A stretch of DNA of 64,000 nt, taken from NCBI GenBank assembly GCA_964291265.2, contig OZ219747.1, forward strand, positions 2,048,001 to 2,112,000, in the 5' to 3' direction. Numbering within the stretch: the first letter of the stretch is position 1; the number at the start of each line of letters is the position of its first letter. The position numbers and the translations under genes are program-made. The stretch comes from Alphaproteobacteria bacterium. GTDB lineage: Bacteria > Pseudomonadota > Alphaproteobacteria > SP197. Shown here one piece after another: positions 1-64,000 of the stretch. A model generated the notes under the pieces. It was not told where the DNA came from, did not search any database, and saw only the letters and a program-made list of their open reading frames with translations.

Positions 1-427
1 AGAAGGAGAGCTCGTCGAAATCCCCGCCGACCAGCGCCTCGACGTCACGTGTGAGGGCTTCACCATCGAGGGAATCGATGTCTTCTTCGAACCGGACGCG
101 TGCCGCGCGCCGACGCACGAAGACAAGCTTGCACCGGTAGACCGGGTCGAGATGGCGAATCGTCGCGCGTTGACGATCGAGGTCGCCGGCCACCCGGAAG
201 AGATCGCCGATGAAGTCCTCCACGAAGGGGCCAAGGTCGACGAGGAGGTCGGAGTGTTCCTTCTCCGAGAGGTCTCCGGGTGCCGTCCGGGCGCCCATCA
301 GCCTGTTGAAGAGAGGCGCATCGTGGCGCCGCAGTGCCTCGCAGAAGGCGTGGTCGAGACGCACGAGCCCTTCGCGGTCGTAGAGGTCGCGAAAGACAAG
401 CCCATGGGAGAGGGAAAGTTCGTTCAT
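1..427 (-). CDS. FAD-dependent/pyridine nucleotide-disulfide oxidoreductase, N-terminal part (runs off window)
   Basis: Not in the ORF track. Manual minus-strand translation from ATG at 427 gives MNELSLSHGLVFRDLYDREGLVRLDHAFCEAL..., resembling the N-terminus of large alphaproteobacterial FAD-dependent oxidoreductases; open to the window edge. Confidence 0.6.
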   Translation of the reverse strand, partial: MNELSLSHGLVFRDLYDREGLVRLDHAFCEALRRHDAPLFNRLMGARTAPGDLSEKEHSDLLVDLGPFVEDFIGDLFRVAGDLDRQRATIRHLDPVYRCKLVFVRRRAARVRFEEDIDSLDGEALTRDVEALVGGDFDELSF

Positions 428-766
428 CGAGGTCCGGCCGGTCGCAACACTGTCACGATACAGAGAAACACGCGGACCATGAAAAGGGAATCACGAGGAT
501 GAGGTCGACGACGCGTTCACCGCTGCTGCCGCGTGAGCGATCTCGCGATTCACGGGGCCGTGTGCTCCGCCGCCTCTTCGAGGGGTGCGCCGGGAAAGGC
601 CGGCCGGAGGCAGCCCGTCAGGGTGGAGTCAGATGGTCACGCAAGCGGTTTCGCGCCCGTGTCGGCTTCTCCCTGCAGGCGCCGGTGAACGGGGGAGCGC
701 CGGAGAGTTGCGGCGGGGGAATCCGGTTGCTACCATGGCAAGGCATGTTGCACGACGGAGTTGACC

Positions 767-3121
767 ATGGCGCTGATGGAGGCCGAAACGGGCGAGCGTC
801 CGCGTATCCTGCTGCCCGGCATCAGGAGACTGCCTCCCGGCGTCGAGCGCTACGTGGTGCCGGCCGCCGGCTCCGTGGTGGTCACGGTCCTTGCCGGTGA
901 CACCCTGAAGATTGTCAACACCGAAGGCGGCCAGACCTGCGAAATCGTCGCCTTCGACAACGCGGCGCGACAGGTTTCCGGCATTCTCGGCCGCCCCGAT
1001 TCCGGTCCGGCCTCCGGCCTCGCAGCCATGCTGACCGGGAGCAGCGAGGCGGCCCGGTCACTGCTCGACACATTCGCGCACAGGGGCTGGGCGTCACGCC
1101 TTGATCACGCCGTGCGCCTCTTCGGTTCCGGGACGCCCGCCGGGGTGGATGAGGTGGTGACCGTGGAAGAGGACGGTTTCGTCATCGTCGCCGCCCCCGG
1201 TGAGCCCATGGTGGTTCCGGCGCAGTGGCCGCCGACGCCTCTCGAACTCTTCGTCCACCGCACGGACGCCGCCGTGGCGGCGGAGCGGAGCCTGCCCGAT
1301 CCCCTTGCCGAGCCGCGCGAGGAGTTCCGCATCGCGGCCGGTACCGCTCACGCCTACGAGGTGCGAGAGGGCGACTACATCCAGGTTCTCGATATCGAGG
1401 GGCGCCAGTGTTCCGATTTCCAGGCCCTGTCGCTTGCAGCGCTCGACCGGGGACTGGAACGCGACATCGATCCCACGGCCACCCGTGTTCTCAATGGCGC
1501 CGCCTATCCTGCCCCGGGCCTCTTCTCCAAGCTCTTCGATGCCGACCTCCAGCCCTCGATCGAGATCATCCAGGACACGGTAGGCCGCCACGACAGCTTC
1601 AATTTCGCCTGCACGGCGAAGTACTATGACGATGTCGGCTATCCCGGCCACGTGAACTGCACCGACAACATCAACGCCTCGCTCGAGCCTTACGGCGTGC
1701 GCCCGCGCAAGGGCTGGCAGGCGATGAATTTCTTCTACAACTCGCTGCTCGACGACAACAATCAGCTCCATCTCGACGAGCCGTGGTCACGCCCCGGCGA
1801 CTACGTGCTGTGCCGCGCGCTTCAGGACGCCGTGTGCGTGAACACGTCGTGTCCCGATGCCATCGACCCCGCCAACGGGTGGAATCCCACGGATATGCTC
1901 ATCCGTGTCTATTCCGGGGACAAACTCTTCAGGAAGGCGATCGCCAACAGACCCATGCCCGATTCCGACCCCCAGATGACCCGCGAGACAGGGTTTCATG
2001 GACGCACGGCAGAGCGGACTCGCAACTACACCGAGTACAACGGCTTCTGGCTGCCCACCCACTACACCAACCATGGCGCCATCGAGGAGTACTGGGCCTG
2101 CCGGGAGCGCGTCACCGCGATGGATCTTTCTCCCCTGCGCAAGTTCGAGATCACCGGTCCCGATGCCGGTGAACTCATGCAGAGGACCTTGACCCGCGAT
2201 GTCAGGCGCATGGCCGATCACCATGTCGTCTATTCGGCCATGTGCTACGAACACGGCGGCATGATTGACGACGGTACGCTGTTCCGCCTGTCGGAGACCG
2301 GCTACCGCTGGGTCGGCGGCACGGACTTCGGCGGTGAATGGCTGCGTGCCAGGGCGAAGGAGTGGGGATTGCGGGCGCTGGTGCGCAGCTCCACCGATCA
2401 GTTGCACAATCTCGCCATCCAGGGGCCGCGCAGCCGCGACCTTCTGAGCGGCATCGTCTGGACGGCGCCGGCCAATCCGCGTGTCGACGAGATCACCTGG
2501 TTCAGGTTCACCGTCGGTCGCATCGGTGACCACAACGGCGTGCCTGTGGTCGTGTCACGGACGGGATACACGGGCGAACTGGGTTACGAGATGTGGTGCC
2601 ATCCCCGGCACGCCGAGCAGGTCTGGGATGCCGTGTTCGAGGCCGGTGAGCCCCACGGTCTCCTGCCCCTGGGTCTCGAAGGCCTCGATCTCCTGCGCAT
2701 CGAGGCGGGACTGGTGTTCGCCGGCCAGGAATTCGATGACCAGACGGATCCCTTCGAGGCCGGAATCGGCTTCACGGTGGGGCTGAAGACGACCCGGGAG
2801 GATTTCGTCGGCCGCCAGGCCCTCGAACGCCGCCAGGCCCACCCCCAGCGCAGGCTTGTCGGGCTGGAACTCGAGGGCAACGAGGCAGCGGCCCATGGTG
2901 ACTGCGTGCGTGTCGGACGGGCCCAGGTGGGCGTTGTCACGAGCGGCATGCGATCGCCGTTGCTCGATCGCAACATCGCGCTGGCCCGCATGGATGTGAA
3001 CCATGCGTCGATCGGTGACGAGGTCGAAGTCGGCAAGATGGACGGACACCAGAAGCGCATTCCGGCTGTCGTGGTGCCCTTCCCCTTCCATGATCCGAAG
3101 AAGGAACGCCCGCGGTCCTGA
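767..3121 (+). CDS. tdm: DUF1989 + GcvT aminomethyltransferase fusion; probable trimethylamine N-oxide demethylase
   Basis: ~785 aa; DUF1989 region with ACTAKYYDDVGYPGHVNCTDN; C-terminal GcvT domain (SRTGYTGELGYE, LRIEAGL); this is the Tdm architecture. GGAG SD upstream of ATG 767. Confidence 0.75.
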   Translation: MALMEAETGERPRILLPGIRRLPPGVERYVVPAAGSVVVTVLAGDTLKIVNTEGGQTCEIVAFDNAARQVSGILGRPDSGPASGLAAMLTGSSEAARSLLDTFAHRGWASRLDHAVRLFGSGTPAGVDEVVTVEEDGFVIVAAPGEPMVVPAQWPPTPLELFVHRTDAAVAAERSLPDPLAEPREEFRIAAGTAHAYEVREGDYIQVLDIEGRQCSDFQALSLAALDRGLERDIDPTATRVLNGAAYPAPGLFSKLFDADLQPSIEIIQDTVGRHDSFNFACTAKYYDDVGYPGHVNCTDNINASLEPYGVRPRKGWQAMNFFYNSLLDDNNQLHLDEPWSRPGDYVLCRALQDAVCVNTSCPDAIDPANGWNPTDMLIRVYSGDKLFRKAIANRPMPDSDPQMTRETGFHGRTAERTRNYTEYNGFWLPTHYTNHGAIEEYWACRERVTAMDLSPLRKFEITGPDAGELMQRTLTRDVRRMADHHVVYSAMCYEHGGMIDDGTLFRLSETGYRWVGGTDFGGEWLRARAKEWGLRALVRSSTDQLHNLAIQGPRSRDLLSGIVWTAPANPRVDEITWFRFTVGRIGDHNGVPVVVSRTGYTGELGYEMWCHPRHAEQVWDAVFEAGEPHGLLPLGLEGLDLLRIEAGLVFAGQEFDDQTDPFEAGIGFTVGLKTTREDFVGRQALERRQAHPQRRLVGLELEGNEAAAHGDCVRVGRAQVGVVTSGMRSPLLDRNIALARMDVNHASIGDEVEVGKMDGHQKRIPAVVVPFPFHDPKKERPRS

Positions 3122-3997
3122 TCACGGCATCACGGCCCCGTCGACGAGTCCCTGGAGCCGCTCGAGGATCACCGTTTCGCTGACGTCCCTGCGGCCGAGT
3201 TCCTGCCAGCCGGCGGCATGGTCTGCGGCGTGGGGCGCCATGACGACGGCGGCATGGATGTCCCACAGCCGGAGGCGATGCGGGTCGAGACCCATCGCGT
3301 TGGCGTAGTGCGCCGTGAAGGCGCGGCAGGCCCTCGCGCCGTGGGTCCACACGAGGTTCGAGCGGGCGATCGCGAGATCGGCAAGGGGATCGCCGATCAT
3401 GGCGTCCTCCCAGTCGATCACCGCCGCAAGTCCGCCATGGCGCCACAACACGTTGCCGGTCCAGAAGTCGCCGTGGAGCAGCCGGCTCGCGCCCGGTGCG
3501 TCGGGTGGCCAGTCGAGGTCCGCCGGCAGATCGAGAAGGGTGGACTCCGGAGCATCCGGCATGGTCTGGCGTGGCACGAAGTCGAGTCCGTCGCCGGGCG
3601 CCAGGGTGTGCAGGTCGGCGAAGAAACCGGCCATCGCCAGCGCGTGCCCCTCGGGCGGATGCCAGGCCGGTTCACCCTCGAGGTAGTCGAGAAGCAGCCA
3701 TGACGCCGTCAAGGATGATTCGTGAACCAGCGCCCGTGGCACCGGAAAGCCGAGGGCCGCCAGATGCCCGAGCAGGCGGAACTCCGTGTCGGCGGCATCG
3801 GGATTGGCGCGCAGATTCGCCCCGGCGCACCGGCGCAGCACGAGGCGTGCCGGACGTCCGTCCGCACGGACGATCCGAAGCAGTGACATGGTGGTGGAAC
3901 TGCCGCCCTCGAGAGGGCGGCAATCACGCAGCTTCGCTCCGCAATCGTAGCGGCGCAGGACATCGTCGAGGCAAGGCGCCCCCTGTGTCGACGACAT
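3122..3997 (-). CDS. Aminoglycoside phosphotransferase (APH)-family kinase
   Basis: LLHGDFWTGNVLW and VIDWEDA motifs; start re-called at MSSTQG (3997). Confidence 0.8.
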   Translation of the reverse strand: MSSTQGAPCLDDVLRRYDCGAKLRDCRPLEGGSSTTMSLLRIVRADGRPARLVLRRCAGANLRANPDAADTEFRLLGHLAALGFPVPRALVHESSLTASWLLLDYLEGEPAWHPPEGHALAMAGFFADLHTLAPGDGLDFVPRQTMPDAPESTLLDLPADLDWPPDAPGASRLLHGDFWTGNVLWRHGGLAAVIDWEDAMIGDPLADLAIARSNLVWTHGARACRAFTAHYANAMGLDPHRLRLWDIHAAVVMAPHAADHAAGWQELGRRDVSETVILERLQGLVDGAVMP

Positions 3998-4008
3998 GCG
4001 TTGAAGGC

Positions 4009-5415
4009 CTACCCGGCAGCGGCGCCGGCCTCCTCGAGCAGGCGGTCCGCCAATGCCTTCTTCTGCTCGGCGGACATCTTCTTCACCTCGTTGTCGATGG
4101 ACCGGTGATTGATGGACGTATTCCAGTAATCGAGGGAATCGAAGCCGAGAAGCGCGTGCTTGCCGACAAACTGGCGGAGAACCTCGTTGGTCGGACCCAT
4201 GACCCAGCCGGCCTTGGCGTCGCGCAGGAGGCGTTCCATGCCGAGGCCTGCCTTGTATGCGGTGCCGCCGCAGGCGTGGAGCATCTTGTCCGAGACCTCG
4301 TGCACGTTCTTGGCTGCCTGGAACTTGACCTGCCAGAGCTGGTTGAGCAGGTCGGAGCGGGGCACGGTCTGCGGATTCCGGTGAATCGACCAGTCGCAGT
4401 TCCCGGTGCATTCATCGAGGGCCTTGGCAAGGCCGAACGTCATCATCCGGCTGGCGTTGGTGCCGATGATCGCTTCCCCGACATAGTCCTGGATGGTGGG
4501 GTAGTCGCACACCCGCAGGCCAACGTCGACATGCCGCTTGCGGGTCGTGTGCCTCCTGGCGATGTCGATCATGCCCATGGCGATGCCGTTCCAGGAGCAC
4601 GAGGAGTTGAGAAGGAAGAACGGGTCCACGGTCTCGTCATTGGAGACCGCGCCGTCGCCCCTGGGGCCCACAAGGCGGTTCTTCGGGATGGTGACCCCGT
4701 CCACCAGGAGCGCCCCCGACTGGTTGCCGCGCATGCCCATGCCGTCCCAGCCGGCGACATCGGCCTCGACCTCGTCGGCCAGGATCAACCACACGGAGAG
4801 ATCCGAGTAATCGCCGCCGAAGTCAGGCGACGTGGTCTGCACGATGTACCAGTCGGCAAAACCGCCCGACGTCGTCCACGAAGCCTTCTTGGTGACCTTC
4901 CATCCGTCCTCGGTCGCCTCGGCGCCCGACGAGACCGGATACCAGAAATGCGAGCCCGTTTCGGGATCGGAATAGGACAGGGTTCCGACCAGCACGTCAC
5001 GGTCGAGGCGCGACAGGATGTTCCTGAGGGCGTCGTTGTCGTGGTAGCGGAAGAGGGCGGCCGAACAGGCGCCATAGTGCATGGTGAGGCACATGGCCGT
5101 CGACGGACAACCGTAACGGGCCACGGTTTCCACGACCATGCACATGGCGACGTGATTCTCGCCCACGCCGCCGAGCTCCTCGGGAACAAAGAGGCCGAGA
5201 AGGCCCCTGGATGCGAGGGCCTCGAAATTCTTGCGCGGGAAGATGAAGCCGCGATCCGATTCGACGGCGTTCACCCTGAGTGTGGTCCGGCACAGCTCGA
5301 TGAGTTCCTTCTGGATCTCCCGCTGCCGCTCGGTCAGGAAGAACTGCGGGTCGTACTCGTAGCCGACTCCCCAGAAGTCCTCGTCACCCCACTTCTTGAC
5401 GTCATCACTCATCAC
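4009..5415 (-). CDS. Acyl-CoA dehydrogenase family protein
   Basis: SYSDPETGSH, KKASWTTSG, GMRGNQSG, ERLLRDAKAGWVMGPTNEV motifs. Confidence 0.85.
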   Translation of the reverse strand: MMSDDVKKWGDEDFWGVGYEYDPQFFLTERQREIQKELIELCRTTLRVNAVESDRGFIFPRKNFEALASRGLLGLFVPEELGGVGENHVAMCMVVETVARYGCPSTAMCLTMHYGACSAALFRYHDNDALRNILSRLDRDVLVGTLSYSDPETGSHFWYPVSSGAEATEDGWKVTKKASWTTSGGFADWYIVQTTSPDFGGDYSDLSVWLILADEVEADVAGWDGMGMRGNQSGALLVDGVTIPKNRLVGPRGDGAVSNDETVDPFFLLNSSCSWNGIAMGMIDIARRHTTRKRHVDVGLRVCDYPTIQDYVGEAIIGTNASRMMTFGLAKALDECTGNCDWSIHRNPQTVPRSDLLNQLWQVKFQAAKNVHEVSDKMLHACGGTAYKAGLGMERLLRDAKAGWVMGPTNEVLRQFVGKHALLGFDSLDYWNTSINHRSIDNEVKKMSAEQKKALADRLLEEAGAAAG

Positions 5416-5553
5416 CTGCTCCCTCGATACGTGTGGACTGGTTCACTGGTTCCGCCGGCCTGACTGGCGAATCCCTAGCATCCGGCACGACATTCGACAA
5501 CGGGGTCAAGCCCGGGTCCCGGGACCAACGGACAGGCCGCCTGGCTGACCGTC

Positions 5554-6210
5554 CTAGTGCGGGATGCGGGCCATGGCCATCGCCATGGTGCGTTCGATTT
5601 CCTCGATGGTGTCGGACACCTCCCGGCCGATGAGATCGAGCTTGCGGACCTGGTCGATACGCGGTCGCAGCGAATCCATGCCGTGGCCCGAGAAGATGCT
5701 GCGCAGGATACCGCAGGAATCGGCGAGCGAGATGATGGCGACATCCCGGGGGTCGGGCACCTGGTCGGACAGCAGGACATCGGCAATGCGGTGCTTCACC
5801 TCGCGCTCGACGGTGCCGTCGATGGTCGGATAGCGGCGTGCCCGGAAGACCCACAGGAACTTCCTGTCCCGGGTCTCGAGAATGCCCTGGTCCACCAGCC
5901 GGGCGAGGGCGGCTTCACGCAGGTTCTCGGCTTCTTCACGGGCCAGTGTCTCGACCCAGTCGCGCGTGGTCCTGTCTTCGGGGGATCCGGCAATGCGCTC
6001 CAGGACACGGTCGAGCATCGGGATGCCGGGCGGCGTCCTGTCGATGAGCATCAGGCGCTCGGGATCGGTGTCGATGCGGTAGATGAAGGCGAGATCAAGC
6101 AGTGCGGCGCCGGCCAGCACGTAATCCATCGTGTTGTCACGGATGGGAAGGAACGAGCCGTCCTCGTCATCCAGTGTCAGGAGAAGGATTTCCTCGATGA
6201 AAGTCAGCAT
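5554..6210 (-). CDS. GPP34/GOLPH3/Vps74 family protein
   Basis: EEILLLTLDDEDG...LAGAALLDL...LVDQGIL...FLWVF..RRYP pattern typical of the family. Confidence 0.75.
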   Translation of the reverse strand: MLTFIEEILLLTLDDEDGSFLPIRDNTMDYVLAGAALLDLAFIYRIDTDPERLMLIDRTPPGIPMLDRVLERIAGSPEDRTTRDWVETLAREEAENLREAALARLVDQGILETRDRKFLWVFRARRYPTIDGTVEREVKHRIADVLLSDQVPDPRDVAIISLADSCGILRSIFSGHGMDSLRPRIDQVRKLDLIGREVSDTIEEIERTMAMAMARIPH

Positions 6211-6222
6211 CTTACGTGTGGC

Positions 6223-6558
6223 TCAGGCGTTGGCCGCGAGTGCTTGCTCGCGGGAATCGTAGCAGTCGATGATGGTGTGGAATCCGCCCATTTCGATGAC
6301 CGACCTGCAGGATGGCTGCAGGGCCGCAATGGACAGCAGGCCTCCAGCCTGCTTGCATCGCTTGGCTGCCAGGAGAAAGACCCGCAGCCCGGCGCTGGAA
6401 ATGTAGTTCATCTCGTTGCAGTCCAGCAGAATGCGAACGGATCCATCGCGAATCCTCGAGGAGAGATCACTTTCCAGCTCGGGGGCGGATGCGCCATCCA
6501 CGCGACCGTTGATCGAAACGATGGTCACGCCGTTCTGGCTGTCGGAGGAGATGATCAT
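6223..6558 (-). CDS. STAS-domain anti-sigma-factor antagonist
   Basis: GRVDGASAPELE...LLDCNEMNYISSAGLRVFL with the phosphorylatable Ser; start re-called at 6558. Confidence 0.85.
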   Translation of the reverse strand: MIISSDSQNGVTIVSINGRVDGASAPELESDLSSRIRDGSVRILLDCNEMNYISSAGLRVFLLAAKRCKQAGGLLSIAALQPSCRSVIEMGGFHTIIDCYDSREQALAANA

Positions 6559-6706
6559 GTGTCGTGGTCCCGGATCCCGTCGATCGCCGGTGAAACCTAA
6601 CCCAGTCAGTCCGTATCTTGCAACCTGTCGTTCGCGCTTCGAATCTCTGGATTCCTGGCAGGCGGGAGCGCATGATGGCGCCACCTGAAGCGGACGGGAG
6701 TTGTGC

Positions 6707-7084
6707 ATGTCGAGGATCGGCACGTGGCTTTTCACGACCTTGAAGGGCGAGCCCGTGGGTGAGGACGAGTTCGGCAACCGCTACTACCAGGAACGGGGTG
6801 TGGCTGAAGGCCGGTGGCGGCGGCGCTGGGTGATGTACCGGGGTGCGGCCGAGGCTTCCAGGGTGCCGCCCGGCTGGAATGCCTGGCTGCATCGCACCAT
6901 CGCCGAGCCGCCGAGCCGCGCGCCTCTGGAGACCAGGGCATGGGAAAGGGAACACCGGCCCAATCTCACCGGAACCGGTCAGGCCTGGCTGCCGAAGGGA
7001 CATCTCCTGCGCGGTGGCAGACGGGCGCCGGCACGCGGCGACTACGAGGCATGGCGCCCGGACGAGGAATCAGGAACACCCTGA
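6707..7084 (+). CDS. NADH:ubiquinone oxidoreductase subunit NDUFA12 family
   Basis: GEDEFGNRYY, RRWVMY, ASRVPPGWNAWLH, PNLTGT motifs. Confidence 0.9.
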   Translation: MSRIGTWLFTTLKGEPVGEDEFGNRYYQERGVAEGRWRRRWVMYRGAAEASRVPPGWNAWLHRTIAEPPSRAPLETRAWEREHRPNLTGTGQAWLPKGHLLRGGRRAPARGDYEAWRPDEESGTP

Positions 7085-7085
7085 G

Positions 7086-7529
7086 ATGGGCGGGCGGGCA
7101 CTCGAAACCCTTGTCGGCGCCGCCGTCATCATCGTTGCCGTGGCCTTCGTGGTCTTCGTCCTCGACAGGGTGGACGTTGCCGACGGGGCGGGCACGGTCT
7201 TTCACGCCGAGTTCGACGACATCGGCAGCCTGCAGGCCGGTGACGATGTGCGCATTGCCGGCATCAGGGTCGGTCAGGTGACGGGACTGGATCTCGATCC
7301 GGACTGGTACCTGGCGCGAGTCGCCATGACCGTTGATCCCGGCGTCAGTCTGCCACGCGACACCTTCGTTGCCATCACCTCGGCAAGTCTGCTCGGCGGT
7401 CACTATGTGTCCCTTCACCCGGGCACGGGCGAGACCGCCGGTGACGGTCATCTCTTCACTGACACCCAGGGGGCCATCAACTTGATCGACGCTGTATCGC
7501 GGTCGATGTTCGGCGGCCTCGAAGAGTAG
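7086..7529 (+). CDS. mlaD: MlaD/MCE family outer-membrane lipid asymmetry protein
   Basis: N-terminal TM, FDDIGSLQAGDDVRIAGIRVGQV, SLLGGHYVSLHPG; usual neighbour of NDUFA12. Confidence 0.85.
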   Translation: MGGRALETLVGAAVIIVAVAFVVFVLDRVDVADGAGTVFHAEFDDIGSLQAGDDVRIAGIRVGQVTGLDLDPDWYLARVAMTVDPGVSLPRDTFVAITSASLLGGHYVSLHPGTGETAGDGHLFTDTQGAINLIDAVSRSMFGGLEE

Positions 7530-7544
7530 CGAGGGGCCGGGTTC

Positions 7545-7766
7545 ATGGATCAGCGACCGGTCTGGTTGCCAGAAACATGGCTCTCGCCCGACGGTGAGCC
7601 CATTGGTTGCCATGACAAGCTCGCCGTGCTGAGGGACAATCTTGACGAGCTTCGCGACATGGCGCAGGACGCGCTCGAAGACGCGGTGGTGATGGGATGC
7701 GACGAACAGCAGATGCGGAAGGTGCTGGCGGACCTGGTGGCAACGCTGGACAGGCCCTTCTCCTGA
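7545..7766 (+). CDS. Small conserved hypothetical protein
   Basis: 73 aa in an operon, coupled (TGATG) to the next gene; PDGEPIGCHDKLAVL...AQDALEDAVVMGCDE. Confidence 0.65.
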   Translation: MDQRPVWLPETWLSPDGEPIGCHDKLAVLRDNLDELRDMAQDALEDAVVMGCDEQQMRKVLADLVATLDRPFS

Positions 7767-8182
7767 TGGCCTGCGTCTGCCTTGCCGCGGTCACCGGCCG
7801 CGAAGCCGAGGCCGAACAGGTGTTCGAGGACCACGACACGGTCATCCTTGGCGGAATGGAGAAGGTGACCGGCCATGCCTTTGCCTTTGCCATCGGCGTC
7901 GGCGAAACAGGATCCTTCGGAACACTGCGGGTGACCGTCAGGGCCTGTCGCAAGACACCGCCCTGGCAGACGCCCGAGAGCGCCTCCTTCCTCGAGATCC
8001 GGGACCGCCATTCGAGTGAACCCGACGACGTCTTCACCGGATGGATGTTTGCCGGCACCCCGGGCGTTTCGGCGCTCGAGCACCCGGTCTACGACATCTG
8101 GATTCTGGACTGCATCGACCGCGGAAGGCAATGGAAGTCGGCCCCCTCGATGGAAAGCGCCCGGTCGAGGCGCTCCAGATAG
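7766..8182 (+). CDS. DUF2155 domain protein
   Basis: FGTLRVTVRAC...PESASFLEI...FTGWMFA...LEHPVYDIWILDC. Confidence 0.85.
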   Translation: MACVCLAAVTGREAEAEQVFEDHDTVILGGMEKVTGHAFAFAIGVGETGSFGTLRVTVRACRKTPPWQTPESASFLEIRDRHSSEPDDVFTGWMFAGTPGVSALEHPVYDIWILDCIDRGRQWKSAPSMESARSRRSR

Positions 8183-8751
8183 TCCGCTGCGGTGACTTCA
8201 ATGGCTCCGAATGTGCGCAGGTGGTCCGTGACGAACTGGATGTCGAGAAGGACGAACCCACCCTCGACGAGACGCTCGACAAGATGGACCAGCGCCACCT
8301 TGCTGGCATTGGTGATATCGGAAAACATGCTTTCACCGAAGAAGGCGCCGCGCAGCTGGACACCGTAGAGGCCGCCGGCCAGGACACCGTCCATCCAGCA
8401 CTCGACACTGTGGGCATGGCCCTCATGGTGCAGTCTGGTGTAGGCCCTCTCGATGCCGACGCTGATCCAGGTGTTCTCCCGCCCGGAAGTCGGCCTGGCA
8501 CAGGCGGCGACCACCCTGGCGAAGGCCCGGTTGACGGTGATCTCGAAACCACCCCGTCTCAGGACCTTTCCCAGGCTGCGCGGAACGTGAAAGCGGTTCA
8601 GGGGAATGATGCCGCGACGGTATGGCAACACCCATTCCGGATCGCTGTCGTGCCGGTGGCTCGCCATGGGGAAGAGACCCCGGGCATAGGCTGACAGGAG
8701 CATGGGTGTGGTCAGGCCGTCCGTCCGCTCCGGTTCACGTTGCAGAGGCAA
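8089..8751 (-). CDS. aat: Leucyl/phenylalanyl-tRNA--protein transferase
   Basis: LSAYARGLFPM, GHAHSVECW, GGLYGV, FFGESMFS, ASKVAL motifs. Confidence 0.93.
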   Translation of the reverse strand: MPLQREPERTDGLTTPMLLSAYARGLFPMASHRHDSDPEWVLPYRRGIIPLNRFHVPRSLGKVLRRGGFEITVNRAFARVVAACARPTSGRENTWISVGIERAYTRLHHEGHAHSVECWMDGVLAGGLYGVQLRGAFFGESMFSDITNASKVALVHLVERLVEGGFVLLDIQFVTDHLRTFGAIEVTAADYLERLDRALSIEGADFHCLPRSMQSRIQMS

Positions 8752-10078
8752 GGAATCGCTCCAGCCACGTCACGTCATAGAGGCCGTTGGCGAAGTCCTG
8801 GTTGCCGAGCAGCGCCTGGTGAAGCGGGATGGTGGTCTCGATACCGTCAATGGCGAACTCCTCGAGAGCCCGTCTCAACCGCATCATGCTCTCGTTGCGA
8901 TTGCGTCCGCACACCACGAGCTTCGCGATCAGGTTGTCATAGGTCGGAGGCACCGTGTAGCCGGAGTAGAGCGCCGAATCGATCCGCACGCTCATGCCTC
9001 CGGGCGCGTGGTAGGTGGTCACCTGGCCGGGGGAGGGCATGAAGGAGAAGGGGCTTTCGGCATTGATCCGGCACTCGATTGCATGACCGGTCATCGCCAC
9101 GTCATCCTGGCGAAAGCTGAGCGGTGCGCCGGATGAAAGGCAGATCTGTTCGCGCACGAGATCGATGCCGGTCACCATTTCCGTGACGGGGTGTTCGACC
9201 TGCAGCCGGGTGTTCATCTCGATGAAGTGAAACACACCATCCTCATAGAGGAACTCCACCGTTCCGAGATTCCGGTAGCCGAGTCCGACCATGGCATCGA
9301 CGACGAGTTCGCCGATGGCGAGCCTCTGGCCGGCATTGAGCGCCGGACTCGGCGCCTCCTCGACGATCTTCTGATGACGGCGCTGCACCGAGCAGTCGCG
9401 TTCGCCGAGATGAACGACATGTCCTTCGAAGTCCCCGGCGACCTGGATTTCGATGTGGCGTGGATTGGTCAGGAACTTCTCGACGTAGAGGGATCCGTCG
9501 CCGAATGCAGCCTCCGCCTCGCGCCTCGACCGGGCAAAGGTCGCCTCCATGCCGGAGTCGTCCTCCACCAGGGAGATACCGCGGCCGCCTCCGCCGGATG
9601 CCGCCTTGAGGAGGACCGGATAGCCGACCTCCCGGGCGACCGCGGCGGCTTCGACCGCGTCACGCACCACGCCGTCGGATCCAGGGAGAACCGGGATCCC
9701 GAGGTCCCTGGCCTTGTTGCGTGCCGCCATCTTGTCGCCCATGAGGCGGATGTGTTCGCTGTCAGGTCCGATGAACGTGATGCCATGCTCCTCGACGATT
9801 TCGGCAAACCGGCTGTTCTCGGACAAGAAGCCGTATCCGGGATGGATGGCATCGGCGCCGGTGATCTCGGCGGCCGCGAGGATGGCTGGAACATTCAGAT
9901 AGCTGTCACGCGCCGGCGCCGGTCCGATGCACACGCTCTCGTCGGCAAGGCGGACATGCATCGCGTTGGTATCCACCTCGGAGTGAACGGCGACGGTGCG
10001 GATGCCCATTTCCCGGCAGGCTCGATGAATGCGAAGGGCGACCTCCCCTCGATTGGCGATGAGAACCTTGTCAAACAT
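8735..10078 (-). CDS. accC: Acetyl-CoA carboxylase biotin carboxylase subunit
   Basis: KVLIANRGEVA, HPGYGFLSEN, ERDCSVQRRHQK, EMNTRLQVEHPVTE. Confidence 0.96.
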   Translation of the reverse strand: MFDKVLIANRGEVALRIHRACREMGIRTVAVHSEVDTNAMHVRLADESVCIGPAPARDSYLNVPAILAAAEITGADAIHPGYGFLSENSRFAEIVEEHGITFIGPDSEHIRLMGDKMAARNKARDLGIPVLPGSDGVVRDAVEAAAVAREVGYPVLLKAASGGGGRGISLVEDDSGMEATFARSRREAEAAFGDGSLYVEKFLTNPRHIEIQVAGDFEGHVVHLGERDCSVQRRHQKIVEEAPSPALNAGQRLAIGELVVDAMVGLGYRNLGTVEFLYEDGVFHFIEMNTRLQVEHPVTEMVTGIDLVREQICLSSGAPLSFRQDDVAMTGHAIECRINAESPFSFMPSPGQVTTYHAPGGMSVRIDSALYSGYTVPPTYDNLIAKLVVCGRNRNESMMRLRRALEEFAIDGIETTIPLHQALLGNQDFANGLYDVTWLERFLASAT

Positions 10079-10541
10079 GCGCCGGGTCGATGACCATGAG
10101 AATCTGGCCGTATTCGACCGGCCTGCCGTCGGAGACGAGAATCTGGGTCACGACGCCGCCGTGGGGGGCAAGGATCGGGTTCATGACCTTCATCGCCTCG
10201 ACGATCAGCAGGGTAGCGCCTTCCGAGACCTCGTCGCCCACCGTCACGAAGGACGTCGCACCGGGTTCCGCCGCCAGATAGGCGGTGCCGACCATCGGCG
10301 AGCGAACCGCACCCTCGCCGACGGCTTCCTGGGTGGTTTCCGAGGGGTTTGCGGCGGCGGTCTGCGGCGGATGCACGGCGGCCCGGGGCAAGGGAACAGA
10401 GGTCATGGAATCGGGTCCGCGCGCCACGCGCAGCTTGCGTCCGGCGTCTTCCACCTCGATTTCGGCAAGACCGGTTTCCTCGAGCAGGCGCGCGAGTTCC
10501 CGGATCGCCTCCGCATCGAGCGGGAAGGGTTCTTGGCTCAT
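10071..10541 (-). CDS. accB: Biotin carboxyl carrier protein
   Basis: VRSPMVGT...IVEAMKVMN biotinylation motif; start re-called at MSQEP (10541). Confidence 0.95.
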
Positions 10542-10993
10542 GGTGAAGGAGATCCGACAATCGTGTGAATGGCCTCGAGGGCCAGTATGTAGCCGTGGCC
10601 ACCGAATCCGCAAATCGATCCCGTGGCGACAGCCGCCACATGGGAATGGTGCCGGAAGGTCTCCCTGGCATGAATGTTGGAGAGATGAACCTCGACAACG
10701 ATGCCGTCGAAAGCTCTGAGCGCGTCCGCGAGGGCCACGGACGTGTGGGTCAGTCCGCCGGCATTGACGATGAGCCCGTTCGCCTGACCGCAAGCCTTCT
10801 GGATGGCATCGATCAGTTCGCCTTCGTGGTTGCTCTGCAGGAAGTCCGTCACCATGGAGAGTTCAGCGGCCCGCCGACGCACGGCGTCCTCGATGCCGGA
10901 CAGTGTCTGCAGACCGTAGACGTCCGGTTCCCGCGTGCCGAGAAGGTTGAGATTGGGTCCATTGAGAACCAGGATTCGGATACCACCGGGCAT
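10538..10993 (-). CDS. aroQ: Type II 3-dehydroquinate dehydratase
   Basis: [45 protein letters not shown]. Confidence 0.95.
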
Positions 10994-11098
10994 GTCATCC
11001 CCACGAAGCCTCGGAGCCGCCCTCGCCCGGGCGCCTTCTCCCGGCATGAAGGGACCATTTCACACTGCCCCACCGGCCGGTGCAACCGCTGTCGGCAG

Positions 11099-12460
11099 TC
11101 ACTCGCCCTGGAGGAAGTCCGTGGCGGCCAGGATGTCCGTGGCACGAAACCAGTCGGCGGTCCCGGCCTCGAGGCCGTCGATCGCGTCCCCGGCAAGGAC
11201 GCGGGCACGCCGGAGTTCTCCTCTCAGGTAGTGCATCTCGGCACGGGCGATTCGGGACCGCGCCGCATTGCCCAGCTTTTCGAAGGCATGGCCAAGCAGG
11301 CTCCACGTCACCGGCGTGTCGCTCTCATGGGCGCGCGCCTCGTCGAGGTGGCGGACCGCCTCGCGCCAGCCGGCCTCCTCGTCGAGCTGCAGCAGGCTGC
11401 GTGCCAGGTTGATCCTCAGCAGCGGTTCTCCGGGGGCCAGCTCCACCGATCGTGCGTAGGAGGGAACGGAGGCGGCAATGTCACCGGTCTCGTAGAGCAT
11501 CTGGCCGCGCAGCTCGTGAAACCAGGGGTTCTCCGGCTCTTCCGCGATCAGGCCGTCGATGAGGACCAGCGCTTCGTCGAGGAGGCGCTCCCTGTAGCGG
11601 GCGATGGACCAGGCATAGCGGGAATAGACCGACTCGCCGGGATCCGGATAGGTGCGGTATGTGGTGCCCGGATCGAGCAGAAACCCGGTGACCTTGGCGA
11701 TCATGCGCCTGTGGCGGTCGATCCTGTCCGGGTCGACGGCGACGCCGCTGAAGGCGGAACGCTCGATGTGGGCATTCATCGTCTGCATGCGTTCCGTGCT
11801 GAGGGGATGGGTCAGGAACCATGGAATCTCGGAGGACGAAGACAGCAGGAGTTCCGACTCCGCAAACTCCCCCATCAGGTCGCGAAGTCCTTCCGCCGAG
11901 TGGCCCGTCAGTTCGAGGGATCTGAGGGCCGCCTGGTCGGCGGCCGATTCCTGGATGCGGCTGAAACGGGTGTACGCGCGCGTTCCCATCTGCTGCCCCG
12001 CCGCGGCAACAGCGATGCCCGCCTCGCCGCCTCCCATGAGGCCGACACCGACTCCGAGCAGTGTCGAGAGAATGACCATGGCCGAGGCGTCCTCAAGGGC
12101 GCCCCGGACCATCGTCAGGTGACCCGCGGCCAGATGACCGACCTCGTGGGCAATGACGCCGATCACCATGCCCGGATCGTCGCTGTGCCGCAACAGGCCG
12201 CTGAACAGGAACAGGTGCTTGCCGTTGGCAACGAAGGCATTGAGACTGTCATCGGCCACGAGATGGATGGAGAACCTGGCGAAGTCGAGACCGTTGGCCC
12301 GGAACAGTGGTTCGGCATAGCCGGCGATGATATCCTCGATCTCGGCGTCACGGAAAAGCGACAGGGTCTGACCCGACTGAGCCCGCGTGCCGTCCGACCC
12401 GCAGCACAAGGCCGCAAGGACACTCATGGCGAACACGATGGCGCGAACCGACAGTCCCAC
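11099..12460 (-). CDS. M48 family TPR metalloprotease (BepA/YfgC-like); start uncertain (GTG 12460 or ATG 12427)
   Basis: NAFVANG, VIAHEVGH (HExxH), QESAADQ, THPLSTER, C-terminal TPRs. Confidence 0.85.
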   Translation of the reverse strand: MGLSVRAIVFAMSVLAALCCGSDGTRAQSGQTLSLFRDAEIEDIIAGYAEPLFRANGLDFARFSIHLVADDSLNAFVANGKHLFLFSGLLRHSDDPGMVIGVIAHEVGHLAAGHLTMVRGALEDASAMVILSTLLGVGVGLMGGGEAGIAVAAAGQQMGTRAYTRFSRIQESAADQAALRSLELTGHSAEGLRDLMGEFAESELLLSSSSEIPWFLTHPLSTERMQTMNAHIERSAFSGVAVDPDRIDRHRRMIAKVTGFLLDPGTTYRTYPDPGESVYSRYAWSIARYRERLLDEALVLIDGLIAEEPENPWFHELRGQMLYETGDIAASVPSYARSVELAPGEPLLRINLARSLLQLDEEAGWREAVRHLDEARAHESDTPVTWSLLGHAFEKLGNAARSRIARAEMHYLRGELRRARVLAGDAIDGLEAGTADWFRATDILAATDFLQGE

Positions 12461-13970
12461 ATGGCGTGTGCTGGTGCTGGCCCTCGCCCTCGCGACAGTC
12501 GCCTGCGGAACCATGGAAGGGGATGGACCGCAAGTCGGACGAATCGTGGGCGGCAGCGAGGCCGGCCTGGTGGCGGGCGAGGACCCGTTGTCACGCCGGG
12601 TTGCCATGGAAGTGCTGGCACGGGGGGGAACCGCTGCGGATGCGGCGGTAGCATACTTCTTCATGGCGGCTGTCAGTTACCCCTCGAGGGTTTCGCTCGC
12701 TTCGGGTGGTCTGTGCCTGTCATACGAGGAAGCGGAAAACCAGACAAGGCTTCTGGATTTCCGCAACCGGCCGGCCGCCACGAAGGGCGCCGGTCTGCCG
12801 GTCCCGGGAGCCGTGCGCGGCATGTCGGCCCTGCAGGCCGTGCATGGCAGTCTGGCATGGCGTGATCTGCTGGTTCCTGCCGAACGCGCGGCACGGTTCG
12901 GCGTGCGGGTGTCACCGGCTCTTGCACGCGATCTCGAGAACGCCTCCGGCACCCTTCCAGACAACGCGCAAGCCGGGCGTCTCCTTGCGTCTCCGGCAGG
13001 GGGCATGCCGGATGTCGGCGACCTCCTGGTCCAGTTCGAACTGTCGGACATGCTGTCTGGAATCAGGACCCGTGGAGCCACCGATTTCTATCGTGGCGAG
13101 ACGGCGAGGAGCATCATGGAGGCGGCCCGTGTAGCGGGGCGCGTGATGACCCCCGAAGAACTCGGCTCCTATGCGGTGACGTGGTTCGATCCGACGACAC
13201 GCGCTCTCGAGCGTGGACTGATGGCCTCCGATCTGATCGTGCACGTGCCCGGCGGGACCATTGATGCCGGAGCGTCGACACTGACCGCCCTCGCCCTGCT
13301 GGACGAGGCGGGACCGGTCGATCGCGACGCGGAGAGGCACCACCTGCTTGCCGAGGTGGCCCTGCGCCTCGCGGTCGTGCGCGGTTCCGGCGCAACGGCG
13401 AACCTGATGGAGAGTTACAGCGCCGATCGGGCAACGGATTCGGCGGCCCTGCCGGGACCACCCGTGCCTCTCGTCGAATCCCCCCATGCCACGGGAGTCG
13501 TCACGGCCGACCGCATGGGCAACGCGGTGGCCTGCGTCTTCACCTTGAATGGTCTCTTCGGTGACGGGTCCGTGCTGCCAGGGACCGGCATCGTCACCCC
13601 GGCGTCATCGGGGAGCGATGAATCCCTGCTCCCCGTGATCGTGGTCAACGACGTGTTGCGTTCGGTGGTCCTTGCCGGCACGGCGACAGGCGGGTCTGCA
13701 TCGCCCGTCATCATGGCACAGGTCCTGACGGACGTGCTCGATGACGGGCTGTCGCTGGATGATGCCGTGCGTCGCGTGCGGGTGCATCATCCCGGCCTCC
13801 CTCACGTGGTCCTCGCCGAGGGCGAGGCCGGAGAGGCGCTCACGCAGCGTGGACATATGGTGGAGGCGGTCGCCGGGATCGGCCGAGTGCTCGCCGTTCA
13901 CTGTCCCGACGGTCTGCGCAATGCCCCGGCGAACTGTGCGGCGGTCACCGATCCGCGGGTGCCTGATTGA
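12438..13970 (+). CDS. Gamma-glutamyltransferase family lipoprotein (divergent)
   Basis: Lipobox-like LATVAC; EVLARGGTAADAAVA, VPGAVRGM, ADRMGNAVA..TLNGLFG. Confidence 0.75.
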   Translation: MARTDSPTWRVLVLALALATVACGTMEGDGPQVGRIVGGSEAGLVAGEDPLSRRVAMEVLARGGTAADAAVAYFFMAAVSYPSRVSLASGGLCLSYEEAENQTRLLDFRNRPAATKGAGLPVPGAVRGMSALQAVHGSLAWRDLLVPAERAARFGVRVSPALARDLENASGTLPDNAQAGRLLASPAGGMPDVGDLLVQFELSDMLSGIRTRGATDFYRGETARSIMEAARVAGRVMTPEELGSYAVTWFDPTTRALERGLMASDLIVHVPGGTIDAGASTLTALALLDEAGPVDRDAERHHLLAEVALRLAVVRGSGATANLMESYSADRATDSAALPGPPVPLVESPHATGVVTADRMGNAVACVFTLNGLFGDGSVLPGTGIVTPASSGSDESLLPVIVVNDVLRSVVLAGTATGGSASPVIMAQVLTDVLDDGLSLDDAVRRVRVHHPGLPHVVLAEGEAGEALTQRGHMVEAVAGIGRVLAVHCPDGLRNAPANCAAVTDPRVPD

Positions 13971-13974
13971 CGGC

Positions 13975-14460
13975 ATGCCGGTGGTGATCGGAGCTCCCTT
14001 CGAGGCCTTGCGCCTTGCCGTGACCCATGATCTTGTCGATCACAACGGTCACATGGGCATGCGCTCGTACACGAAGCTCTTCGACCGGGCTACCGGACCA
14101 TTCTATGACGCCCTCGGACTGTCGCGGGAGGTCCTTGCCAGGCACCGAGCCACCGTTTTTGCCCTTCAGGACACCTCCTGGTACATGCGGGAAGTCCTGC
14201 TGGATGATCCGCTCCTCATCACCGCACAGCTGGTCGATCACGACCACAGCAAGGTCGTGAGTTTCCTCACCATGATCCAGGAGCGGCAGAACTATGTCGC
14301 TGCATCCTTCGAGCTGATCGAGATCCTCGTGGATCGCGAGACCCGCCGTCCGCGCCGATTTCCGGAGTCCGCCGCCCGCGGCCTCGCCGCCGTGCGTGCG
14401 GCCCACGACAGTCTCGGGCGCCCTTCGCTCTCTGGACGGGGCATCGGCATACGCCGCTGA
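13975..14460 (+). CDS. Thioesterase-like (hotdog fold) protein
   Basis: VDHNGHM...Y..LFD motif; start re-called at ATG 13975. Confidence 0.75.
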   Translation: MPVVIGAPFEALRLAVTHDLVDHNGHMGMRSYTKLFDRATGPFYDALGLSREVLARHRATVFALQDTSWYMREVLLDDPLLITAQLVDHDHSKVVSFLTMIQERQNYVAASFELIEILVDRETRRPRRFPESAARGLAAVRAAHDSLGRPSLSGRGIGIRR

Positions 14461-14464
14461 TTCC

Positions 14465-16486
14465 CTATCCGGCCGCGCCCTCCGCTGCGCCATCCCCAGG
14501 AACGGTTTTCCCGGCTTGCGCTGAGCCGGTATCGTCCTGCTGCCCCTCGCGCTCCTCGCCGGCGGTCTCCAGGGCGCCTTCTCCGTTGGCCCTGCGCCGC
14601 CGGCCGCCGCGTCTGCCCCGCCGCCGGCGCTTGCGCTCTCCCGGCTCGGCGATCTCGTCCCCGTCTTCCTGACCGTCGGCTTTCGTCGGACCCGGATCCG
14701 TCTCGCTGCCAGCGTCGCGGCGCCGGCGCCGCGAACGCTTGCGGCGTCGTGGGAGCGAGGCCTCGTCGGGAGCCTGCGAGGCCTCGTCCCGGGGGGCATG
14801 GGCAGCCGCGCCGGTCTCTCCTCCATCGATGCGGAAGTCGGGCGCCACCAGCCGGTCATCGGCCTCGATCGTCACCGCGACACCGTAGCGAGTCTCGATG
14901 TCTGTCAGCATGAGCCGCTTGCGGTTGAGCAGCTGGAAGGCGATGGCCGTCGGCACGGTCACGAGGAGCGGTCCGCCGGTGCTGGCGACCGCCGCGCTTT
15001 CGATACCGCGCAGCACGTGCAGCGCCGTCGACTCGATCGACCGCACGTATCCGGTACCGCTGCACGTCGGGCACGGCGCCGAGATGGCTTCCTCGAGACT
15101 GGGACGCAGGCGCTGGCGGGAGAGTTCCATGAGGCCGAAGTGGCTGATGCGGCCAATCTGGCTGCGGGCGCGATCGCTCTTGACCGCCTCCTTCATGCGA
15201 CGTTCCACGATGGCATCGTTGCGGTGGTCGTCCATGTCGATGAAGTCGATGACGACGAGGCCGGCAAGATCCCGCAACCGCATCTGGCGGGCGATTTCAC
15301 GGGTCGCCTCGAGATTGGTCTTGAGGGCCGTTTCCTCGATGGAGCGCTCCCGTGTCGAACGCCCGGAGTTGACGTCGATGACCACGAGCGCCTCGGTCGG
15401 ATTGATGACGAGGGATCCACCTGAGGCGAGCGGCACCACGGGGTCGTGCATGGCATCGATTTCCCTTTCCACGTCGAAGGCGTGGAAGAGGGAAACCGGC
15501 TCCCGGTGCAGCTTCACCCTCGGGGCATGGCTCGGCATGAGGAACTTCATATACTCCTTCGCGGTGCGATAGCCTACGGCACCCTCCACGAGCACCTCGT
15601 CCACGCTCTTGGTGTAGAGGTCGCGGATGGCCCGCTTGATGATGCTGGCCTCTTCCCTGATGAGGCAGGGCGCCGTGCTCTTCAGCGTCTTGTCCCGGAG
15701 TTCCTCCCATTGCTTGAGGAGGCTGTTGTAATCGCGGCGGATTTCCGGGCGCGAGCGGTTCTGTCCCGCGGTGCGGATGATGAGTCCCATGCCTTCGGGA
15801 ACGTCGAGACCCGCGGCCACTTCCTTGAGGCGGCGGCGTTGCGCCTGATCCGTGATCTTGCGCGAGATGCCACCACCACGGGGCGTGTTGGGCATCAGCA
15901 CACAGTAGCGTCCGGCCATCGACAGATAGGTGGTGAGTGCGGCGCCCTTGGTGCCGCGTTCTTCCTTGGTGGCCTGAACCAGCAGGATCTGGTTCTTCCT
16001 GATCACCTCCTGGATGCGGTAACCGCGCCGCAGGATGGCTGCATGAAGGATTGCTTCGGGATGATCCTCGCGATCATCCTGCTGGCGGCGGCGTCCTCCC
16101 GGTGCCGCAGGGGCGCTGGACTCGGCGGGAACGGATTCGCCGTCCGCCGGGTCTCCCGCTTCGTCCTCGTTGATGTCGTCGAGACTCGCTTCCTCGACCA
16201 GTCTCGCCTGTTCCGCCGTGATCTCGTCGCGGTCGGATACGGGAACCTGAAAGTAGTCCGTATGAATCTCGCTGAACGGCAGGAACCCGTGGCGGCTGCC
16301 GCCGTACTCGACAAAGGCGGATTGCAGGGAAGGCTCGATGCGGACAACCTTGGCGAGATAGATGTTGGACTTGATCTGTGTCTTGACAGATGATTCGATG
16401 TCGAATTCCTGCAGTTCATGTCCGTTGGAAACGACAACGCGGGTTTCTTCCGCGTGGCTCGCGTCGATGAGCATGCGTGTGGTCAT
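14465..16486 (-). CDS. rne: Ribonuclease E/G
   Basis: RMLIDASHAEETRV, S1 domain, VIDVNSG, IDFIDM, CPTCSGTG, Arg-rich C-terminal tail. Confidence 0.95.
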   Translation of the reverse strand: MTTRMLIDASHAEETRVVVSNGHELQEFDIESSVKTQIKSNIYLAKVVRIEPSLQSAFVEYGGSRHGFLPFSEIHTDYFQVPVSDRDEITAEQARLVEEASLDDINEDEAGDPADGESVPAESSAPAAPGGRRRQQDDREDHPEAILHAAILRRGYRIQEVIRKNQILLVQATKEERGTKGAALTTYLSMAGRYCVLMPNTPRGGGISRKITDQAQRRRLKEVAAGLDVPEGMGLIIRTAGQNRSRPEIRRDYNSLLKQWEELRDKTLKSTAPCLIREEASIIKRAIRDLYTKSVDEVLVEGAVGYRTAKEYMKFLMPSHAPRVKLHREPVSLFHAFDVEREIDAMHDPVVPLASGGSLVINPTEALVVIDVNSGRSTRERSIEETALKTNLEATREIARQMRLRDLAGLVVIDFIDMDDHRNDAIVERRMKEAVKSDRARSQIGRISHFGLMELSRQRLRPSLEEAISAPCPTCSGTGYVRSIESTALHVLRGIESAAVASTGGPLLVTVPTAIAFQLLNRKRLMLTDIETRYGVAVTIEADDRLVAPDFRIDGGETGAAAHAPRDEASQAPDEASLPRRRKRSRRRRRDAGSETDPGPTKADGQEDGDEIAEPGERKRRRRGRRGGRRRRANGEGALETAGEEREGQQDDTGSAQAGKTVPGDGAAEGAAG

Positions 16487-16796
16487 GGAAGGTCCAGATG
16501 ATCCTGTCGGCAGGCGCCGTGACGTTGGTAGATCGCCGCTGCACTGCTGCCTCGGTTGGATGACGCCTCCACCATGAATCATCCGCGGCACGGGCAGCGT
16601 GCACGGCCTGCAGGACCGGAATCGGGATTCGGTTCATGCCAGGGGTATGATCGGGTGCAAGGGTCACGGTTGTTCCAGTTTCGGCGCTGAAACGGCACCT
16701 CACGTCGCGCTGTCCGGAGGTTGCGGATCGTCCGCAACTTCCTCCTGCCATCCCTTGGCAGTGATCAGGCAACGTCGATATCCTACAACATCTGAC

Positions 16797-17984
16797 ATGC
16801 GTCCGACAAGCCCCGGATACGTCAAGGCGGTCATGACCGTGATCATGCTGGCCCTGATGGCCTCGGGGTGGCACGGCGGCGCCCTTGCCGGCGATGCCGC
16901 TCTCATCGATGTGAGGGCCGGTATCTCGGAGGAGGTGACGCGCCTTGTCATCGATCTCGATGGACCGGCGGACTTCCGCACCTTCACGCTCGACGATCCT
17001 GCAAGAATCGTCGTTGACCTCTCGCAGGTGTCGCTGGCCGTGTCCGAGATGGAGCGCGGCATCGACACGGGTCTCGTCGTACGCGCCCGTTTCGGCACGC
17101 CCGCCGTCGACGTGACGCGTGTCGTGCTCGACCTTGCCGAACCCGGGGTGGTGCAGGACACCCTGGTCCTGGAACCCGAAGGCGGCTACAGCCACCGGAT
17201 CGTGCTCGACATCGCGCCCCGTGCCGCCCCCGTGCCGTCCAGCGACGCGGTGCAGGATGACCGTTTCCTGAAGCCCGGCATCAAGCCTTCCCCGCCGGTG
17301 CCGGTCATCGTTCTCGATCCCGGTCATGGCGGACCGGATCCAGGCGCCATCGGAGCCAGCGGCGCTCACGAGAAGGACATTGTCCTGGCCGCCGCGCGCG
17401 AACTGAAGGCGATGCTGGAGGAAACCGGCCGCTACCACGTTGTCATGACCCGTGATGGCGACTGGATCCTGCGTCTCGCCGACCGCGTCCTGTTCGCCCG
17501 TGCGGCGGGTGCGGACCTCTTCATCTCCATTCACGCCGATTCGATCGACAACCCGGAAGTCAGGGGCACCGGTGTCTACACGCTGTCGGAGGTCGCCTCG
17601 GACAAGGAGGCCGCGGCCCTGGCGAGAAAGGAGAACCGGTCCGACCTCATCGAGGGAGTCGATTTCGTCAGCATCGACTACGATCCGGTCACCACCAACA
17701 TCCTGATCGACCTCGCACAGAGGGAAACCAAGAACGCGTCGTCGGAATTCGCCGGAATTCTGGCCGACGAGCTCATCCGGGTGACCGAGTTGCGGCGGAA
17801 TGTCCACAGGTTCGCCGGATTTCGGGTGCTGAAGGCGCCCGACATCCCTTCGGTTCTGCTAGAGATGGGGTTCATGTCCAACCCGGTGGAGGAACGCCTG
17901 ATGAAGGATCGCTCCTGGCGGCACGCGTTCCTCGCCGGCGTCGTCAGGGCCATCGATGCCTTCATGGCGTCGCGCCTGCCGTAG
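16797..17984 (+). CDS. amiC: N-acetylmuramoyl-L-alanine amidase with AMIN domain
   Basis: LDPGHGGPDPGA, FISIHADS, VLKAPDIPSVLLEMGF; rne-amiC-mrcA-prfB synteny. Confidence 0.9.
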   Translation: MRPTSPGYVKAVMTVIMLALMASGWHGGALAGDAALIDVRAGISEEVTRLVIDLDGPADFRTFTLDDPARIVVDLSQVSLAVSEMERGIDTGLVVRARFGTPAVDVTRVVLDLAEPGVVQDTLVLEPEGGYSHRIVLDIAPRAAPVPSSDAVQDDRFLKPGIKPSPPVPVIVLDPGHGGPDPGAIGASGAHEKDIVLAAARELKAMLEETGRYHVVMTRDGDWILRLADRVLFARAAGADLFISIHADSIDNPEVRGTGVYTLSEVASDKEAAALARKENRSDLIEGVDFVSIDYDPVTTNILIDLAQRETKNASSEFAGILADELIRVTELRRNVHRFAGFRVLKAPDIPSVLLEMGFMSNPVEERLMKDRSWRHAFLAGVVRAIDAFMASRLP

Positions 17985-18051
17985 GCGTTGTCACCGGCGT
18001 GACACATGAACATGTGATCGTGGGTCGACCGGAGCGGGTGAAGAAGGCGGC

Positions 18052-20496
18052 ATGACCGCAACACGCGAGAAGAGGCCGGTGCGGCGGCAGGGGCGCTGGC
18101 TGCGATGGCTCACCGTGTGCGTGTCGGTGATCGTCGTCATGCTGATGGCCGTCGGCATTCTCATGATGGCCGCCTGGGCCAGTTTCAGCCAGGGCCTGCC
18201 GGATCACCGCATGCTGGCCGGTTACGCCCCCCCGGTGGCCACCCGTGTCTATGCCGGGGACGGCAGCCTGATGGCGCAGTTCGCCGTGGAGAACCGGGTT
18301 TTCGTCCCACTGCGAGCGATCCCCTCGAGGGTCAGGCAGGCCTTCATCTCGGCCGAGGACAAGACCTTCTTCACCCATCCGGGCATCGATGTCCTCGGCA
18401 TCGTGCGGGCGATGATCGCCAACGTGGAAGCGACCATCGAGGGCCGCCGGCTGCAGGGAGCGTCGACCATCACCCAGCAGGTCGCCAAGAACTTCCTGCT
18501 GTCAAACGAGATGTCCTACCGTCGCAAGATCCGCGAGGCGATTCTCGCGTTCCGCATCGAGGAAGCCCTGACCAAGGAGAGAATTCTCGAACTCTATCTC
18601 AACGAGATCTATCTCGGACTTGGAAGTTACGGGGTGGCGGCGGCGGCGCTCAACTACTTCGACAAGTCACTCGATTCCCTTTCGACCGCCGAGGCCGCCT
18701 ACCTGGCGGCGCTGCCCAAGGCCCCCAACAACTATCACCCGGAACGCAGGCGGCGGGAGGCCGTCGCGAGACGCAACTGGGTCATCGCGCGCATGGCGGA
18801 GGATGGCCACATCACACACCGCCAGGCGGTCCTGGCGCAGCGTCAGCCCCTGAGTGTCAGCAGGTCCGCGTCCCGCGCGCCTGTCAAGGCCGCCTATGCG
18901 GTCGAGGACATCCGCCGCACCGTTGCCAGCCGATACGGATCCGATGCGCTCTACACCGGAGGCCTGTATGTCAGGTCGACCATCGATCCGGCGCTCCAGG
19001 AGGCCGCCAGCCGCGCCCTGCGCAACGGTCTCGGACTCTATGACCGCCGGCGCGGCTGGCGTGGACCGGTGAGCCGCGTGAACCTCGACGACTCCTGGAC
19101 CGATGCCCTCGAGACGCTGGCCGGGTCGATGGACGTTGCTCCGTGGCAGGTTGCCGTCGTCCTCGGCATGAACGATACGGCGGCCGTTGTCGGGTTCGCT
19201 GACGCAAGCCACGGGCTTGTCCTCCTCGAAGACATGGCATGGGCGAGACGGCGACTCGACGCCGGCAGGCTCGGTCCGGTTCCCCGCCGGCCCGGTGACG
19301 TCCTCGCCCACGGTGATGTCGTCGTGGTGGAAAGGCTTGCAAGGGACGCCGCGGACGGCACCGGATTCCACGCTCTGCGGCAGATTCCCAGGGTGTCCGG
19401 CGGCCTTGTCGCCATGGACCCCCATACCGGCCGCGTGCTCGCCATGCAGGGTGGATTCAGCTACGCCATGAGCGAGTTCAACCGGGTGACGCAGGCCCTG
19501 CGCCAGCCCGGTTCCGCCTTCAAGCCCTTTGTCTACATGGCTGCCCTCGATCACGGATATACCCCTGCGGCGCTGATCGAGGATGCACCCTTTGTCTACG
19601 ATCCCGGCGCCGGACAGGATCTCTGGCGCCCGGCCAACTACACCCGGGAGTTCTACGGCCTGGTTCCGCTGCGGGTGGGCATCGAGAGGTCCCGCAACCT
19701 GATGACCGTGCGTCTGGCCAACACGCTGGGCCCCGACGTTGTCGAGGGGTATGTTCGCAGGTTCGGCATCCTGGATGATTCCCAGCCCTACTACCTGCCG
19801 GTCGCCCTGGGTTCCGCCGAGACCACCCTGATGCGCCTGACGGCGGCCTATGCGGCAATCGTCAACGGCGGCAGGAAGGTGGATCCCGCACTGATCGAGC
19901 GCATCCAGGATCGTCACGGCAGGACCATCTGGCGGCGTGACACGCGGCGCTGCGATGAATGCCGGACGACCCGGTGGGATCCTCGCCTGCCGGTCCCCCT
20001 GCTTGCGGACACGAGGCCCAGACTCGTTGATCCGGTGACTGCATATCAGATGGTGCACATGCTCGAGGGCGTGGTGGACCGAGGGACCGGGGTCCGGCTG
20101 CGTGCACTCGAAAGACCGCTTGCCGGCAAGACCGGCACCACCAACGACAATCGTGATGCGTGGTTCCTCGGGTTCTCGCCGGATCTCGCCGTAGGCGTCT
20201 ACGTCGGTTTCGATCGGCCGGGAACGCTCGGGGAGCGGGAGACCGGATCCTCGGTGGCGGTGCCTGTGTGGCAACTCTTCATGGCCGAGGCCCTGGCCGG
20301 CGAACCCGTCATTCCGTTCCGCATCCCCCCGGGGGTTCGTCTCGTGCGCATCGATGCCGACCATGGTCTGTTGCCGGGCGAGGTCACCACCCGGACCATC
20401 ACCGAGGCCTTCCGGCCGGGCAGCGAACCGACGGTTGAGGCGGACCGGCATGTCGTGCTATCGCTGGGCCAGGACAGGTCATCGGGCGTCTACTGA
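18052..20496 (+). CDS. mrcA: Penicillin-binding protein 1A
   Basis: SAEDKTF, GASTITQQVAKN, RQPGSAFKP (SxxK), SRN, GKTGT. Confidence 0.95.
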   Translation: MTATREKRPVRRQGRWLRWLTVCVSVIVVMLMAVGILMMAAWASFSQGLPDHRMLAGYAPPVATRVYAGDGSLMAQFAVENRVFVPLRAIPSRVRQAFISAEDKTFFTHPGIDVLGIVRAMIANVEATIEGRRLQGASTITQQVAKNFLLSNEMSYRRKIREAILAFRIEEALTKERILELYLNEIYLGLGSYGVAAAALNYFDKSLDSLSTAEAAYLAALPKAPNNYHPERRRREAVARRNWVIARMAEDGHITHRQAVLAQRQPLSVSRSASRAPVKAAYAVEDIRRTVASRYGSDALYTGGLYVRSTIDPALQEAASRALRNGLGLYDRRRGWRGPVSRVNLDDSWTDALETLAGSMDVAPWQVAVVLGMNDTAAVVGFADASHGLVLLEDMAWARRRLDAGRLGPVPRRPGDVLAHGDVVVVERLARDAADGTGFHALRQIPRVSGGLVAMDPHTGRVLAMQGGFSYAMSEFNRVTQALRQPGSAFKPFVYMAALDHGYTPAALIEDAPFVYDPGAGQDLWRPANYTREFYGLVPLRVGIERSRNLMTVRLANTLGPDVVEGYVRRFGILDDSQPYYLPVALGSAETTLMRLTAAYAAIVNGGRKVDPALIERIQDRHGRTIWRRDTRRCDECRTTRWDPRLPVPLLADTRPRLVDPVTAYQMVHMLEGVVDRGTGVRLRALERPLAGKTGTTNDNRDAWFLGFSPDLAVGVYVGFDRPGTLGERETGSSVAVPVWQLFMAEALAGEPVIPFRIPPGVRLVRIDADHGLLPGEVTTRTITEAFRPGSEPTVEADRHVVLSLGQDRSSGVY

Positions 20497-20531
20497 CTGC
20501 CTTGCGTGACGGCCGGAGGAGACAGGAAGCC

Positions 20532-21648
20532 ATGCGCCCCGCCATTGCCGAACTGAAGGACAGCATCGAATCCGGTCTTGACCTCGTGCGGAGGCATCTT
20601 TGACTGGGACCGCGCCAACGCCAGGCTCGACGAACTCGAGCACCTGACCCAGGACCCGGAACTGTGGAACGATTCAGGAAAAGCCCAGGGGTTGCTGCGT
20701 GAGCGCACGCGGCTGAATGACGCCATCGGCCATGTGCGCGCCCTTCAGGACGGGCTTGCCGAACACCTGGAACTGGCCGAACTGGCCGAGGCCGAAGGCG
20801 AGGAGGACCTCGTCGGGCAGTGCGTCGAGGCGCTCGAGGCGCTCTCCCGGCGCACCGGACAACTGCGCATTGCCAGCCTCCTTTCCGGTGAGGCGGATGG
20901 CAACGACTGCTACATCGAGGTGCATGCCGGCGCCGGCGGCACGGAAAGCCAGGACTGGGCCAGCATGCTGTTGCGCATGTACCGGCGGTGGGCGCAGCGC
21001 AGGGACTACCGTGTCGAGGACCTCGGCGAGACCCCGGGCGAGGAGGCCGGCATCAAGTCGGCGACCCTGAAGTGTGTCGGGGACGCGGCTTACGGCTGGG
21101 CCAAGACGGAGTCGGGAGTCCATCGCCTGGTGCGGATATCACCCTTCGATTCACAGATGCGCCGCCACACCAGCTTTGCCAGCGTCTCCGTGTCGCCGGT
21201 CGTCGACGACAGCATCGAGATCACCGTCGACGACAGCGACCTGCGCGTCGACACCTACCGTGCCTCCGGCGCCGGTGGTCAGCACGTCAACAAGACCGAC
21301 AGCGCCGTGCGCCTGACACACCTGCCCACGGGAATCGTCGTGCAGTGCCAGAACAACCGCTCCCAGCACCGCAACCGGGCCGAGGCGATGGCCGTCCTCA
21401 AGTCGAGGCTCTATGACCGGGAATTGCGTCGGCGCGAGGAGGAGACCCGGGCGCTTCATGCCGAAAAGAGCGATATCGGCTGGGGCCACCAGATCCGCTC
21501 CTATGTCCTGCAGCCCTACCGCATGGTCAAGGACCTGCGGACCGGGCACGAAACCAGCAACACCGATGCGGTCCTCGACGGCGACATCGACGGTTTCATC
21601 CATGCGGCCCTGGCGCAGCGCGTCGGCCAGGATTCGCTCGGGCCATGA
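20532..21648 (+). CDS. prfB: Peptide chain release factor 2 (programmed +1 frameshift)
   Basis: ATG 20532 reads to CTT TGA C (20598-20604) after an internal GGAGG; the +1 frame has the SPF and GGQ motifs. Confidence 0.96.
20589..20604 (+). promoter_or_regulatory. prfB autoregulatory frameshift site
   Basis: CGGAGGCATCTTTGAC: SD-like GGAGG plus slippery CTT-TGA-C. Confidence 0.92.
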
Positions 21649-21651
21649 CCC

Positions 21652-22473
21652 TCATCCCGGCGCCGACTGCCGCCGCGCCTTGAATCCGAGCAGGAGCGGC
21701 AGGGGCGGGAGGTCGCCGGAGCGGTGCCAGTAGCCGTCTTCCCCCCTTGTCATGTCGGGAAACTGCGGCCACGCGCAGAAGGGATACTCCCGCACCTCGT
21801 GGACCCGCAGTCCCCGATTCTCCAGGGCGGTGAAGATGTCGGACAACGACCATGTGAACTCGCGCGCCGGAGACCTGATCCGGTAGGTGGGATCGGCGTA
21901 ATCGGGATTGCCGGCCGGTTCGTGAATCGGTTCCGGGCCGTGGAAGTAGTCATAGCGCACGACGGGGACCGACGATGATTCATCGAAGACCCATGACAGG
22001 GGGTGGGCTTCGAGAATGTAGAAGAACCCGTCGTCCGCCAGGTTGGCATCGATGGTGGCCGCCCAGCCGTCGAGATCGCTGATCCACACGAGGACGCCGA
22101 GAGAGGTGAAGACGATGTCGAAGGGCGCGCCGGCGAGCCGTCCGGCGGTCGTGACGTCGGCCTCGATGAAGCGGGCCCGTGTTTCAAGGCGGCACCTCCG
22201 GTTCAGACGCTCCGCCGCTGCGAGGGCGGCAGGCGAAAAGTCGACACCGACGACATCGGCCCCGAGCCTCGCCCAGGACAGGGTGTCGAGGCCGAAATGG
22301 CACTGCAGGTGGAGAAGTGTCCTGCCGGCGACGTCGCCGACGGCCTGCCGCTCGACCGTACCCAGGGTGTTGCGGCCGTCGACAAAGCCGGCGACGTCGT
22401 AGAACGCGCTTGCCTCGTGAACCGGCGTGACCTCGTCCCAGCGGACGCGATTGATGGCCGTGTCGCTGTTCAT
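21652..22473 (-). CDS. Class I SAM-dependent methyltransferase
   Basis: LLHLQCHFGLDTLSWARLGA.VVGVDFS motif; start re-called at MNSDTA. Confidence 0.88.
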   Translation of the reverse strand: MNSDTAINRVRWDEVTPVHEASAFYDVAGFVDGRNTLGTVERQAVGDVAGRTLLHLQCHFGLDTLSWARLGADVVGVDFSPAALAAAERLNRRCRLETRARFIEADVTTAGRLAGAPFDIVFTSLGVLVWISDLDGWAATIDANLADDGFFYILEAHPLSWVFDESSSVPVVRYDYFHGPEPIHEPAGNPDYADPTYRIRSPAREFTWSLSDIFTALENRGLRVHEVREYPFCAWPQFPDMTRGEDGYWHRSGDLPPLPLLLGFKARRQSAPG

Positions 22474-22511
22474 CGCGTTCACCTCGATGTGCCTTGAAAC
22501 GACACCTCGCG

Positions 22512-23363
22512 CTACAGGCGGTGCCCCCTGTCGCGGGCATAGGCAAAATAGAGTTCGCGGGCCTCGCGGTAGACCGGCCCGGGCTGCAGGTCGCGATCGT
22601 CGATGCGGGTGGCAGGCATGACCTTGTTGTAGTTGCCGGTCGAGAACACTTCGTCGGCGCTGCGGACCTCGTCCCAGGTCATGGAACGCTCGAAGACCTC
22701 CCAGCCGGCATCGCGCAGGAGTGACATCACCCGGCGGCGTGTGATGCCGGCAAGGAAGGTTCCGTTCTCGACGGGCGTATGCACCTGGCCATCCCGGACG
22801 ATGAAGATGTTGGCCGTGGCGAACTCGGCGACGTGGCCTTCGTGGTCGAGCATCACCGGATTGTCGAACCCCCGCGCATTGGCGCGGCGCACCGCATCGC
22901 CGGTCACCGGATAAAGGCATGAAGCCTTGGCGAGGGTGGGCGCCATGTCGGGGGCCGGACGACGCAGTTCGGAAAGACACGCCGAAAACCCCTTCGGTTC
23001 GGCCATGGGAGCCACCTCCAGGACCATCAGGAACCTGGTGAGCTCGGGAACCGCCCACAGGGAATCGCTGACGCCGCTCCAGAACGTCGGCCTGACGTAG
23101 AGATGGGCGTCCGCCGGGAAGCGACGCGCCATGTCGCGTGCGAGTTCGACCAGATCGTCGACCGACTGTTGCGGCTCCATGCCCATGACCCTCGCGGACC
23201 TGAGGCACCGTTCGCAGTGGCGGTCGATGTCGGGTATGGCGCCGTCGAAGGCGCGAGCGCCGTCAAAAACCTGCGTGGCGAACCAGAACGACTGGTCCAG
23301 CGGCCCCATGATCATGGGGTTGCCTTCATGGAAGGCGCCGTCGAAATAGGTAAGCTGTTCCAT
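22512..23363 (-). CDS. Branched-chain amino acid aminotransferase (class IV)
   Basis: VFDGARAF, AKASCLY, EFATANIF, FLAGITRRRV, EVFSTGN. Confidence 0.9.
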   Translation of the reverse strand: MEQLTYFDGAFHEGNPMIMGPLDQSFWFATQVFDGARAFDGAIPDIDRHCERCLRSARVMGMEPQQSVDDLVELARDMARRFPADAHLYVRPTFWSGVSDSLWAVPELTRFLMVLEVAPMAEPKGFSACLSELRRPAPDMAPTLAKASCLYPVTGDAVRRANARGFDNPVMLDHEGHVAEFATANIFIVRDGQVHTPVENGTFLAGITRRRVMSLLRDAGWEVFERSMTWDEVRSADEVFSTGNYNKVMPATRIDDRDLQPGPVYREARELYFAYARDRGHRL

Positions 23364-23514
23364 GGTTGATCGACTGTCCCGCACCAGAGCCACGCCCTTC
23401 TAGCACGGTCCGGTTCGCAAGTGCAGGGGTTCAAGTTGGCAGGGCGGCCATGGGCGCAGGCGACGGTCGGTCCGATTTGCATGCGCGTGGTGTGGGAGGA
23501 GGGAGTGTCACCGG

Positions 23515-24564
23515 ATGCTGGACGCCTGGCGCCTTCTCGGCCCCGTGATGGGCCTCATCGAACCAGAGCGCGCCCATGACCTGGCCCTCAGGGCCCTGGA
23601 GAGCGGTGGGGCTGGACGGTGGACGCGGAGGGAACGGCCCGGGCTGGCGATCACCCTCTTCGGGCTGGACTTTCCCAATCCCCTGGGGCTGGCAGCGGGG
23701 TTTGACAAGAATGCAAGGGTGACGGCGCAGATGCTGGCGGCGGGATTCGGATTCGTCGAGGCCGGCACCGTGACGCCCCGGCCCCAGACCGGCAATCCGC
23801 GGCCGCGGATCTTTCGCTTGCCGGCCGACAGGGCCGTGATCAATCGCCTTGGCTTCAACAACGAGGGCATGGACCAGGTGGCGATGCGCCTCGAGGCGCG
23901 CCGACGGGATGCCGGAATCGTCGGCATCAACATCGGCATGAACCGCGACAGCGCCGATGCCGCCCGCGACTACCGGCGTGTCCTCATCCGACTCGCTCCT
24001 CTTGCCGACTACGTCGTCATCAACGTGTCGTCGCCCAACACGCCAGGCCTGCGGGATCTCCAGGCCGTGCGCCAGCTCTCGAAGCTCCTGGAATCGCTCC
24101 GGAGCGGGCGCCCTGAAGGCCAGGACGCGCCCCTGCTGCTCAAGCTTGCTCCCGATCTGGCGTCCGAGGATGCGGGGGATGCGGCCAGGGTGGCGGCCGA
24201 TCACGGGGTCGCCGGTCTGGTCGTGTCCAACACGACGATCAGCCGGCCGCCCGGGCTGCGTCACCGCCATGCCCGTGAGGCCGGCGGTCTTTCGGGCTCG
24301 CCGCTCTTCGATCTCTCCACCGGCATGGTGCGCACACTCCACCGTGCGGGCGACGGCGCCATGCCGATCATCGGAACGGGCGGCATCATGTCGGCCGAAG
24401 ACGCCTACCGGAAGATTCGCGCGGGCGCCTCGCTGATCCAGATCTACACCGCGCTCATCTGGCACGGACCTCGTGTCGTCGGGCGCATTCTCGACGGTCT
24501 CGAGGAGCACCTGGCCGCGGACGGCCTGGGGTATCTGGCGGAGGCCGTCGGCGCCGATACGTGA
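23515..24564 (+). CDS. pyrD: Quinone-dependent dihydroorotate dehydrogenase
   Basis: NPLGLAAGFDKN, NRLGFNN, NVSSPNTPGLR, LKLAPD, SNTT. Confidence 0.95.
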   Translation: MLDAWRLLGPVMGLIEPERAHDLALRALESGGAGRWTRRERPGLAITLFGLDFPNPLGLAAGFDKNARVTAQMLAAGFGFVEAGTVTPRPQTGNPRPRIFRLPADRAVINRLGFNNEGMDQVAMRLEARRRDAGIVGINIGMNRDSADAARDYRRVLIRLAPLADYVVINVSSPNTPGLRDLQAVRQLSKLLESLRSGRPEGQDAPLLLKLAPDLASEDAGDAARVAADHGVAGLVVSNTTISRPPGLRHRHAREAGGLSGSPLFDLSTGMVRTLHRAGDGAMPIIGTGGIMSAEDAYRKIRAGASLIQIYTALIWHGPRVVGRILDGLEEHLAADGLGYLAEAVGADT

Positions 24565-25170
24565 TCATGACCGATACCAGGCCCACAGCACGCGCGCGGC
24601 CACGGCGCGCCAGGGCCGCCAGGGTTCGCCGAGGGTCGCCATCTGCCGCAGGTCCGGACGCGGAACGATGGAGAACACCCCCGCGGCGGCCGTTTGCAAG
24701 GCCACGTCGCCCGCCGGCCAGGCGTCGGATCGTCCAAGGCACGACAGCAGATAGGTCTGGGCGGTCCACTCCCCGATGCCGTGAAGCGCGGTCAGTGCGT
24801 TCTTCGCGTCGTCGTCTCCCAGGGTCGTGAGGTCGTCCAGCAGACCGTCGCGCGCTGCACTTGCTGCGGCATGGAAGGCCCGACCCTTGGAGCGGGTCAG
24901 TCCGAGGGTCCGCAGGTGGTCCACCGGAACCCCGAGGACGGCGCCCGCGTCGCTGGAATCGAACGTCGCGTCGAGGCGCTTGCGGATGCTGGCGGCGGCC
25001 TTGAGAGACACCGACTGCTCCGTGACGATGGCGAGCAGGGTTGCCAGACCTGCCGGCTCTTTCCTCAAGGGAATGGTCCCCAGCCGCTGCACGACCGGTC
25101 GGAACCGGGATTCGAGACCGACGAGCGCCTCGATACCCTCCTCGAGATCTGCCTGGGTGGTGATGATCAT
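24565..25170 (-). CDS. DNA-3-methyladenine glycosylase II family (HhH-GPD)
   Basis: EQSVSLKAA, LHGIGEWTA, DAWPAGD, WRPWRAVAARVLW. Confidence 0.88.
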   Translation of the reverse strand: MIITTQADLEEGIEALVGLESRFRPVVQRLGTIPLRKEPAGLATLLAIVTEQSVSLKAAASIRKRLDATFDSSDAGAVLGVPVDHLRTLGLTRSKGRAFHAAASAARDGLLDDLTTLGDDDAKNALTALHGIGEWTAQTYLLSCLGRSDAWPAGDVALQTAAAGVFSIVPRPDLRQMATLGEPWRPWRAVAARVLWAWYRS

Positions 25171-25260
25171 GGCGCCTTGATCCGTCCAGCCGCTTGCGCG
25201 GGATCGTCGGACACTCGAAGATATCGTGCAAGCAGCCTGGATTCGGCAAAGAGAAGAGTC

Positions 25261-25854
25261 ATGTCATCAACCATCCCGGCCCGTGGCGGCAAGGCCGTGC
25301 GCCTGGCCCGCGGCGCAGCGGTCCGCATCATCAACACCCATGGCACGCAGGTTGTCGACACCTGGGCGTTCAAAGGCGACGATGTCTCGGAATACATGGC
25401 GATGGATGCCACACGCGCCTTCAATCAGCGTCTCACTCCATGTGTGGGCGACCGGTTTGTCACCAACCGCCGGCGCCCGATCCTGGTCCTCGAAGAGGAC
25501 ACCTCGCCCGGCCGCCACGACACCCTGATGGCGGCCTGCGACCGCTGGCGTTATGAGCTGCTGGGTGTCAGGGGATACCACGACAACTGTGCCGACAATC
25601 TCTCGCGGGCCATGAGAGAGCTCGGCTTGCGCTTGACGCACACGCCGTCGCCTCTCAATCTCTTCATGAACATCCCCTGGCAGGAAGACGGCGGGCTCGC
25701 ATTCGAGACGCCGCTGTCGACTCCCGGTGACCATGTCCTGCTGCGCGCCCTCATGGATTGCGTGGTCGCCATGTCGGCCTGTCCTCAGGACCTGCTGCCG
25801 ATCAACGGGCTGAACCAGGAACCGACCGAGGCCCACTTCGAGATCGTGACCTGA
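25261..25854 (+). CDS. DUF1989 / urea-carboxylase-associated family protein
   Basis: INTHGTQVVDTWAF, HDTLMAACD, HDNCADN, PLNLFMN, SACPQD. Confidence 0.85.
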   Translation: MSSTIPARGGKAVRLARGAAVRIINTHGTQVVDTWAFKGDDVSEYMAMDATRAFNQRLTPCVGDRFVTNRRRPILVLEEDTSPGRHDTLMAACDRWRYELLGVRGYHDNCADNLSRAMRELGLRLTHTPSPLNLFMNIPWQEDGGLAFETPLSTPGDHVLLRALMDCVVAMSACPQDLLPINGLNQEPTEAHFEIVT

Positions 25855-25975
25855 CGCAGCGATGGAGGCCGTATCCCCGCAAGCGAGGCAGGAGTTCCCG
25901 CTCCGCCGCCCCTGGCGACCTCGTGTGGCCCGGGCGTTATCCCGGGCCAGGAACGATGAATCGAGGAGACCGATC

Positions 25976-26080
25976 CATGGCGGTCACCGCAGTCGTTCGT
26001 TTCGCGCTCCCCGAGGACAAGGCGTCATTCAAGGAGTCCGCACCGCTCTGGCGGAGCGTCGAGGGCCTGGTGCGTCGGAC
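25976..26080 (+). pseudogene. Short remnant resembling a YdhR-like monooxygenase N-terminus
   Basis: GAGGAG SD then MAVTAVVRFALPE...FKESAPLWRSVEGLVR, after which it runs into unrelated sequence. Confidence 0.35.
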
Positions 26081-26085
26081 CGGCG

Positions 26086-26360
26086 GTGCGCATCAACGGC
26101 GTCGATGTCTTCCACCCCGACGGCATCGCCTGCCGGTTCGTCGATACCGACGACAACGAGGAGACCTTTTTCGTCCGCCAGGACTGCCTTGTCGGCGCCA
26201 GCGACCCCTCCTGCAAGGCGCCCAAGACGACGCTCAGGGCCGAGATCGACCCGGACGCCCGAGCCACCCTCAACAGCGCCCCACCCTGCCTCCGGCCGCA
26301 TCGCCGTCAAGGTCATCAACCACCTCGGCGACGAGACGAAGACAAGTGTTCCGGGTGTGA
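26086..26360 (+). pseudogene. C-terminal remnant of a type III R-M Mod-like DNA methyltransferase
   Basis: VRINGVDVFHP..DGIACRFVDTDDNEETFFVR...KTTLRAEID and, after a frameshift, SGRIAVKVINHLGDE...VFRV*; no N-terminus. Confidence 0.7.
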
Positions 26361-26417
26361 TATGGGCGGCAGGGCAGAGAGTATCCGCGCGGCGACGCCA
26401 TTGGAGAGCACCGGGAA

Positions 26418-27938
26418 ATGACTGACCAAACCGGAGACGAGTCCCTTGAACTCGAGGTGAGGGATTTCGGGCCGATCATTGAGGCGAAAATAGACCTGCG
26501 TCCGTTGACGGTGTTCGTGGGCCCAAGCAATACGGGCAAATCGTATCTGGCGATTCTCATATACGGACTGCATCGAATGTTCGGTGGAGGTCCATTCCTC
26601 ACGAGAAGTCATTTTCGCAGGAGATCCCGGTTTCCGTTGGGACATGGCAGTCAAGGACTGTCGGATGAGAACATCGATGCTCTGTATGACCTGGCAAGTT
26701 CTTTCTCTGATGATCGAGAAACTGCAAGGGAAGACGGTATTGTGCTGCCTCCATTGGTTGGTGAAACGCTGGGCTCTGCATTCAGCGAACTGGCAGGCGC
26801 ATTGTCCGACGAGATCGCTCGATGCTTCGGAGTTGGAGAAGTTGATTCACTGATTCGGCGAGGCCAAAAAAAGGAATCAGTCATCGTCATGCGGAAGCGC
26901 ATCCCAAGTCAGTCCGCTCTTGTGGAGAATACAATCACCCTCGCCCGAAATCCCGGGTTCAAGGCCATGATGCCCGAGAACATCATGATCCCGGATGATC
27001 TGGACAATGATGACTGGCGCAGGATGGGCCGATTTTTTCGTCGGGAGACACGTCATCTTGAAGAAACAGCAAATCGCGAGTATCGTCGCGAACTTGCGGC
27101 TTTTGATATTTTGCCATTCATCAGCAACCTGGTCCTTCCATCGTTGATCGGTCCCCTGCGCCTGCCAGCATTCTATCTGCCCGCCGACAGGACAGGCATC
27201 ATGCACGCCCACAGCGTGGTGGTCAGCGCGCTGATTGCAAGTGCGCCTGCTGCGGGGCTGCGTCCTGCCGCCCGCACACCGACGCTGTCCGGGGTGTTGG
27301 CTGACTTCCTCGAACAGTTGATCGGGACCGCTCAAGCCGTGCGCCCTCGCCAGGGAGCACGAGAGGATCTCAGCAAGGGTATCGAGGACGCCATTCTGGA
27401 CGGTTCGGTTCGCGTCGACCGCTCGTCTCCTGTCGATTATCCACGCTTTGCCTACCGGCCGCGAGGCTGGAAGGACGACCTGCCATTGGCCAACGCATCA
27501 TCCATGGTTTCGGAACTTGCGCCGGTGGTGTTGTATCTCCGACACGTGGTCGAGCTCGGCGATGTCCTTGTCATCGAGGAACCGGAGTCGCACCTGCACC
27601 CGGCAATGCAGGTCGCGTTCACCCGCCAGCTTGCCGCGCTCATCGAGGCGGGAGTCCGGGTGATCGTCACCACCCACAGCGAATGGCTGCTGGAAGAGCT
27701 GGCGAATATCGTGCGGCGGTCGAGGCTTTCCGAGGCAGACCGCGGCGACAACATCGCACTGCGTCCCGACCAGGTGGGTGTATGGTTGTTCCAGCCGAAG
27801 ACAAGGCCCAAGGGTTCGGTGGTCAAGGAGATAGGCCTCGGGGACTCCGGCCTGTATCCTTCCGGCTTCGATGATGTCGCGAGCGCCCTGCACAATGATT
27901 GGGCCGACACGGAAAGTCGCATCGAGGGCGGCTCGTGA
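26418..27938 (+). CDS. ABC-superfamily AAA_15/AAA_21 ATPase
   Basis: Walker A GPSNTGKS, signature-like ASSMVSELAP, Walker B IEEPESHLHP, H-loop TTHS; AT-richer central region. Confidence 0.88.
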   Translation: MTDQTGDESLELEVRDFGPIIEAKIDLRPLTVFVGPSNTGKSYLAILIYGLHRMFGGGPFLTRSHFRRRSRFPLGHGSQGLSDENIDALYDLASSFSDDRETAREDGIVLPPLVGETLGSAFSELAGALSDEIARCFGVGEVDSLIRRGQKKESVIVMRKRIPSQSALVENTITLARNPGFKAMMPENIMIPDDLDNDDWRRMGRFFRRETRHLEETANREYRRELAAFDILPFISNLVLPSLIGPLRLPAFYLPADRTGIMHAHSVVVSALIASAPAAGLRPAARTPTLSGVLADFLEQLIGTAQAVRPRQGAREDLSKGIEDAILDGSVRVDRSSPVDYPRFAYRPRGWKDDLPLANASSMVSELAPVVLYLRHVVELGDVLVIEEPESHLHPAMQVAFTRQLAALIEAGVRVIVTTHSEWLLEELANIVRRSRLSEADRGDNIALRPDQVGVWLFQPKTRPKGSVVKEIGLGDSGLYPSGFDDVASALHNDWADTESRIEGGS

Positions 27939-28402
27939 CGGCGCTCTTGGACGACATTCGCGGGAAGATCGGGGAACGCTGTTTGGTCAGGAAGTTGAGC
28001 AAGGACGGATGCCGGGTGGTGATGACCAACGCGCCCAATCCCAGACTGATCGTCGATTTCGACAGACCTGAATCACCGCTGGCGGCAGATGAAACGCGCT
28101 GCGACTACCTCCTGATCGCCGAAGGCAAGGATGCGCAAGGTTGGGTCATGGTTCTTGAGTTGAAACGGGGACAGTTGCACGCGGACAAGGTCGTCAGCCA
28201 GTTGCAGGCAGGTGCGTCTGCTGCCGAGAAGCTCATGTCTTCCGGCCATGCAATCCGGTTTCGACCGATCGCCGTCTCTGGCAGAACGTCCATGCATGAA
28301 CGAAGACAGCTGAGAAAGACATCAATCAGGTTCCACGAACACAAGGAACCCATCAGAAGGATGTCGTGTGGTGACAAGCTGACAACGGCACTTCTCCCAT
28401 GA
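27935..28402 (+). CDS. Small putative PD-(D/E)XK-type nuclease
   Basis: GTGA overlap with the ATPase stop; RCDYLLIAE...VLELKRG resembles a D...ExK catalytic motif. Confidence 0.55.
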   Translation: MTALLDDIRGKIGERCLVRKLSKDGCRVVMTNAPNPRLIVDFDRPESPLAADETRCDYLLIAEGKDAQGWVMVLELKRGQLHADKVVSQLQAGASAAEKLMSSGHAIRFRPIAVSGRTSMHERRQLRKTSIRFHEHKEPIRRMSCGDKLTTALLP

Positions 28403-28833
28403 AGCACATGGGAGACTGTCGATGTCGCGCTGCCGCTTGCAGCGATCAATACGTGTGTCTGTCTTCGTCAAGTCGCGCTTGGATGCCGAGCGCCGCCATG
28501 ATGCCGCCTGGCGGGCCGGTATCCGGCAGCGCCTGGGTGTCTGAGCCAGCGATCCGTGTACTTCCACTCGCCGGGGATCGTCGACAACGACGCAGGCGAG
28601 GTCACAACGGCGGCCTGATCGCGACTGTCCTGCCCTTGATGACGGTGCGGCGGGGGCGTCAGTTCCTGCCATGGGCGGGCGTGGGCCCTGACACTCCGGA
28701 ATCACGTCTTTCAACACGTCACCTCGCCGAATGGCGTCTTGCCTGCAACCCGACCTCGGGGCGCGTGACACGGTTGCGCCGACGCGGGACAGCGTGACAG
28801 GATCGCCTCCGCCGGGAGGCAGGGGAGAGTATC

Positions 28834-30336
28834 ATGGCACGTATCGCGGTGGGTGGATTCCAGCACGAGACGAACACCTTCGCGTCGACAGGCGCGGACT
28901 ATCATGACTTCGAACACCACGATGCCTGGCCTGGCCTGACACGCGGTCCGGAGCTCTTCGACGCCGTTGCCGGCATCAACCTCGCTCTGGAATCGTTCAT
29001 TCGCCAGGCGAGTGATGACGGTCACGAACTCGTGCCGCTTCTGTGGGCCTCCGCCGAGCCCTCTTCCCATGTCACGGTGGACGCATTCGAGAGGATCGTC
29101 GGCATGATGACCGATGATCTGGCGCGCCTCGGCCCCTTCGACGCGGTCTTCCTCGATCTCCACGGGGCCATGGTCACCGCGCACTGCGAGGACGGCGAAG
29201 GAGAAACCCTCGCGCGTGTCCGCAGTGTCGTCGGGCATTCCGTTCCCGTCGTCAACAGCCTCGATCTCCATGCGAACATCACGGAACGCATGGTGGCCAT
29301 GTCCTCGGCCATGACGGTCTACCGGACCTATCCGCATGTCGACATGGACGAGACGGGACACCGTTGCTATCGCCTGGCGATGCGCCTGCTCTCCGGAGAA
29401 TCCCTGGCGAAGGGGTTCGCCCGGTCGCCGTTCCTGGTACCGCTTTCTGCCCAGTGGACCGGCGCGCCTCCCAACGATGGTTTCTATGATGACGTCAGGC
29501 GACGCGAACATGCCGGTGTCGCGAGCGCGGACCTGGCTCTTGGCTTCCCGCCTGCCGACATCGCCGAATGCGGACCGGCCGCACTCGCCTACGATGCCGA
29601 TTCCCGCCGCGCCGATGAGACCGCGCGGGGGATCATGGCGGGTTTCATCCGTGCCGAGGATGTCTTCGACAATGCGCTGCTTGGCGCCGATGAGGCCGTG
29701 AGAATCGCCATGGCCGAGCCGGTCGGTCCGGTGGTTCTCGCCGACGCCCAGGACAATCCCGGCGCCGGTGGCACCTCCGACACGGTGGGTATTCTCGAAG
29801 CCCTCGTGCGCCATCACGCCACCGGCGCGGCTCTCGCCCTGCTGTGGGATCCCGAGGTGGCGCGGGAAGCTCATGCCCGGGGGGAGGGGAGCACCTTCGA
29901 TGCGCCTCTCGGCGGCAAGTCCGGCAGACCGGGCCAATCACCCTTTCGCGGTCGATTCAGGGTCGAGCGTCTGGGCAACGGGGTCTTTGAATGCCAGGGC
30001 GAGATGTACCGCGGCGTCGTCACCAATCTCGGCCCGTTGGTCCTGCTCCGGATCGTCGATGCCGACTGCGACGTCAGGGTGGCAGTCTCGAGTGTCCGCT
30101 TCCAGAACCTGGACCAGGCGTGTTTCCGCCATATCGGCATCGAGCCGACGGAACAGCACATCCTTGTGGTCAAGAGCACGGTGCACTTCAGGGCCGACTA
30201 CGACCCGATTGCCGCCAGGACCCTCATCGTCGAATCGCCGGGCGAACACCCGTGCCGCCTGGACCACCTCGGGTATCGTTTCCTGCGTGACGGCGTCAGG
30301 CTGGGACCGCGCGGTCCGGAGTACCGCCGTTCATGA
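28834..30336 (+). CDS. M81 family metallopeptidase (MlrC-like)
   Basis: GGFQHETNTF, LDLHGAM, SLDLHAN, YRTYPHVDM, DNPGAGG, VKSTVHFRA. Confidence 0.92.
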   Translation: MARIAVGGFQHETNTFASTGADYHDFEHHDAWPGLTRGPELFDAVAGINLALESFIRQASDDGHELVPLLWASAEPSSHVTVDAFERIVGMMTDDLARLGPFDAVFLDLHGAMVTAHCEDGEGETLARVRSVVGHSVPVVNSLDLHANITERMVAMSSAMTVYRTYPHVDMDETGHRCYRLAMRLLSGESLAKGFARSPFLVPLSAQWTGAPPNDGFYDDVRRREHAGVASADLALGFPPADIAECGPAALAYDADSRRADETARGIMAGFIRAEDVFDNALLGADEAVRIAMAEPVGPVVLADAQDNPGAGGTSDTVGILEALVRHHATGAALALLWDPEVAREAHARGEGSTFDAPLGGKSGRPGQSPFRGRFRVERLGNGVFECQGEMYRGVVTNLGPLVLLRIVDADCDVRVAVSSVRFQNLDQACFRHIGIEPTEQHILVVKSTVHFRADYDPIAARTLIVESPGEHPCRLDHLGYRFLRDGVRLGPRGPEYRRS

Positions 30337-32594
30337 GACGGGACTCCGGGCGCCGGCTGATCCGTGCCGCCGGCCTTCTCCTCGCGGGTGGTTCCCTGGC
30401 CGCATGCGCCCTCCTGGCGCCGCTTCCCGAACCGCGCGGACTGGCGGACCGTCTCGCCGTCTTTCCCGACCATGGGGTGGACCTCGACAGCCGCGTGACA
30501 GTCCACTGGAACGATCACCAGATCCCGTTCATCGAGGCCGCGAGCGACGATGATGCGGCCTTCGCGCTGGGCATGGTCCACGCTCACCTGCGTCTTGCCC
30601 AGATGAGTCTGGTACGCATGGCAGCCCGCGGCCGTCTCGCCGAGGTGGCGGGTCCCCTTGCCAGCGACATCGACCACGGTCTGCGCATTCTCTCCTTCGG
30701 ACACGCTGCCCGGAACATCGAGGCTGCGATGGACCCTGCTGCACGGCGCTGGACACAGCGATTTGTCGACGGAATCAACCACTATCAGGCAACGCTCGAC
30801 GATCTGCCCCAGGAATTCAGGGTTCTCGGCATGGAACGCGAGCCGTGGACCGTCACCGATGTCCTGACCATCGGGCGGCTCGTGGGCACGGATGTGAACT
30901 GGCTGATATGGAGCGGGCTTCTGCCCTTGAGGAAGCGGCCGGACTGGCCGCAGCTGTGGGCGAGCCTGGTGGAGAGCGGGAGTGCGTCGTTGCCGAGTTT
31001 CGCCGGCGACGATGTGAGCGGAATCCTGGCAGGCGTCGGCCGGACGGGTTCCAACAGCATGGTGGTCGGCCCGGACCGCACGACGACCGGAGGCGCCATC
31101 ATCGCCAACGACCCGCACCTCGGCATCCTCGTGCCCAACGTGTGGCTGATCGCCGGCCTCAAATCGCCCTCCTATCATGTTGTCGGCCTGATGGGTCCGG
31201 GACTGCCGGTCTTCGCCATCGGCCGCAATCCGTCGATCGCCTGGGGCGGCACCAACATGCGGGCCGCTTCCAGTGATCTCGTCGATGTCAGCGATCTCGA
31301 TCCCGAGGCCATCGAGAGGCGCGACGAGACGATTTCCGTGCGCTGGTGGTTCGATTCGACCGTCACCGTCAGGCAGACCCCGCTGGGTCCGGTCATCAGC
31401 GACGCGCCCCTGCTGGCCGACAGCGGACTGCCGGACCTCGCACTCCGGTGGACCGGTCATGACGCAAGCGATGAAATCGGCGCCATGCTGGCGGTCAGCC
31501 GGGCCCGGGACTTCAGCGGATTCCGCGCTGCATTCGATACCTTCGCGGTGCCCGGGCAGAACATGGTCTACGCTGACCGTGACGGCAACATCGGCCAGGT
31601 GATGGCGGTCACCCTGCCCCGGCGGAGCGGAACTCCGGGAGATATCGTCGCCGATGCCGCAGATGTGAGACGGGACTGGGCCACGATGATGTCGTCCGGG
31701 GACCTTCCCTGGAGCTACAACCCTGGCAAGGGGTATCTGGTATCCGCCAACAACCGGCCGGCGCCGACGACCATTCCGGTCGGCTACTTCTTTTCCGCCG
31801 ATGACAGGGTCAAGCGCCTGGCGAGCCTCGCAGGCGGCGCTGACCGGCTCGATGTCGCCGCCGTGAAGGCGATCCAGCGGGACGTCTACATGCCGTCGTC
31901 GGCGACGCTGCGAGACGCCTTCATCGACGGCCTGGACGCTGCGGGGCTGGTGTCGTCGGCCGGACCCGAGGCAGTCGAAGCGGTCGCCCGCATCCGGGAC
32001 TGGGACGGTCACTACCACGCCGGTTCCGTCGGCGCCGTCAGCTTTGAACAGTTCCGCGCCGGCTTCGTCAACGCGTTCTACGATCGGCTCCTCGGAGAAG
32101 AGCACGGCGCCGTCATGGCACGCCGGGGCGTTCTGGTCCGCGACATGGAACGGGCGCCCCGGGACGTGCTTCACGCTGCCCTGGCGGCCGGTCTCGAGGC
32201 GGCAGGGGAGGGTCTCGATGCGTTCTCCGACTGGTCGGACATGCACCGCCTGTCGCTCGCCCATCCGCTCTCCATGCTTCCCGTCATCGGCTATCGCTAC
32301 CGCTTCGGCGACCACGGTGTCGGCGGCAGTTCCGAAACCATCATGAAGACGGCCCATGACGCCAGCACCACGCGGCACACGGTGCGCTACGGCGCCAATG
32401 CCCGGCATGTTTCCGACATGACCGACGTGGATGAGAACTATTTCGTACTGCTGGGCGGACAGGACGGCTGGCTCAACAGCTCGACCATGCTCGACCAGTG
32501 GCCCCTCTGGCAGTCGGGCGGGTACGTGCGCATGCCGCTCACTGCTGAAGGTGTACGGGCGTCGTTCCCCCATGTGACGGTCATCGACAAGTGA
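30333..32594 (+). CDS. Penicillin acylase family Ntn-hydrolase (predicted lipoprotein)
   Basis: RR...LAAC signal; GSNSMVV (Ser nucleophile), IANDPHL, QNMVYADRDGNIG, SANN. Confidence 0.9.
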   Translation: MRRDSGRRLIRAAGLLLAGGSLAACALLAPLPEPRGLADRLAVFPDHGVDLDSRVTVHWNDHQIPFIEAASDDDAAFALGMVHAHLRLAQMSLVRMAARGRLAEVAGPLASDIDHGLRILSFGHAARNIEAAMDPAARRWTQRFVDGINHYQATLDDLPQEFRVLGMEREPWTVTDVLTIGRLVGTDVNWLIWSGLLPLRKRPDWPQLWASLVESGSASLPSFAGDDVSGILAGVGRTGSNSMVVGPDRTTTGGAIIANDPHLGILVPNVWLIAGLKSPSYHVVGLMGPGLPVFAIGRNPSIAWGGTNMRAASSDLVDVSDLDPEAIERRDETISVRWWFDSTVTVRQTPLGPVISDAPLLADSGLPDLALRWTGHDASDEIGAMLAVSRARDFSGFRAAFDTFAVPGQNMVYADRDGNIGQVMAVTLPRRSGTPGDIVADAADVRRDWATMMSSGDLPWSYNPGKGYLVSANNRPAPTTIPVGYFFSADDRVKRLASLAGGADRLDVAAVKAIQRDVYMPSSATLRDAFIDGLDAAGLVSSAGPEAVEAVARIRDWDGHYHAGSVGAVSFEQFRAGFVNAFYDRLLGEEHGAVMARRGVLVRDMERAPRDVLHAALAAGLEAAGEGLDAFSDWSDMHRLSLAHPLSMLPVIGYRYRFGDHGVGGSSETIMKTAHDASTTRHTVRYGANARHVSDMTDVDENYFVLLGGQDGWLNSSTMLDQWPLWQSGGYVRMPLTAEGVRASFPHVTVIDK

Positions 32595-32603
32595 ACCTGC
32601 GCC

Positions 32604-34142
32604 GTGGCGCCCATGCATGATGCGACGTGGCTGCTGCGGGCCCATGCGCGCCGGCGGCTGCGCCGCCTCGAAGCAGGGGATGCGCGGCGCCTCCAGGACG
32701 GCGTTCTGCATTCCCTCATCAGGCGGGCGGCCAGGACCCGTTTTGCGCAGGACCACGACCTCGCCGGCGTCCGCACACTCGATGACTACCGCGCCCGTGT
32801 GCCGGTGCGCAGTCATGACGAATTCTGGGACGACTACTGGAGCCGCGACTTCCCGCGTCTCGTGAACTGTACCTGGCCTGGTCTCGTCCCCTGGTTTGCC
32901 GAAACGTCGGGGACGACGCGGGGCATCACCCGGTTCATTCCCCTGACCCGGGAGATGAACCGCTCCAACCGGCGCGCCGCCGGGGATCTCCTCGTCTGGC
33001 ACGTGATCAACAGGCCGCACAGCAGGCTCCTGGCCGGACGCGTCCTCGTTCTCGGGGGATCGAGCGGACTTCAGCGCCGCGCGCCCGGCGTGACGAGTGG
33101 TGATCTGAGCGGGATCACGGCCTCCGTCATGCCGTACTGGGCGCGGCTGCGGAGCTTTCCGCCCCGGCACCTCGAGGCCATCGGCGACTGGAACATCAAG
33201 ATCGACCGTTTCGCCCGGGATTCACTCGGTCAGACGATCCACGCCGCCTGCGGCGTTCCGAGCTGGCTGCTGATCTACTTCGACCACCTTCTGGAGGTCG
33301 CGAGCGCAGGCGACGGACGCATCGCCTCGGTCTATCCGGGGTTCGAACTGCTTGTCCACGGAGGCGTCTCCTGGGCGCCCTACCGGGAGCGGTTTGCCGC
33401 TCTCCTCGAGGGCAGTCACGCAGAGACCCGCGAGGTCTACGCTGCCAGCGAGGGTTTCTTTGCCATGGCGGACAGGAGCACGGATGCCGGCCTGCGCCTG
33501 CAGCTCGACAACGCGATGTTCTTCGAGTTCGCCCCGGTCGACGGCGGGCAGGTCAGGATGGATGCGTGCCGCTGGATCGGGGATGTCGAAGAAGGCGTCA
33601 ACTACGCCCTGGTGGTGAGCACTGCTGCCGGTCTGTGGCGCTATCTCGTCGGTGACACCGTCACCTTCACCACGCTCGATCCACCGCGCATTCTCCTGAC
33701 CGGACGCACGGCCCACATGCTGTCCGCCTTCGGTGAACACGTGATCGTGGCGGAACTCGAACAGGCGGTCTCCGGCGCGGCGCAGGCCATCGGCGCCGCA
33801 GTCAGCGACTTTGCGGTCGGCAGCGTCTTTTCCTCGCGCCCCGGGGAACGGGGTGGCCACCTCCATGTCGTCGAGTTTTCCGCGCCCCTCGCCGACGCAC
33901 GGCTCCTCGAATCATTCGCCGCCTCTCTCGATGGTATCCTGCAGTCCGTCAACGCCGACTATGCGGCCCATCGCGCCGGCGGGTGGGGTCTGGATCCTCC
34001 GCGCATCGAGGTCATGCCGCCCGGCGGATTTGCCGCCTGGATGGCGGCCCAGGGCAGGCTTGGCGGCCAGCACAAGGTGCCGCGGGTGATTGCCGATGAG
34101 AAGAGACTCGATGCCCTGCGCGCCTTTGCCCGGAGAGCGTGA
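32604..34142 (+). CDS. GH3 family (acyl acid-amido synthetase-like) protein
   Basis: TSGTT, GDLSGI, EVYAASEGFF, GLWRYLVGDTV, GGQHKVPR. Confidence 0.88.
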   Translation: MAPMHDATWLLRAHARRRLRRLEAGDARRLQDGVLHSLIRRAARTRFAQDHDLAGVRTLDDYRARVPVRSHDEFWDDYWSRDFPRLVNCTWPGLVPWFAETSGTTRGITRFIPLTREMNRSNRRAAGDLLVWHVINRPHSRLLAGRVLVLGGSSGLQRRAPGVTSGDLSGITASVMPYWARLRSFPPRHLEAIGDWNIKIDRFARDSLGQTIHAACGVPSWLLIYFDHLLEVASAGDGRIASVYPGFELLVHGGVSWAPYRERFAALLEGSHAETREVYAASEGFFAMADRSTDAGLRLQLDNAMFFEFAPVDGGQVRMDACRWIGDVEEGVNYALVVSTAAGLWRYLVGDTVTFTTLDPPRILLTGRTAHMLSAFGEHVIVAELEQAVSGAAQAIGAAVSDFAVGSVFSSRPGERGGHLHVVEFSAPLADARLLESFAASLDGILQSVNADYAAHRAGGWGLDPPRIEVMPPGGFAAWMAAQGRLGGQHKVPRVIADEKRLDALRAFARRA

Positions 34143-34486
34143 TCCCGGGACCGTTTTCTCGTCGCGGCTGATGGTGGTGCTCCCCCATCAGCCGGTCCCG
34201 GCGCCGGTGCTCCCGCGCGCACAGATCAATGGACGCATCCGCAACCGACAGCGTCGCCATGGCCGGTGTATTGCCACAGCAACAAGCGAAGTGGTCAGAC
34301 CCACGATCACGTCATGCCGATCACCAGGCGGACAAAAAACTTGCCCTGAGCTTGATCCCCTGTTCTACGGGTGGGCACATCAGACTATGATGGGCTGCGT
34401 TCGTCCGGGCCCTGTTGTCGGGAACCGGAGAATGCCTTCGGACCGTCCTTGAGTGAGACCGGAATCAACAACAGGAGACAGACACC

Positions 34487-35455
34487 ATGAACTTCCTCCC
34501 CACGATCGCGTCAGCTGCGGCTGGTGCGTTGCTTGTGGGCGTTGCAGCGACAGCGGGCGCCCAGTCAATTCCCGAAACGGATGAGCCGATCAAGCTCGCC
34601 ATGAACGAGTGGACGGGCCAGCACGTTTCGACGGTCGTTGCCGGCGAAACGCTGAAGCGGATGGGCTACAACGTCGAGTACGTCACCGCCGGATACTATC
34701 CTCAGGTCACGGCTGTCGCCGACGGCGATATTCACGCAACCCTGGAAATCTGGAGTTCCAATATCGGTGACGCCTGGGATGAGCACTTTGACTCCGGCGA
34801 GGCCGTCAAGGTTGCGGTTGCTGGTCTCAAGCCCCAGGAGGCCTGGTATGTGCCGGCCTATGTCGTGGACATGTGCGAGGGCCTGCCGAGCTGGGAGGCG
34901 TTGAACGATTGCACGGCACTCTTCGAGACCGCGGACACCGCGCCTTCGGGACGCTTCCTCGACTATCCGGCCGAGTGGGGTGATTCGAACAGCAAGCGCA
35001 TCGAGGCGCTCGATCTTGATTACGTTTCCATTCCGTCGGGAGGCGAGGGTTCGCTCATCACGGAGATTCGCTCGGCCGTCGAACGCGAGGCGCCGCTGCT
35101 CCTGATGTTCTGGGAGCCGCACTGGATCCATGCGCAGATCGACCTTCAGCGCGTCTTTCTTCCCGAGTACTTCGATGGCTGCCACGACGATGCGTCGCTG
35201 GGTCCCAACCCGGACATGGTCTTTGACTGCGACTGGTCGGGGGGCGAGATCTGGAAGGTTGCCAATCCATCGCTCAGGGAGTCGCACCCAGGCGCCTGGA
35301 GACTGATCGAGGTTTATTCGATCACCAATACCGAGCAGGCCCAGATGATGTCGGAGATCGATGACAAGGGCCGCGATCTGACGGAAGTCGTCCAGGAATG
35401 GCTCGACAACAATTCCGGAACGGTCGAGGGCTGGATCGATCAGGCGTCCATGTAA
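34487..35455 (+). CDS. OpuAC-family (glycine betaine/quaternary amine) ABC substrate-binding protein
   Basis: Signal peptide; NEWTGQ, EIW, WYVPAY, FWEPHW; AGGAG SD. Confidence 0.85.
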   Translation: MNFLPTIASAAAGALLVGVAATAGAQSIPETDEPIKLAMNEWTGQHVSTVVAGETLKRMGYNVEYVTAGYYPQVTAVADGDIHATLEIWSSNIGDAWDEHFDSGEAVKVAVAGLKPQEAWYVPAYVVDMCEGLPSWEALNDCTALFETADTAPSGRFLDYPAEWGDSNSKRIEALDLDYVSIPSGGEGSLITEIRSAVEREAPLLLMFWEPHWIHAQIDLQRVFLPEYFDGCHDDASLGPNPDMVFDCDWSGGEIWKVANPSLRESHPGAWRLIEVYSITNTEQAQMMSEIDDKGRDLTEVVQEWLDNNSGTVEGWIDQASM

Positions 35456-35472
35456 CGACTGGCGTCCTTTCC

Positions 35473-35520
35473 GGGAGAGGACCGGGGAGGCTGGTGTTGC
35501 GCCGGTCTCCTCCTTTTCTT
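35473..35520 (+). terminator. Possible intrinsic terminator after SBP gene
   Basis: Imperfect GGAGAGGACCGG...CCGGTCTCCTCC stem followed by TTTTCTT, between convergent genes. Confidence 0.4.
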
Positions 35521-35534
35521 GAGCGCGGTCGCGA

Positions 35535-36032
35535 TCACCCTGCCCGGGTGAGCGCCAGGTTGTGATGCCGGTCCCTGGTGGCGGACCAGCCATCGGGCAA
35601 CCGCGATGGTGGCCGTGTCGTCCTCGATCAGGGCCGGCCCTCGCGCGTGCCGCACCGGGCGCCATCGCGGTCCGGTGACCGATGACGCCGTCACGCCATT
35701 CTCTCTGGTCTCAGGTAGCGCGAGGGCTCAGAGGGGGATCCCCTCGTTGTCCGGTTCCTCCTTCAGCGTCGGCACGTCCTCGAGCGGAGCCGACACGCCG
35801 AGACGGAAGGTGACGATCTCGATGGGTCTGGAGGCATCACCGCCATGCATGAAGACCCTGTGATGCTCATCGGCGCAACGTGTCCTCAGACCACCGGTTG
35901 TCAGCCCTGACGGCGGATCCATGGGGACCGCGACCTCGAATGCCTGTCCGACGAATCTCATGTCGGCAATGAACGACATGCGTGGCCGGGATCCAAGGCC
36001 CATCAGGACAAAGCGCTCGATCGCGCGCCTTG
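35535..36032 (-). pseudogene. Duplicated, frameshifted 3' fragment of hydantoinase/oxoprolinase A
   Basis: ADMRFVGQAFEV...GPALIEDDTATI split across frames; copy of 57832-58325. Confidence 0.88.
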
Positions 36033-36120
36033 CCAGGGCACGGTTGATTTTCGTCTGGTATCCTCGCCCGGAAGACCTGAAGTGCTCCACCACCGAGCGC
36101 TTGACTCGACACGGGACACG
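36033..36120 (-). pseudogene. BrnA-like antitoxin remnant
   Basis: RVKRSVVEHFRSSGRGYQTKINRAL resembles the BrnA motif (R...V.E.F+..G.GYQT.IN.AL). Confidence 0.55.
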
Positions 36121-36340
36121 CCTGCATTCGCTCAGTGCTGTCATCGCCCCTATCACCGCGCGGCCGAACCTTAACCCCGGACCCCATCCGGACGTTGCCT
36201 TTTCATGGGCTGGACGGGGCGCGTTCAAGGAACAGGTTCGGGGGATGTCCGGCGACCATGTGTGCACGAGGACTGTTTCGCCCTTCAGGGCGCCGTCGCC
36301 GCCAGGCCGTCGGTCGCGTCAGCGGTTCGAAGGACGCAGA

Positions 36341-38182
36341 TCAATCGACGATGTGGTAGACCGGCGCCTTCTCCATGGACCAGGTGTCCGTCTCGGCGTC
36401 GTACCGCGACAGCGTGAAACAGTGCCAGTTGTCATCGTCGAGCATCATGTGGTCGCCCCGGTAGTAGTACCCCGGCCAGCGTGTCTCCTTGCGAAAGAGC
36501 GTGTGCCGCATGACACTCTCCGACGCCAGGAGCCGATGCCGGAACTCCCATGTCCGCTGCAGCTGGTGAAGATCCTCGGCGCCGATGTGCCGGGCATCGT
36601 CCTTCAGCATCTCCATCAGTTCCAGACCGCGATCGAGCAACGGCTCGTTGGTCATGTAGTTGACCGTGATGCCGCCGCAGTACTCGTCCATGAGCTTTTC
36701 GAGGCGCTGCAGGGCGTGGAGGGGCAGGATGTAGCTCGGCGAAACCGTTCCGGCGACGATTTCATTGCGGCCGATAGCGTAGTTGTCGAGCGGTTTGAAG
36801 ATCTCCGTCTGGAGGCGACCGATTTCCGTCTCGTCGACCATGGGCTCGTCACTGACATCGTTGATGTAGTTCACCGCGGCCTTGGCGGCGATCCGGCCTT
36901 CCGTGAACGACCCCGACGAGAACTTGTGCGGGGTACCACCGCTGGCGTCGCCGGCGCCGAACAGGCCACGGGTGGTCGTCATGCGGTTGTAGCCCCATCG
37001 GTACTCGGACGGCGCATAGTCTTCCGGACCGCTTGCCCAGGCGCCGGAACAGGTGGCGTGAGAGCCCATGACATAGGGTTCCGACGTTGTCAGCTCCGGG
37101 TTGGTGTGCTTGGGGTCGATGTTCTGTGATGCCCAGACCACGGCCTGGCCGATGGTCATGCCCAGGAAGTTCTCCCATCCCACGGTTTCCTTGTGCGGAT
37201 CCTGAAAGGCCTCCGTGGTCACCATGCGGATCGGTCCTCCGCCATGGGCGAGTTCCTTCAGCAGGGCATGGTTGCGCAGGCACGTCGGAACCGGGTGACG
37301 GTCGACATAGTCACCGACCAGTTTCCTGGTATCTTCGTACCATCTGGATTCATACTCTTCGCCGTAGGCGTTCTGCGTGTAGGTCTTGAGATGCAGGAAA
37401 TAGGCGCCGACGGGGCCGTAGCCGTCCTTGAACCGGGTCAGGACGATCCGGTTCTCCATCTGCGTCATCTTGGTGCCGATCTGAATGGGCAGGCCGTAGG
37501 CCGATGCACTGCTCCAGGGCGCATACCATGTCCTGCCCATACCTTCGCCGACGGCCCGCGGCTTGAAGATGTGCGAGGCACCGCCCGCCGCAACGATCAC
37601 GGCCTTCGCCCTGAAGACGTAGAAGTCACCCGTGCGGACGTTGAAACCCACCGCGCCCGCGGTCCGGTTGGGATCCCGCCTGTCGACGAGAAGGTGGGTC
37701 ACCATGATACGGTTGTAAACCTCGGTCGCGGCCTTTCGGGCAGCCTCGGCGACGATGGGCTTGTAGCTTTCGCCGTGGATCATGATCTGCCACTTGCCCT
37801 CGCGCTGATAGCGGCCGGTCTTCGGATCCCGCATCATGGGAAGGCCCCAGTCCTCGAACATGTGGACAGTTGAATCCACGTGCCGGCCGATATCGTAGGC
37901 CAGATCCTCGCGAACCAGTCCCATCAGGTCATTGCTCGCATAGCGGACAAAGTCCTCAGGCTGATTCTCGCCCCACTGCATACCCATGTAGCAGTTGATG
38001 GCGTACAGACCCTGTGCGACAGCGCCACTGCGCTCGATATTGGCCTTCTCGACGCAGACGACCTTGAGATCACGCCCCCAGTAGCGGGCTTCGTAGACAG
38101 CGCCGCATCCGGCCATGCCGCCGCCGACGACGAGAATGTCGCAAGCGACCTGAATTGTCCTTCTGCGCTTGAAGAGGCCCAT
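36341..38182 (-). CDS. aprA: Adenylylsulfate reductase alpha subunit
   Basis: ERSGAVAQGLYAINCYMG, GKWQIMIHGESYKPIVAEA, RFKDGYGPVGA, HKFSSGSFTEGR, ETRWPGYYYR. Confidence 0.96.
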   Translation of the reverse strand: MGLFKRRRTIQVACDILVVGGGMAGCGAVYEARYWGRDLKVVCVEKANIERSGAVAQGLYAINCYMGMQWGENQPEDFVRYASNDLMGLVREDLAYDIGRHVDSTVHMFEDWGLPMMRDPKTGRYQREGKWQIMIHGESYKPIVAEAARKAATEVYNRIMVTHLLVDRRDPNRTAGAVGFNVRTGDFYVFRAKAVIVAAGGASHIFKPRAVGEGMGRTWYAPWSSASAYGLPIQIGTKMTQMENRIVLTRFKDGYGPVGAYFLHLKTYTQNAYGEEYESRWYEDTRKLVGDYVDRHPVPTCLRNHALLKELAHGGGPIRMVTTEAFQDPHKETVGWENFLGMTIGQAVVWASQNIDPKHTNPELTTSEPYVMGSHATCSGAWASGPEDYAPSEYRWGYNRMTTTRGLFGAGDASGGTPHKFSSGSFTEGRIAAKAAVNYINDVSDEPMVDETEIGRLQTEIFKPLDNYAIGRNEIVAGTVSPSYILPLHALQRLEKLMDEYCGGITVNYMTNEPLLDRGLELMEMLKDDARHIGAEDLHQLQRTWEFRHRLLASESVMRHTLFRKETRWPGYYYRGDHMMLDDDNWHCFTLSRYDAETDTWSMEKAPVYHIVD

Positions 38183-38646
38183 CAGACCGCTCCCGGCCTG
38201 AGGCGTTTGGGATCCAGAACCGGCAGCCCGCCGTCAATGTTGAGGAGGTCGGGTTCGTGGGCGAGTTCCTGGGACCTGAAACGGGAGGCCTCCGGCCGGT
38301 CGTACTCGGCGGACGACTTGATCGATCCCCATTTCGTGGTGCGAATGGGCGAGACGAAGCTCTTCTCTTCGCCGTTTCTGAACTTGATCTTCCAGGAAAC
38401 GGTGCCCTTGTCCTCTTCGCGGCGTACCCGTACGCTGTGACCGAGCGGTGCAAAGTCCGCATACCCACGCACGTCGATGGCGTTCTGCGGGCACGCCTTC
38501 ACGCATGAATAGCACTCCCAGCACATGTTCGGCTCGATGTTGAAGGCGCGACGATAGGTCGTGTCGATGTGCATGATGTCGGACGGACAGATATCGACGC
38601 AATGTCCGCAACCGTCGCAATGGCTCATGTAGACAAAGGTTGGCAT
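38182..38646 (-). CDS. aprB: Adenylylsulfate reductase beta subunit
   Basis: MPTFV..CDGCGHCVDICPSDIM...CWECYSCVKACPQNAI (two 4Fe-4S sites), RGYADF. Confidence 0.96.
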   Translation of the reverse strand: MPTFVYMSHCDGCGHCVDICPSDIMHIDTTYRRAFNIEPNMCWECYSCVKACPQNAIDVRGYADFAPLGHSVRVRREEDKGTVSWKIKFRNGEEKSFVSPIRTTKWGSIKSSAEYDRPEASRFRSQELAHEPDLLNIDGGLPVLDPKRLRPGAV

Positions 38647-38698
38647 GGCGTTAGGTCAGCTCCCAGATCGAAAACCCGTTCCACACGGGCCGGTGAGG

Positions 38699-39481
38699 TC
38701 AGTAATGGCGTGGCATCTCGGTGACGCGACCGAGAACTTCGGGCTTGTCGGCCGGCGGCGGAAGATTGCCTCGCGATCCGTCCGCTTCCGCCACGCGCTT
38801 CTGGAATGCGATGGCAGGCTTGTAGAACATGTGAGAAAACTTGGACCAGGGCACCGATCCAAAGAGCACCGTGGTGGAGACGGCATACAGGCCGAGGAAG
38901 ACATCGGCCACCGGACTCTCCGCCGTCTGGAGGAGTCCCCAGATGAACGCCATCGTCGTGCTGACCAGGAGCGAGAGGATGAAGAGGTCCGCACGCACGA
39001 TTCGCCAGGGGGGATGGCCTTCAGCGGCCACGTCAACCCGGATGAAGAACCAGAACCAGTATCCGCCGCCGCAGACCATCACGATGCCGAGATACCAGAG
39101 CAGGGGCCAGATGGCGGGAGTCGGCGTGGCCGAAGTCGGGTAGCCGAAGACCATGGCGATGGTGGCGGCAAGATAGGCCACGAATCCGTACATGGTCAGC
39201 AGGTGCGCGATCCTGCGCCGCAGGTTGCAGAATTCACCCGAAGCCAGCACGTCGACCGCGGAAGCCTGGACTGCGAGGGACACCATGTGAGCGCCACTGA
39301 CCGGCCGGTTGCCCCGGTTTCTCGCGTGACGCCAGTTGTCAAAGAAGTACCGGGCGCTCCTCTTATGGAGCACATCGAACAGGGTCCCTCCCACGACCAG
39401 CAGGATCATGGTGACGACAAAGGCCTGCGTGACTGCAGGCGCTACGAGAAGCCCTGCAAAGGGATTGCCGAAGAACATCAT
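38699..39481 (-). CDS. aprM: Adenylylsulfate reductase membrane anchor
   Basis: Multi-TM; HKRSARYFF, SGEFCN.RRRIAHLLTMYGF, VPWSKFSHMFYKPA; directly upstream of aprBA. Confidence 0.88.
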   Translation of the reverse strand: MMFFGNPFAGLLVAPAVTQAFVVTMILLVVGGTLFDVLHKRSARYFFDNWRHARNRGNRPVSGAHMVSLAVQASAVDVLASGEFCNLRRRIAHLLTMYGFVAYLAATIAMVFGYPTSATPTPAIWPLLWYLGIVMVCGGGYWFWFFIRVDVAAEGHPPWRIVRADLFILSLLVSTTMAFIWGLLQTAESPVADVFLGLYAVSTTVLFGSVPWSKFSHMFYKPAIAFQKRVAEADGSRGNLPPPADKPEVLGRVTEMPRHY

Positions 39482-41199
39482 TCGTCCCTGGTTTGACCGA
39501 AAGCGAAGTTCGGTGGCGGCATCGGCCCTGAACGCCGGTCACGGGACCGCTGCGCTGTCCGTGATCTCATCGGGTGCGTACTGCTGTCGTGGTCGCATGA
39601 CGTCGGATCTGCCGGCATGAAGCCACACCCTCCGTGCTCGTATCGTACTGATGAACCCCGCCGGCCGGGCCGAAGGGAAGCGATGGTGCCACTGTGCCCC
39701 CTTTCTTCCGGCTTATCAACATGGGGCGTGCGCCGGACAAGGCCTTCCCACGCTGGAATTCGCTTGATTTCACTTGACGTCAGGCGTTCGTATGTTGCAC
39801 GCGCGCGGACATTTCCCGCTGGCCATCCCGCTTGGGATGTGCGACGGTCCGGTCATGTCGATTCGCAAGCTCATGGAAGCTGTCCCGATCCATCAGGAAG
39901 CACCTGAGGGTTTTTCCCTGTCTGAGGTCGATGTTCGCCTGGCGAGGCCGGAGGAGCGTCCGCTGTGGGACGCGCTGATGAACAAGCACCACTATCTCGG
40001 CTTCCGTCGCCTGGCGGGTCGCGGTCTGCGCTACCTTGCGACCTTCAGGGGCCATTGGCTGGGGCTGGCGGCGTGGCAGAACGGCGCCTTCAAGTGCGCT
40101 CCCCGCGACCAGTGGACCGGCTGGAAGCCGGAGCAGCAGTTCCAGCGGCTCTCGATGGTAGCCAACAACACGCGGTTCTTGATCCTCTCCAAGCCCGGGG
40201 TGTTTGCGAACCTTGCTTCCTGTTTCCTTGCGTGCATGACGCGCCGGCTCTGTGACGATTGGCTGCAGGTGCACGGCCACGGGGTGCTGCTGGCGGAGAC
40301 GTTCTGCGATCCGGAGATCTTTGCCGGCACGATGTTGAAGGCTGCGGGCTGGACGTGTCTGGGTGAGACCAAGGGGTTTGCCCGCTCCAACGGGCGTTAC
40401 ACCGATCCTCACGGCAAGCCCAAGGATATCTACGTTACGGCACTGAGGCGCGATGCCCGGGCGCTGCTGTCGAGCCCGCTGCCGCTTCCCCCCGACGTGG
40501 CGCCGCCCTCATGCCCCGAACTGGCGCCCCGGGACCCCAAGGTGCTGCGCTCGCTCTACGCCGAGCTCGCGGCCATTCCCGACTTCCGCCGGGCGCAGGG
40601 AAGGAAGCATACCGCGGCATCGGTGCTCACCGTGCACGTGCTCGCCGAGTTCGCCAACATGAAGGGCTGTGTCGCCGCCGCGCAGTTCGCGCGGTCCCTG
40701 TCCCAGGAGGAGTTGGAGGCCATCGGCGCGTGGCTTAACCCGAAGACGGGGCTTCGCGAGCCCGTCTCCAAGTCCACCATCCACCGGGTTATCCAGTCGA
40801 TCGACCCCGAGGCTCTGGAGGATGTGCTCACCCGCTGGTCCCGGCCTCGGCTTCACCTCGCCCGTGCACTCGCCGCCGACGGCAAGCGCATCCGCGGCGC
40901 CAACCGCAACGGCGATGGCCGTCTGAGAGACCGTGGCCCTTGTCGACCATGAGACCGGCGCGCCCTTTTCCCTCCTGAACTTCAACGACGACGGCGGCGA
41001 ACTGGCGGCCATGCACGATCTCCTGGAGCGCAGCGACATCGGCGGCAAGGTGATCACACTCGACGCACTGCACACGACACGCCATACCGCAAAGCTGATC
41101 ACACAACGCGCGGATTACGTCTTCGTCGTCATGTTGATGGCTGCATAGAACGGCGGGATTTCGGCGATTTGCCGCGCTTTGTCAGGGTCGTGTTTCTTC

Positions 41200-41291
41200 C
41201 CTGTTGTCAGGTCCTATTGTCACGTCCTGTTGTCGTGGTTTGAGTGTTCGGCTGGTTGTCTCCCCGAGCGCCGCCGTCTTTTCCTATTGTC
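41200..41291 (+). repeat. CCTRTTGTC motif x4 (three at 13-bp period); inverted copy near right end
   Basis: Copies at 41200, 41213, 41226 and 41283; ACAATAGG at 46330-46337. Confidence 0.7.
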
Positions 41292-41612
41292 GTTTTGGTC
41301 CGGTTCGGGTTGTTCCGTCGGCCTCTGCTTCGGTCTTGGTGACGGTTGCCGGGAGGGTTCCGGTTCCGAGGCACTCGCGGGATTGTTTGTCTTCCCTGTG
41401 GGCGGGTCGCGTTGTCCGGTCCCGGGGCGGCGTCTTTGCCGCCGCCCCGGGTGGATGCTAGATCGGCATCAAGAGAAAGAGCGATGCGATGCCGGGCGGA
41501 GTTGTGACGCCCCCCGGCGCAGCACCCGGACGAGCCGGTCACGGGGGACCGAACTCCCGTGTATTGTCGAGCCATTTTGCGTCCGGGTCCACCCCCGCTC
41601 TCGAGACGGACG

Positions 41613-42089
41613 GTGTGCACGACAGGACGACTGTTCAACTGCAGGCGGTGTCAGCGGCAGGTTGTTCTCTGCCGGTCGTGTGACCGGGGGCATGTGTATT
41701 GCTCCAAGGAGTGCAGGGAGCGGTCCCGGATCGAGCGGCGCCGCGCGTCGCGTCGTCGCTACCAGAGCACGCTGAAGGGCCGTGAGACGGGCCGTCACCG
41801 CCAGCGGCGTTACCGGCTCCGCAAGGCGGAGGAGGCGCGTGCGTTGAAGGCCAGGGCGGCGATGGTTGCCGAGATCATGGACACGCAGACGTCTGCTGTG
41901 GTGCTGCTTGGCGACGTTCCGGCGGTGTCTGGAGACGCCGGTTCTGAAGAAATCGTTACGGACCACCCTTCCCGACTGCTGCCGACCTCCCTACCTGCGG
42001 TTGTGAAGGCGCAAGAGCGACGCGAATCGCCGCTTCGGTGCGCCAGATGCGGACGGGTCGTGACGCATGTGGTGCTGAGGGACCTGTGA
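41613..42089 (+). CDS. Cys-rich (Zn-finger-like), Arg-rich hypothetical protein upstream of istA
   Basis: CRRC...CRSCDRGHVYCSKEC, basic helix, C-terminal CARC; start uncertain (41559 or 41613). Confidence 0.65.
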   Translation: MCTTGRLFNCRRCQRQVVLCRSCDRGHVYCSKECRERSRIERRRASRRRYQSTLKGRETGRHRQRRYRLRKAEEARALKARAAMVAEIMDTQTSAVVLLGDVPAVSGDAGSEEIVTDHPSRLLPTSLPAVVKAQERRESPLRCARCGRVVTHVVLRDL

Positions 42090-42121
42090 TGCGGCGTTGA
42101 GGAACCAAAGGGAGGGAGTTC

Positions 42122-43615
42122 ATGGCGATCGACGAGGACACGCGGGCGACGATCGTGCGGCTGTCGCGGGCCGAGGGCTGGGCTGTGGGGACGATTGCCC
42201 GGCATCTCGGCGTGCACCACGGCACGGTGACGCGGGCGCTCAAGGCGTCGGGGCAGGAGCGGCGGCCGCGGGCCAAGCTCATCGACCCCTTCGTTGCCTT
42301 CCTCGGGGAGCGTCTTGAGGCGTCGCCGGACCTTCCGGCCAGCACGCTCTGGCGACAGGTCGTGGCTCTGGGCTACCGCGGCGGCGAGGATCACTTCCGT
42401 CACGACCTGCGCCGCCTCGGGCTGAGGCCGGTGAAGAGGCCCGAGCCGTCGCTGCGGCTGAGCTTCCTTCCGGGCGAGCAGGCGCAGGTTGACTGGGCCG
42501 AGTTCGGGAAGGTCCGCATCGGCCGGGCGGAGCGCAGGCTCATGGGGCTTCTCGTCACCCTCAGCTACTCGCGCCAGACTGTCCTGAGCCTGTTCCACGA
42601 CGCGCGGATGGCCAGCTTCCTGCAAGGCCATGTCGAGGCTTTCGCGGCATTCGGGGGTGTGCCGCGGAGGCTTCTGTACGACAACCTGAAGAGTGCCGTG
42701 GTGACGCGCCGCGGCAAGGCGGTCACCTATCATCCGATGCTGCTCGGCCTTGCGGCCCACTATGCCTTCGAACCGAGCGCCGCCTGGCCCAGGAGCCCGC
42801 AGGAGAAGGGCCGCGTGGAACGCCGTGTGCGCTTCGCGCGCACCGGGTTCTTCGCCGGGCGCGACATCACGGTCCCGCTCGGCGAGCTCAACGCCGCAGT
42901 TCGGGAGTGGTGCTTCGGCGCCGCCGCGGAGCGGCCCTGGCCGGACGACGACAGTCTCCTGGTGCGGGACGCCTTCGCCCGGGAGAGGGAGCACCTGATC
43001 GTCCTTCCCGTCGACCCCTTCCCGCATCACGAGGTCCGCCCGGTGCGCATCGACAAGACCTGCCACGCCCGCTTCGACACCAACGACTACAGCGTTCCGG
43101 GTAGCTTCTCCAAGGCCCTGCTGACGCTGGTCGCCGACCGCGACGAGGTCCGCATCCTCGACGGCGCCGACGAGGTCGCGCGCCACCGACGCTCCTACGA
43201 CAGGAAGCAGGCCGTCACCGATCCGGAGCATGCCAGGGCGATCGCCGCGGGCAAGCGGCGGGCCCGCTCCATGAGCGTCCGCGACCGGGTCCTGCGCACC
43301 GTGCCGCGGGCCGAGGAGATGCTGGCGCGCGCCGGGACCAACGGGCGCAACGTGGCCTCCTGCGCCCGGATGCTGGAGACGCTTCTCAACGCGCACGGCG
43401 CCGACGCTCTCGACCGGGCTGTCGCCACGGCGCTGGAGCGCGGCTCGTGCCACCCCGAAACCGTGCGCGTCATCATCGAGGAGCGCCGCCGGGAGCAGGG
43501 CCTGCCGCCCCTCAGCATCGCCGACGACGGCCGCGGCGGCCGTGGCACGACGCCGCGGGGGACCGCTCTCGACGCCTACGACAGGCCCGAAGCCAGCGCC
43601 AGGAACAAGACATGA
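42122..43615 (+). CDS. istA: IS21 family transposase IstA
   Basis: HTH N-terminus; DDE residues in QVDWA, YDNLKSAV, EKGRVER; GGAG SD. Confidence 0.93.
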   Translation: MAIDEDTRATIVRLSRAEGWAVGTIARHLGVHHGTVTRALKASGQERRPRAKLIDPFVAFLGERLEASPDLPASTLWRQVVALGYRGGEDHFRHDLRRLGLRPVKRPEPSLRLSFLPGEQAQVDWAEFGKVRIGRAERRLMGLLVTLSYSRQTVLSLFHDARMASFLQGHVEAFAAFGGVPRRLLYDNLKSAVVTRRGKAVTYHPMLLGLAAHYAFEPSAAWPRSPQEKGRVERRVRFARTGFFAGRDITVPLGELNAAVREWCFGAAAERPWPDDDSLLVRDAFAREREHLIVLPVDPFPHHEVRPVRIDKTCHARFDTNDYSVPGSFSKALLTLVADRDEVRILDGADEVARHRRSYDRKQAVTDPEHARAIAAGKRRARSMSVRDRVLRTVPRAEEMLARAGTNGRNVASCARMLETLLNAHGADALDRAVATALERGSCHPETVRVIIEERRREQGLPPLSIADDGRGGRGTTPRGTALDAYDRPEASARNKT

Positions 43616-44313
43616 GCGAGCTCAGGGAGCGTGCCCGGGCGCTCGGCCTCCACGGGCTCGTCGAACGCTGGGACGAGGTCGCCGGGACCGCATGGATCGA
43701 GGAGGTGGTCAGCGGCGAGGAACAGGCCCGCAGGGCCCGCAGCCACGAGCGCCGCCGCGCCGCGGCGCGGCTGCCCGCCTTCAAGCCCCTGGCGGACTTC
43801 GACTGGACATGGCCGCGCGACATCAGCCGGGCTCATGTCGAAGCGCTCCTCGGCCTCGGCTTCGTCGACCGTGCGGACAACGCCGTGCTCGTCGGCGGGC
43901 AGGGCACCGGAAAGACCATGATCGCCGCCAACGTGGCGCACCAGGCCCTGCTGCACGGCCACACCGTCCGCTTCGAGAAGGCGCCGGAACTGCTCGAGGC
44001 ACTCGCCGAGACCGTCTCGCGCAGCGAGCTGCGCCGCCGCCTCGCGATCCTCGCCAGGCCCCGCCTGCTCATCCTCGACGAAATCGGCTACGTGACCCTC
44101 GAAAGCCACCATGCCGACATCCTCTACGCCATCGTCTCGCGGCGCTATCAGCGCCGCTCGACCATGGTCACGACAAGCCTCGCCTTCGCCCAGTGGGACC
44201 GCGTCTTCCCCAGCGCCTCCGGCATCGCCGGCACCGTCGACCGGCTCATGCACGACGCAACCCTCATCTCCATCGACAGCGACTCCTGGCGGCTCAGGCG
44301 TGAAACCGGATAA
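43612..44313 (+). CDS. istB: IS21 family ATP-binding helper IstB
   Basis: ATGA overlap with istA; DFDWTW, GGQGTGKT, LILDEIGY, VDRLMH. Confidence 0.92.
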   Translation: MSELRERARALGLHGLVERWDEVAGTAWIEEVVSGEEQARRARSHERRRAAARLPAFKPLADFDWTWPRDISRAHVEALLGLGFVDRADNAVLVGGQGTGKTMIAANVAHQALLHGHTVRFEKAPELLEALAETVSRSELRRRLAILARPRLLILDEIGYVTLESHHADILYAIVSRRYQRRSTMVTTSLAFAQWDRVFPSASGIAGTVDRLMHDATLISIDSDSWRLRRETG

Positions 44314-45193
44314 ACCCCGCCGCGTCGACTTCGACGCCGTCAAGCGCATGCCGTTCGAACGCATCGCCGCCGACTGGGGATACGTCCGCGACGAACAGGC
44401 CTCGACACGCGCCAACCCCGTCCTGTGCGCACCCGGCCTGCCGAAGCTCGTCACGAAGTGCCTCAACAACGGACACTGGGTCTACTTCAACACCCAGAAC
44501 GATGAAGACAACGGAACCGTCATCGACTTCATGCTCAACCGCGGACTGGCCTTCGCCGACATCTGCACCCGCTTCGCAGCACCCGACGCCGCGCCACGCG
44601 ACTTCCGCAGCCTCTGGGCCGCGGCAACGCCCGATGCGGCCCCGGACTGGCTCACCGGGCGCGGCATCCTCCCAGAGACCCTCGACACCTGCCGCCCCCT
44701 GGTCCGCCGCGACCACAACGGACGCGTCCTCTTCGCCCATCGCAACAGGAAGCGAAAGCTCACCGGCTTCGAGATCGGTCCCCCCGACGGACCGAAACGC
44801 TTCGCCACCGGTGGAACCCGAAGCCTGTTCGCCGTCCGCGCCGGAACCGCCGCGGACCTCGAGGCCCTCGTCATCACCGAAAGCGCCGTCGACGCCCTCA
44901 GCCTGGCCCAGATCGACCAATGTCCCCCCAGCCACGCCTTCCTCTCCACCGCCGGGGCACCCTCGCGAAGACAGCACGAACAGATCAGCCTCGCCGCAAG
45001 CAGCCTGCCCAACGTCAGGACCATCGTCCTCGCCCAGGACCACGACGAGGCCGGAGAGCGACAGGCCGAAACCCTGCGCAAAAAGATGAAGCTCCCCTCC
45101 CACGTCTCGTTCCACAGACGCAGACCGCCGGAAAACGCCGACTGGAACGACGTCGTCAACGCCAGGACCAAAGAACCACAAGCGAGATCATGA
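44300..45193 (+). CDS. DUF3991/Toprim-domain primase-like protein
   Basis: GTG start overlapping istB; DNGTVIDF, LTGRGI, ITESAVDALS, AQDHDEAG (DxD), DWND. Confidence 0.75.
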   Translation: MKPDKPRRVDFDAVKRMPFERIAADWGYVRDEQASTRANPVLCAPGLPKLVTKCLNNGHWVYFNTQNDEDNGTVIDFMLNRGLAFADICTRFAAPDAAPRDFRSLWAAATPDAAPDWLTGRGILPETLDTCRPLVRRDHNGRVLFAHRNRKRKLTGFEIGPPDGPKRFATGGTRSLFAVRAGTAADLEALVITESAVDALSLAQIDQCPPSHAFLSTAGAPSRRQHEQISLAASSLPNVRTIVLAQDHDEAGERQAETLRKKMKLPSHVSFHRRRPPENADWNDVVNARTKEPQARS

Positions 45194-45510
45194 CCACGTC
45201 CGTCACAAGGAGACCACTCATGCCCCTCACGCCCGCCGAAAAGCAGCGGCGATACCGGGAACGGCGCAAGGCCGGCATCCCTCCCGTCCACACCCCAAAG
45301 CACCGTGACCGGCGCTCGCGACCGCAACGCTGGAACGACGCCGTGGCCGAACTGCGCTCCCTGCAGGACGAATGGCGTGACCACCTCGACAGCATCCCCG
45401 AAAGCCTCCGTGACACGCCTTACGGAGAACGCCTGCAGAGCGTCGCCGATGCCGACATCGAGGCCCTCGAGGACATCGAACCGCCACGCGGCTACGGAAG
45501 GGATACGTGA
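45190..45510 (+). CDS. Small hypothetical protein (basic N-terminus, acidic C-terminus)
   Basis: ATGA overlap with the Toprim gene; alternative ATG 45220 with AGGAG SD; TPAEKQRRYRERR...RSRPQRW...PPRGYGRD. Confidence 0.65.
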   Translation: MTTSVTRRPLMPLTPAEKQRRYRERRKAGIPPVHTPKHRDRRSRPQRWNDAVAELRSLQDEWRDHLDSIPESLRDTPYGERLQSVADADIEALEDIEPPRGYGRDT

Positions 45511-46104
45511 TCCCGCAAGACCCTTGAACGCGGTCACGCGTTACCATCCAGGAATGAGAACGTCTCACCCCGACGCGCCGCTCAGCCTCCCCGGGAAACT
45601 CCCGGGCCGTCCAAACGACACCGCATCACGAGACTGCCGCAGCCTCTGAGCCGCAGCGACGCCCGATCCGCCGCCGGGCTGGCTCACAGGTCGCAGCATC
45701 CGCCCGAAAACACTCAACGCCTGCCGCACCCTGCAGGACGAATGGCGTGACCGCCTCGACAGCATCCCCGAAAGCCTCCGTGACACGCCTTACGGAGAAC
45801 GCCTGCAGAGCGTCGCCGATGCCGACATCGAGGCCCTCGAGGACATCGAACCGCCACGCGGCTACGGAAGGGATACGTGATCCCGCAAGACCCTTGAACG
45901 CGGTCACGCGTTACCATCCAGGAATGAGAACGTCTCACCCCGACGCGCCTCTCAGCCTCCCCGGGAAACCCCCGGGCCGTCCAAACGACACCACATCACG
46001 AGACTGCCGCAGCCGCTGAGCCGCAGCAACGCCCGATCCGCCGCCGGACTGACTCACAGGTCGCAGCATCCGCCCGAAAACACTCGACGCCTGCCGCACC
46101 CTGC
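45361..46104 (+). repeat. Tandem duplication, 370-bp unit
   Basis: 45361 matches 45731 (CTGCAGGACGAATGGCGTGACC); 45721 matches 46091 (CTGCCGCACCCTGC); few mismatches. Confidence 0.9.
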
Positions 46105-46682
46105 GCCGCCGCAACCGCAACGCACGCAGCCTCTTCGCCCAGCGAACAGAAACCGTAAGCTCTCCAGCCTCGAGATCGTCCCGCCCGACGAACCACGACG
46201 AGGCCGGAGAACGCCAGAACAAGACCCCGCGCAAAAGCCTGAAGCTCCCCTCCCACATCACGTTCCACAAACGCCGACCGAAACGACATCGTCACAACGT
46301 CAACGTCAACGCAAGACCAATGGGATCCAACAATAGGCAGAAAACAAAGACCGGGCGGACCTTCGTCCAATGCCGCACGTTCTCCTGTCGTGGTCACCCA
46401 CTCACACGATCAGCGCCCAAAAGAGCGGTTCTCCGCCAATATCCCGCCGTTCTAAATCGCCGCCGACACGTCAAGGGCAACGCTCCGGAGACCTTCGCTA
46501 TCCTCGACAGCATCAATTGGCAAAAAGACGCCACCGGCCACTTCACGGAGCCGTTCGACAAGGCGCACGGTCGACTGGAGCAGCGTTCGATCAGCGTCCT
46601 CGTCCCGTTGGACGGTCTGATCAACTATCCGGGCGTCCGTCAGGTCGCCCGCATCACCCGCTATCGGGAGCCGTGGAAGAAA

Positions 46683-46850
46683 GGCTCCGGCGATGCCGGG
46701 AAGGAAGGCTCCGGCGATGCCGGGAAGGAAGGCCCCGGCGATGCCGGGAAGGAAGGCTCCGGCGATGCCGGGAAGGAAGGCTCCGGCGATGCCGGGAAGA
46801 AAGGCCCCGGCGATGCCGGGAAGAAAGGCTCCGGCGATGCCGGGAAGCAA
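46683..46850 (+). repeat. In-frame 24-bp VNTR x7 (G[S/P]GDAGK[E/K/Q])
   Basis: GGCTCCGGCGATGCCGGGAAGGAA units, contiguous, inside the ISAs1 transposase 3' segment. Confidence 0.95.
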
Positions 46851-47318
46851 GAAGAGAAGGATTACACGGAAACCGATTACATCATCACCTCTCTCGATAC
46901 GGGGGCCACGTCGCCGGAAGAGTTGCTGCGACTGAACCGCCGCCACTGGGCCGTGGAAAATCTGAACCATCGACAAAGGGATTGCGTCTTCGGCGAAGAC
47001 GCCTGCCTGACCCGCACCGACAACGGCCCGGCGAACCGGGCCAGCCTCAACAACATCGCGCTCGCGGTGATCTTCGCCAACCGCCGCGAGGCCGAAAGCC
47101 TCGCCGAAACCCGGCGCCGCCTACAACTGGACCGTCGCGAGGCCATCAACGCCCTGACCCGGCCCTGAGACGCCTTGAGCGTCCGGGGACCCCGGAACGC
47201 TGCTAGACCGAAGTTCCGGACGTTTTCCAGCTGGAAGTCGCGTCAAGTCGTTGATCTTGCGCGGTTTATCGGGTTTGACGGACTTCACAACGTACCCATG
47301 TACGGATGCATTTTGTGC

Positions 47319-47347
47319 TTGACACACGGCAGTGCCGTGCCTATGTA
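47319..47347 (+). promoter_or_regulatory. Putative sigma70 promoter of IS1634 transposase with palindromic spacer
   Basis: TTGACA-17 bp-TATGTA; the spacer contains CACGGCA-G-TGCCGTG. Confidence 0.5.
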
Positions 47348-48791
47348 CAGTAGCCATGTACATCGAAGCCGTCCCCAACCGCTCCTCGCCGCCCGCCATC
47401 CTGCTCCGCGAGTCCTATCGCGAAAACGGAAAGGTCAAGAAGCGCACCATCGCCAACCTCTCCAAGTAGTCCCCCACCCTCGTCGAGGGATTGCGCATCC
47501 TCCTCAAGGGAGGAACAGCAGTCCGACATCTCGACGATGCCTTCGACATCGTCCGCTCCCTTCCCCACGGGCATGTCGCCGCAGTGCTGGGAACCCTGAA
47601 GAAGCTGGGACTGGACAGGCTGATCGACCCGAAGCCCTCGGCACGGCGCGATCAGGTCCTGGCCATGATCGTGGCACGCATCCTCGAGCCCGCCTCGAAG
47701 CTGGCCACGGCCAGGGGGCTGGCCGAGGCCACGGCGGTCAGCACCCTGGGCGAGGTCCTCGATGCGGAGATGGACGAGGACGCCCTCTATGGCGCCATGG
47801 ACTGGCTCCTGGAGCGTCAGGAGAGGATCGAGCGGTCCCTGGCGAAGCGGCGCCTCGAAGAGGGCTGCCTGGTGCTCTATGACCTGACCTCGGTATGGAT
47901 GGAGGGGAGAGCGTGTCCCCTGGCAAGGAGGGGTCATTCCCGGGATGGCAAGAAGGGCAAGCTGCAGATCGAGTTCGGCCTTCTGTGCGATCGGGACGGC
48001 TGTCCAGTGTCGGTGGAAGTGTTCCCCGGCAACACGGCGGACCCCGGGACGGTGGCATCACAGATCACCACGCTGCAGGAGCGCTTCTCCCTGGCGAAGG
48101 TGGTGCTGGTGGGAGACCGGGGGATGCTGACCGAGGCGCGCATACGCGAGGAGGTGAAGCCTGCGGGCCTGGACTGGATCAGCGCCTTGAGGGGACCGGC
48201 CATCCGCGCCCTTGTGGAGGCCGGCGACGTCGAGATGTCGCTCTTCGACGAGAGGGACCTGGTGGAGATCACCAGCGATGCGTATCCCGGCGAACGCCTC
48301 ATGGTCTGCCGCAACCCCCTGCTGGCCGAGGACCGGGCCCGCAAGCGCCAGGAGCTGCTCGAGGCCACCGAGGCCCTGCTTGAACCGATCGCCGCAGCGA
48401 CACGGCGCGACAAGCGCCGTCTCAAGGGTGCCGACAAGATCGGGGAGCGGGTCGGCAAGGTCATCGGTAAATACAAGATGGCGAGTAACTACTCACCCCC
48501 TACTGATGACGGATCGTTTTTCCTGACGGGTTCGGATCCGGCATTGTCTCTTGCCGCCTTCACTTGCTCGCTTCCGATGATCGGATGTGCGTGTTCCGAC
48601 TGACAAGAAGCGGATCGATCTTCGTCTTCAGCTCCACGTTCCGGCCTTATATGGCCAGGTTTTGTCCCCGTGATGATGCAATCATCCACAGCGGTTGGCT
48701 GCCTTTCCAATCCTCTGGAGATATGCGCTTGACATTGTAGGAGGGGCACTCTACATGCAGGCCATCGGGGCGGTTTGCGTCGGAGATATTG

Positions 48792-49466
48792 ATGGCGGCA
48801 TGGTATGGATCGAAGGCGACGACGGGTCTGAGCCAGGCGATCGTCGCGGCCATGCCGCCGCATGACGTGTACATCGAGGCGTTCCTTGGGGGCGGCGCGA
48901 TCATGAAGCGCAAGCCACCGGCGCTACGCAGCATCGGCATTGACCTCAACCGCCGGGCGATCGACACCTTCCGCTGTGACTATCCGGTGGAGCTTCACCA
49001 AGGCTGCGCCCTGCGTTTTCTCGAGACCTTCGCCTTCCAGGGCCGCGAGCTGGTCTACTGCGACCCGCCTTACGTGCAGTCGACGCGCCGGTCGCAGCGC
49101 CGCTACCGCTTCGACTGCACGGACGATGACCATGTTGCGCTCCTCGACATCCTGACGTCGCTGCCCTGCCAGGTGATGATCTCCGGCTATCCCTCGCGGC
49201 TCTACGACACGCACCTCGCCGGCTGGCGCTCGGCCGAGGTCCAGGTCAACAACCAGGCCTGCGTTGTCACCGAGAAGCTGTGGTTCAACTTCGCACCGGG
49301 CCGACCGCACTGGCATACGTGTGCGGGCAGGAACTCGATCGACCGCCAGCGCATCAAGCGCCTCGCAGAGAGCTGGGCGCGGCGCTACCGGACGATGCCC
49401 GAAGGCGAGCGGCTCGCCGTGCTGGCGGCAGTCATGGCGGTGGAGGCGTCGTCATGGCGAGCGTGA
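48792..49466 (+). CDS. Compact Dam-like DNA adenine methyltransferase
   Basis: YGSK, motif I IEAFLGGGA, motif IV YCDPPY, VMISGY, EKLWFN; GGAG SD; its 3' end overlaps the transposase start. Confidence 0.85.
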   Translation: MAAWYGSKATTGLSQAIVAAMPPHDVYIEAFLGGGAIMKRKPPALRSIGIDLNRRAIDTFRCDYPVELHQGCALRFLETFAFQGRELVYCDPPYVQSTRRSQRRYRFDCTDDDHVALLDILTSLPCQVMISGYPSRLYDTHLAGWRSAEVQVNNQACVVTEKLWFNFAPGRPHWHTCAGRNSIDRQRIKRLAESWARRYRTMPEGERLAVLAAVMAVEASSWRA

Positions 49467-50147
49467 ACGGCACGTCTGTGCGCCAGGAGGCCGACATCTT
49501 CCAGAAGCAGTTCCAGGATCTCCGCAAGCAGGGCAAGGTCAACCAGGAGTGCGAGGAGCTCTTCCGCGGCATGCTGATGCTGATAAAGCTGTTGCTGACC
49601 GTGCTCATGGAGAAGATCACACGTAAGACAAGCCGGAACTCCGGTCTGCCGCCATCGCAGACTGACAAGGACGAGAGCGCGAGGCGCACCGGGAGCCACG
49701 GCAAGGGCCCGAAGCCGAACCAGCAGACGGGCGACAACCTGCGCACGACCACCGTCGAGGAGACGATCGTCGTTGATGCCTGCGACGCCTGCGGCGCCGA
49801 CCTCCACGACGTTGACCCCGTCGACCGGGAGTGCCGCGTCCTCTACGACATCGTGTTCGAAGTCGTCGAGCGCCGCGTCGAAGCCGAGATCAAGGAATGT
49901 CCGAAGTGCCGGGCCCGGACCAAGGGCCGGTTCCCAGACAACATGCCGGGCCCCCTGCAGTACGGCGTCAGCATCCAGGCCCTCGTCATCAACCTGCTGA
50001 TCGCCCAGATGCTGTCCCTGCGTCGTGCCGTCTCGCTGTAAGCGTTCGGCCGTTCGGTGATGGCTGATTTTGGTTGGTTTGGGTCTTGCTGACTATCGTC
50101 TGAGAAAGTGCTGGTAAACTCGTTTGGTCTCGATTATGGTCGAGGCC

Positions 50148-52580
50148 ATGAAGACTTTTGCCGAGACGCGCGGAGCGACACAGCAGCTGACGGGAGGTGG
50201 TGACGGCCTATGTCGGGCGTCAGTGGCCTTGTCATGCGAGGCGCCTGACTGGCGTGCGCTCTATGAGGCGGAGCGGGTTCGTGCGGATGCGGCGGAAGCG
50301 CGTATGCGGTGTGCCAGGCGAACTGGCGGAAGGTAGGGGGTGAAAGTCCCCTGGAACGAAGGAGTAACCAAACCACGTTTCTCCGCGAGCCGTGCGTCGG
50401 TTCCCGCGAGGGGGCAGGCGAAGCGTCGGTAGCGGTACGGATGGGCAGGGCTAATGAGCACCGAAAAAGCTATCATCCGGGGTGCCGAGGCTTTCGCATT
50501 GGTCGAAGGCAACATCGCAGGCATCGATTTGGTGAGATGTCGGCGAGCCCCGCGGTGTCAGAGAACCCATGCACGTCCGCACGCCTTCTGTTGGGACCCT
50601 GGGAGATCTTCAAACCGTCCCGCCGGTTGTGGCGGGACCGCATGGGGAAGGAGAAAACCGAAGCCTATGATGTACGGTTTGAAGAAGTCGGATGAGGCCG
50701 TAGTACCTGTGAAGGCGGCGAACAAGGAAGCGTTAGCTTCTGCGGAGTCGCTGGAGGAAAGGGCCTCAACCAAGGGGAATCCGGGACGCTAAAGCACGCA
50801 CCGAACGCAGTGTCGGGCAAGCGTGCCACAGGCGGCGGATCGGATACGGGAAGCCGCAGGCTAGTCCAGTGGTTTGCCGTCCAGTACCCGAGGTAGGAGC
50901 CGGATGGATTAACGTCCACGTCCGGATCTGCGCGGGGGGTGCGCAGCAATGCGCATCCCTACCGCGTCTGACCTGCGCCGTGCGAAGAATTCTGCCCGTG
51001 CCCGTGCGGGCACATTCAAGTTTCATCTCGACCGCACTCGTGATCAGCTCAAGGAGGCTCGCCGGGAGGTGAAGCGTGGACAGGCCCGAGCGGAGGCGCT
51101 GGAGCAGGAAAGGGACGCTCTGAAGCTCAAGAACGCTGAACAGGCGAGCGAGCTGAGGAATCTCCGCGGGACGCGTGCCAAGCACGCGACGGCGCGCTTC
51201 GGGTCGAAGAGCGAGAAACGGAAGAAGAAGGAAGGCACCGGGAACAAGCGGGGTCAGCAACCCGGCAAGAGCGGCCACGGGCGCACTCCGCGTCCGAAGC
51301 TCAAGGAGAAGCACGAACGCCATGATCCACCGGCATCGCAGCGCACGTGCCCGTGTTGCGGCGAGCCCTATGTGGCCAACGGCAGCCACGAGACCTCGAT
51401 CATGGAGGTCCATGTCAAGGCTCATATCCGGCGGATTGAACGTGGGCGTTGGCGCCGTGGTTGTCAGTGTTCGTCGGCGCCTGCGGAGATCATCGCGCCG
51501 CCACCTTTGCGCTTGCTTGCGAATACCCCCTTCGGCATCAGTGTCTGGGAATGCGTGCTCTATGAGCGCTTCGCCTGCTTGCGTCCCCTGCGCCGGGTCT
51601 CGCGATGGCTGGAAGACCAGGGACTGCCGATGGCGCCGGGAACGATCGCTGGCGGCATGAAGAAGATGACGCCGATGTTCGCGCCTCTCGCTCAGGCCAT
51701 CCTCGATCATCAGAACCGGCTGACGGTGCGCCACGGCGACGAGACCAGCTGGCGCATCCAGTCCCTCAAGGCCTCGGGGCGCTCGCAGAAGGCCTGGCTG
51801 TGGACCGCGGTCAGCGCCGACTCCGTCTTCTTCCTTATCGACCCGTCACGCAGCACCCGGGTGGCCATGGTGCTGTTCGCCTCCACCGAAGGTGTCGTCT
51901 TCCTTGTTTGCGACCGCTACGTGGTCTACAGGAAACTGGAGCGTGAGCTTGATGGCAAGGTGATCCTCTGCCTTTGCTGGGCGCACTCCAGGCGCGATGT
52001 GATCGAGGCTGCGGCAGGCCAAGAGGGGCTGGAAGAGTGGTGCGACAAGTGGCTCGACAGGATCGCGCTGATCTACACACTGAATGGGCAACGGCTGAAG
52101 CACTACGATCCCGCACGCAAGCGTCAGTCAGCGAGGTTCAATGCCCTGCAGAAGGACCTTCGTGCGGCTGTCGAGGCGCTGTTCAGGCAGGCTCAGGAGG
52201 AACTCGACGCCTTGCCCGAGGGTGCACGCGAAGCGAAGCCCTTGCGTTCCCTGATCCGTCACCGCGAGGGACTGTGCGTCTTTGTCGACCATCCCCAGGT
52301 GCCCATGGACAACAACTTTGCCGAGAGAGCCCTCCGGGGTGCGGTGACCGCGAGAAAGCTGAGCTTCGGCTCCGACAGCGAGGAAGGCGCCGCCTTCACC
52401 GCCATCATGTACTCGGTCATCGGCACCCTTGCCATGAACAACATCAATGTTCGGCGCTGGCTTCATGAGTGGCTTGAGGCCTGCGCGCAGAACGGCGGCA
52501 AGCCGCCGGATGACCTCGACCCGTGGCTGCCATGGTCGATGCCCCCGGAGCGTCGAAGGGACCTCATGGAACCGGGGTGA
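50148..52580 (+). CDS. IS66 transposase B, two exons (50148-50308 and 50969-52580)
   Basis: Spliced junction reads AEARMR/DLRRAK in frame; FGSKSEK, CPCCG, HGDETSW, VCDRY, LCWAHSRR, DNNFAERALR. Confidence 0.8.
50309..50968 (+). ncRNA. ORF-less group II intron (IIB-like), 660 nt
   Basis: 5' GTGTG; domain V GAGCCGGATG...CACGTCCGGATC (50897-50928); domain VI stem with GCAA loop and bulged A at 50961; EBS1-like CGCAT (50495-50499) complementary to the exon end ATGCG. Confidence 0.88.
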
Positions 52581-52870
52581 TCGAGTGCCGTTACGACGGC
52601 CGTGACTTCACCGCGCACGAGATGGCGCTGTTGCGCTCCCTGATCACCCAGCACCCCACCCGTGCGGCCATCGCCCGCGCCTTCTGCCGCGAGACCGGCT
52701 GATACAAGCCCGACGGGGCCTCAAGAACATGATGGCGAATGTCGCCTTTCTGGCCATGCACCGCGACGGCCTCATCACCCTGCCGCCACCCCAACGACGA
52801 GCAACCCGACCCGGACCCATCGTCTTCGGACCCAACAGCGAACCGCCACGTGGTGCGCCTCCCAAACGCA
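52577..52870 (+). pseudogene. Truncated N-terminus of an IS66-associated DUF4338-type protein
   Basis: GTGA overlap; RYDGRDFTAHEMALLRSLI...R..IARAFC...G*YKPDG, then a frameshift, then LAMHRDGLITLPPP. Confidence 0.6.
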
Positions 52871-54933
52871 TCCTCAACCGGTGAATATCACCAACAATCA
52901 CCGCGTGGCCGAACGCTTACGTCTCGCTCGTGCACGCGATCTCCGGCATCAAGCTCTCCGAGGCGACCTGCCTCGGCTATGTCCGGCGCTTTCACGATGC
53001 CCTCGCATCATGGGAGGAGGCCGCCGTGGCCCATCTCCTGCAACAACCGGCCCTGCATGTCGACGAGACCGGCTTCCGGGTCGCCGGCAAGACCCAATGG
53101 CTCCATGTCGTCACCGACGGCACCCTGACGTGCAAGTTCCCGCACCCCAAGCGCGGCCGGGAGGCGATCGAAGAGATCGGCATCATCCCGCGCTACAAGG
53201 GCGTCCTGATCCACGACTGCTGGGCTGCCTACATGGGCTACGATCAATGCCGCCACCAACTGTGCGGCAGCCATCTCCTGCGCGAACTGACCTTCGTCGT
53301 CGAGTCCAACGGCTACCGCTGGGCGCGACTGATGAAAAGCCTGCTGCGCGAGGTCTCCCGCAGGGTCAACAAGAGCGCATCCAAGACCTTGAACGAGGCC
53401 GACCGCCGGGCCGTGCGCAAGCGCTACCGCACCATCCTCACCCAGGGCGCCAAGGAACTGCCCGACATCCCGCCACGGACGAAAGGAAAACGTGGACGCA
53501 TCGCAAAGTCCGACGCGCACAACCTGCATGAACGTCTCGTGAAACACGAGAAGTCCGTCCTGCGCTTCATGAAGGACCCCAACGTCAGTTTCACCAACAA
53601 TACCGGAGAGCAGAAGATCAGGATGACAAAGGTCAAGATCAAGGTGTCCGGATGTTTCCGCACCATGCCCCACGCCAAAGCATGGTGCCGAGGCTCAAGC
53701 TACCTCACCACCATGGACGCACTCGGCTACAACCCTCACGTCGCCATCCACATCGCCCTCGACGGAAAGGCCGTAGACATCCTCAACCAACACTACGGAC
53801 AACCAGACCCTAACAAGGGGTGAGTAGTTACGATGGCGAAGCACTTCACGTGGTCCATCGACGACGAGGGTGTCTTCACCTATGGGCGCGATGAGGTTGC
53901 CATCGCCGCCGAGGCCAGGCTCGACGGCCTCTACGTGATCCGCACCAGCCTGCCGCAGAGCGAGCTCGACGGTCCCGGCACGGTGCGCGCCTACAAGCGG
54001 CTGAGTTCGGTGGAACGGGCCTTCCGCAGCCTGAAGACCGTGGATCTGAAGGTCCGCCCCGTCTACCACCGCACCGAACCCCGGGTCCGCGCCCATGTCT
54101 TCCTGTGCATGCTCGCCTACTACGTTGAATGGCACATGCGCCAGAGACTGAAGCCCATGCTGTTCGACGACGAGGATGCCGAAGGCGCCGAGGCCCGGCG
54201 GCCGTCCGTCGTGGCGCCGGCAGAAGTCTCGGCGAGCGCCCGGGCCAAGGCGGCAACGAAGAGGACGCCCGGGGGTGATCCGGTGCACAGTTTCCGCACC
54301 CTCCTCGATGATCTCGCGACCATCACCCGCAACACCGTGGCGCCCCGCCTTGCGGGCGCCAAACCCTTCCAGGTCACCACGCGGCCCACGCCGCTCCAGA
54401 GAAGGGCGCTCAAGCTTCTGGGCGTGGAGCCGTAGTGTACTCAGTCAGATGCTTCTGAGATCCATCGAATGTCATTCATATCAGGTACTTGCACTTGATC
54501 GGCGCTGGAACTTCGGGCTAGAACATCAAGAACCAAGCATCCGGGCCGAAAACGCTGCCGGTGTCGCCATGCGGACGGCACTGAAGCCACGGAATCCGTC
54601 CAGGACATCCCGATTCGGCCTCGATTCGTCGGCCTCGCGAAAGATCAGATGGCCGATTCGGGCGCGATTCATCGGCTTCCCGAAAAATCAGCCGTAGCGT
54701 AGGAAAGTCCTGTGCGCCGGATCAGCCTTCCAGCGCTCAGTGGAATGAACCCTTCATGGGGACTTACCCCGGTCCCCTACCGCGACAAGCCCCTGCGAAA
54801 CATGACAGAGACGAGGGAGGTCACATCTGCCCGGCATCCGCTCCCTTCCTTCTCCGGGAGCTGTCGCGGCATTGCGCAAGGGGTCCGGACCGGATATCTG
54901 ATCGCGCAGCCACCCGTATCGGAGCAGCCCACC

Positions 54934-56103
54934 ATGCCGAACCTGGTTCCTCCGCATGGCGGCGGCGCGCTGAAGCCCCTGCTGCTCCCTGCGGCGGAGA
55001 TCGCGGACGAGATCGAACGTGCCCGTCGGCTGGTCAGGGTTCCATTGATCAGCCGGGAGATATCGGACCTCTTCATGCTGGCAATGGGCGCCTACACTCC
55101 TCTGGCGGGTTTCATGGGGAGAGCGGACTGGTACGGCTGTTGCGTCGACATGATGACATCCGATGGTATTTTCTGGCCGGTTCCCATCACCGTTTCCTGC
55201 GACGAGGATCACGCCGAGGGCATCCGTACTGGCGACGAGGTCGCACTGGTGGATGGCATGACCGGGGAGATCCTGGCGATCCAGACGGTCAACGAAAAAT
55301 ACCCCATCGACCGGGAGCTGGAGTGCCGCGAGGTCTTTCGCACGACGAACGACGTCCACCCCGGCGTCAGGAAAGTCCTGGAACAACCGGCGATCAACCT
55401 GGGCGGTCCGATCGCGGCGCTCTCCGAGGGTCATTTCCCCCGCACCTACGCGGAGCTTTACTTGCGGCCCGTGCAAACGAGGGCCATGTTCAGGGCCAAT
55501 GGATGGTCAACCATCGCGGCCTTCCAGACCCGCAATCCGATGCATCGCAGCCATGAACACCTGGCCAAGATCGCCGTCGAGATGTGTGACGGACTTCTCA
55601 TTCATCAGGTACTCGGCGCTCTCAAGCCCGGTGACATTCCGGCAGGCGTGCGGGCCAAGGCGATCAACGCGCTGGTGGAGAACTATTTCGTGCCCGGAAC
55701 AGTCATCCAGGCGGGCTATCCCATCGAGATGCGCTATGGCGGCCCGCGCGAGGCTCTGTTGCACGCGGTCTTTCGCCAGAATTTCGGATGTACCCATCTC
55801 GTGGTCGGCCGCGATCACGCCGGTGTGGGAGACTTCTACGGTCCGTTCGATGCTCACCACATCTTCGATGCCCTGCCGGCCGGCAGCATGGAAATCCGGC
55901 CGCTCAAGATCGACGTCACGTTCTTCTGCTACAAGTGCGGCATGGCGACCGGCAAGACCTGCCCGCACGGGGAAGAAGACCGTCTGGCCATATCCGGCAC
56001 CCGGTTGCGCGCGATGTTCGCCAATCACGAGCCCATTCCCGAAGAGTTCAGCCGGCGCGAGGTGATCGATGTGCTGCAGGCCCATTACGACAGTCTTGCC
56101 TGA
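54934..56103 (+). CDS. sat: Sulfate adenylyltransferase (ATP sulfurylase)
   Basis: [45 protein letters not shown]; start re-called at MPNLV. Confidence 0.95.
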
Positions 56104-56164
56104 CACGGCGTTCTCGGCGGCGCGGTCTCGGCAAGGGTCGGCTCAGGCTCATGGTGACACCTGA

Positions 56165-56917
56165 ATGATCATCGCCCAGATCAGCGATACCCACGTCGAA
56201 GCGAAGTCGTCAGCAGGGCCAGCCGGAGCCGATCGGGCGCTCAACCTGAGGCAGTGCGTCGCCGACATCAATCTGCAGGATGTCGATGTAGTCGTCCACA
56301 CGGGCGATTGTGTCCATCGGGGAGATCCGGGGGCCTATGCTCACTTGCGCGAAATCCTGGACGATCTGTGCGCGCCCCTGTTCATTGTTCCCGGCAACCG
56401 TGATCGGCGGGGTGAACTGTGCATCGCTTTCGAACAGCTCGCCTCGCTGCCCCCGCCTGGCGACTTTCTTCATTACGCGATCAACGCGTTTCCCATGCGC
56501 CTGATTGCCCTCGACTCGGTGGTCGACGGCGAACGAAAAGGGGTCTTCTGTGAACGCCGGCGCCGGTGGCTGGACGAAACACTGGGCGATGAACCTGACA
56601 GGCCCACGATCCTGTTCATTCATCATCCACCATTCGACATCTCACCGCATTATGTCGGAGGTTACAGGGATTCGAACGAGGCAGCAGAATTCGAAGCGCT
56701 GGTCGCGCGTCATCCGCAAGTCGTCAGGCTGCTGTGCGGTCATGTCCATTGCTTTCACCGGGAAACCTGGGGCGGCACCCTTGCCACAGCCATGCCGAGC
56801 GTGGCGGTCGATCTGCGAAAGGGGGTCCATCCAACCATCGGGACGCGGCCGCTCTACTGCCTGCATGCCACCACCGCCGACATGAATCTCGTCACGCAGG
56901 CCAGGATTGTCCCGTAA
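56165..56917 (+). CDS. Metallophosphoesterase (Icc/CpdA-like)
   Basis: QISDTH, TGD, PGNRD (Arg in place of the usual His), HHPP, CGHVH. Confidence 0.82.
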   Translation: MIIAQISDTHVEAKSSAGPAGADRALNLRQCVADINLQDVDVVVHTGDCVHRGDPGAYAHLREILDDLCAPLFIVPGNRDRRGELCIAFEQLASLPPPGDFLHYAINAFPMRLIALDSVVDGERKGVFCERRRRWLDETLGDEPDRPTILFIHHPPFDISPHYVGGYRDSNEAAEFEALVARHPQVVRLLCGHVHCFHRETWGGTLATAMPSVAVDLRKGVHPTIGTRPLYCLHATTADMNLVTQARIVP

Positions 56918-57193
56918 CGGCAGGCAGACTGAGAATCGCCATGCGATCACGCGGCAGAAGGCTGTCGGAAACTCAGATGCTGCCGCAGCATGGAGGCCCC
57001 TGCCTCCGGGTCTCGACCGCTCCGCGTCGCACTTCGCGTACGACGCGGAGAGCCTCATCGGGCACTCTGCCGGACTTGCTCGCGAGCCGCAATCGTGCCT
57101 GTGCGTCCGAATCAACCGAGGCAGTGCAGGAGGGTCCGCTTTCCGGCGCGCAGATGGCGGCGCGGAACGGGTCCCGGTTCGGTCCGCTGCCTT

Positions 57194-57752
57194 TCCGGCG
57201 AGGCCGTCAGCAGGCGCCCCAGGAGGCCTGGTATGTGCCGGCCTGTCGTGGACATGTGCGAGGGCCTGCCGGGCTGGGAGGCGTTGAACGATTGCACGGC
57301 ACTCTTCGAGACCGCGGACACCGCGCCTTCGGGACGCTTCCTCGACTATCCGGCCGAGTGGGGTGATTCGAACAGCAAGCGCATCGAGGCGCTCGATCTT
57401 GATGACGTTTCCATTCCGTCGGGAGGCGAGGGTTCGCTCATCACGGAGATCCGCTCGGCCGTCGAACGCGAGGCGCCGCTGCTCCTGATGTTCCGGGAGC
57501 CGCACTGGATCCATGCGCAGATCGACCTTCAGCGCGTCTTTCTTCCCGAGTACTTCGATGGCTGCCGCTCAAGGAGTCGCACCCGGGCGCTTGGAGACTG
57601 CTCGAGGTCTATTGTCGATCACCAATGCCGAGCAGGCCCAGATGATGTCGGAGATTGACGACAAGGGCTGCGATCTGACGGAAGTCGTCCGGGAATGGCT
57701 CGACAACAATTCCGGAACGGTCGAGGGCTGGATCGATCAGGCGTCCATGTAA
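57194..57752 (+). pseudogene. Degraded 3' duplicate of the OpuAC-family SBP gene
   Basis: VVDMCEGLPGWEAL...; frameshifts and a deletion; no 5' half. Confidence 0.9.
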
Positions 57753-58325
57753 CGACTGGCGTCCTTTCCGGGAGAGGATCGGGGAGGCTGGTGTTGCGCC
57801 GGTCTCCTCCTTTTCTTGAGCACAGTCGCGATCACCCTGCCCGGGTGAGCACCAGGTTGTGATGCCGGTCCCTGGTGGCGGACCAGCCATCGGGCACCGC
57901 GATGGTGGCCGTGTCGTCCTCGATCAGGGCCGGCCCTGCGAGTGCCGCACCGGGCACCATCGCGGTCCGGTGACCGATGACGCCGTCACGCCATTCTCCC
58001 TGGTCGTGGTAGCGCGAGGGCTGGAAGGGGATCCCCTCGTTGCCCGGTTCCTCCTTCAGCGCCGGCACGTCCTCGAGCGGAGCCGACACGCCGAGACGGA
58101 AGGCGACGATCTCGATGGGTCTGGAGGCATCCCCGCCATGCATGAAGACCCTGTGATGCTCATCGGCAAAACGTGTCCTGAGACCACTGGTTGTCAGCCC
58201 TGACGGCGGATCCATGGGGACCGCGACCTCGAATGCCTGTCCGACGAACCTCATGTCGGCAACGAACGACATGCGTGGCCGAGACCCAAGGCCCATCAGG
58301 ACAAAGCGCTCGACCGCGCGCCTTG
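57194..58325 (+). repeat. Right copy of the ~1.2-kb direct repeat
   Basis: Matches 34793-36032 with a ~90-bp deletion and small indels in the SBP part. Confidence 0.93.
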
Positions 58326-59847
58326 TCATGTCGCGATAGACATCGGCGATGGCGGCGGGCGCCGCCTCGTCGAGAAGCATCTTGCTCGTGACGGTGGAGA
58401 ATTGCCGATAGTCGGAGGCGATGAGACCGTAGGCCGACAGGACGCCGGCGTGGGGTGGCACGATCACGGTGGTCATGCCGAGGTCCGCGGCGACATGTGC
58501 CGCGTGAAGAGGGCCGGCGCCCCCGAAGGCGACAAGGGCGTGGTCTCTCGGATCCTTGCCACGCTCGGTGGATACGATCTGCATGGCGCGCACGATGGAA
58601 GCGTCGGCGACACGGATGGCGGCATCGCAGATGTCCTCGAGGCCCATGGCGAGGGAGTCTGCCAGGGGCCGGAAGGCCTCGCGCGAGGCCTGCTCGTCGA
58701 TCGCCATGCGTCCGCCCAGAAAGGACTCGGGTTTCAGGGTTCCGCGAATGACATGGGCATCGGTGACCGTTGGCCGTGTTCCGCCACGGCCATAGCAGGC
58801 CGGGCCGGGATCCGCCCCGGCGCTGACCGGACCGGCGCGCAGCATGCCGCCGCCGTCGATCCAGATGATCGATCCGCCGCCCGCGCCAATCGTGTTGATG
58901 TCGATGATCGGGGTGCGCACCGGAAGGCCGCCAAGGGCGAACTCTGCGGTGAGCTCGGGTTCCCCTTCGGTCACGAGACAGACGTCGGTGGAGGTTCCTC
59001 CCATGTCCAGGGTGACGAGATTCCGGTAGCCGGACCTGCCGGCCTGGCGGATGGCGCCTGTGACGCCGGCGGCCGGCCCCGAGAGCAGGGAGGTGATCGC
59101 GTTGCGTCTCATGCCTTCCGCCGGCAGGCGGCCACCGTTCGACTGCATGACCGAAAAGTGTCCGGCGAACCCGTCTTGCGACAGGCGCTTCTCGAAGCGT
59201 TCGAGGTAGCGGTTGATGATCGGCTGGACATAGGCCGACAATGTCGTCGTCGATGCCCGCTCGTACTCCCGGAACTCCCGGGTGACGGCAGATGAGCAGG
59301 CGATCTCGAGGCCCTGGCAGTTGCGGGCGATGATCGACTGCAGTTCCTCCTCGTGGGCGGGATTGGCGTAGCCGTTCAGGAGGCAGATGGCGACGGCCTC
59401 GTAGCCGCCTTCGCGAAGATGGGGGACGAGGTCCCGTTCGACGGCCGCGGCGTCGAGCGGCACCAGCACGCTGCCGTCGGCAAGAATGCGTTCCGTCACC
59501 TCGAATGAGTCCCGTCGCCGGACCACCGGTTGAGGCTTGCGGTAGGTGAGATCGTAGACGCGCGAGCGGTTGTGCCGCTGCATGATGAGGATGTCGCGAA
59601 AACCGCTGGTCGTGACAAAGGCGATGCGCGCCCCCTTGCGCTCGAGCACCGCGTTGGTGGCAATCGTCGAGCCGTGCACCAGATCGTCGATCCCCGATAC
59701 CGGCACCTGCGATTCGACGATGGCGTCGAAGGCGCCCTCGTCCGGGCTTTGGGGCACCGACGGCACCTTGGCAATGGTGATGGCGCCGTCGGCGTCAATG
59801 GCCACGAGGTCCGTGAAGGTTCCCCCGACCTCGACTCCCACACGCAT
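57832..59847 (-). CDS. Hydantoinase/oxoprolinase family protein (A subunit)
   Basis: EVGGTFTD, HGSTIATNA, EYERASTT, SGPAAGV, DMGGTSTD, GAGGGS, FGGAGPLHA. Confidence 0.92.
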   Translation of the reverse strand: MRVGVEVGGTFTDLVAIDADGAITIAKVPSVPQSPDEGAFDAIVESQVPVSGIDDLVHGSTIATNAVLERKGARIAFVTTSGFRDILIMQRHNRSRVYDLTYRKPQPVVRRRDSFEVTERILADGSVLVPLDAAAVERDLVPHLREGGYEAVAICLLNGYANPAHEEELQSIIARNCQGLEIACSSAVTREFREYERASTTTLSAYVQPIINRYLERFEKRLSQDGFAGHFSVMQSNGGRLPAEGMRRNAITSLLSGPAAGVTGAIRQAGRSGYRNLVTLDMGGTSTDVCLVTEGEPELTAEFALGGLPVRTPIIDINTIGAGGGSIIWIDGGGMLRAGPVSAGADPGPACYGRGGTRPTVTDAHVIRGTLKPESFLGGRMAIDEQASREAFRPLADSLAMGLEDICDAAIRVADASIVRAMQIVSTERGKDPRDHALVAFGGAGPLHAAHVAADLGMTTVIVPPHAGVLSAYGLIASDYRQFSTVTSKMLLDEAAPAAIADVYRDMTRRAVERFVLMGLGSRPRMSFVADMRFVGQAFEVAVPMDPPSGLTTSGLRTRFADEHHRVFMHGGDASRPIEIVAFRLGVSAPLEDVPALKEEPGNEGIPFQPSRYHDQGEWRDGVIGHRTAMVPGAALAGPALIEDDTATIAVPDGWSATRDRHHNLVLTRAG

Positions 59848-60255
59848 GGCTCATTCCCCGGCTGCCGGCGGCAGCAGTGTAGTCAATGAAGGCCGATCGC
59901 AGCCAGGCGAACCGGCAGGCATGCGACACCGTCGCGCCACTCTCGGCACTCGTGACTGTCCACACCCTCGTCGCTTTCTCGAATGAACCCGGGAGATCCA
60001 CGTCAGCTTGATGATGGAGACAAGGTTCAGACGTCCTGACCTCGTGAGTTGACTTGATCCGTCCGGACCTTCTTTTTTTCCAACACAATGAACGGGTTTC
60101 CCAGTTTTTTGCTTGACACCATAGCCGCACCTTCGGTGCTGAACGGAACTGTAACCCACTGAAACAAAAAGCGTTCTCTCTCACGACATTCCGCCGGGGA
60201 AGCGGATTCATGCCGTTTCCGTACCCCCGGTGCAACAGGAATCGGGGAGAATGCC

Positions 60256-61392
60256 ATGCTGAAGACTCGCCTCACGCAACGACGGGTCGATGCCCTCAAA
60301 CCAACCGGAAAGACCCGTGACATTCGCGACTCCGACATCCGGGGCTTTGGTGTGCGTGTCCTGCCGTCAGGTCGCAAGAGCTACTTCCTCCACAGCCAGG
60401 TCGACGGCAAGAGGGTCTGGCAATCCATAGGAGACGCCGGGACCATGACCCTGGAGTGCGCCCGGGAGCGGGTGACCTCTCTCCTGGCGTCACGGTCCCA
60501 CGGTGACGAAGCTTCGCCTTCCGTCGCCGCATCCCTCCTGTTCGAGGATATCGCGGACGAAGTCTTCCGGCGCTACCAGCGGCACTGGAAGCCGAGCACG
60601 CTGGAGGTCAACCGCTGCTACTACAGGAACCATATCCTGCCGCGGTTCAAGGGCCGCGCCATAGACGAGATCACGCGACACGACGTTCAGCGCTGGTTCG
60701 CGTCGCTCCACGCGACGCCTGTGGCTGCGGACCGCTCGGCGCCGGTTCTGTCGGTGATCCTGCGTCAGGCGGAGGTCTACGGCTATCGCCCGGAGGGATC
60801 CAACCCATATACCGGCATCAAGCGTTACCGTCGGCGCAATCGCGAGAGATTCCTTGACGACGACGAGGTCCGACGGTTGAGCCGCGCTCTCGACAAGAGG
60901 CCTGCGAAGCAATCTCTCCTGGTCGCGATCGTGCGGTTGCTGCTTCTCACCGGTGCCCGGAAGTCCGAGATTCTGACACTCAAATGGTTGGACTATCGCG
61001 AGGGCAAGCTCTATCTGCGCGACAGCAAGACAGGGCCTCGCACGGTCTGGCTGTCATCGCATGCGCGCCGGATCCTGGACGGGCTGCCCCGAAGCAGCGC
61101 CTGGATCTTCCCCTCCCGTCGCGGGGACCGTTGTCTGTCGAAGAGCGCACTCGGCCGCTTTTGGTGTGACGTGCGTACAGAAGCGGACATCACGGATGTT
61201 CGCCTTCACGATCTGCGACATACATATGCCTCCGTGGCCATTGCCCATGGCGAGACGGTCCTCACCATCGGCCGGCTTCTGGGCCACAACAATCCCGCCA
61301 CCACTCTGAAGTACATGCATCTTGCCGACGCCTCGGTCCACGAGGCGGCAGAGGCTCTCGGTTCGATCCTGGGCGGGAGGGATCAGGCATGA
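60256..61392 (+). CDS. Tyrosine recombinase/integrase 1 (with arm-binding N-domain)
   Basis: GFGVRV.PSGRKS; TGARKSE, DSKTG, HDLRH, LLGH, TLKY. Confidence 0.92.
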   Translation: MLKTRLTQRRVDALKPTGKTRDIRDSDIRGFGVRVLPSGRKSYFLHSQVDGKRVWQSIGDAGTMTLECARERVTSLLASRSHGDEASPSVAASLLFEDIADEVFRRYQRHWKPSTLEVNRCYYRNHILPRFKGRAIDEITRHDVQRWFASLHATPVAADRSAPVLSVILRQAEVYGYRPEGSNPYTGIKRYRRRNRERFLDDDEVRRLSRALDKRPAKQSLLVAIVRLLLLTGARKSEILTLKWLDYREGKLYLRDSKTGPRTVWLSSHARRILDGLPRSSAWIFPSRRGDRCLSKSALGRFWCDVRTEADITDVRLHDLRHTYASVAIAHGETVLTIGRLLGHNNPATTLKYMHLADASVHEAAEALGSILGGRDQA

Positions 61393-62552
61393 CACGCAAG
61401 ATGCGTCTGAGTGATCGTGTCGTTTCCCGGCTGGTGGCCGCACCGGGCGAATTCACTGTCTGGGACACGCGGATCACGGGCCTTGGTGTCAGGGTGCGGC
61501 CTTCCGGTCACAAGTCCTTCGTTCTCCTGGACAACGGCAATGGCTCCTCGAAACGCAGAACTCTGGGTTCCGCGACTCATATGACTGTCGACAAGGCCCG
61601 CTCCCGGTGTCTCGCCATCCAGTCCGGCGCCCTTAAATCCGTGACGGACACGCCACCGTCTCCTCTCTTCGGCGACTTTGTCGAAGATGTCTGGTGCTCG
61701 GAGTGTTTCGATCGATTCAAGCCGTCCACCCAGCGGACCACCGTGACCGCACTCAAGGCTCAACTCCTGCCAGCCTTTGGCGCCATGCCGCTTGACCGGA
61801 TCACACGCAAGGAGGTGATGGCGTGGTTCGACCACTACAGCGGGGCGGCGCCAAGCGGCGCCAACCGCGCTCTCGACACGTTGGGCCAGATCCTCAATCA
61901 CGCCAAGGTCCACGGCCATCTTGAGACCAACCCTGCACGAGGCATTCGCCGCAACCCGCAACGCCGGTTCAACCGGTTCCTGTCCCGGGACGAAACCCGT
62001 CGCCTACATGCCGAACTGGACCGACTGGTCGCAGAACGCCCCGAGCGGACAGCGCAGGCGGACATCATTCGTCTTTTGTTCTATACGGGATGTCGTCTGA
62101 GTGAGATTCGAAGGCTCAAGTGGTGCGAGGTCTGCGCCGATACTCTCGATCTTGAGGACAGCAAGACCGGACCACGAAAAGTCTACCTCAACAGCAAGGC
62201 CCGCCGGATCATCGCTCGTCAGCCCCGGACAGGCAGCGATCATGTCTTTCCATCGCCCCTTGATCCGACCGTACCCATATCGAGCGTCCAGCAGCTGTGG
62301 ATCACCCTCCGCGAACGGGTCGGAATCGAGGATGTGCGTCTGCATGACCTGCGACACAATTTCGCCAGCCAGGCTGTCCTCAACGGTGTGCCGCTTCCGA
62401 CCGTGTCGAGACTCCTTGGTCACCGGCAGGTTTCGATGACCCTGCGATACGCACACGTGGCGGACAGCGAAGTCGAAGCCGCTGCCGAACGGATCGGCGA
62501 AGGAATCGACGCCATATGTCGTTCGAGGACGCACAATCCACCACGACCATGA
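61389..62552 (+). CDS. Tyrosine recombinase/integrase 2 (paralog, ATGA-coupled)
   Basis: GLGVRVRPSGHKS; TGCRLSE, DSKTG, HDLRH, LLGH, TLRY. Confidence 0.92.
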   Translation: MTRKMRLSDRVVSRLVAAPGEFTVWDTRITGLGVRVRPSGHKSFVLLDNGNGSSKRRTLGSATHMTVDKARSRCLAIQSGALKSVTDTPPSPLFGDFVEDVWCSECFDRFKPSTQRTTVTALKAQLLPAFGAMPLDRITRKEVMAWFDHYSGAAPSGANRALDTLGQILNHAKVHGHLETNPARGIRRNPQRRFNRFLSRDETRRLHAELDRLVAERPERTAQADIIRLLFYTGCRLSEIRRLKWCEVCADTLDLEDSKTGPRKVYLNSKARRIIARQPRTGSDHVFPSPLDPTVPISSVQQLWITLRERVGIEDVRLHDLRHNFASQAVLNGVPLPTVSRLLGHRQVSMTLRYAHVADSEVEAAAERIGEGIDAICRSRTHNPPRP

Positions 62553-62706
62553 GATCAGCATCACCTCCTCACTGCGCGAGATGGATGACCCGATCCACGT
62601 GCCGCACGGTGTCTTGCACGGGTCGATTCCTTGACGACCTCCCCGGCCTCGGTGCATTCAGTTGGCATCGTACGAGTGCCGGTGTGAAGGACGATCGACT
62701 GACCGC

Positions 62707-64000
62707 ATGAACGCTGTGTTGCCCGAACCCGGCCGGATCGCTCTCGTGCGCCAACGCCGGTACCTTGTCGAGCACGTGACGCAATCTCCCGGTGGCAGTG
62801 ACGCGACGCTGGTTGATCTCAACTGCCTCGATGACGATGCCCAGGGTGAACCGCTTTCGGTACTGTGGGAACACGAGGTCGAGGCCCGCGTCCTCGAAGA
62901 CGACGGCTGGTCCTCGGTCGCCCGGAACGGCTTCGACGAACCGGCCCTCTTTGCCGCCTGGCTGCGTGCGCTTTCCTGGAACTGTGTGACGGCAACGGAC
63001 CCCGATCTCTTCCAGGCGCCGTTCCGGGCAGGGGTGAGGATCGACGCCTACCAGTTGGCGCCGTTGAGGAAGGCGTTGCGGCTGCCACGGGTGAACCTCT
63101 TCATCGCGGACGATGTCGGACTCGGCAAGACCATCGAGGCCGGGCTGATCGCCCGTGAGTTGCTGCTGCGGCGCCGGATTGACCGGATCGTGGTGTGCTG
63201 CCCTCCATCGATGCTCGATCAATGGCATGACGAGATGGAAGCCCGGTTCGGCCTCTCCTTTGTCATTCTCGACCGCCTCTACGTTACACGCATGCGCCGG
63301 GAACGGGGTTTCTCGGTCAATCCCTGGACCACCCATTCGCGGTTCCTGATTTCCCACCGCCTCCTGGTTGACCCAACCTACGCCTCGGGATTGCAGGACT
63401 GGCTCGGCGAACTCGCACCGCAGTCCCTGCTCATCCTCGATGAAGCTCACAACGTTGCCCCGTCGAGCGGTGCGCGCTACGCCATCGACTCCCAGATCAC
63501 ACGAGCCATCCGGGATATCGCGCCGCGGTTCGAGCACCGACTGTTTCTCTCGGCAACACCTCACAACGGGCACTCGAACAGCTTCTCCGCCCTGCTGGAG
63601 ATTCTCGATCCCCAGAGGTTCTGTCGCGGTGTTCCCGTCCTCAAGAGCCATCTGGATGACGTGTTGATCAGGCGCCTCAAGTCGGACATCCGCGAACTTC
63701 AGGGCGGATTTCCGAAGCGCACGGTCCGACCCGTCACCATCGATCACCTGCCCGACGATGCACCCGAACTGCGGCTGGCGGAGATGCTCGAGGAGTATCG
63801 GTCCTTGCGAGAGAAGAGACTTTCGCAGGAGTCCCGGTCCCGCCAGGCCGCCGGCGCTCTTGTCATCGGCGGACTGCAGAAGCGCCTTCTCTCATCCATC
63901 GACGCCTTCGCGCGCACGCTCGCGGTGCACCGCAGAAGTGTGGTGCGGGCCCTCGAGAAGGAGGAACCCGCGTCGACCCTCTCGGACGGAACCCATGCCG
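62707..64000 (+). CDS. drmD: SNF2-like helicase, DISARM DrmD-like (runs off window)
   Basis: Not in the ORF track. Manual translation: VRQRRYLVE...CLDDDAQGE...FQAPFRAG..IDAYQL...LPRVNLFIADDVGLGKTIEAG...ILDEAH...LSATPHNG. Confidence 0.8.
   Translation, partial: MNAVLPEPGRIALVRQRRYLVEHVTQSPGGSDATLVDLNCLDDDAQGEPLSVLWEHEVEARVLEDDGWSSVARNGFDEPALFAAWLRALSWNCVTATDPDLFQAPFRAGVRIDAYQLAPLRKALRLPRVNLFIADDVGLGKTIEAGLIARELLLRRRIDRIVVCCPPSMLDQWHDEMEARFGLSFVILDRLYVTRMRRERGFSVNPWTTHSRFLISHRLLVDPTYASGLQDWLGELAPQSLLILDEAHNVAPSSGARYAIDSQITRAIRDIAPRFEHRLFLSATPHNGHSNSFSALLEILDPQRFCRGVPVLKSHLDDVLIRRLKSDIRELQGGFPKRTVRPVTIDHLPDDAPELRLAEMLEEYRSLREKRLSQESRSRQAAGALVIGGLQKRLLSSIDAFARTLAVHRRSVVRALEKEEPASTLSDGTHA

Follow-up and report, generated by a model that had tools for sequence, protein, structure and literature searches.

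A five-level nest of six mobile elements between sulfur-metabolism genes of an alphaproteobacterium

Clusters of mobile elements inserted into one another have been described before, and in Wolbachia 18 insertion sequences (IS) are reported to be split by nested insertions (PMC3205602). The locus analysed here shares with the clusters portrayed in PMC3072357 and PMC3205602 an element-in-element layout and, on our reading, an origin in random insertions that keep enlarging their own neutral target, although it is deeper than the examples given there, with five levels and five families. It can be resolved fully because young intact copies exist for every family. In its IS21 member we find the IstA and IstB proteins, TG...CA ends and 5-bp target-site duplication (TSD) of that family (PMC3281130); however, the istA-istB examples in that source measure about 2.5 kb, whereas this one reaches 5.3 kb and has three more open reading frames (ORFs), including a plasmid-type DUF3991/Toprim gene.

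The innermost element, an ORF-less group II intron, has two sets of described relatives. With the ORF-less TeI3 introns of Thermosynechococcus elongatus, as presented in PMC2882425, it shares a domain IV ORF deletion, changed EBS, identical copies in diverged host elements and, presumably, mobility through the reverse transcriptase (RT) of a sister intron acting in trans; it differs in that its host is an IS66 transposase gene rather than another intron, its helper has no endonuclease match and its 3' end is UC. The Sinorhizobium introns RmInt1, Sr.md.I1 and RmInt2 (PMC8914252, PMC4615759) have in common with the present system an endonuclease-minus RT, lagging-template insertion and an IS target. 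Insertion into the lagging-strand template is known for RmInt1, Sr.md.I1 sits in an IS66 transposase ORF, and RmInt2 is described as having two sites in each IS, one per strand (PMC8914252, PMC4615759), whereas here the opposite-strand sites are taken by two sister introns, one autonomous and the other ORF-less.

Architecture of the nest

Six mobile elements, nested five levels deep, lie between two sulfur-metabolism genes in a window of 64,000 nucleotides (the whole stretch of DNA analysed, in whose positions all coordinates are given). The nest is real, and the original prediction had its architecture right: all five TSDs and recognisable ends are in place, the family labels are backed by Pfam, NCBIfam and Rfam, and the unoccupied host site, in which the 9-mer is present once, occurs in a same-genus genome (G004, locus L002; the unoriented L005 row was left out of the empty-site multiple alignment and its BLAST line used instead). 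Every IS level is delimited by ends and a TSD of its own and has free counterparts elsewhere, and each emptied element aligns end to end with the uninterrupted copies for which a genome-wide search had been proposed; elsewhere in the genome there are 4 such copies of ISAs1, 29 other IS21, 10 IS1634, 10 IS66-A, one intron-free IS66-B and 13 other introns. Identity to the nearest other copy rises from level to level going inward, being 98.5% for IS1634, 99.8% for IS66-A, 99.9% for IS66-B and 100% for the intron. Two further claims stood in part. Excision does regain the local frame, and both IS66 elements then have open 600-codon frames, but the ISAs1 transposase is still frameshifted and the IS1634 transposase still contains a stop. 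Similarly, none of our IS library occurs elsewhere in the window, which had been said to hold no other IS, but near 60025 an island with tandem integrases and a 103-bp repeat begin.

The outer element (39738..54712, + strand; 2318 bp when emptied) is assigned to ISAs1 from a PF13808 match above cut-off and has an imperfect terminal inverted repeat (IR) with a TSD of 9-10 bp in 13 paired copies; NF033564 matches below cut-off, and only an N-terminal piece of the transposase. The local TSD of 9 bp (39729-39737 and 54713-54721) falls within the family range of 8-10 bp. A DruA-like N-terminal domain is fused to the transposase, which is frameshifted near codon 365, and a 24-bp tandem repeat lies at about 46680-46850. 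The insertion is in a poorly conserved stretch of the sat/apr gap. To its left is an open gene for a membrane anchor ahead of aprB and aprA (38699..39481, - strand), starting 256 bp from the stack, and to its right an open sulfate adenylyltransferase gene, sat (54934..56103, + strand), starting 212 bp away; a sigma-70 scan of 39400-40000 gave no promoter-like site.

Within the ISAs1 transposase gene lies the IS21-family element (41132..46468, + strand; 5337 bp, TG...CA ends), flanked by a 5-bp TSD (41127-41131 and 46469-46473), where 4-8 bp is the family range. The genome has 30 full-length copies, this one included. Its tandem istA (42122-43615, +; NF033546, 222 bits against a cut-off of 160) and istB (43612-44313, +; PF01695, with NF038214 at 192 bits below its cut-off of 200), the latter encoding the ATPase, are open here and in 34/34 and 37/37 full copies respectively. 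The element exceeds the two-gene plan of about 2-2.6 kb by three ORFs, and hence it is filed as IS21 with passengers. Upstream of istA is a Cys-rich ORF of 176 aa (41559..42089, +) with no family match, which is open in 35/35 full copies and has homologues at the equivalent place in other genomes. A Toprim_2/DUF3991 ORF of 297 aa (44300..45193, +) overlaps the end of istB, and is followed by a small ORF of 106 aa (45190..45510, +) and then a partial internal duplication. The Toprim gene has an open frame in 35/36 copies, its dN and dS are similar to those of istA, and in nine other genomes it is likewise found after istB; its product, a candidate DnaG-type primase, matches Toprim_2, with E194, D247 and D249 conserved, but had no sequence match in the PDB, and its predicted structure, from an 8-sequence alignment, has a pLDDT of only 54. 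It is possible, though on balance unlikely, that this element typifies an undescribed IS21 subgroup in which a captured plasmid DUF3991/Toprim gene is kept for priming or processing at the replication step when the element transposes; were Toprim a working part of the element, this would account for its 30 or more copies here and for about 27 in a further genome.

The IS1634-family element (47208..54516, + strand; 1954 bp when emptied) occupies the non-coding 3' end of ISAs1. NF033559 matches both of its halves above cut-off, and it has a 10-bp terminal IR and a 6-bp TSD (47202-47207 and 54517-54522); the stop in its transposase (47467-47469) is absent from all 9 open full-length copies. Inside it is IS66-A (48485..53831, +; 2456 bp when emptied; TSD of 8 bp at 48477-48484 and 53832-53839), and inside that IS66-B (50038..52920, +; 2223 bp when emptied; TSD of 8 bp at 50030-50037 and 52921-52928), whose transposase is a single 600-codon frame. 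Membership of IS66 follows from matches to NF033517 and PF03050 (TnpC), the GTAA ends and the 8-bp TSDs. No accessory tnpA or tnpB of the classic IS66 type was matched among the ORFs scanned, and both have one transposase gene, a form that we take to be the ISBst12 type. They share with other single-gene IS66 elements the GTAA ends, the 8-bp TSD and the one transposase gene, and depart from them in their cargo: IS66-B has a disrupted DruA-like remnant, identified by eye, and IS66-A a D12/Dam-class adenine methyltransferase-like ORF (48789..49466, +; PF02086, with TIGR00571 below cut-off) that adjoins an IS66 transposase in three other genomes too (G002, G009 and G010). The IS21 and IS66-A passengers, Toprim and methyltransferase-like, are thus conserved beyond this genome, with functions that are predicted.

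Insertion pattern across the genome

Repeated DNA makes up 20.6% of the genome, in which the stack is the fourth-largest repeat block among six of 13 kb or more; a second five-level nest lies at C2:933-956 kb. For the five IS families we paired 88 insertions by their TSDs (leaving out those whose ends lack TSD pairing or fall below 92% identity, and allowing for errors in a few long pairings). Of these, 41 are nested in another repeat, 40 lie in non-coding DNA that is unique and 7 fall within unique genes, or 37, 39 and 7 without this stack; gene calls were made with a dicodon model and some of the 'intergenic' sites may be decayed elements. The density per Mb is 41 in repeats, 54 in unique non-coding DNA and 2.3 in unique genes. 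The suggestion that such a stack is a safe-haven sink is therefore supported as a passive, genome-wide effect, unique genes having 24-fold fewer insertions per base than unique non-coding DNA, although this depletion could reflect avoidance rather than selection.

The other explanation offered at the outset, that elements target one another with an orientation bias, fares less well for IS. Nesting is in clear excess when 41 of 88 insertions are set against the 20.6% repeat share (p=4e-8), but the excess vanishes against non-coding DNA: insertions are no commoner per base in repeats than there, so that the enrichment of insertion sites in other IS that targeting predicts is not supported, and 41 of the 81 non-genic insertions (51%) are nested where target size alone predicts 57% (p=0.26), a value from which none of the families departs. 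Orientation is the same as the host's in 20 cases and opposite in 14 (p=0.39), or 16 to 14 without this stack, and no replichore bias is seen in the five families; that four IS here share one orientation is a 1-in-16 coincidence. It is accordingly unlikely that IS transposases actively prefer other elements, whether in general or at structural hot spots, of which the hairpin and A+T-rich stretch that follow the ISAs1 stop codon would be one. In favour of such a preference it can be said that IS1634, IS21 and IS66-B each lie within ISAs1 nt 2123-2141 (19 bp) in three different copies, with a fourth element at nt 2085 (p about 0.008 and 0.006, uncorrected), and that in five cases an IS21 insertion is itself inside IS21 or has been split by IS21; but the cluster was chosen post hoc among seven hosts, and hosts and positions are otherwise scattered, with neither a preferred host nor a fixed orientation. 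One minor hot spot at the 3' end of ISAs1 is possible. Close copies of ISAs1 were absent from 22 other same-genus genomes, the best having 72-78% identity.

Simulation agrees with gene depletion in the absence of targeting, under which a depth of 4 or more arises with a probability of 0.99 and 6.9 stacks of at least 13 kb are expected (95% range 3-11) against 6 seen. A twofold preference for elements over-predicts such stacks at 13.8 (9-19), and dropping selection leaves 0.7. Since the gene-depletion weight comes from the same data, this fit is a consistency check and not an independent test. Mobile DNA would have been less abundant in the past, and if it is halved, 40% nesting is expected against 51% seen (p=0.07), such that mild targeting is possible.

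The group II intron and the replication fork

Only the innermost member of the stack shows true site targeting. The intron (50309..50968, + strand; 660 nt, no TSD) lies in the sense strand of the IS66-B transposase gene and matches Rfam RF02005 at 170 bits (gathering 49) and RF00029 at 33.6 bits (below gathering, 40). Domain I and domains V-VI are recognised, the 5' end is GUGUG, in keeping with GUGYG, and an A at -8 is unpaired in the fold, as the bulged A should be; instead of the usual AY, however, the 3' end is UC in 16/16 copies. EBS-IBS pairing with the target is 5/6 for EBS1, 3/5 for EBS2 and A:T for EBS3, and across the sister introns and five relatives' loci, changes in EBS1 and EBS3 are matched by changes in the target bases. 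The intron is a derivative of an RT-bearing sister of 1919 nt that ends in AC and encodes RT and maturase domains (RVT_1 and a weak GIIM), with no endonuclease match; in 22 other same-genus genomes the ORF-less form had no contiguous match, only RT-bearing relatives at 89-90%.

The two sister introns use IS66-B sites on opposite strands, and in each case occupancy follows the replichore in which the site is the lagging-strand template: 13/16 against 1/10 for the ORF-less intron (p=0.0008) and 10/11 against 2/18 for its sister (p=3e-5), with 30 of 33 intron copies on that template overall. This association survives five choices of origin and terminus, and IS66-B itself has no strand bias (16 to 10, p=0.33). 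For the intron, then, targeting and orientation bias are real, the bias tracking the fork and not the host element, and the intron here is on the + strand because that strand is the lagging-strand template. The RT domain content and the lagging-template bias resemble RmInt1-type endonuclease-minus retrohoming.

Alternatively, the intron arrived as a passenger of IS66-B, making five events rather than six, and intron-bearing IS66-B was amplified as a unit. The seven copies of IS66-B closest to this one all have the intron, and of 25 near-full copies, 22 have at least one of the two introns and only 1 has both. Amplification as a unit nonetheless predicts random orientation of IS66-B, yet the replichore governs occupancy at both sites; moreover, IS66-B haplotypes that differ carry introns of 100% identity, and besides its one site in 14 IS66-B copies the intron occupies an unrelated ABC-ATPase-like gene that shares its target motif, of which the 12 empty matches all lie in IS66-B. 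Hitchhiking as a general rule is largely refuted by the replichore test and the passenger route is improbable, with some hitchhiking or local inversion possibly accounting for the one to two 'wrong'-way copies per site. Two IS66-B copies with the RT-bearing intron each contain a large insert, placed identically in the intron, and were considered as one duplicated composite, which was rejected as their integrase-relaxase islands differ.

History and significance

It was originally proposed that the outer IRs could move the whole 15 kb in trans, for which we found no evidence. Both outer ends are 100% identical to those of other copies over 70 nt. The frameshift recurs in 9/13 ISAs1 loci whose TSDs differ, and therefore defective ISAs1 copies likely do move in trans, an open frame being present in 1/10 near-full copies. 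A composite transposon, mobile now or formerly through these ends, is nevertheless very improbable, as all 10 IS junctions are unique in the genome and the outer TSD is that of the ancestral empty site, as growth in place predicts. That the nest is an artefact of assembly is scarcely credible: all its parts are multi-copy, but five independent exact TSDs (36 bp in total), frames that rejoin exactly, unique junctions, a relative with the empty site and an assembly of two contigs with no N argue against it.

We therefore favour six separate insertions, with a probability of roughly 85%: five near-random DDE insertions that persisted because no host gene was disrupted, and one retrohoming intron. 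ISAs1 came first into the sat-apr gap, as the relative's empty site shows; IS21 and IS1634 followed into ISAs1, in a mutual order that nesting does not record, and then IS66-A into IS1634 and IS66-B into IS66-A, in the order given by their nesting. Each arrival would have enlarged a harmless target, so that big nests grow faster, as the model allows. Last, the intron probably reverse-spliced into its fixed IS66-B site at a passing replication fork, and it would have borrowed the RT of its 1919-nt sister in trans.

The stack alone matters little, being a clean and unusually deep example of an IS burst under selection on host genes, and such stacks are likely a product of random jumping and the loss of gene-breaking insertions in a genome that is one-fifth repeats. 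The genome-wide counts allow targeting to be separated from survival. The sister introns, having one site per strand in a single IS family, provide a natural test of fork-dependent retrohoming within one genome, in which the replichore decides which intron fills an IS66-B copy, even where that intron is ORF-less and needs a borrowed RT. By filling nearly all near-full copies of IS66-B, the introns may shut the family down or make its transposase dependent on splicing.

Structure of the stack and its host site

In the stack (window 39738-54712), an ISAs1 element holds an IS21 and an IS1634, the latter enclosing in succession IS66-A, IS66-B and an ORF-less group II intron. Sequence and motif searches recovered all five predicted target duplications (TSDs) at their predicted positions, Pfam, NCBIfam and Rfam confirmed the family names, and every element matches uninterrupted copies end to end elsewhere in the genome (ISAs1 4, IS1634 10, IS66-A 10, IS66-B 1, IS21 29, intron 13). 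With the inner element and one TSD copy removed, emptied lengths are 2318 bp for ISAs1, 1954 bp for IS1634, 2456 bp for IS66-A and 2223 bp for IS66-B; the IS21, at 5337 bp, and the intron, at 660 nt, are uninterrupted. The original prediction that excision restores each reading frame was only partly upheld, since ISAs1 (frameshift near codon 365, common to 9 of 13 loci) and IS1634 (stop at 47467, private to the stack copy) stay interrupted, so that both outer transposases are broken whatever is excised.

The right part of IS1634 (53832-54516) is 99% identical to a second subfamily whose ends differ, against 96-97% to full-length siblings; its sequence suggests a mosaic copy. Within the ISAs1 transposase gene, a 24-bp tandem repeat (46680-46850) differs in copy number between ISAs1 copies, and DruA (DUF4338)-like sequence is fused to this transposase (39774-40500; Pfam). 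A broken DruA-like remnant, identified by eye, lies at the 3' end of IS66-B (52577-52860).

The stack sits between a divergent sat gene (start 212 bp away) and membrane-anchor/aprB/aprA genes (start 256 bp away). At four same-genus loci the alignment runs unbroken through the rebuilt empty site, and a fifth locus (L002) has a single copy of the outer ISAs1 TSD, a 9-mer, followed by a short deletion; in this comparison conservation is lower around the outer TSD than in flanking sequence. A sat match occurs in 8 of 20 relatives searched. The apr-sat block is flanked by a direct repeat of ~1.1 kb (34831-36035 and 57216-58328; 95-98% identity) that includes the 3' end of a hydantoinase gene and, as only 5 of 12 same-genus genomes yielded a sat gene, recombination may add or remove the block.

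Passenger genes of IS21 and IS66-A

The IS21 (41132-46468) carries a Cys-rich ORF ahead of istA, and the end of its istB is overlapped by a Toprim_2/DUF3991 ORF, an arrangement conserved and multi-copy in several other Alphaproteobacteria MAGs. Scanning species-representative genomes for the Toprim gene returned 52 loci, all in Alphaproteobacteria MAGs, those relating to IS21 being L035-L076; the gene directly follows istB in nine other genomes, ~27 times in one, and the remaining loci are partial Toprim matches without adjoining istAB. By a simple counting method, Toprim dN/dS against five other genomes is 0.33-0.42, compared with 0.29-0.36 for istA at similar dS, and the Toprim gene is under purifying selection as istA is. 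The distant relatives, at 26-38%, are DUF3991/Toprim proteins of plasmids, and istAB was absent within 1.5 kb of six distant matches among 400 genomes of the phylum. A search of titles and abstracts, mostly of open-access papers, found no description of the arrangement. A preprint on IEE (10.1101/2023.06.07.543989) lists IS21 among circle-forming IS and provides a precedent, a primase-like protein that acts on transposition and is there encoded outside the IS.

A putative D12/Dam-like adenine methyltransferase gene (48789-49466) lies within IS66-A and is open in all 12 full copies. Five other same-genus genomes have the gene; in three of them it adjoins an IS66 transposase, and in G005 it is multi-copy in another context (loci L102-L104, L108, L109, L114). 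No paper on this passenger was found among titles searched.

Intron sites and replication strand

The ORF-less intron derives by deletion from a sister of 1919 nt, to which it is 94% identical across the first 551 nt. The sister's protein has a reverse transcriptase (RT) match and a weak maturase match, and a domain search found no endonuclease domain. The two differ in EBS1 (by one base), EBS2 and EBS3; EBS3/+1 pairs are A/T in the ORF-less intron, G/C in the sister and C/G in a third variant; at five loci of relatives, EBS1 changes with the 5' exon. The ORF-less intron ends in UC in 16 of 16 copies, and a search of 22 other same-genus genomes yielded no contiguous copy.

Among 25 near-full IS66-B copies, the ORF-less intron occupies nt 271 on the sense strand in 14 and the sister nt 1055 on the antisense strand in nine; 22 have either, one has both and three neither (mutual exclusion p=0.002). 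The ORF-less intron also occurs in an unrelated ABC-ATPase-like gene (named by eye from the translation; present twice) at the same target motif, the 12 empty matches to which all lie within IS66-B. Replichores were taken from GC skew, which has its minimum at 786 kb and its maximum at 3306 kb, with dnaA at 648 kb; by this measure the sense strand lies on the lagging-strand template in 30 of 33 close intron copies (p=1e-6). The IS66-B sense site is occupied in 13 of 16 copies with lagging-template orientation against 1 of 10 others; for the antisense site the counts are 10 of 11 and 2 of 18. Other placements of origin and terminus give the same result, and IS66-B itself has no strand bias. Hitchhiking of introns in IS66-B as the cause of mutual exclusion is overturned by the replichore bias: each IS66-B copy presents a single lagging-template site, and the copy's orientation therefore settles which intron enters.

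Insertion would proceed by a fork-dependent mechanism, with RT for the ORF-less intron supplied in trans, and the introns presumably splice. The strand bias matches that of RmInt1 (PMC8914252), Sr.md.I1 likewise has an IS66 host and RmInt2 has sites on opposite strands (both PMC4615759), and the putative trans mobility resembles that of other ORF-less introns (PMC2882425).

Nesting, targeting and survival

The window outside the stack is nearly repeat-free, a misleading picture of the 4.83 Mb, two-contig genome, in which 20.6% of bases are present in at least three copies, forming 450 blocks. The stack ranks fourth in size, and six blocks reach at least 13 kb. Other nests involve the same families: an ISAs1 with an IS21 and an inverted IS66-B bearing the RT intron, an IS21 with two IS21, and, at 933-956 kb of contig C2, a second five-level nest of IS66-A, IS66-B, RT intron, a 16.7-kb integrase-relaxase island and IS66-A. 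Islands of this 13-17 kb family (C2:933000-956000, L087 and L088; C2:2129349-2142627; C2:1751350-1765277) have 10-bp TSDs, tandem tyrosine integrases and a long ORF that by eye is relaxase-like; two different ones sit at one identical RT-intron position, and one island creates the second five-level nest. At window 60023-64000, a 103-bp multi-copy repeat precedes an island that has tandem tyrosine integrases and an SNF2-like helicase gene and shares 94% identity with another locus in the genome.

For the five IS families we matched element ends through their TSDs and sorted 88 rebuilt empty sites by location, with gene calls from our own dicodon model, which gave 3571 genes and scored 81% of unique DNA as coding. 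Repeats, which make up 0.99 Mb, received 41 of the insertions, against 40 for the 0.74 Mb of unique non-coding DNA and seven for the 3.10 Mb of unique genes, or 41, 54 and 2.3 per Mb; these densities sustain the predicted safe-haven reading, and the classes changed little without the stack or when three spanning copies were required. Nesting is far above the 20.6% repeat share (p=4e-8); the proposed targeting of IS by IS nonetheless found no support, 41 of 81 non-genic insertions being nested against 57% expected from the part of non-genic DNA that is repeated (p=0.26; p=0.07 with past mobile DNA set at half). One observation leans the other way, namely a possible target hot spot at ISAs1 nt 2123-2141 (window 47190-47207 and 54517-54540), A+T-rich and behind a short hairpin past the stop codon, where three different IS families entered three ISAs1 copies within 19 bp (uncorrected p ~0.008). 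Orientation relative to the host was the same in 20 cases, opposite in 14 and undefined in seven (p=0.39); the predicted targeting and orientation bias hold only for the intron, where the reason for them is known. Movement of the whole 15-kb unit is unsupported, as none of the stack's ten IS junctions has a second copy and the stack therefore grew in place.

Under gene depletion without targeting, simulations of ~500 sequential insertions (gene weight 0.042, as observed) reached a depth of at least four in 99% of runs and produced 6.9 stacks of at least 13 kb (3-11), compared with 0.7 without selection and 13.8 with twofold targeting, a fit that indicates consistency only because the gene weight was drawn from the same data. 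The principle behind survival-driven nesting is stated in PMC3072357, and nested IS have been counted in Wolbachia (PMC3205602). The stack is real, well resolved and ordinary for its genome.

Follow-up and report, generated by a model that had tools for sequence, protein, structure and literature searches.

An IS21-family transposon subgroup with a DUF3991/Toprim gene of predicted primase fold behind istB

The window, a 64,000-nt stretch of DNA from Alphaproteobacteria bacterium (SP197) (GCA_964291265.2, contig OZ219747.1, forward strand 2,048,001-2,112,000), contains an element of 5,337 bp with TG...CA ends and a 5-bp target duplication at 41132-46468 (window coordinates; Table 1). The first-pass annotation had placed these 5,337 bp within one pair of inverted repeats and a target duplication, and the boundaries were borne out with CGTCA on both sides. 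The left end opens with TGTTGATGG at 41132 and the right end closes with ...CCGACA at 46468, the two being identical at 21/29 and 32/47 positions, and ends related to the left inverted repeat are present in eight other genomes. When sub-elements (L1/L2, R1/R2) were sought, only short TGTCAGGTC-like repeats were found, at 41180-41226, and no clear second copy of the inverted repeat core. The insertion target is an ISAs1-type transposase gene. Contigs of two of the three runs contained the empty-site joint 41126->46469, in which 5,342 bases corresponding to the element and one duplication are skipped; this joint probably originates in other copies of the multi-copy ISAs1-type host element.

Table 1. 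Features in and around the element (window coordinates)
Feature	Position	Strand	Evidence
Interrupted host gene, 5' part: ISAs1-type transposase, DruA-like N-terminal domain (outside element)	39774..41131	+	
Left target-site duplication CGTCA	41127..41131	.	
Left terminal inverted repeat (TGT..., core TAGAACGGCGGGAT)	41132..41178	+	
orf1, putative zinc-binding protein, rich in Cys and containing a long basic helix (longest open start 41559)	41613..42089	+	7 invariant Cys
istA, IS21 DDE transposase (D124, D187, E233)	42122..43615	+	NF033546 222 bits, cut-off 160
istB, AAA+ helper ATPase	43612..44313	+	PF01695 171.8 bits, cut-off 24.1
DUF3991/Toprim protein; fold predicted as that of T7 gp4/DnaG-type primases; no zinc ligands	44300..45193	+	
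Small ORF, accessory passenger (likely start 45220)	45190..45510	+	patchy occurrence
Decayed tail: second copy of 370-bp repeat and Toprim-gene relics, 80-82% identical	45511..46421	+	
Right terminal inverted repeat (...CCGACA)	46422..46468	-	
Right target-site duplication CGTCA	46469..46473	.	
Interrupted ISAs1-type transposase, 3' part (outside element)	46469..47168	+	

The genome carries 35 copies with paired ends, 32 of which are flanked by target duplications (26 of 5 bp, four of 6 bp and two of 7 bp; three have none). CA is found at the right end of all 35 copies and TG at the left end of 34. The element moves as one unit and generates duplications of 5-7 bp; it is an active, many-copy IS21-family transposon, highly successful in this genome, where it takes up ~4.3% of the main contig. 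Another genome contains 29 istB matches. The left flanks of 13/35 copies lie inside repeats compared with a background of 22%, which may reflect survival bias. Targeting to replication forks was considered and discarded, as 16 copies are oriented with the leading strand and 19 against it (replichores from GC skew). Abutted ends indicative of a circle junction were found neither in the assembly nor among the contigs of three runs from one study; as contigs drop rare forms, this does not speak for their absence.

Five co-oriented ORFs lie between the ends, with overlaps of ATGA between istA and istB and 14 bp between istB and the Toprim gene, as the first-pass annotation had described. The ATGA overlap of the Toprim gene with the small ORF is likewise present, but the small ORF itself probably starts at 45220, immediately preceded by AAGGAGA. 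No sigma-70 consensus promoter was found. The catalytic motifs, previously judged intact, are so: the DDE residues of IstA are invariant in 16/16 aligned proteins, and IstB contains a Walker A motif (GGQGTGKT) and a Walker B motif (D156-E157), with a score of 192 bits against NF038214 that falls 8 below the cut-off of 200. The orf1 product had no clear family match and no fold match at E<=0.001; cluster matches for orf1 and the small ORF were to unnamed clusters only.

The conserved core comprises four genes, namely Cys-rich orf1, istA, istB and the DUF3991/Toprim gene, instead of the five that had been proposed as a unit. The small ORF follows the Toprim gene in only 1/20 other genomes and is broken in 4/36 copies in this genome, so a five-gene core was rejected; the small ORF is a passenger outside the core. 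It also occurs in an IS110-like element of the same genome. The last ~900 bp of the element contain a 370-bp direct duplication and decayed copies of pieces of the Toprim gene, neither of which appears in the first-pass annotation. With four conserved genes, the element does not match the two-ORF canonical form; it is an IS21-type machine, yet not a canonical insertion sequence.

The Toprim gene is tightly linked to istB. Among 66 related loci in 20 genomes, istB lies directly 5' of the Toprim gene in 62. The case that the first-pass annotation had named against its own reading, a one-off capture with close istAB homologs lacking Toprim, does not hold: Toprim lies directly behind 57/58 istB matches in 16 genomes, which were themselves found through Toprim, and the exception is an outgroup at 49% identity. 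Across 12 elements, the median pairwise dN/dS was 0.43 (Toprim), 0.40 (IstA) and 0.37 (IstB), by which measure the Toprim gene is under purifying selection like IstA, and it is intact in 35/36 full copies in this genome. The divergence of Toprim closely follows that of IstA, as had been suggested for examination (Mantel rho 0.90). In the IstA tree, the 12 Toprim-bearing elements form one clade (100/100) against seven Toprim-less sisters, judged without the long branches L067 and L070 because trees containing them were unresolved. In the IstB tree, L058 and L059 fall outside the 12-element clade though their Toprim proteins group with it, and because of this difference in placement Toprim loss in some sisters, or a swap of modules, is possible. 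Tree and substitution data show that the Toprim gene has been inherited and selected jointly with istAB, in support of the earlier proposal of a stable IS21 subgroup with a primase-fold gene. IS21 sisters whose IstA is 42-47% identical have orf1 but no Toprim, and therefore IS21 transposition does not require Toprim. Elsewhere in the class, the IstA query matched in only 2/400 genomes, with no Toprim in either, and in 0/300 further genomes from the family of G402. Viral contigs gave 45 weak loci with best identities of 22-39%.

The structure of the Toprim protein was modeled with a pLDDT of 91.6. The best match in the fold search was the T7 gp4 primase (1nui; Z 15.4, rmsd 3.5, 179 aligned, residues 97-292), followed by Aquifex DnaG (Z 13.4), and topoisomerase and small Toprim domains scored Z 10.8 or less; a profile search also reached T7 gp4 at E 1.4e-8. 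The model contains the RNA-polymerase domain of DnaG/T7-type primases, i.e. the N-terminal subdomain and Toprim. All acidic metal ligands (E194, D198, D247, D249, D281 and D284) are present in the protein of the window, and E194, D247, D249, D281, N283, D284, R121 and R174 are invariant in 25/25 proteins; D198 is replaced by N in 12/25 relatives. No Cys is conserved in the N-terminal domain, H59 is the sole conserved Cys/His within residues 1-95, and zf-CHC2 matched none of 44 members. Because the four-ligand zinc domain is absent, the protein is not classed as a canonical DnaG. The T7 residues R84, K137, K122 and R124 are those which we take to form the basic ridge for nucleotide binding. According to the profile alignment, the first two are kept as R121 and R174, and E158 and G160 occupy the positions of K122 and R124. 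The last position is G/A/S in 25/25 proteins here versus K/R in 38/44 of the wider set. The invariant R167 may compensate for the altered ridge.

The relatives of the Toprim protein come from plasmids, often as relaxase fusions. The DUF3991/Toprim family comprises 1,127 clusters at E<=1e-30, and all six other matches in a sample of 401 genomes were in plasmid/ICE-like settings. A scan of 26 longer relatives, from 150 listed, found a relaxase domain in ten and no IstB-Toprim fusion. Separate Toprim clades follow an ATPase in two other transposon types, an IS481-like/ExeA-like element and a ParB-carrying IS21 element, which points to repeated capture of the gene by transposons. It is conceivable, at somewhat less than even odds, that ATPase-assisted DDE transposons domesticated a relaxase-linked DUF3991/Toprim primase of conjugative plasmids at least three times to become self-priming.

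Since the metal-binding residues are intact in a primase-shaped gene, the Toprim protein would likely help to start the element's own DNA copying during movement. We specifically propose, with about an even chance of being right, that a predicted primase captured from a plasmid (likely a conjugative one) primes transposition-linked DNA synthesis in the IS21 subgroup orf1-istA-istB-Toprim. Published IS21 work describes nicking of the 3' ends by IstA and capture of target DNA by IstB, and a copy-out/paste-in route via a circle is described only as proposed (PMC11208146). If copy-out synthesis runs from the 3'-OH of the flank, the opposite strand would stay single-stranded, and synthesis of its complement would be started by the element-encoded primase, the same job that the Toprim family presumably performs on plasmid strands transferred by relaxases. 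The element would prime its own strand and would therefore need less of the host DnaG/restart machinery. The reading-frame overlap with istB would match supply of the Toprim protein to the ATPase, and orf1 predates the capture. Against a need for self-priming stand the Toprim-less sister elements and the host's own priA and dnaG, and the idea of a host devoid of restart genes was dropped.

The altered positions of T7 K122/R124, the D198N change in 12/25 relatives and the lack of conserved N-terminal Cys speak against a primase. The first two would suit a non-priming helper that, at the strand-transfer intermediate, binds DNA in single-stranded or forked form and recruits or remodels proteins, or whose metal site processes the non-transferred flank. 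So would the conservation of the N-terminal domain (0.80), which is no lower than that of the Toprim domain (0.75). We consider such a helper unlikely, though it deserves weight, as the six catalytic-site positions (five acidic and N283) are invariant, the five acidic ones stay acidic across all three transposon types, and the entire RNA-polymerase domain is kept, with primases rather than nucleases leading the fold search. The gene might alternatively be a selected passenger that aids cell-to-cell spread, by second-strand priming after conjugative transfer, or the host, outside the transposition reaction. Its family normally resides on conjugative or mobilizable DNA, one member is described as co-regulated with plasmid transfer genes (PMC13055273), and elements of this genome do acquire passengers such as the small ORF. 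However, the small ORF is patchy and broken in some copies, whereas the slot of the Toprim gene, immediately after the ATPase gene, is fixed across three transposon types, and the gene overlaps its neighbor stop-to-start in this element and has long co-diverged with IstA; relaxase or other transfer genes are absent inside the ends, and this explanation appears improbable.

Replication of the excised circle had also been suggested, which in its full form would make the element a mini-replicon with IstB as initiator/loader and the Toprim protein as primase. IstB weakly matches DnaC/DnaI models, and on some plasmids (L172, L173) family members adjoin RepA/ParA-like genes. Since profile searches found no helicase or Rep gene between the ends, the suggestion is weak; the DnaC likeness is common to all IstB proteins, of the 35 paired copies, 32 are simple insertions flanked by duplications, and we regard a mini-replicon as very improbable. 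Least probable is a neutral one-off capture with hitchhiking: Toprim has a single origin in this lineage and Toprim-less sisters exist, but its dN/dS equals that of the transposase among 12 elements down to ~50% IstA identity, and this together with the IstA/Toprim co-divergence and tree strongly disfavors it.

To our knowledge, known insertion sequences leave the start of their own DNA copying to the host. If the proposed priming by the captured Toprim protein is true, self-priming transposons would provide the primer of the replicative step themselves and could serve to find out which replication functions are truly needed for copy-out transposition. The large DUF3991/Toprim family of conjugative DNA, for which the literature naming DUF3991 yielded no experimental function, would then gain its first one. 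The compact element with its primase-fold protein, and with natural Toprim-less sisters as controls, makes priming of IS21 or circle-forming synthesis testable with one point mutant. The literature, covered mostly at abstract level, yielded no description of an IS21 element with orf1-istA-istB-Toprim.

The IS21 family is described as having a DDE IstA, an AAA+ IstB, TG...CA inverted ends, mostly 5-bp duplications and little target specificity (PMC11208146, PMC10122671). The element shares all these features with canonical members (IS21, IS5376) but has two more conserved genes, a size of 4.0-5.3 kb and a longer IstA C-terminus, and it inserts into itself. IEE (IS-excision enhancer), a PrimPol-helicase, is a primase reported to act when circle-forming IS elements are copied out (bioRxiv 10.1101/2023.06.07.543989); in contrast to the Toprim protein, it is described with an AEP fold and a helicase and as a separate gene outside IS21, acting on a range of many IS families whose loss it promotes. 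Tn6049 of Cupriavidus metallidurans, a transposon of 3.5 kb that is present in multiple copies and encodes a GspA/ExeA-like ATPase (PMC2864759, PMC4739549), is by description similar to the backbone of the second type of Toprim-bearing transposon, and those parts of its published description that we consulted mention no primase. Like the T7 gp4 primase domain and DnaG, the Toprim protein has the Toprim acidic residues and, by prediction, the RNA-polymerase-domain fold, but it lacks their zinc ligands and helicase or helicase-binding domain and has altered basic positions. Plasmid/ICE DUF3991/Toprim proteins, free or fused to MOBP/MOBQ/MOBV relaxases, have the same domains and acidic motifs at 26-38% identity; unlike the element's Toprim, they sit in conjugation/replication modules. 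The sister group orf1-istA-istB-small-ORF on plasmids of Aromatoleum, Mesorhizobium and Paraburkholderia (L078, L079, L081, L112) shares the Cys-rich orf1, an IstA 42-47% identical and, in those checked, related ends, and carries a short hypothetical gene after istB where the element carries Toprim.

The element begins with TG, ends with CA and is flanked on both sides by CGTCA as a target duplication. It interrupts an ISAs1-type transposase gene, and the empty site of this gene, a joint skipping 5,342 bases, is present in two of three sequencing runs. The five ORFs and the overlaps described in the first-pass annotation are borne out. IstA scores above the IS21 model threshold and IstB hits PF01695; the fourth protein shows a match to Toprim_2 and a weak one to DUF3991. 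The host ISAs1-type element occurs in multiple copies and holds a variable 24-bp tandem repeat; its ORF opens with a DruA-like domain (PF14236, 72 bits) and is frameshifted in the window copy.

The genome contains 46 left and 40 right ends of the element, with 5-7 bp duplications at 32 of 35 matched end pairs, a count that excludes solo left ends. Full-length copies are 98-99% identical and occupy ~4.3% of the main contig. Several copies sit within other copies, and a single duplication encloses 21 kb of DNA that hold two copies in direct orientation. Target immunity is not strict.

Coordinates, intact full-length ORFs in the genome and median pairwise dN/dS of 12 elements (simple NG86 count; pairs non-independent, all values likely inflated by high GC)
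Feature	Location	Intact ORFs	dN/dS
Element	41132-46468		
orf1		35/35	0.54
istA		34/34	0.40
istB		37/37	0.37
Toprim gene	44300-45193 (+)	35/36	0.43
Small ORF		32/36	
Host ISAs1-type element	39738-47207		
Tandem repeat in host element	46651-46875		
Frameshift in host ORF	near 40924		
Nested self-insertions and 21-kb composite with one outer duplication	G000:C2:295923-308929, 4058043-4075257, 4144635-4152391, 4237410-4258495		
IS110-like element	L073:3489-5466		
Second-type transposon	L148:2647-6652 (G409)		
Further second-type loci	L153, L154, L155, L156, L158, L055:6876-10533		
Second-type Toprim remnants (seven, ~750 bp)	G000:C2 (L071, L072, five more places)		
Third-type transposon	L067:318-5693		
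D12-class adenine methyltransferase gene	48789-49466; L055:4803-5477		
aprA	36341-39481 (-)		
Repeated ~1.1-kb segment	34861-36030, 57244-58323		

Elsewhere in the window, aprA scores above the TIGR02061 cut-off, and the ferredoxin-like and membrane genes upstream of it are likely aprB and aprM. In two genomes, the methyltransferase gene is followed directly by a gene for an IS66-like transposase, and the two repeated segments, 22.3 kb apart, share 90-99% identity.

An alignment search with Toprim recovered 66 loci, spread over 20 genomes; of these genomes, 19 are named as uncultured Alphaproteobacteria. istB lies directly 5' of Toprim at 62 loci, the remaining four being Toprim fragments, and eight multi-copy genomes yielded complete elements, 4.0-4.7 kb long, that share related ends and are flanked by duplications. 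Close istAB homologs lacking Toprim, which the earlier annotation would have read as a one-off capture, did not turn up: Toprim follows 57 of 58 istB matches in 16 of these genomes, themselves picked through Toprim, and the sole exception is 49% identical. Among 60 relatives not picked in this way, five had an IstA match (three with Toprim, one truncated remnant and one Toprim-less sister at 47%). Seven sister elements (IstA 42-47% identical) carry orf1-istA-istB without Toprim; therefore, orf1 predates the Toprim capture. The five-gene order proposed earlier did not generalize, as the small ORF follows Toprim in only one of the 20 other genomes. The small ORF is also borne by a 2-kb element of this genome, judged IS110-like by eye from its ORF, whose four copies carry a 77%-identical version. 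At loci L151, L159 and L160, ORFs resembling it are found close to the ends of other IS elements.

The 12 Toprim-bearing IstA proteins form a single clade against the seven sisters (support 100/100) in a tree omitting two long-branch rows, and the suggested check of IstA/Toprim co-phylogeny gave correlated distances (Mantel 0.90). Read from sequence comparison, the dN/dS values, the correlation and the tree show joint inheritance and joint selection of Toprim with istAB, but no mechanism. Next to these results, neutral capture of the gene is hardly credible, and its retention as a selected passenger is improbable.

Distant Toprim relatives belong to plasmids and ICEs and frequently make up the C-terminal portion of a relaxase (10 of 26 scanned). 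The DUF3991/Toprim family also occurs directly behind the ATPase in two further transposon types. The second is a 4,006-bp TGT...ACA element. It has a gene with weak similarity to DUF6431 and encodes an IS481-like transposase, an ExeA-like ATPase and DUF3991/Toprim; duplications are inconsistent among five copies. G409 has 15 matches to its Toprim, and the transposase-ATPase-Toprim order recurs in genomes G406, G412, G413 and G416 and at L055. The L072 remnant lies near another DDE/ATPase pair. The third, an IS21 element with a ParB-like gene and the order orf1-ParB-istA-istB-Toprim within a single inverted-repeat pair, is known from one metagenome locus, at whose ends no clear target duplication was found; at L070, a close relative of its Toprim directly follows a different IstA without istB. 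In an unrooted tree, each of the three transposon types has a Toprim clade of its own. The Toprim of the second type is nearest to MobV-fused domains, and that of the third shares 40-50% identity with plasmid proteins. We infer from this unrooted tree that the three transposon types captured Toprim independently.

In the model element IS911, host DnaG is reportedly needed for the circular-copy synthesis step. The modeled Toprim protein (pLDDT 91.6) best matches T7 gp4 primase, DnaG and Twinkle in structure, its family profile matches T7 gp4 (E 1.4e-8), and the acidic ligands are retained. Counting against a textbook primase, the family has no zinc ligands, 12 of 25 relatives have N in place of D198, and the residue that aligns with T7 R124 is G/A/S in all 25 and K/R in 38 of 44 members of a wider set; basic-ridge residues position the initiating nucleotide (PMC7367122). 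A helper of transposition that does not prime is accordingly conceivable, though rather unlikely. IS21 transposition requires IstA and IstB, and its copy-out/paste-in route is a proposal (PMC11208146, PMC10122671); in copy-out, a flank 3'-OH primes circular-copy synthesis (bioRxiv 10.1101/2023.06.07.543989). The putative Toprim primase, probably inherited from single-strand transfer systems, would supply the missing second-strand step. Because such a primase fits this step, we give about an even chance to the predicted activity, priming of the second strand during transposition. Service in replication of the circle, as the first-pass annotation also envisaged, is very unlikely.

No description of this arrangement was found in the literature searched, subscription papers and ISfinder lying beyond the search, and the element is a real, active and apparently undescribed variant. 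It acts like IS21 and agrees with it in enzymes and ends, but departs from the two-ORF definition.

Follow-up and report, generated by a model that had tools for sequence, protein, structure and literature searches.

The window, i.e., the whole stretch of 64,000 nucleotides that was analysed (positions 2,048,001 to 2,112,000 of contig OZ219747.1, assembly GCA_964291265.2, from an Alphaproteobacteria bacterium), contains at 48485..53831 a span of 5,347 bp that the first-pass annotation had described as one IS66 element carrying its own Dam-like methyltransferase (MTase). The IS66 ends are real, but the span is a nested stack of mobile elements, with a second IS66 and a group II intron inside it and an IS1634-family element around it, and a single 5.3-kb element is ruled out. 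The features are the following (positions in the window):

47203..54521 (ends approximate, taken from other genome copies), + strand: host IS1634-family element
47491-48484 and 53840-54435: IS1634 transposase gene, split by the IS66 (NF033559 matches both halves)
48477..48484 (left), repeated at 53832-53839 (right): 8-bp TSD of the outer IS66, GATGGCGA
48485..48499, + strand: IRL of the outer (MTase-carrying) IS66, a 15-bp perfect match to IRR
48729..48757, + strand: predicted sigma70 promoter (TTGACA 48729-48734, 17-bp spacer, TACATG 48752-48757)
48736-48740 and 48751-48755: arms of the predicted operator TGTAG-N10-CTACA, overlapping the predicted promoter
48792..49466, + strand: Upf31-family Dam-fold gene, 224 aa (PF02086)
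49454..50037, + strand: 5' part of the outer tnpC, with its ATG at 49454, overlapping the end of the MTase gene (stop) by 13 bp
50030-50037 and 52921-52928: TSD of the nested IS66, GTCTCGCT
50038..52920, + strand: nested second IS66, no MTase gene, with its own 14-bp perfect IRs
50309..50968, + strand: ORF-less group II intron in the nested IS66 transposase gene (RF02005 at 50343-50567)
52929..53823, + strand: 3' part of the outer tnpC, DDE domain (PF03050)
53817..53831, - strand: IRR of the outer IS66, a 15-bp perfect match to IRL

The MTase-carrying IS66 proper measures only 2,456 bp and consists of a 307-bp leader, the MTase gene, tnpC and then 8 bp. Since these fill the space between the IRs and no third ORF fits, there is no restriction gene, as had been claimed, and neither tnpA nor tnpB is found within the 2,456 bp. 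Other elements of the original description also held: the perfect terminal IRs (now with their 8-bp TSD), the intact MTase of about 224 aa with its FLGGG and DPPY motifs, and the 13-bp overlap with the transposase start. Both the IRs beginning with GTAA and the 8-bp target duplication are end features of the IS66 family, and TnpC from an uninterrupted copy scored 251.9 bits against NF033517 (cut-off 180), i.e., it is an IS66 transposase. In the window copy, tnpC is interrupted at 50037 by the nested IS66 and the transposase is broken. The group II intron in the nested element is 660 nt long, its junction being set by comparison with an intron-less copy. Among described systems, one of the closest in organization is the ISBst12 group of IS66 (e.g., ISDge4, PMC12898284), with IRs of the GTAAC... 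type (that of ISDge4 is GTAACTGCTCAGCA), 8-bp DR, no tnpA/tnpB and a transposase of 450-490 aa. The window IS66 differs from them in the extra 224-aa gene and the promoter/operator located between IRL and tnpC.

The genome contains 16 two-ended copies of the MTase-carrying IS66, 15 of them with an exact 8-bp TSD. Ten are uninterrupted and all ten encode proteins of 224 and 492 aa. Such repeated two-ended copies with TSDs and intact ORFs indicate that the arrangement is not due to chance, and the 2,456-bp MTase-carrying IS66 is an active, recently spreading element. The search for recurrence of the pairing that the first-pass annotation had called for was positive beyond this genome as well: an IS66 tnpC lies downstream of the MTase gene at 76/80 genome loci and 62/80 metagenome loci, and at the genome loci the two genes overlap at stop and start (-1, -4 or -13 nt). 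The gene was also found upstream of IS701-like transposases and within an IS4 element, which is bounded by IRs and a 9-bp TSD. By a quick tree, the promoter-plus-gene cassette has been exchanged among transposase lineages (AU p = 0.015). The idea that the MTase stands in place of tnpA/tnpB had to be abandoned: type-B carriers retain both accessory genes, TnpA and TnpB being encoded by the other strand, and the three near named relatives of TnpC that we examined (the nearest named ones show 32-36% identity) are all annotated as single-ORF IS66. Our literature search found no paper on an IS-borne MTase-tnpC module.

How much of this reflects a function in transposition could be questioned. The cassette might have been acquired chiefly for the promoter it supplies, or as neutral cargo, regulating itself and affecting the transposase only incidentally. 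Along these lines, the gene is patchily distributed (6/40 relatives, 2/400 genomes of the phylum), the single-ORF relatives of TnpC are annotated without it and, in a second family, three copies share a lesion that truncates the MTase, two of them with exact TSDs, and these truncated copies appear to have moved. We consider this explanation improbable nonetheless. Values of dN/dS between 0.08 and 0.30 in 14 pairs, C-terminal domain included, indicate that the whole gene is under purifying selection, and both the start-stop overlaps and the repeated pairing with IS66, IS4 and IS701-like transposases are hard to accommodate in it. Transporter IS (tIS) similarly carry a non-transposition gene between the IS ends (PMC9330008), but they differ from the present elements, in which the MTase gene lies upstream of the transposase gene, overlaps it and recurs across IS families. 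This upstream overlap and the recurrence look like those of a control module rather than cargo.

A predicted model of the protein encoded by this gene was compared with known structures. The best fold match was EcoDam (2g1p; Z 17.3, rmsd 2.3 A, 148 residues aligned), and model residues 2-168 cover EcoDam 7-270, which means that the model lacks about 95 residues corresponding to the TRD. The structural alignment places the recognition hairpin of Dam within this absent region. The model has a catalytic domain without TRD (~1-170) followed by a helical C-terminal domain (~180-221). FLGGG is at residue 31 and DPPY at residue 91, the 60 residues in between bearing out the very short segment between motifs I and IV noted at the outset. 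Compared to EcoDam, T4Dam and DpnM (alpha-type m6A MTases), the protein shares the fold, the motif order X-I-IV and DPPY, and differs by the lack of the TRD and by the extra C-terminal helices. The TIGR00571 score was 38.7, below the cut-off of 114.85; a PDB sequence search with the family profile recovered only DpnM (E 0.008), two matches to repeat proteins in the same search being judged spurious, and PADLOC returned only MTase profiles plus one weak PD-Lambda-5_B match. The SAM-binding and catalytic motifs are intact in the alignment, with DPPY retained in 112/120 close and 92/94 distant full-length homologs, and DPPY, ExxLGxG and D51 hardly vary among the IS, plasmid and phage proteins of the family.

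Upstream of the gene, a TAG-N10-CTA palindrome overlaps the predicted -35/-10 in nearly all of 60 non-redundant IS carriers. When these were anchored on the promoter, the T, A and G of the left arm (positions 10-12) were kept in 57, 57 and 59 of the 60, and the C, T and A of the right arm (positions 23-25) in 58, 57 and 59, although part of the right-arm conservation has another cause, as this arm overlaps the -10 box. Pairing along the palindrome axis was 0.70 vs. 0.12-0.35 on 12 other axes. The 10-bp spacer is neither conserved nor self-complementary (spacer pairing 0.18-0.42) and the site lies upstream of the predicted transcription start, which disfavours an RNA hairpin. At positions 9/26 the raw counts (26 AT, 12 GC, 8 mismatched; Fisher p = 3e-5) suggested covariation, but counting kinship left 4 independent pairs (p = 0.5) and we do not use it as independent proof. 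Six of seven elements checked have a single copy of the palindrome, located at the promoter, and the seventh has no copy; none of the seven has it at the IRs or IS ends, and an operator at the ends was rejected. The -10 box of the window matches the consensus at only 3/6 positions, the -7T being absent, and a strict consensus scan did not call this forward promoter. The consensus scan gave one outward-facing antisense match, at chance level.

Upf31-family relatives are located on conjugative plasmids and P2-like phages, and a bipartite site is found upstream of 9/15 plasmid/phage homologs (1.5% in shuffled sequences), three of these nine being upf31 alleles, and is absent upstream of the other six; alternative spacers of 8, 9, 11 or 12 gave none. 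The closest tested relative is Upf31 of the IncP-1beta plasmid pBP136 (43.7% identity over residues 6-207, E 2e-47), which represses its own promoter (from 4.76 to 0.09 XylE units) and requires its C-terminal domain for this (PMC11997246). Taking the upf31.0 alleles of pBP136/R751 together (Elg et al., 2025; PMC11997246), the likeness extends to length (224 aa), PF02086, 42-44% identity, common motifs, a TRD-less core and a C-terminal helical domain, in which W195 of the IS protein corresponds to W198 of Upf31. The upf31 promoter has the repeat CAGCATCG at the equivalent place and spacing, a palindrome with a 10-bp spacer that also begins inside TTGACA. There are differences too. The IS gene is the first of the IS operon and overlaps the transposase, its operator core is TAG/CTA instead of TCG/CGA, each IS element has one site where Upf31 has clusters, and there is no KorB on the IS.

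Transferring the function from this 43% homolog, we infer that the IS-borne protein would act likewise. Our best reading, to which we give about an even chance, is that of an active single-transposase IS66 whose first gene probably encodes a dimeric repressor that binds the predicted operator over the predicted promoter and damps the coupled transposase. MTase and tnpC would be on one transcript and translationally coupled, the protein would dimerise through its C-terminal helices, and the dimer would bind the palindrome between and over -35 and -10, repressing its own operon and, in trans, every copy of the element in the cell; on arrival in a naive host, transposase would be made in a burst. 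The MTase-truncated copies of the second family also speak for this reading, since the gene looks dispensable in cis. The SAM and adenine pockets, which are intact, might help the protein to bind tightly, by relying on the cofactor or by flipping out a base, whether or not a methyl group is transferred. Of the mobile epigenetic unit first proposed, with its possible self-regulation, mobility thus stands and self-regulation is the favoured interpretation, with autorepression at an operator, as in Upf31, likelier than a general epigenetic role.

The conservation of DPPY exceeds what a purely non-catalytic repressor would need and counts against this reading. It would fit a methyltransferase specific for the operator, the dimer reading both half-sites and methylating the invariant adenine, predicted to be -11A in the -10 box of its own promoter, in a private version of the Dam control of IS10. 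The near-invariance of ExxLGxG and D51 points in the same direction, as does the T:A pair at positions 10/25, which TAG/CTA and TCG/CGA operators have in common. In IS10 it is hemimethylated GATC that controls the promoter of the transposase (PMC4659465); in IS10/IS50, as possibly here, a DNA mark or a protein acts at the transposase promoter, with the difference that there it is the host enzyme and GATC, and here an IS-encoded putative regulator and a private 20-bp bipartite palindrome. We regard this alternative as possible but doubtful. Induced Upf31 gave no SMRT methylation signal (PMC11997246), the recognition region of Dam is absent, the A at position 25 is expected to be conserved anyway as -11A, and the operators clustered upstream of plasmid homologs, up to five together, suit repressor binding equally. 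The SMRT test was, however, carried out by motif finding in strain ER2796 with the expression vector only (PMC11997246), lacking the plasmid repeats, and a rare bipartite site would probably escape it; DPPY conservation and a test lacking the operator keep methylation of the operator alone in play. In its broadest form, which we hold just as tentatively, a cassette present in at least three IS families would encode a TRD-less Dam-fold dimer methylating only its own operator at the -11 adenine of the transposase promoter, a host-independent epigenetic switch that would silence all copies in trans and free the transposase whenever the element reaches a new cell or has been replicated.

A different role, also raised by the first-pass annotation, is that of an adenine methylase of relaxed specificity that would keep restriction enzymes from cutting the element, its ends or incoming DNA. 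The missing TRD, the short segment between the motifs, the relatives on conjugative plasmids and P2-like phages and the existence of non-specific Dam-like enzymes such as Hia5 (PMC3299994) could all be read in this way. Hia5, Hin1523 and Nma1821 of Mu-like prophages are in fact Dam-related, have DPPY and are borne by mobile elements with no restriction partner, but they have been described as proteins of 281 aa, retaining a divergent TRD region (~80-170), proven active and non-specific (PMC3299994). Moreover, besides the negative SMRT result, induced Upf31 gave no GATC protection and had no growth cost without its plasmid (PMC11997246), the predicted operator lies at the promoter and not at the IRs of the elements checked, and a gene expressed after insertion seems poorly placed to protect incoming DNA. 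We consider shielding very improbable.

If the repressor interpretation is right, these ISs would control their transposition in an unusual way, through a dedicated regulator of methylase fold that they encode themselves, in a cassette exchanged among IS66 lineages, IS4 and IS701-like elements. For the Upf31 family, the comparison provides a specific consensus of the operator and an adenine that is a candidate target, making directly testable the question left open by Elg et al. (2025), i.e., whether Upf31 is a methylase and what the role of the IncP-1beta repeats is. It also suggests that many small proteins annotated as 'DNA adenine methylase' in ISs, P2-like phages and plasmids may have a regulatory role.

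As to where the element inserts, 7/16 sites of the MTase-carrying IS66 had a multi-copy flank vs. 59/300 random windows, which is at most suggestive of a preference for repeats.

The stretch 48485-53831 is bounded by perfect 15-bp terminal inverted repeats (IRs) and an 8-bp duplication, GATGGCGA, and has inserted within an IS1634 transposase gene. The IRs, the methyltransferase (MTase) of about 224 aa with FLGGG and DPPY and the 13-bp overlap of its ORF end with the start of the transposase gene tnpC, all described in the first-pass annotation, are seen in the window sequence. Its reading of the stretch as one IS66 holds for the outer IRs but not for the interior, where a second IS66 is nested; the MTase-carrying element proper is 2,456 bp.

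about 47203-54521, IS1634 host element
48729-48755, predicted promoter and operator, TTGACA-T-TGTAG-N10-CTACA
48792-49466, MTase ORF, 224 aa, FLGGG at 31 and DPPY at 91, PF02086
50038-52920, nested second IS66 with its own IRs and target-site duplication (TSD), splitting the outer tnpC at 50037

The window copy of the MTase-IS66 is unable to produce its own transposase. The nested transposase gene is interrupted by a 660-nt group II intron without an ORF (50309-50968), whose splicing it would require. At least 8 near-identical full-length copies of the nested IS66 carry this intron; other copies have none, or a different, larger insertion further downstream, and an intron-less junction was found at G000:C2:3949635 (genome coordinates). 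The adjoining mobile cluster (43447-47168) contains an IstB-like ATPase, a Toprim protein that has partial repeats spaced 370 bp, and a DDE fragment in which 24 nt are tandemly repeated.

The MTase-tnpC module is real. A genome search gave 16 two-ended copies, 15 of them with an exact 8-bp TSD, and all ten uninterrupted copies encode proteins of 224 and 492 aa. One copy sits inverted within another (G000:C1:104609-109528). A second MTase-IS66 family, of elements about 2,440 bp long, shares about 61% identity in the MTase and about 33% in TnpC; of its 10 left ends, 8 have a right end at most 12 kb away. Three of its copies have a common lesion truncating the MTase (133 aa), and since exact TSDs flank two of them, the gene is suggested to be dispensable in cis; gene conversion is a possible alternative account of the common lesion.

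The pairing recurs, as the first-pass annotation had proposed to check. Of 420 relatives in a genome scan, the best 80 come from 17 assemblies, by title mostly Alphaproteobacteria or Paracoccaceae; in 76 of these 80, IS66 tnpC follows the MTase gene, and 48 have an IR pair with exact TSD. In metagenomes it comes next in 62 of the best 80 of 468 loci, and in 60 of the 68 that extend 600 bp or more beyond the gene; the other eight long loci continue with an IS701-like transposase (three, scoring under the NCBIfam cut-off), an IS4 transposase (one, L133, where both genes lie between IRs that are long and perfect, with a TSD of 9 bp) or other genes (four). The gene turns up patchily, in 6 of 40 relatives and, with up to 7 candidates scored for each genome, in at least 2 of 400 genomes of the phylum.

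The first-pass annotation placed the MTase in the position of tnpA/tnpB. This did not hold: 52 of the best 80 genome loci are type-B carriers (3.2-3.6 kb), which retain TnpA and TnpB on the strand opposite MTase-tnpC (HMM confirmation for L025 and L061), and the nearest three named relatives of the window TnpC examined, among 59 records, each carry a single-ORF IS66 annotation. The MTase gene is therefore an addition to IS66. At L004, L010, L025 and L061 tnpA-tnpB converge on MTase-tnpC, an unusual layout for IS66. The IS-type sequences, which had entered as the query's top matches, grouped into one clade (SH-aLRT 100) when 83 proteins were placed in a quick tree. Type-B MTases are non-monophyletic (AU p = 0.015), so the cassette has switched transposase partners. 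In the literature searched, mostly non-subscription and outside ISfinder and REBASE, where an entry may exist, an Upf31-like gene in an IS was not described. ISBst12-group features follow PMC12898284 and the transporter IS (tIS) concept PMC9330008; PMC6237814 cites a title on CfrBI.

For the predicted model (pLDDT 75.5, low confidence at the N-terminus and C-terminal domain), the closest fold is EcoDam, with Z 17.3 and an rmsd of 2.3 A over 148 aligned residues (2-168 of the model, 7-270 of EcoDam). The protein is modelled as a Dam catalytic domain that lacks the DNA-recognition part (TRD) and has two helices after it. P2-like phages and plasmids (137 of the 189 matching records) carry full-length homologs; one is Upf31 of the IncP-1beta plasmid pBP136 (43.7% over residues 6-207), with which the window protein has all motifs and the C-terminal domain in common. 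DPPY is intact in 112/120 close and 92/94 full-length distant homologs, and dN/dS is 0.08-0.30 across 14 pairs. In phage SEN5 (L082) the homolog follows a replication gene, with two further methylase genes nearby; the repeats upstream resemble the operator in degenerate form, none passing the operator pattern.

The predicted operator, TAG-N10-CTA, was analysed in 60 loci anchored on TTGAC[AT], including the mis-anchored L022, drawn from 171 (149 IS66-adjacent, 61 below 90% identity). T-A-G (positions 10-12) and C-T-A (23-25) are each kept in 57-59 of the 60, around an unconserved 10-bp spacer. Arm pairing is 0.70 on the operator axis against 0.12-0.35 on 12 others; the 9/26 covariation was not significant over 4 independent pairs. 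The left arm falls within the spacer of the promoter, which needs no conservation for promoter function alone. The right arm, however, overlaps the -10 box, which counts against the operator as sole cause of conservation, and the weak -10 box of the window counts against the promoter/operator reading itself. A -7T occurs in 1/13 loci belonging to the genome of the window, to its kin or to alphaproteobacterial records, versus 43/46 metagenome loci; this is in keeping with the absence of -7T reported for Alphaproteobacteria (PMC8407463), although the loci are related. Of the 7 elements checked, 6 have a single operator each, located at the promoter, and the seventh has none. Non-IS homologs have the site in 9 of 15 cases (about five independent lineages), up to five times, versus 1.5% in shuffles, and the upf31 promoter has CAGCATCG-N10-CGATGCTG at the equivalent place. 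An outward promoter-like match by the left IR (48577-48606, minus strand) is at chance level.

According to Elg et al. 2025 (PMC11997246), Upf31 gave neither GATC methylation nor a SMRT signal, strongly repressed its own promoter (68-bp fragment) and lost repression in C-terminal mutants, the CAGCATCG repeats being the proposed operator. For EcoDam itself, too, a repression that does not depend on methylation has been put forward (PMC4417163). We regard the cassette as a likely regulator of the transposase, by repression or by operator methylation. That the MTase-fold protein is a dimeric autorepressor of the MTase-tnpC promoter has about even chances: the first gene product would dimerise and bind the operator, blocking the likely common promoter of both genes and placing the transposase under negative feedback, which may act in trans across copies and be relieved on entry to a naive host. 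It is rather doubtful that the dimer instead methylates the invariant adenine (predicted -11A), a private analogue of the Dam control of IS10 (PMC4659465); as the SMRT strain of PMC11997246 carried the expression vector alone, that result would be blind to operator-only methylation and leaves room for it. Incidental cargo or promoter donation is quite improbable, and shielding or low-specificity methylation, put forward in the first-pass annotation, is very unlikely, agreeing poorly both with the Upf31 results and with the Hia5 type, which bears a TRD (PMC3299994).

The five proteins with CATCG-N10-CGATG sites (L081, L084, L104, L105, L107) each begin [RK]YPGGK, versus mostly a small residue at the [RK] position in TAG-type proteins, a contrast seen in one clade only; the position is near EcoDam K9, described as a first-base-pair contact (PMC4417163), with uncertain equivalence. 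At L104, L107 and L181 an 8-oxoguanine glycosylase-like gene comes after an Upf31-like gene that shares the promoter and palindrome, and at L104 and L107 a convergent 7-cyano-7-deazaguanine synthase gene lies nearby.

Follow-up and report, generated by a model that had tools for sequence, protein, structure and literature searches.

Replication direction probably divides one insertion sequence family between an ORF-less group II intron of an IS66 transposase gene and its reverse transcriptase-bearing sister

The window, a stretch of 64,000 nucleotides from an alphaproteobacterial contig (OZ219747.1, positions 2,048,001 to 2,112,000), contains an insertion sequence (IS) whose transposase gene is split by a 660-nt ORF-less group II intron, GUGUG...UC, named intron S (Table 1). 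A DDE_Tnp_IS66 transposase, GTAA-type inverted repeats and an 8-bp duplication assign the host to the IS66 family. The N-terminal transposase segment with its PDW motif was matched in 89 of 119 homologues, and an intron-free allele of the transposase scored over the NF033517 cut-off. The IS is nested in a second IS66-family element (49457-53823). This outer element interrupts a gene for a DDE transposase (47491-48603 and 53833-54435) and is preceded by an ORF for a D12-class adenine methylase (48789-49466). A transposase-like ORF (46320-47168) contains a short tandem repeat (46640-46880) encoding a repeated octapeptide. No sigma-70-like promoter was found between 49900 and 53000. A terminator-like hairpin at 50046-50077, just inside the left end of the IS, might block read-through into the transposase and the intron; three such hairpins were found against 2.2 expected, a weak signal.

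Table 1. Features of the intron-bearing IS66-family element, in window coordinates (L, sister intron; EBS, exon binding site; RT, reverse transcriptase).
Feature	Position	Strand	Evidence or remark
Host IS66-family element	50038..52920	+	2,883 bp with intron, 2,223 bp without; terminal inverted repeats starting GTAAGCG; 8-bp target duplication
Transposase 5' exon	50137..50308	+	about 57 codons, start inferred from homologues; conserved PDW motif
Intron S	50309..50968	+	Rfam matches; boundaries from intron-free alleles
Domain I, approximate limits	50314..50602	+	RF02005 match at 50343-50567; closing stem from fold
EBS2	50467..50471	+	3/5 pairs with exon positions -12..-8; differs from EBS2 of L
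EBS1 (CGCAU at 50495-50499)	50495..50500	+	5/6 pairs with exon end
EBS3 (A)	50560..50560	+	pairs with T, first base of 3' exon
J2/3 GGA	50691..50693	+	gamma G would pair with last intron base C
Domain IV with RT remnants	50769..50895	+	1,259 nt shorter than in L
N-terminal RT stub	from 50823 to stop just past deletion junction (about 50860)	+	aligned to one end of the RT of L
C-terminal RT stub	ending 50895	+	aligned to the other end of the RT of L
Domain V	50897..50928	+	AGC triad, AC bulge, UAAC loop
Domain VI	50930..50966	+	branch A 50961 (position -8); contains ATG 50949
Transposase 3' exon	50969..52580	+	PF03050 DDE_Tnp_IS66
Empty L target site in the IS of the window	51752..51753	-	opposite strand of same IS

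A first-pass annotation, made from the letters of the window, had read this segment as an ORF-less group II intron, and Rfam covariance models agree. RF02005 (group-II-D1D4-6) matched with 170.2 bits, above its gathering score of 49. RF00029 (domains V and VI) matched 50895-50967 with 33.6 bits (E 1e-4) and so fell short of the gathering score, 40; the RT-bearing sister intron L likewise falls short of it (34.7 bits). The predicted fold of S is stable (z = -5.05), and none of 20 shuffled sequences was equally stable. S has the six-domain fold, the 5' GUGYG, the domain V catalytic triad and the bulged A in domain VI of group II introns. The annotation had also described the GTGTG start, the AGC triad, the bulged A at position -8 and a CGCAT loop pairing with the exon end, and all four were borne out. 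Group II introns terminate in AY; S ends in UC, as the annotation had remarked, and does so in 15 of 15 copies. Exon recognition is of the IIB type with 5 of 6 pairs for EBS1, 3 of 5 for EBS2 and the single pair of EBS3, at positions fixed by covariation in relatives. The gamma pairing was a G with a terminal C in seven and an A with a terminal T in one of eight distinct relatives parsed. The last base of S, a C, is still compatible with a gamma G.

Both ends of S match intron-free alleles exactly. The genome has 12 IS copies empty of S, and an intact intron-free allele at C2:927480 shows the junction that the annotation had predicted. A contig from another sample (run X3) skips exactly 660 nt, GT..TC, at the site of an S copy in an ABC-transporter gene, and differs there from the assembly by about 15 bases per kb; the assembly itself contains no empty allele of this site. 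This empty allele is an independent confirmation of both ends and of an insertion outside the IS. Judged by these sequence comparisons, S is a real, recently mobile, ORF-less group II intron. Run X3 also contains a 3'-to-5' intron joint at high depth.

The survey of the genome assembly (4.83 Mb) yielded 15 copies of S. Fourteen are in one IS66 family; the other lies in the ABC ATPase gene, in sense orientation and at a matching IBS1/2/3 site. Thirteen copies are identical over 660 nt, one has a 5-nt deletion and one is interrupted, after base 7, by an element of the IS110 family. Besides these siblings, the annotation had suggested a cognate RT acting in trans, and the genome encodes one: the sister intron L, 1,919 nt long and 94% alike S, has 11 copies with an intact RT. 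S and L differ at 41 positions, which cluster at EBS2 and include EBS3. L also occurs at two non-IS66 sites (C2:1918148 and C2:1469806); for one of them the genome has three alleles that are empty. A third allele, at C2:1375030, was excluded from the L count.

Several neighbouring observations concern the same intron family. The IS110-family element occupies the same point, after base 7, in one S copy (C2:2668818) and in two L copies (C2:2596607 and 3034826); it may be a site-specific element directed at the 5' end of the intron. The end of the ABC gene is duplicated at 96% identity (C2:2242062-2249134), and the duplicate carries an interrupted ORF-less copy (C2:2242635-2248969). The 3' end of this copy is S-like and its 5' end L-like with other EBS sequences; first tallied as S, it was excluded from the final copy and orientation counts. 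RT-bearing relatives in other genomes (loci L035-L046 and L051) are inserted between domains V and VI of related introns, some in head-to-tail arrays. The metagenome contigs had no exact match to the S-specific deletion junction. Among 60 related genomes, a full ORF-less match was absent, and 13 had partial or RT-bearing matches. A selenocysteine tRNA was called in the same genome (C1:146424-146519).

Domain IV of S retains two RT stubs, which the annotation had recognised, and these align to the two ends of the RT of L. With the stubs remaining and 1,259 nt less than L, S is a non-autonomous intron with a deleted RT, as had been proposed. The RT of L has 443 amino acids, a YADD motif, and RVT_1 and domain X (GIIM) only; it is endonuclease-less and scored over the cut-off of TIGR04416. 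The annotation had likened the stubs to the two ends of class E enzymes. In agreement, the RT of L groups with that of a disrupted intron on the Sinorhizobium meliloti plasmid pRmeGR4b (51% identity; same clade, support 94/96, on a long branch). Three other RTs of that S. meliloti strain share 34-37% identity and stand apart in the tree, and among these introns only the pRmeGR4b intron shares RF02005 with L. A disrupted class E intron has been placed on pRmeGR4b (PMC5894124). The RT of L is thus likely class E, by comparison with a single reference intron whose name, S.me.I4, was inferred from the plasmid and the broken frame and not from an annotation. Class E introns have no endonuclease domain, and their ribozymes span 450-700 nt (PMC3753933), in line with the domain content of the L enzyme and the 660 nt of S. 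The domain V loop of class E has 5 nt; that of S can be read as 4 nt, closed by a U-G pair, or as 6 nt with this pair open.

The exon binding sites differ between the alleles in step with their targets. S forms 5+3+1 pairs by EBS1, EBS2 and EBS3 at its own site, L 6+5+1 at its own and the third allele 5.5+5+1 at another. EBS3 is an A in S (target T), a G in L (target C) and a C in the third allele (target G). EBS and IBS thus covary across three genomic alleles, and among 30 distinct sites, 27 have a Watson-Crick pair at EBS3, each of the four pair types being represented. The exon match of S is weaker than in most relatives. S inserts in sense, about 57 codons into the transposase, and L is antisense in the same IS, at a site equivalent to 51752/51753 of the window.

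The UC end is unusual. The 3' ends of 55 out of 80 related loci could be parsed: 49 are AC, three AU, two AG, one CC and none UC. A Rhodothermales assembly has two related introns with an apparent AG end in place of AY. RmInt1 naturally ends in CC, and a penultimate U (1883U) strongly impaired its second splicing step (PMC4238363). Both the rarity of UC and this defect would fit an intron that was recently mobile and is now splicing-dead, inactivating each IS copy that it entered. Such a loss of splicing is very improbable: the change to UC predates the spread, as it is shared by every one of the 15 copies, the ABC-gene copy among them, and retrohoming requires excised RNA. As S spread with UC, the splicing defect cannot be total. 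The UC end would rather act as a throttle on exon ligation.

S and L divide the IS copies between them. Among 26 copies that hold both sites (three of 29 candidates were excluded as diverged or without one site), 13 carry S only, 10 L only, one both and two neither (Fisher p 1.7e-4). The GC skew places the origin of replication near 0.72 Mb and the terminus near 3.29 Mb; dnaA is located at 0.65 Mb. Of the 15 copies each of S and L, 13 and 14 respectively point along the fork, in total 27/30 (p 8e-6), with two S copies and one L copy facing against it. Collapsing possibly related copies leaves 24/27 (p 5e-5), and counting one L copy within 2 kb of the inferred terminus against the fork gives 26/30. 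The host IS is without orientation bias (14/26 along the fork). Control repeat families had 9/19, 8/21, 16/36 and, for the fourth, 3/4 copies along the fork, and long ORFs were evenly distributed (580 to 567). Co-orientation with the fork means that an intron went into the lagging-strand template. The targets of S and L are on opposite strands, so the orientation of the IS decides the occupant: S is present in 12 and L in one of the 14 fork-aligned IS copies, and S in two and L in 10 of the 12 head-on copies. A preference for the lagging-strand template across the genome is known for the endonuclease-less RmInt1 (PMC1802570), and a moderate strand bias has been described for class E and ORF-less introns (PMC8919778).

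This fork-linked pattern favours retrohoming over carriage by the IS. Dispersal of the intron by the IS, suggested in the first-pass annotation, did not hold up as the main route, with a fork bias in S, none in the IS and an S copy in a non-IS gene. In its strict form, S would have inserted once or twice and then travelled as cargo of the transposing IS66, while gene conversion shuffled the IS alleles. Among the 14 S-bearing IS copies, ten are flanked by an 8-bp target duplication of their own, and two S copies face against the fork, both as expected of cargo. The IS tree was mostly unresolved, with one of 16 inner branches supported, and eight of the nine IS copies in the supported clade carry S. 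A private-mutation test was weak (one event in S, about 4.5 expected, p 0.06). A segregating-site test (P 3e-7) was discarded, its value being inflated by mosaic IS alleles. The clade and the non-significant private-mutation test allow for some IS carriage of S. As a full explanation it is unlikely, given that an unbiased IS has S-bearing copies biased along the fork (12/14) and L-bearing copies biased oppositely, that S also sits in a non-IS gene, and that the exons around S in the IS are of two different alleles.

The mutual exclusion could also stem from selection or interference instead of the fork, for example by pairing of antisense intron RNA or by recombination between the inverted 94% repeats that deletes doubles. 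In the sole double copy, S has the 5-nt deletion, which lies in domain I, and the transposase is frameshifted; two near-identical introns in inverted order at a distance of 0.8 kb might be unstable. Interference accounts neither for the prediction of the occupant by IS orientation (Fisher p 0.001 and 1.7e-4) nor for the orientation of copies outside this IS66, and we regard it as improbable.

We therefore hold it to be probable that S is an RT-deleted group II intron which is spliced and retrohomed by the enzyme of its sister L and is divided with L by fork direction. The RT-deleted S would splice and retrohome with the RT of L in the same genome. Cross-recognition of S by this RT is an assumption, L being a sister with 41 differences and not necessarily the direct parent. 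The endonuclease-less RT would prime at the replication fork, and each intron would prefer the lagging-strand template. A fork-aligned IS would then present the target strand of S and a head-on IS that of L, and the exclusion of one intron by the other would arise without direct competition.

The consequences for the transposase depend on the occupant. In the unspliced RNA of the window, an in-frame stop at 50336 truncates the transposase, and in silico excision restores 600 codons from stop to stop, both as the annotation had read. A full 600-codon frame results from excision in 8 of the 14 S-bearing IS copies. An ATG in domain VI (50949), overlooked in the first pass, shares the frame of the 3' exon, and from it a 543-aa ORF can be read in the unspliced RNA. 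Its use as a way around the gate is disfavoured: the 13 bases ahead of the ATG loop are predicted to be paired, which would bury it in a hairpin, the product is without the conserved N-terminus, and L carries the same ATG. With the ATG predicted to be buried and the N-terminal segment missing, full-length transposase from each S-bearing copy likely needs splicing, and a gating of the transposase by S is plausible copy by copy. Across the genome the gate is incomplete, because two of the 26 IS copies are intact and intron-free and can supply transposase. Both lie with the fork and are thus open targets for S. An antisense intron cannot be spliced from the transposase mRNA, and an insertion of L would therefore knock out its IS copy for good. 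S would leave a splice-dependent copy, probably an inefficient one owing to the UC end. Transposase gating by an intron was previously described for RmInt1 (PMC4238363).

More tentatively, the three elements may form a circuit. L would destroy head-on IS66 copies and S would make the fork-aligned copies dependent on splicing, and most of the remaining transposase capacity (8 of 10 intact frames) would hang on the maturase of L, throttled by UC. From the IS would come transcription as well as new targets. By retargeting to the opposite strand, the ORF-less sister would have escaped target saturation. We rate this extension as possible and well short of likely.

The genome thus provides a clean natural record of the spread of an endonuclease-less group II intron: one chromosome, one target family present in both orientations, and a pair of introns directed at opposite strands. 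The genomic evidence suggests that a retargeted sister without an ORF can be mobilised at the replication fork by a class E-like RT, and that a UC end is compatible with intron mobility. With gate and key as separate elements, the throttling of insertion sequences by introns becomes testable.

ISRm2011-2, the host of RmInt1, belongs to the IS630 group. Like S, RmInt1 of Sinorhizobium meliloti lies in sense in the transposase of its IS, introduces premature stops and must be spliced (PMC4238363). It resembles S and L in its genome-wide lagging-template preference (PMC1802570), and S in its pyrimidine at the penultimate position, although this end is CC in RmInt1 and UC in S (PMC4238363). Unlike S, RmInt1 is of class D and encodes its own RT (PMC4238363, PMC1802570). 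The disrupted intron of pRmeGR4b, taken as the class E intron S.me.I4, is a single broken copy, unlike the multicopy L (PMC5894124).

In bacteria, introns without an ORF are rare, and a related RT accompanies nearly all of them (PMC4424553). The ORF-less TeI3 introns of Thermosynechococcus elongatus are close in design to S: they share one ORF deletion with N- and C-terminal remnants, have diverged in EBS to new targets and have spread by retrohoming with the protein of a related intron (PMC2882425). S likewise has a shared ORF deletion with remnants, EBS/IBS matches at several sites and a related RT in the genome. One intron family of T. elongatus also sits in an IS (PMC2882425). TeI3 introns are of the CL/IIB1 type with an endonuclease domain, whereas the helper of S is endonuclease-less and class E-like, and S and L, unlike TeI3, target opposite strands of one IS (PMC2882425).

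The separate ingredients found in TeI3, RmInt1 and Sr.md.I1 are each published and none of them is new. A search of a limited literature collection found no published case of a pair of sister introns that share out a single IS by strand. Sr.md.I1 is located, like S, in an IS66 transposase ORF, and RmInt2 targets both inverted repeats of ISRm17, with the result that the lagging template always offers one of the two (PMC4615759). Related intron-encoded proteins are partly interchangeable (PMC4615759). Sr.md.I1 and RmInt2 are RT-encoding class D introns, and a single intron covers both strands there, in contrast to the two retargeted sisters described here (PMC4615759).
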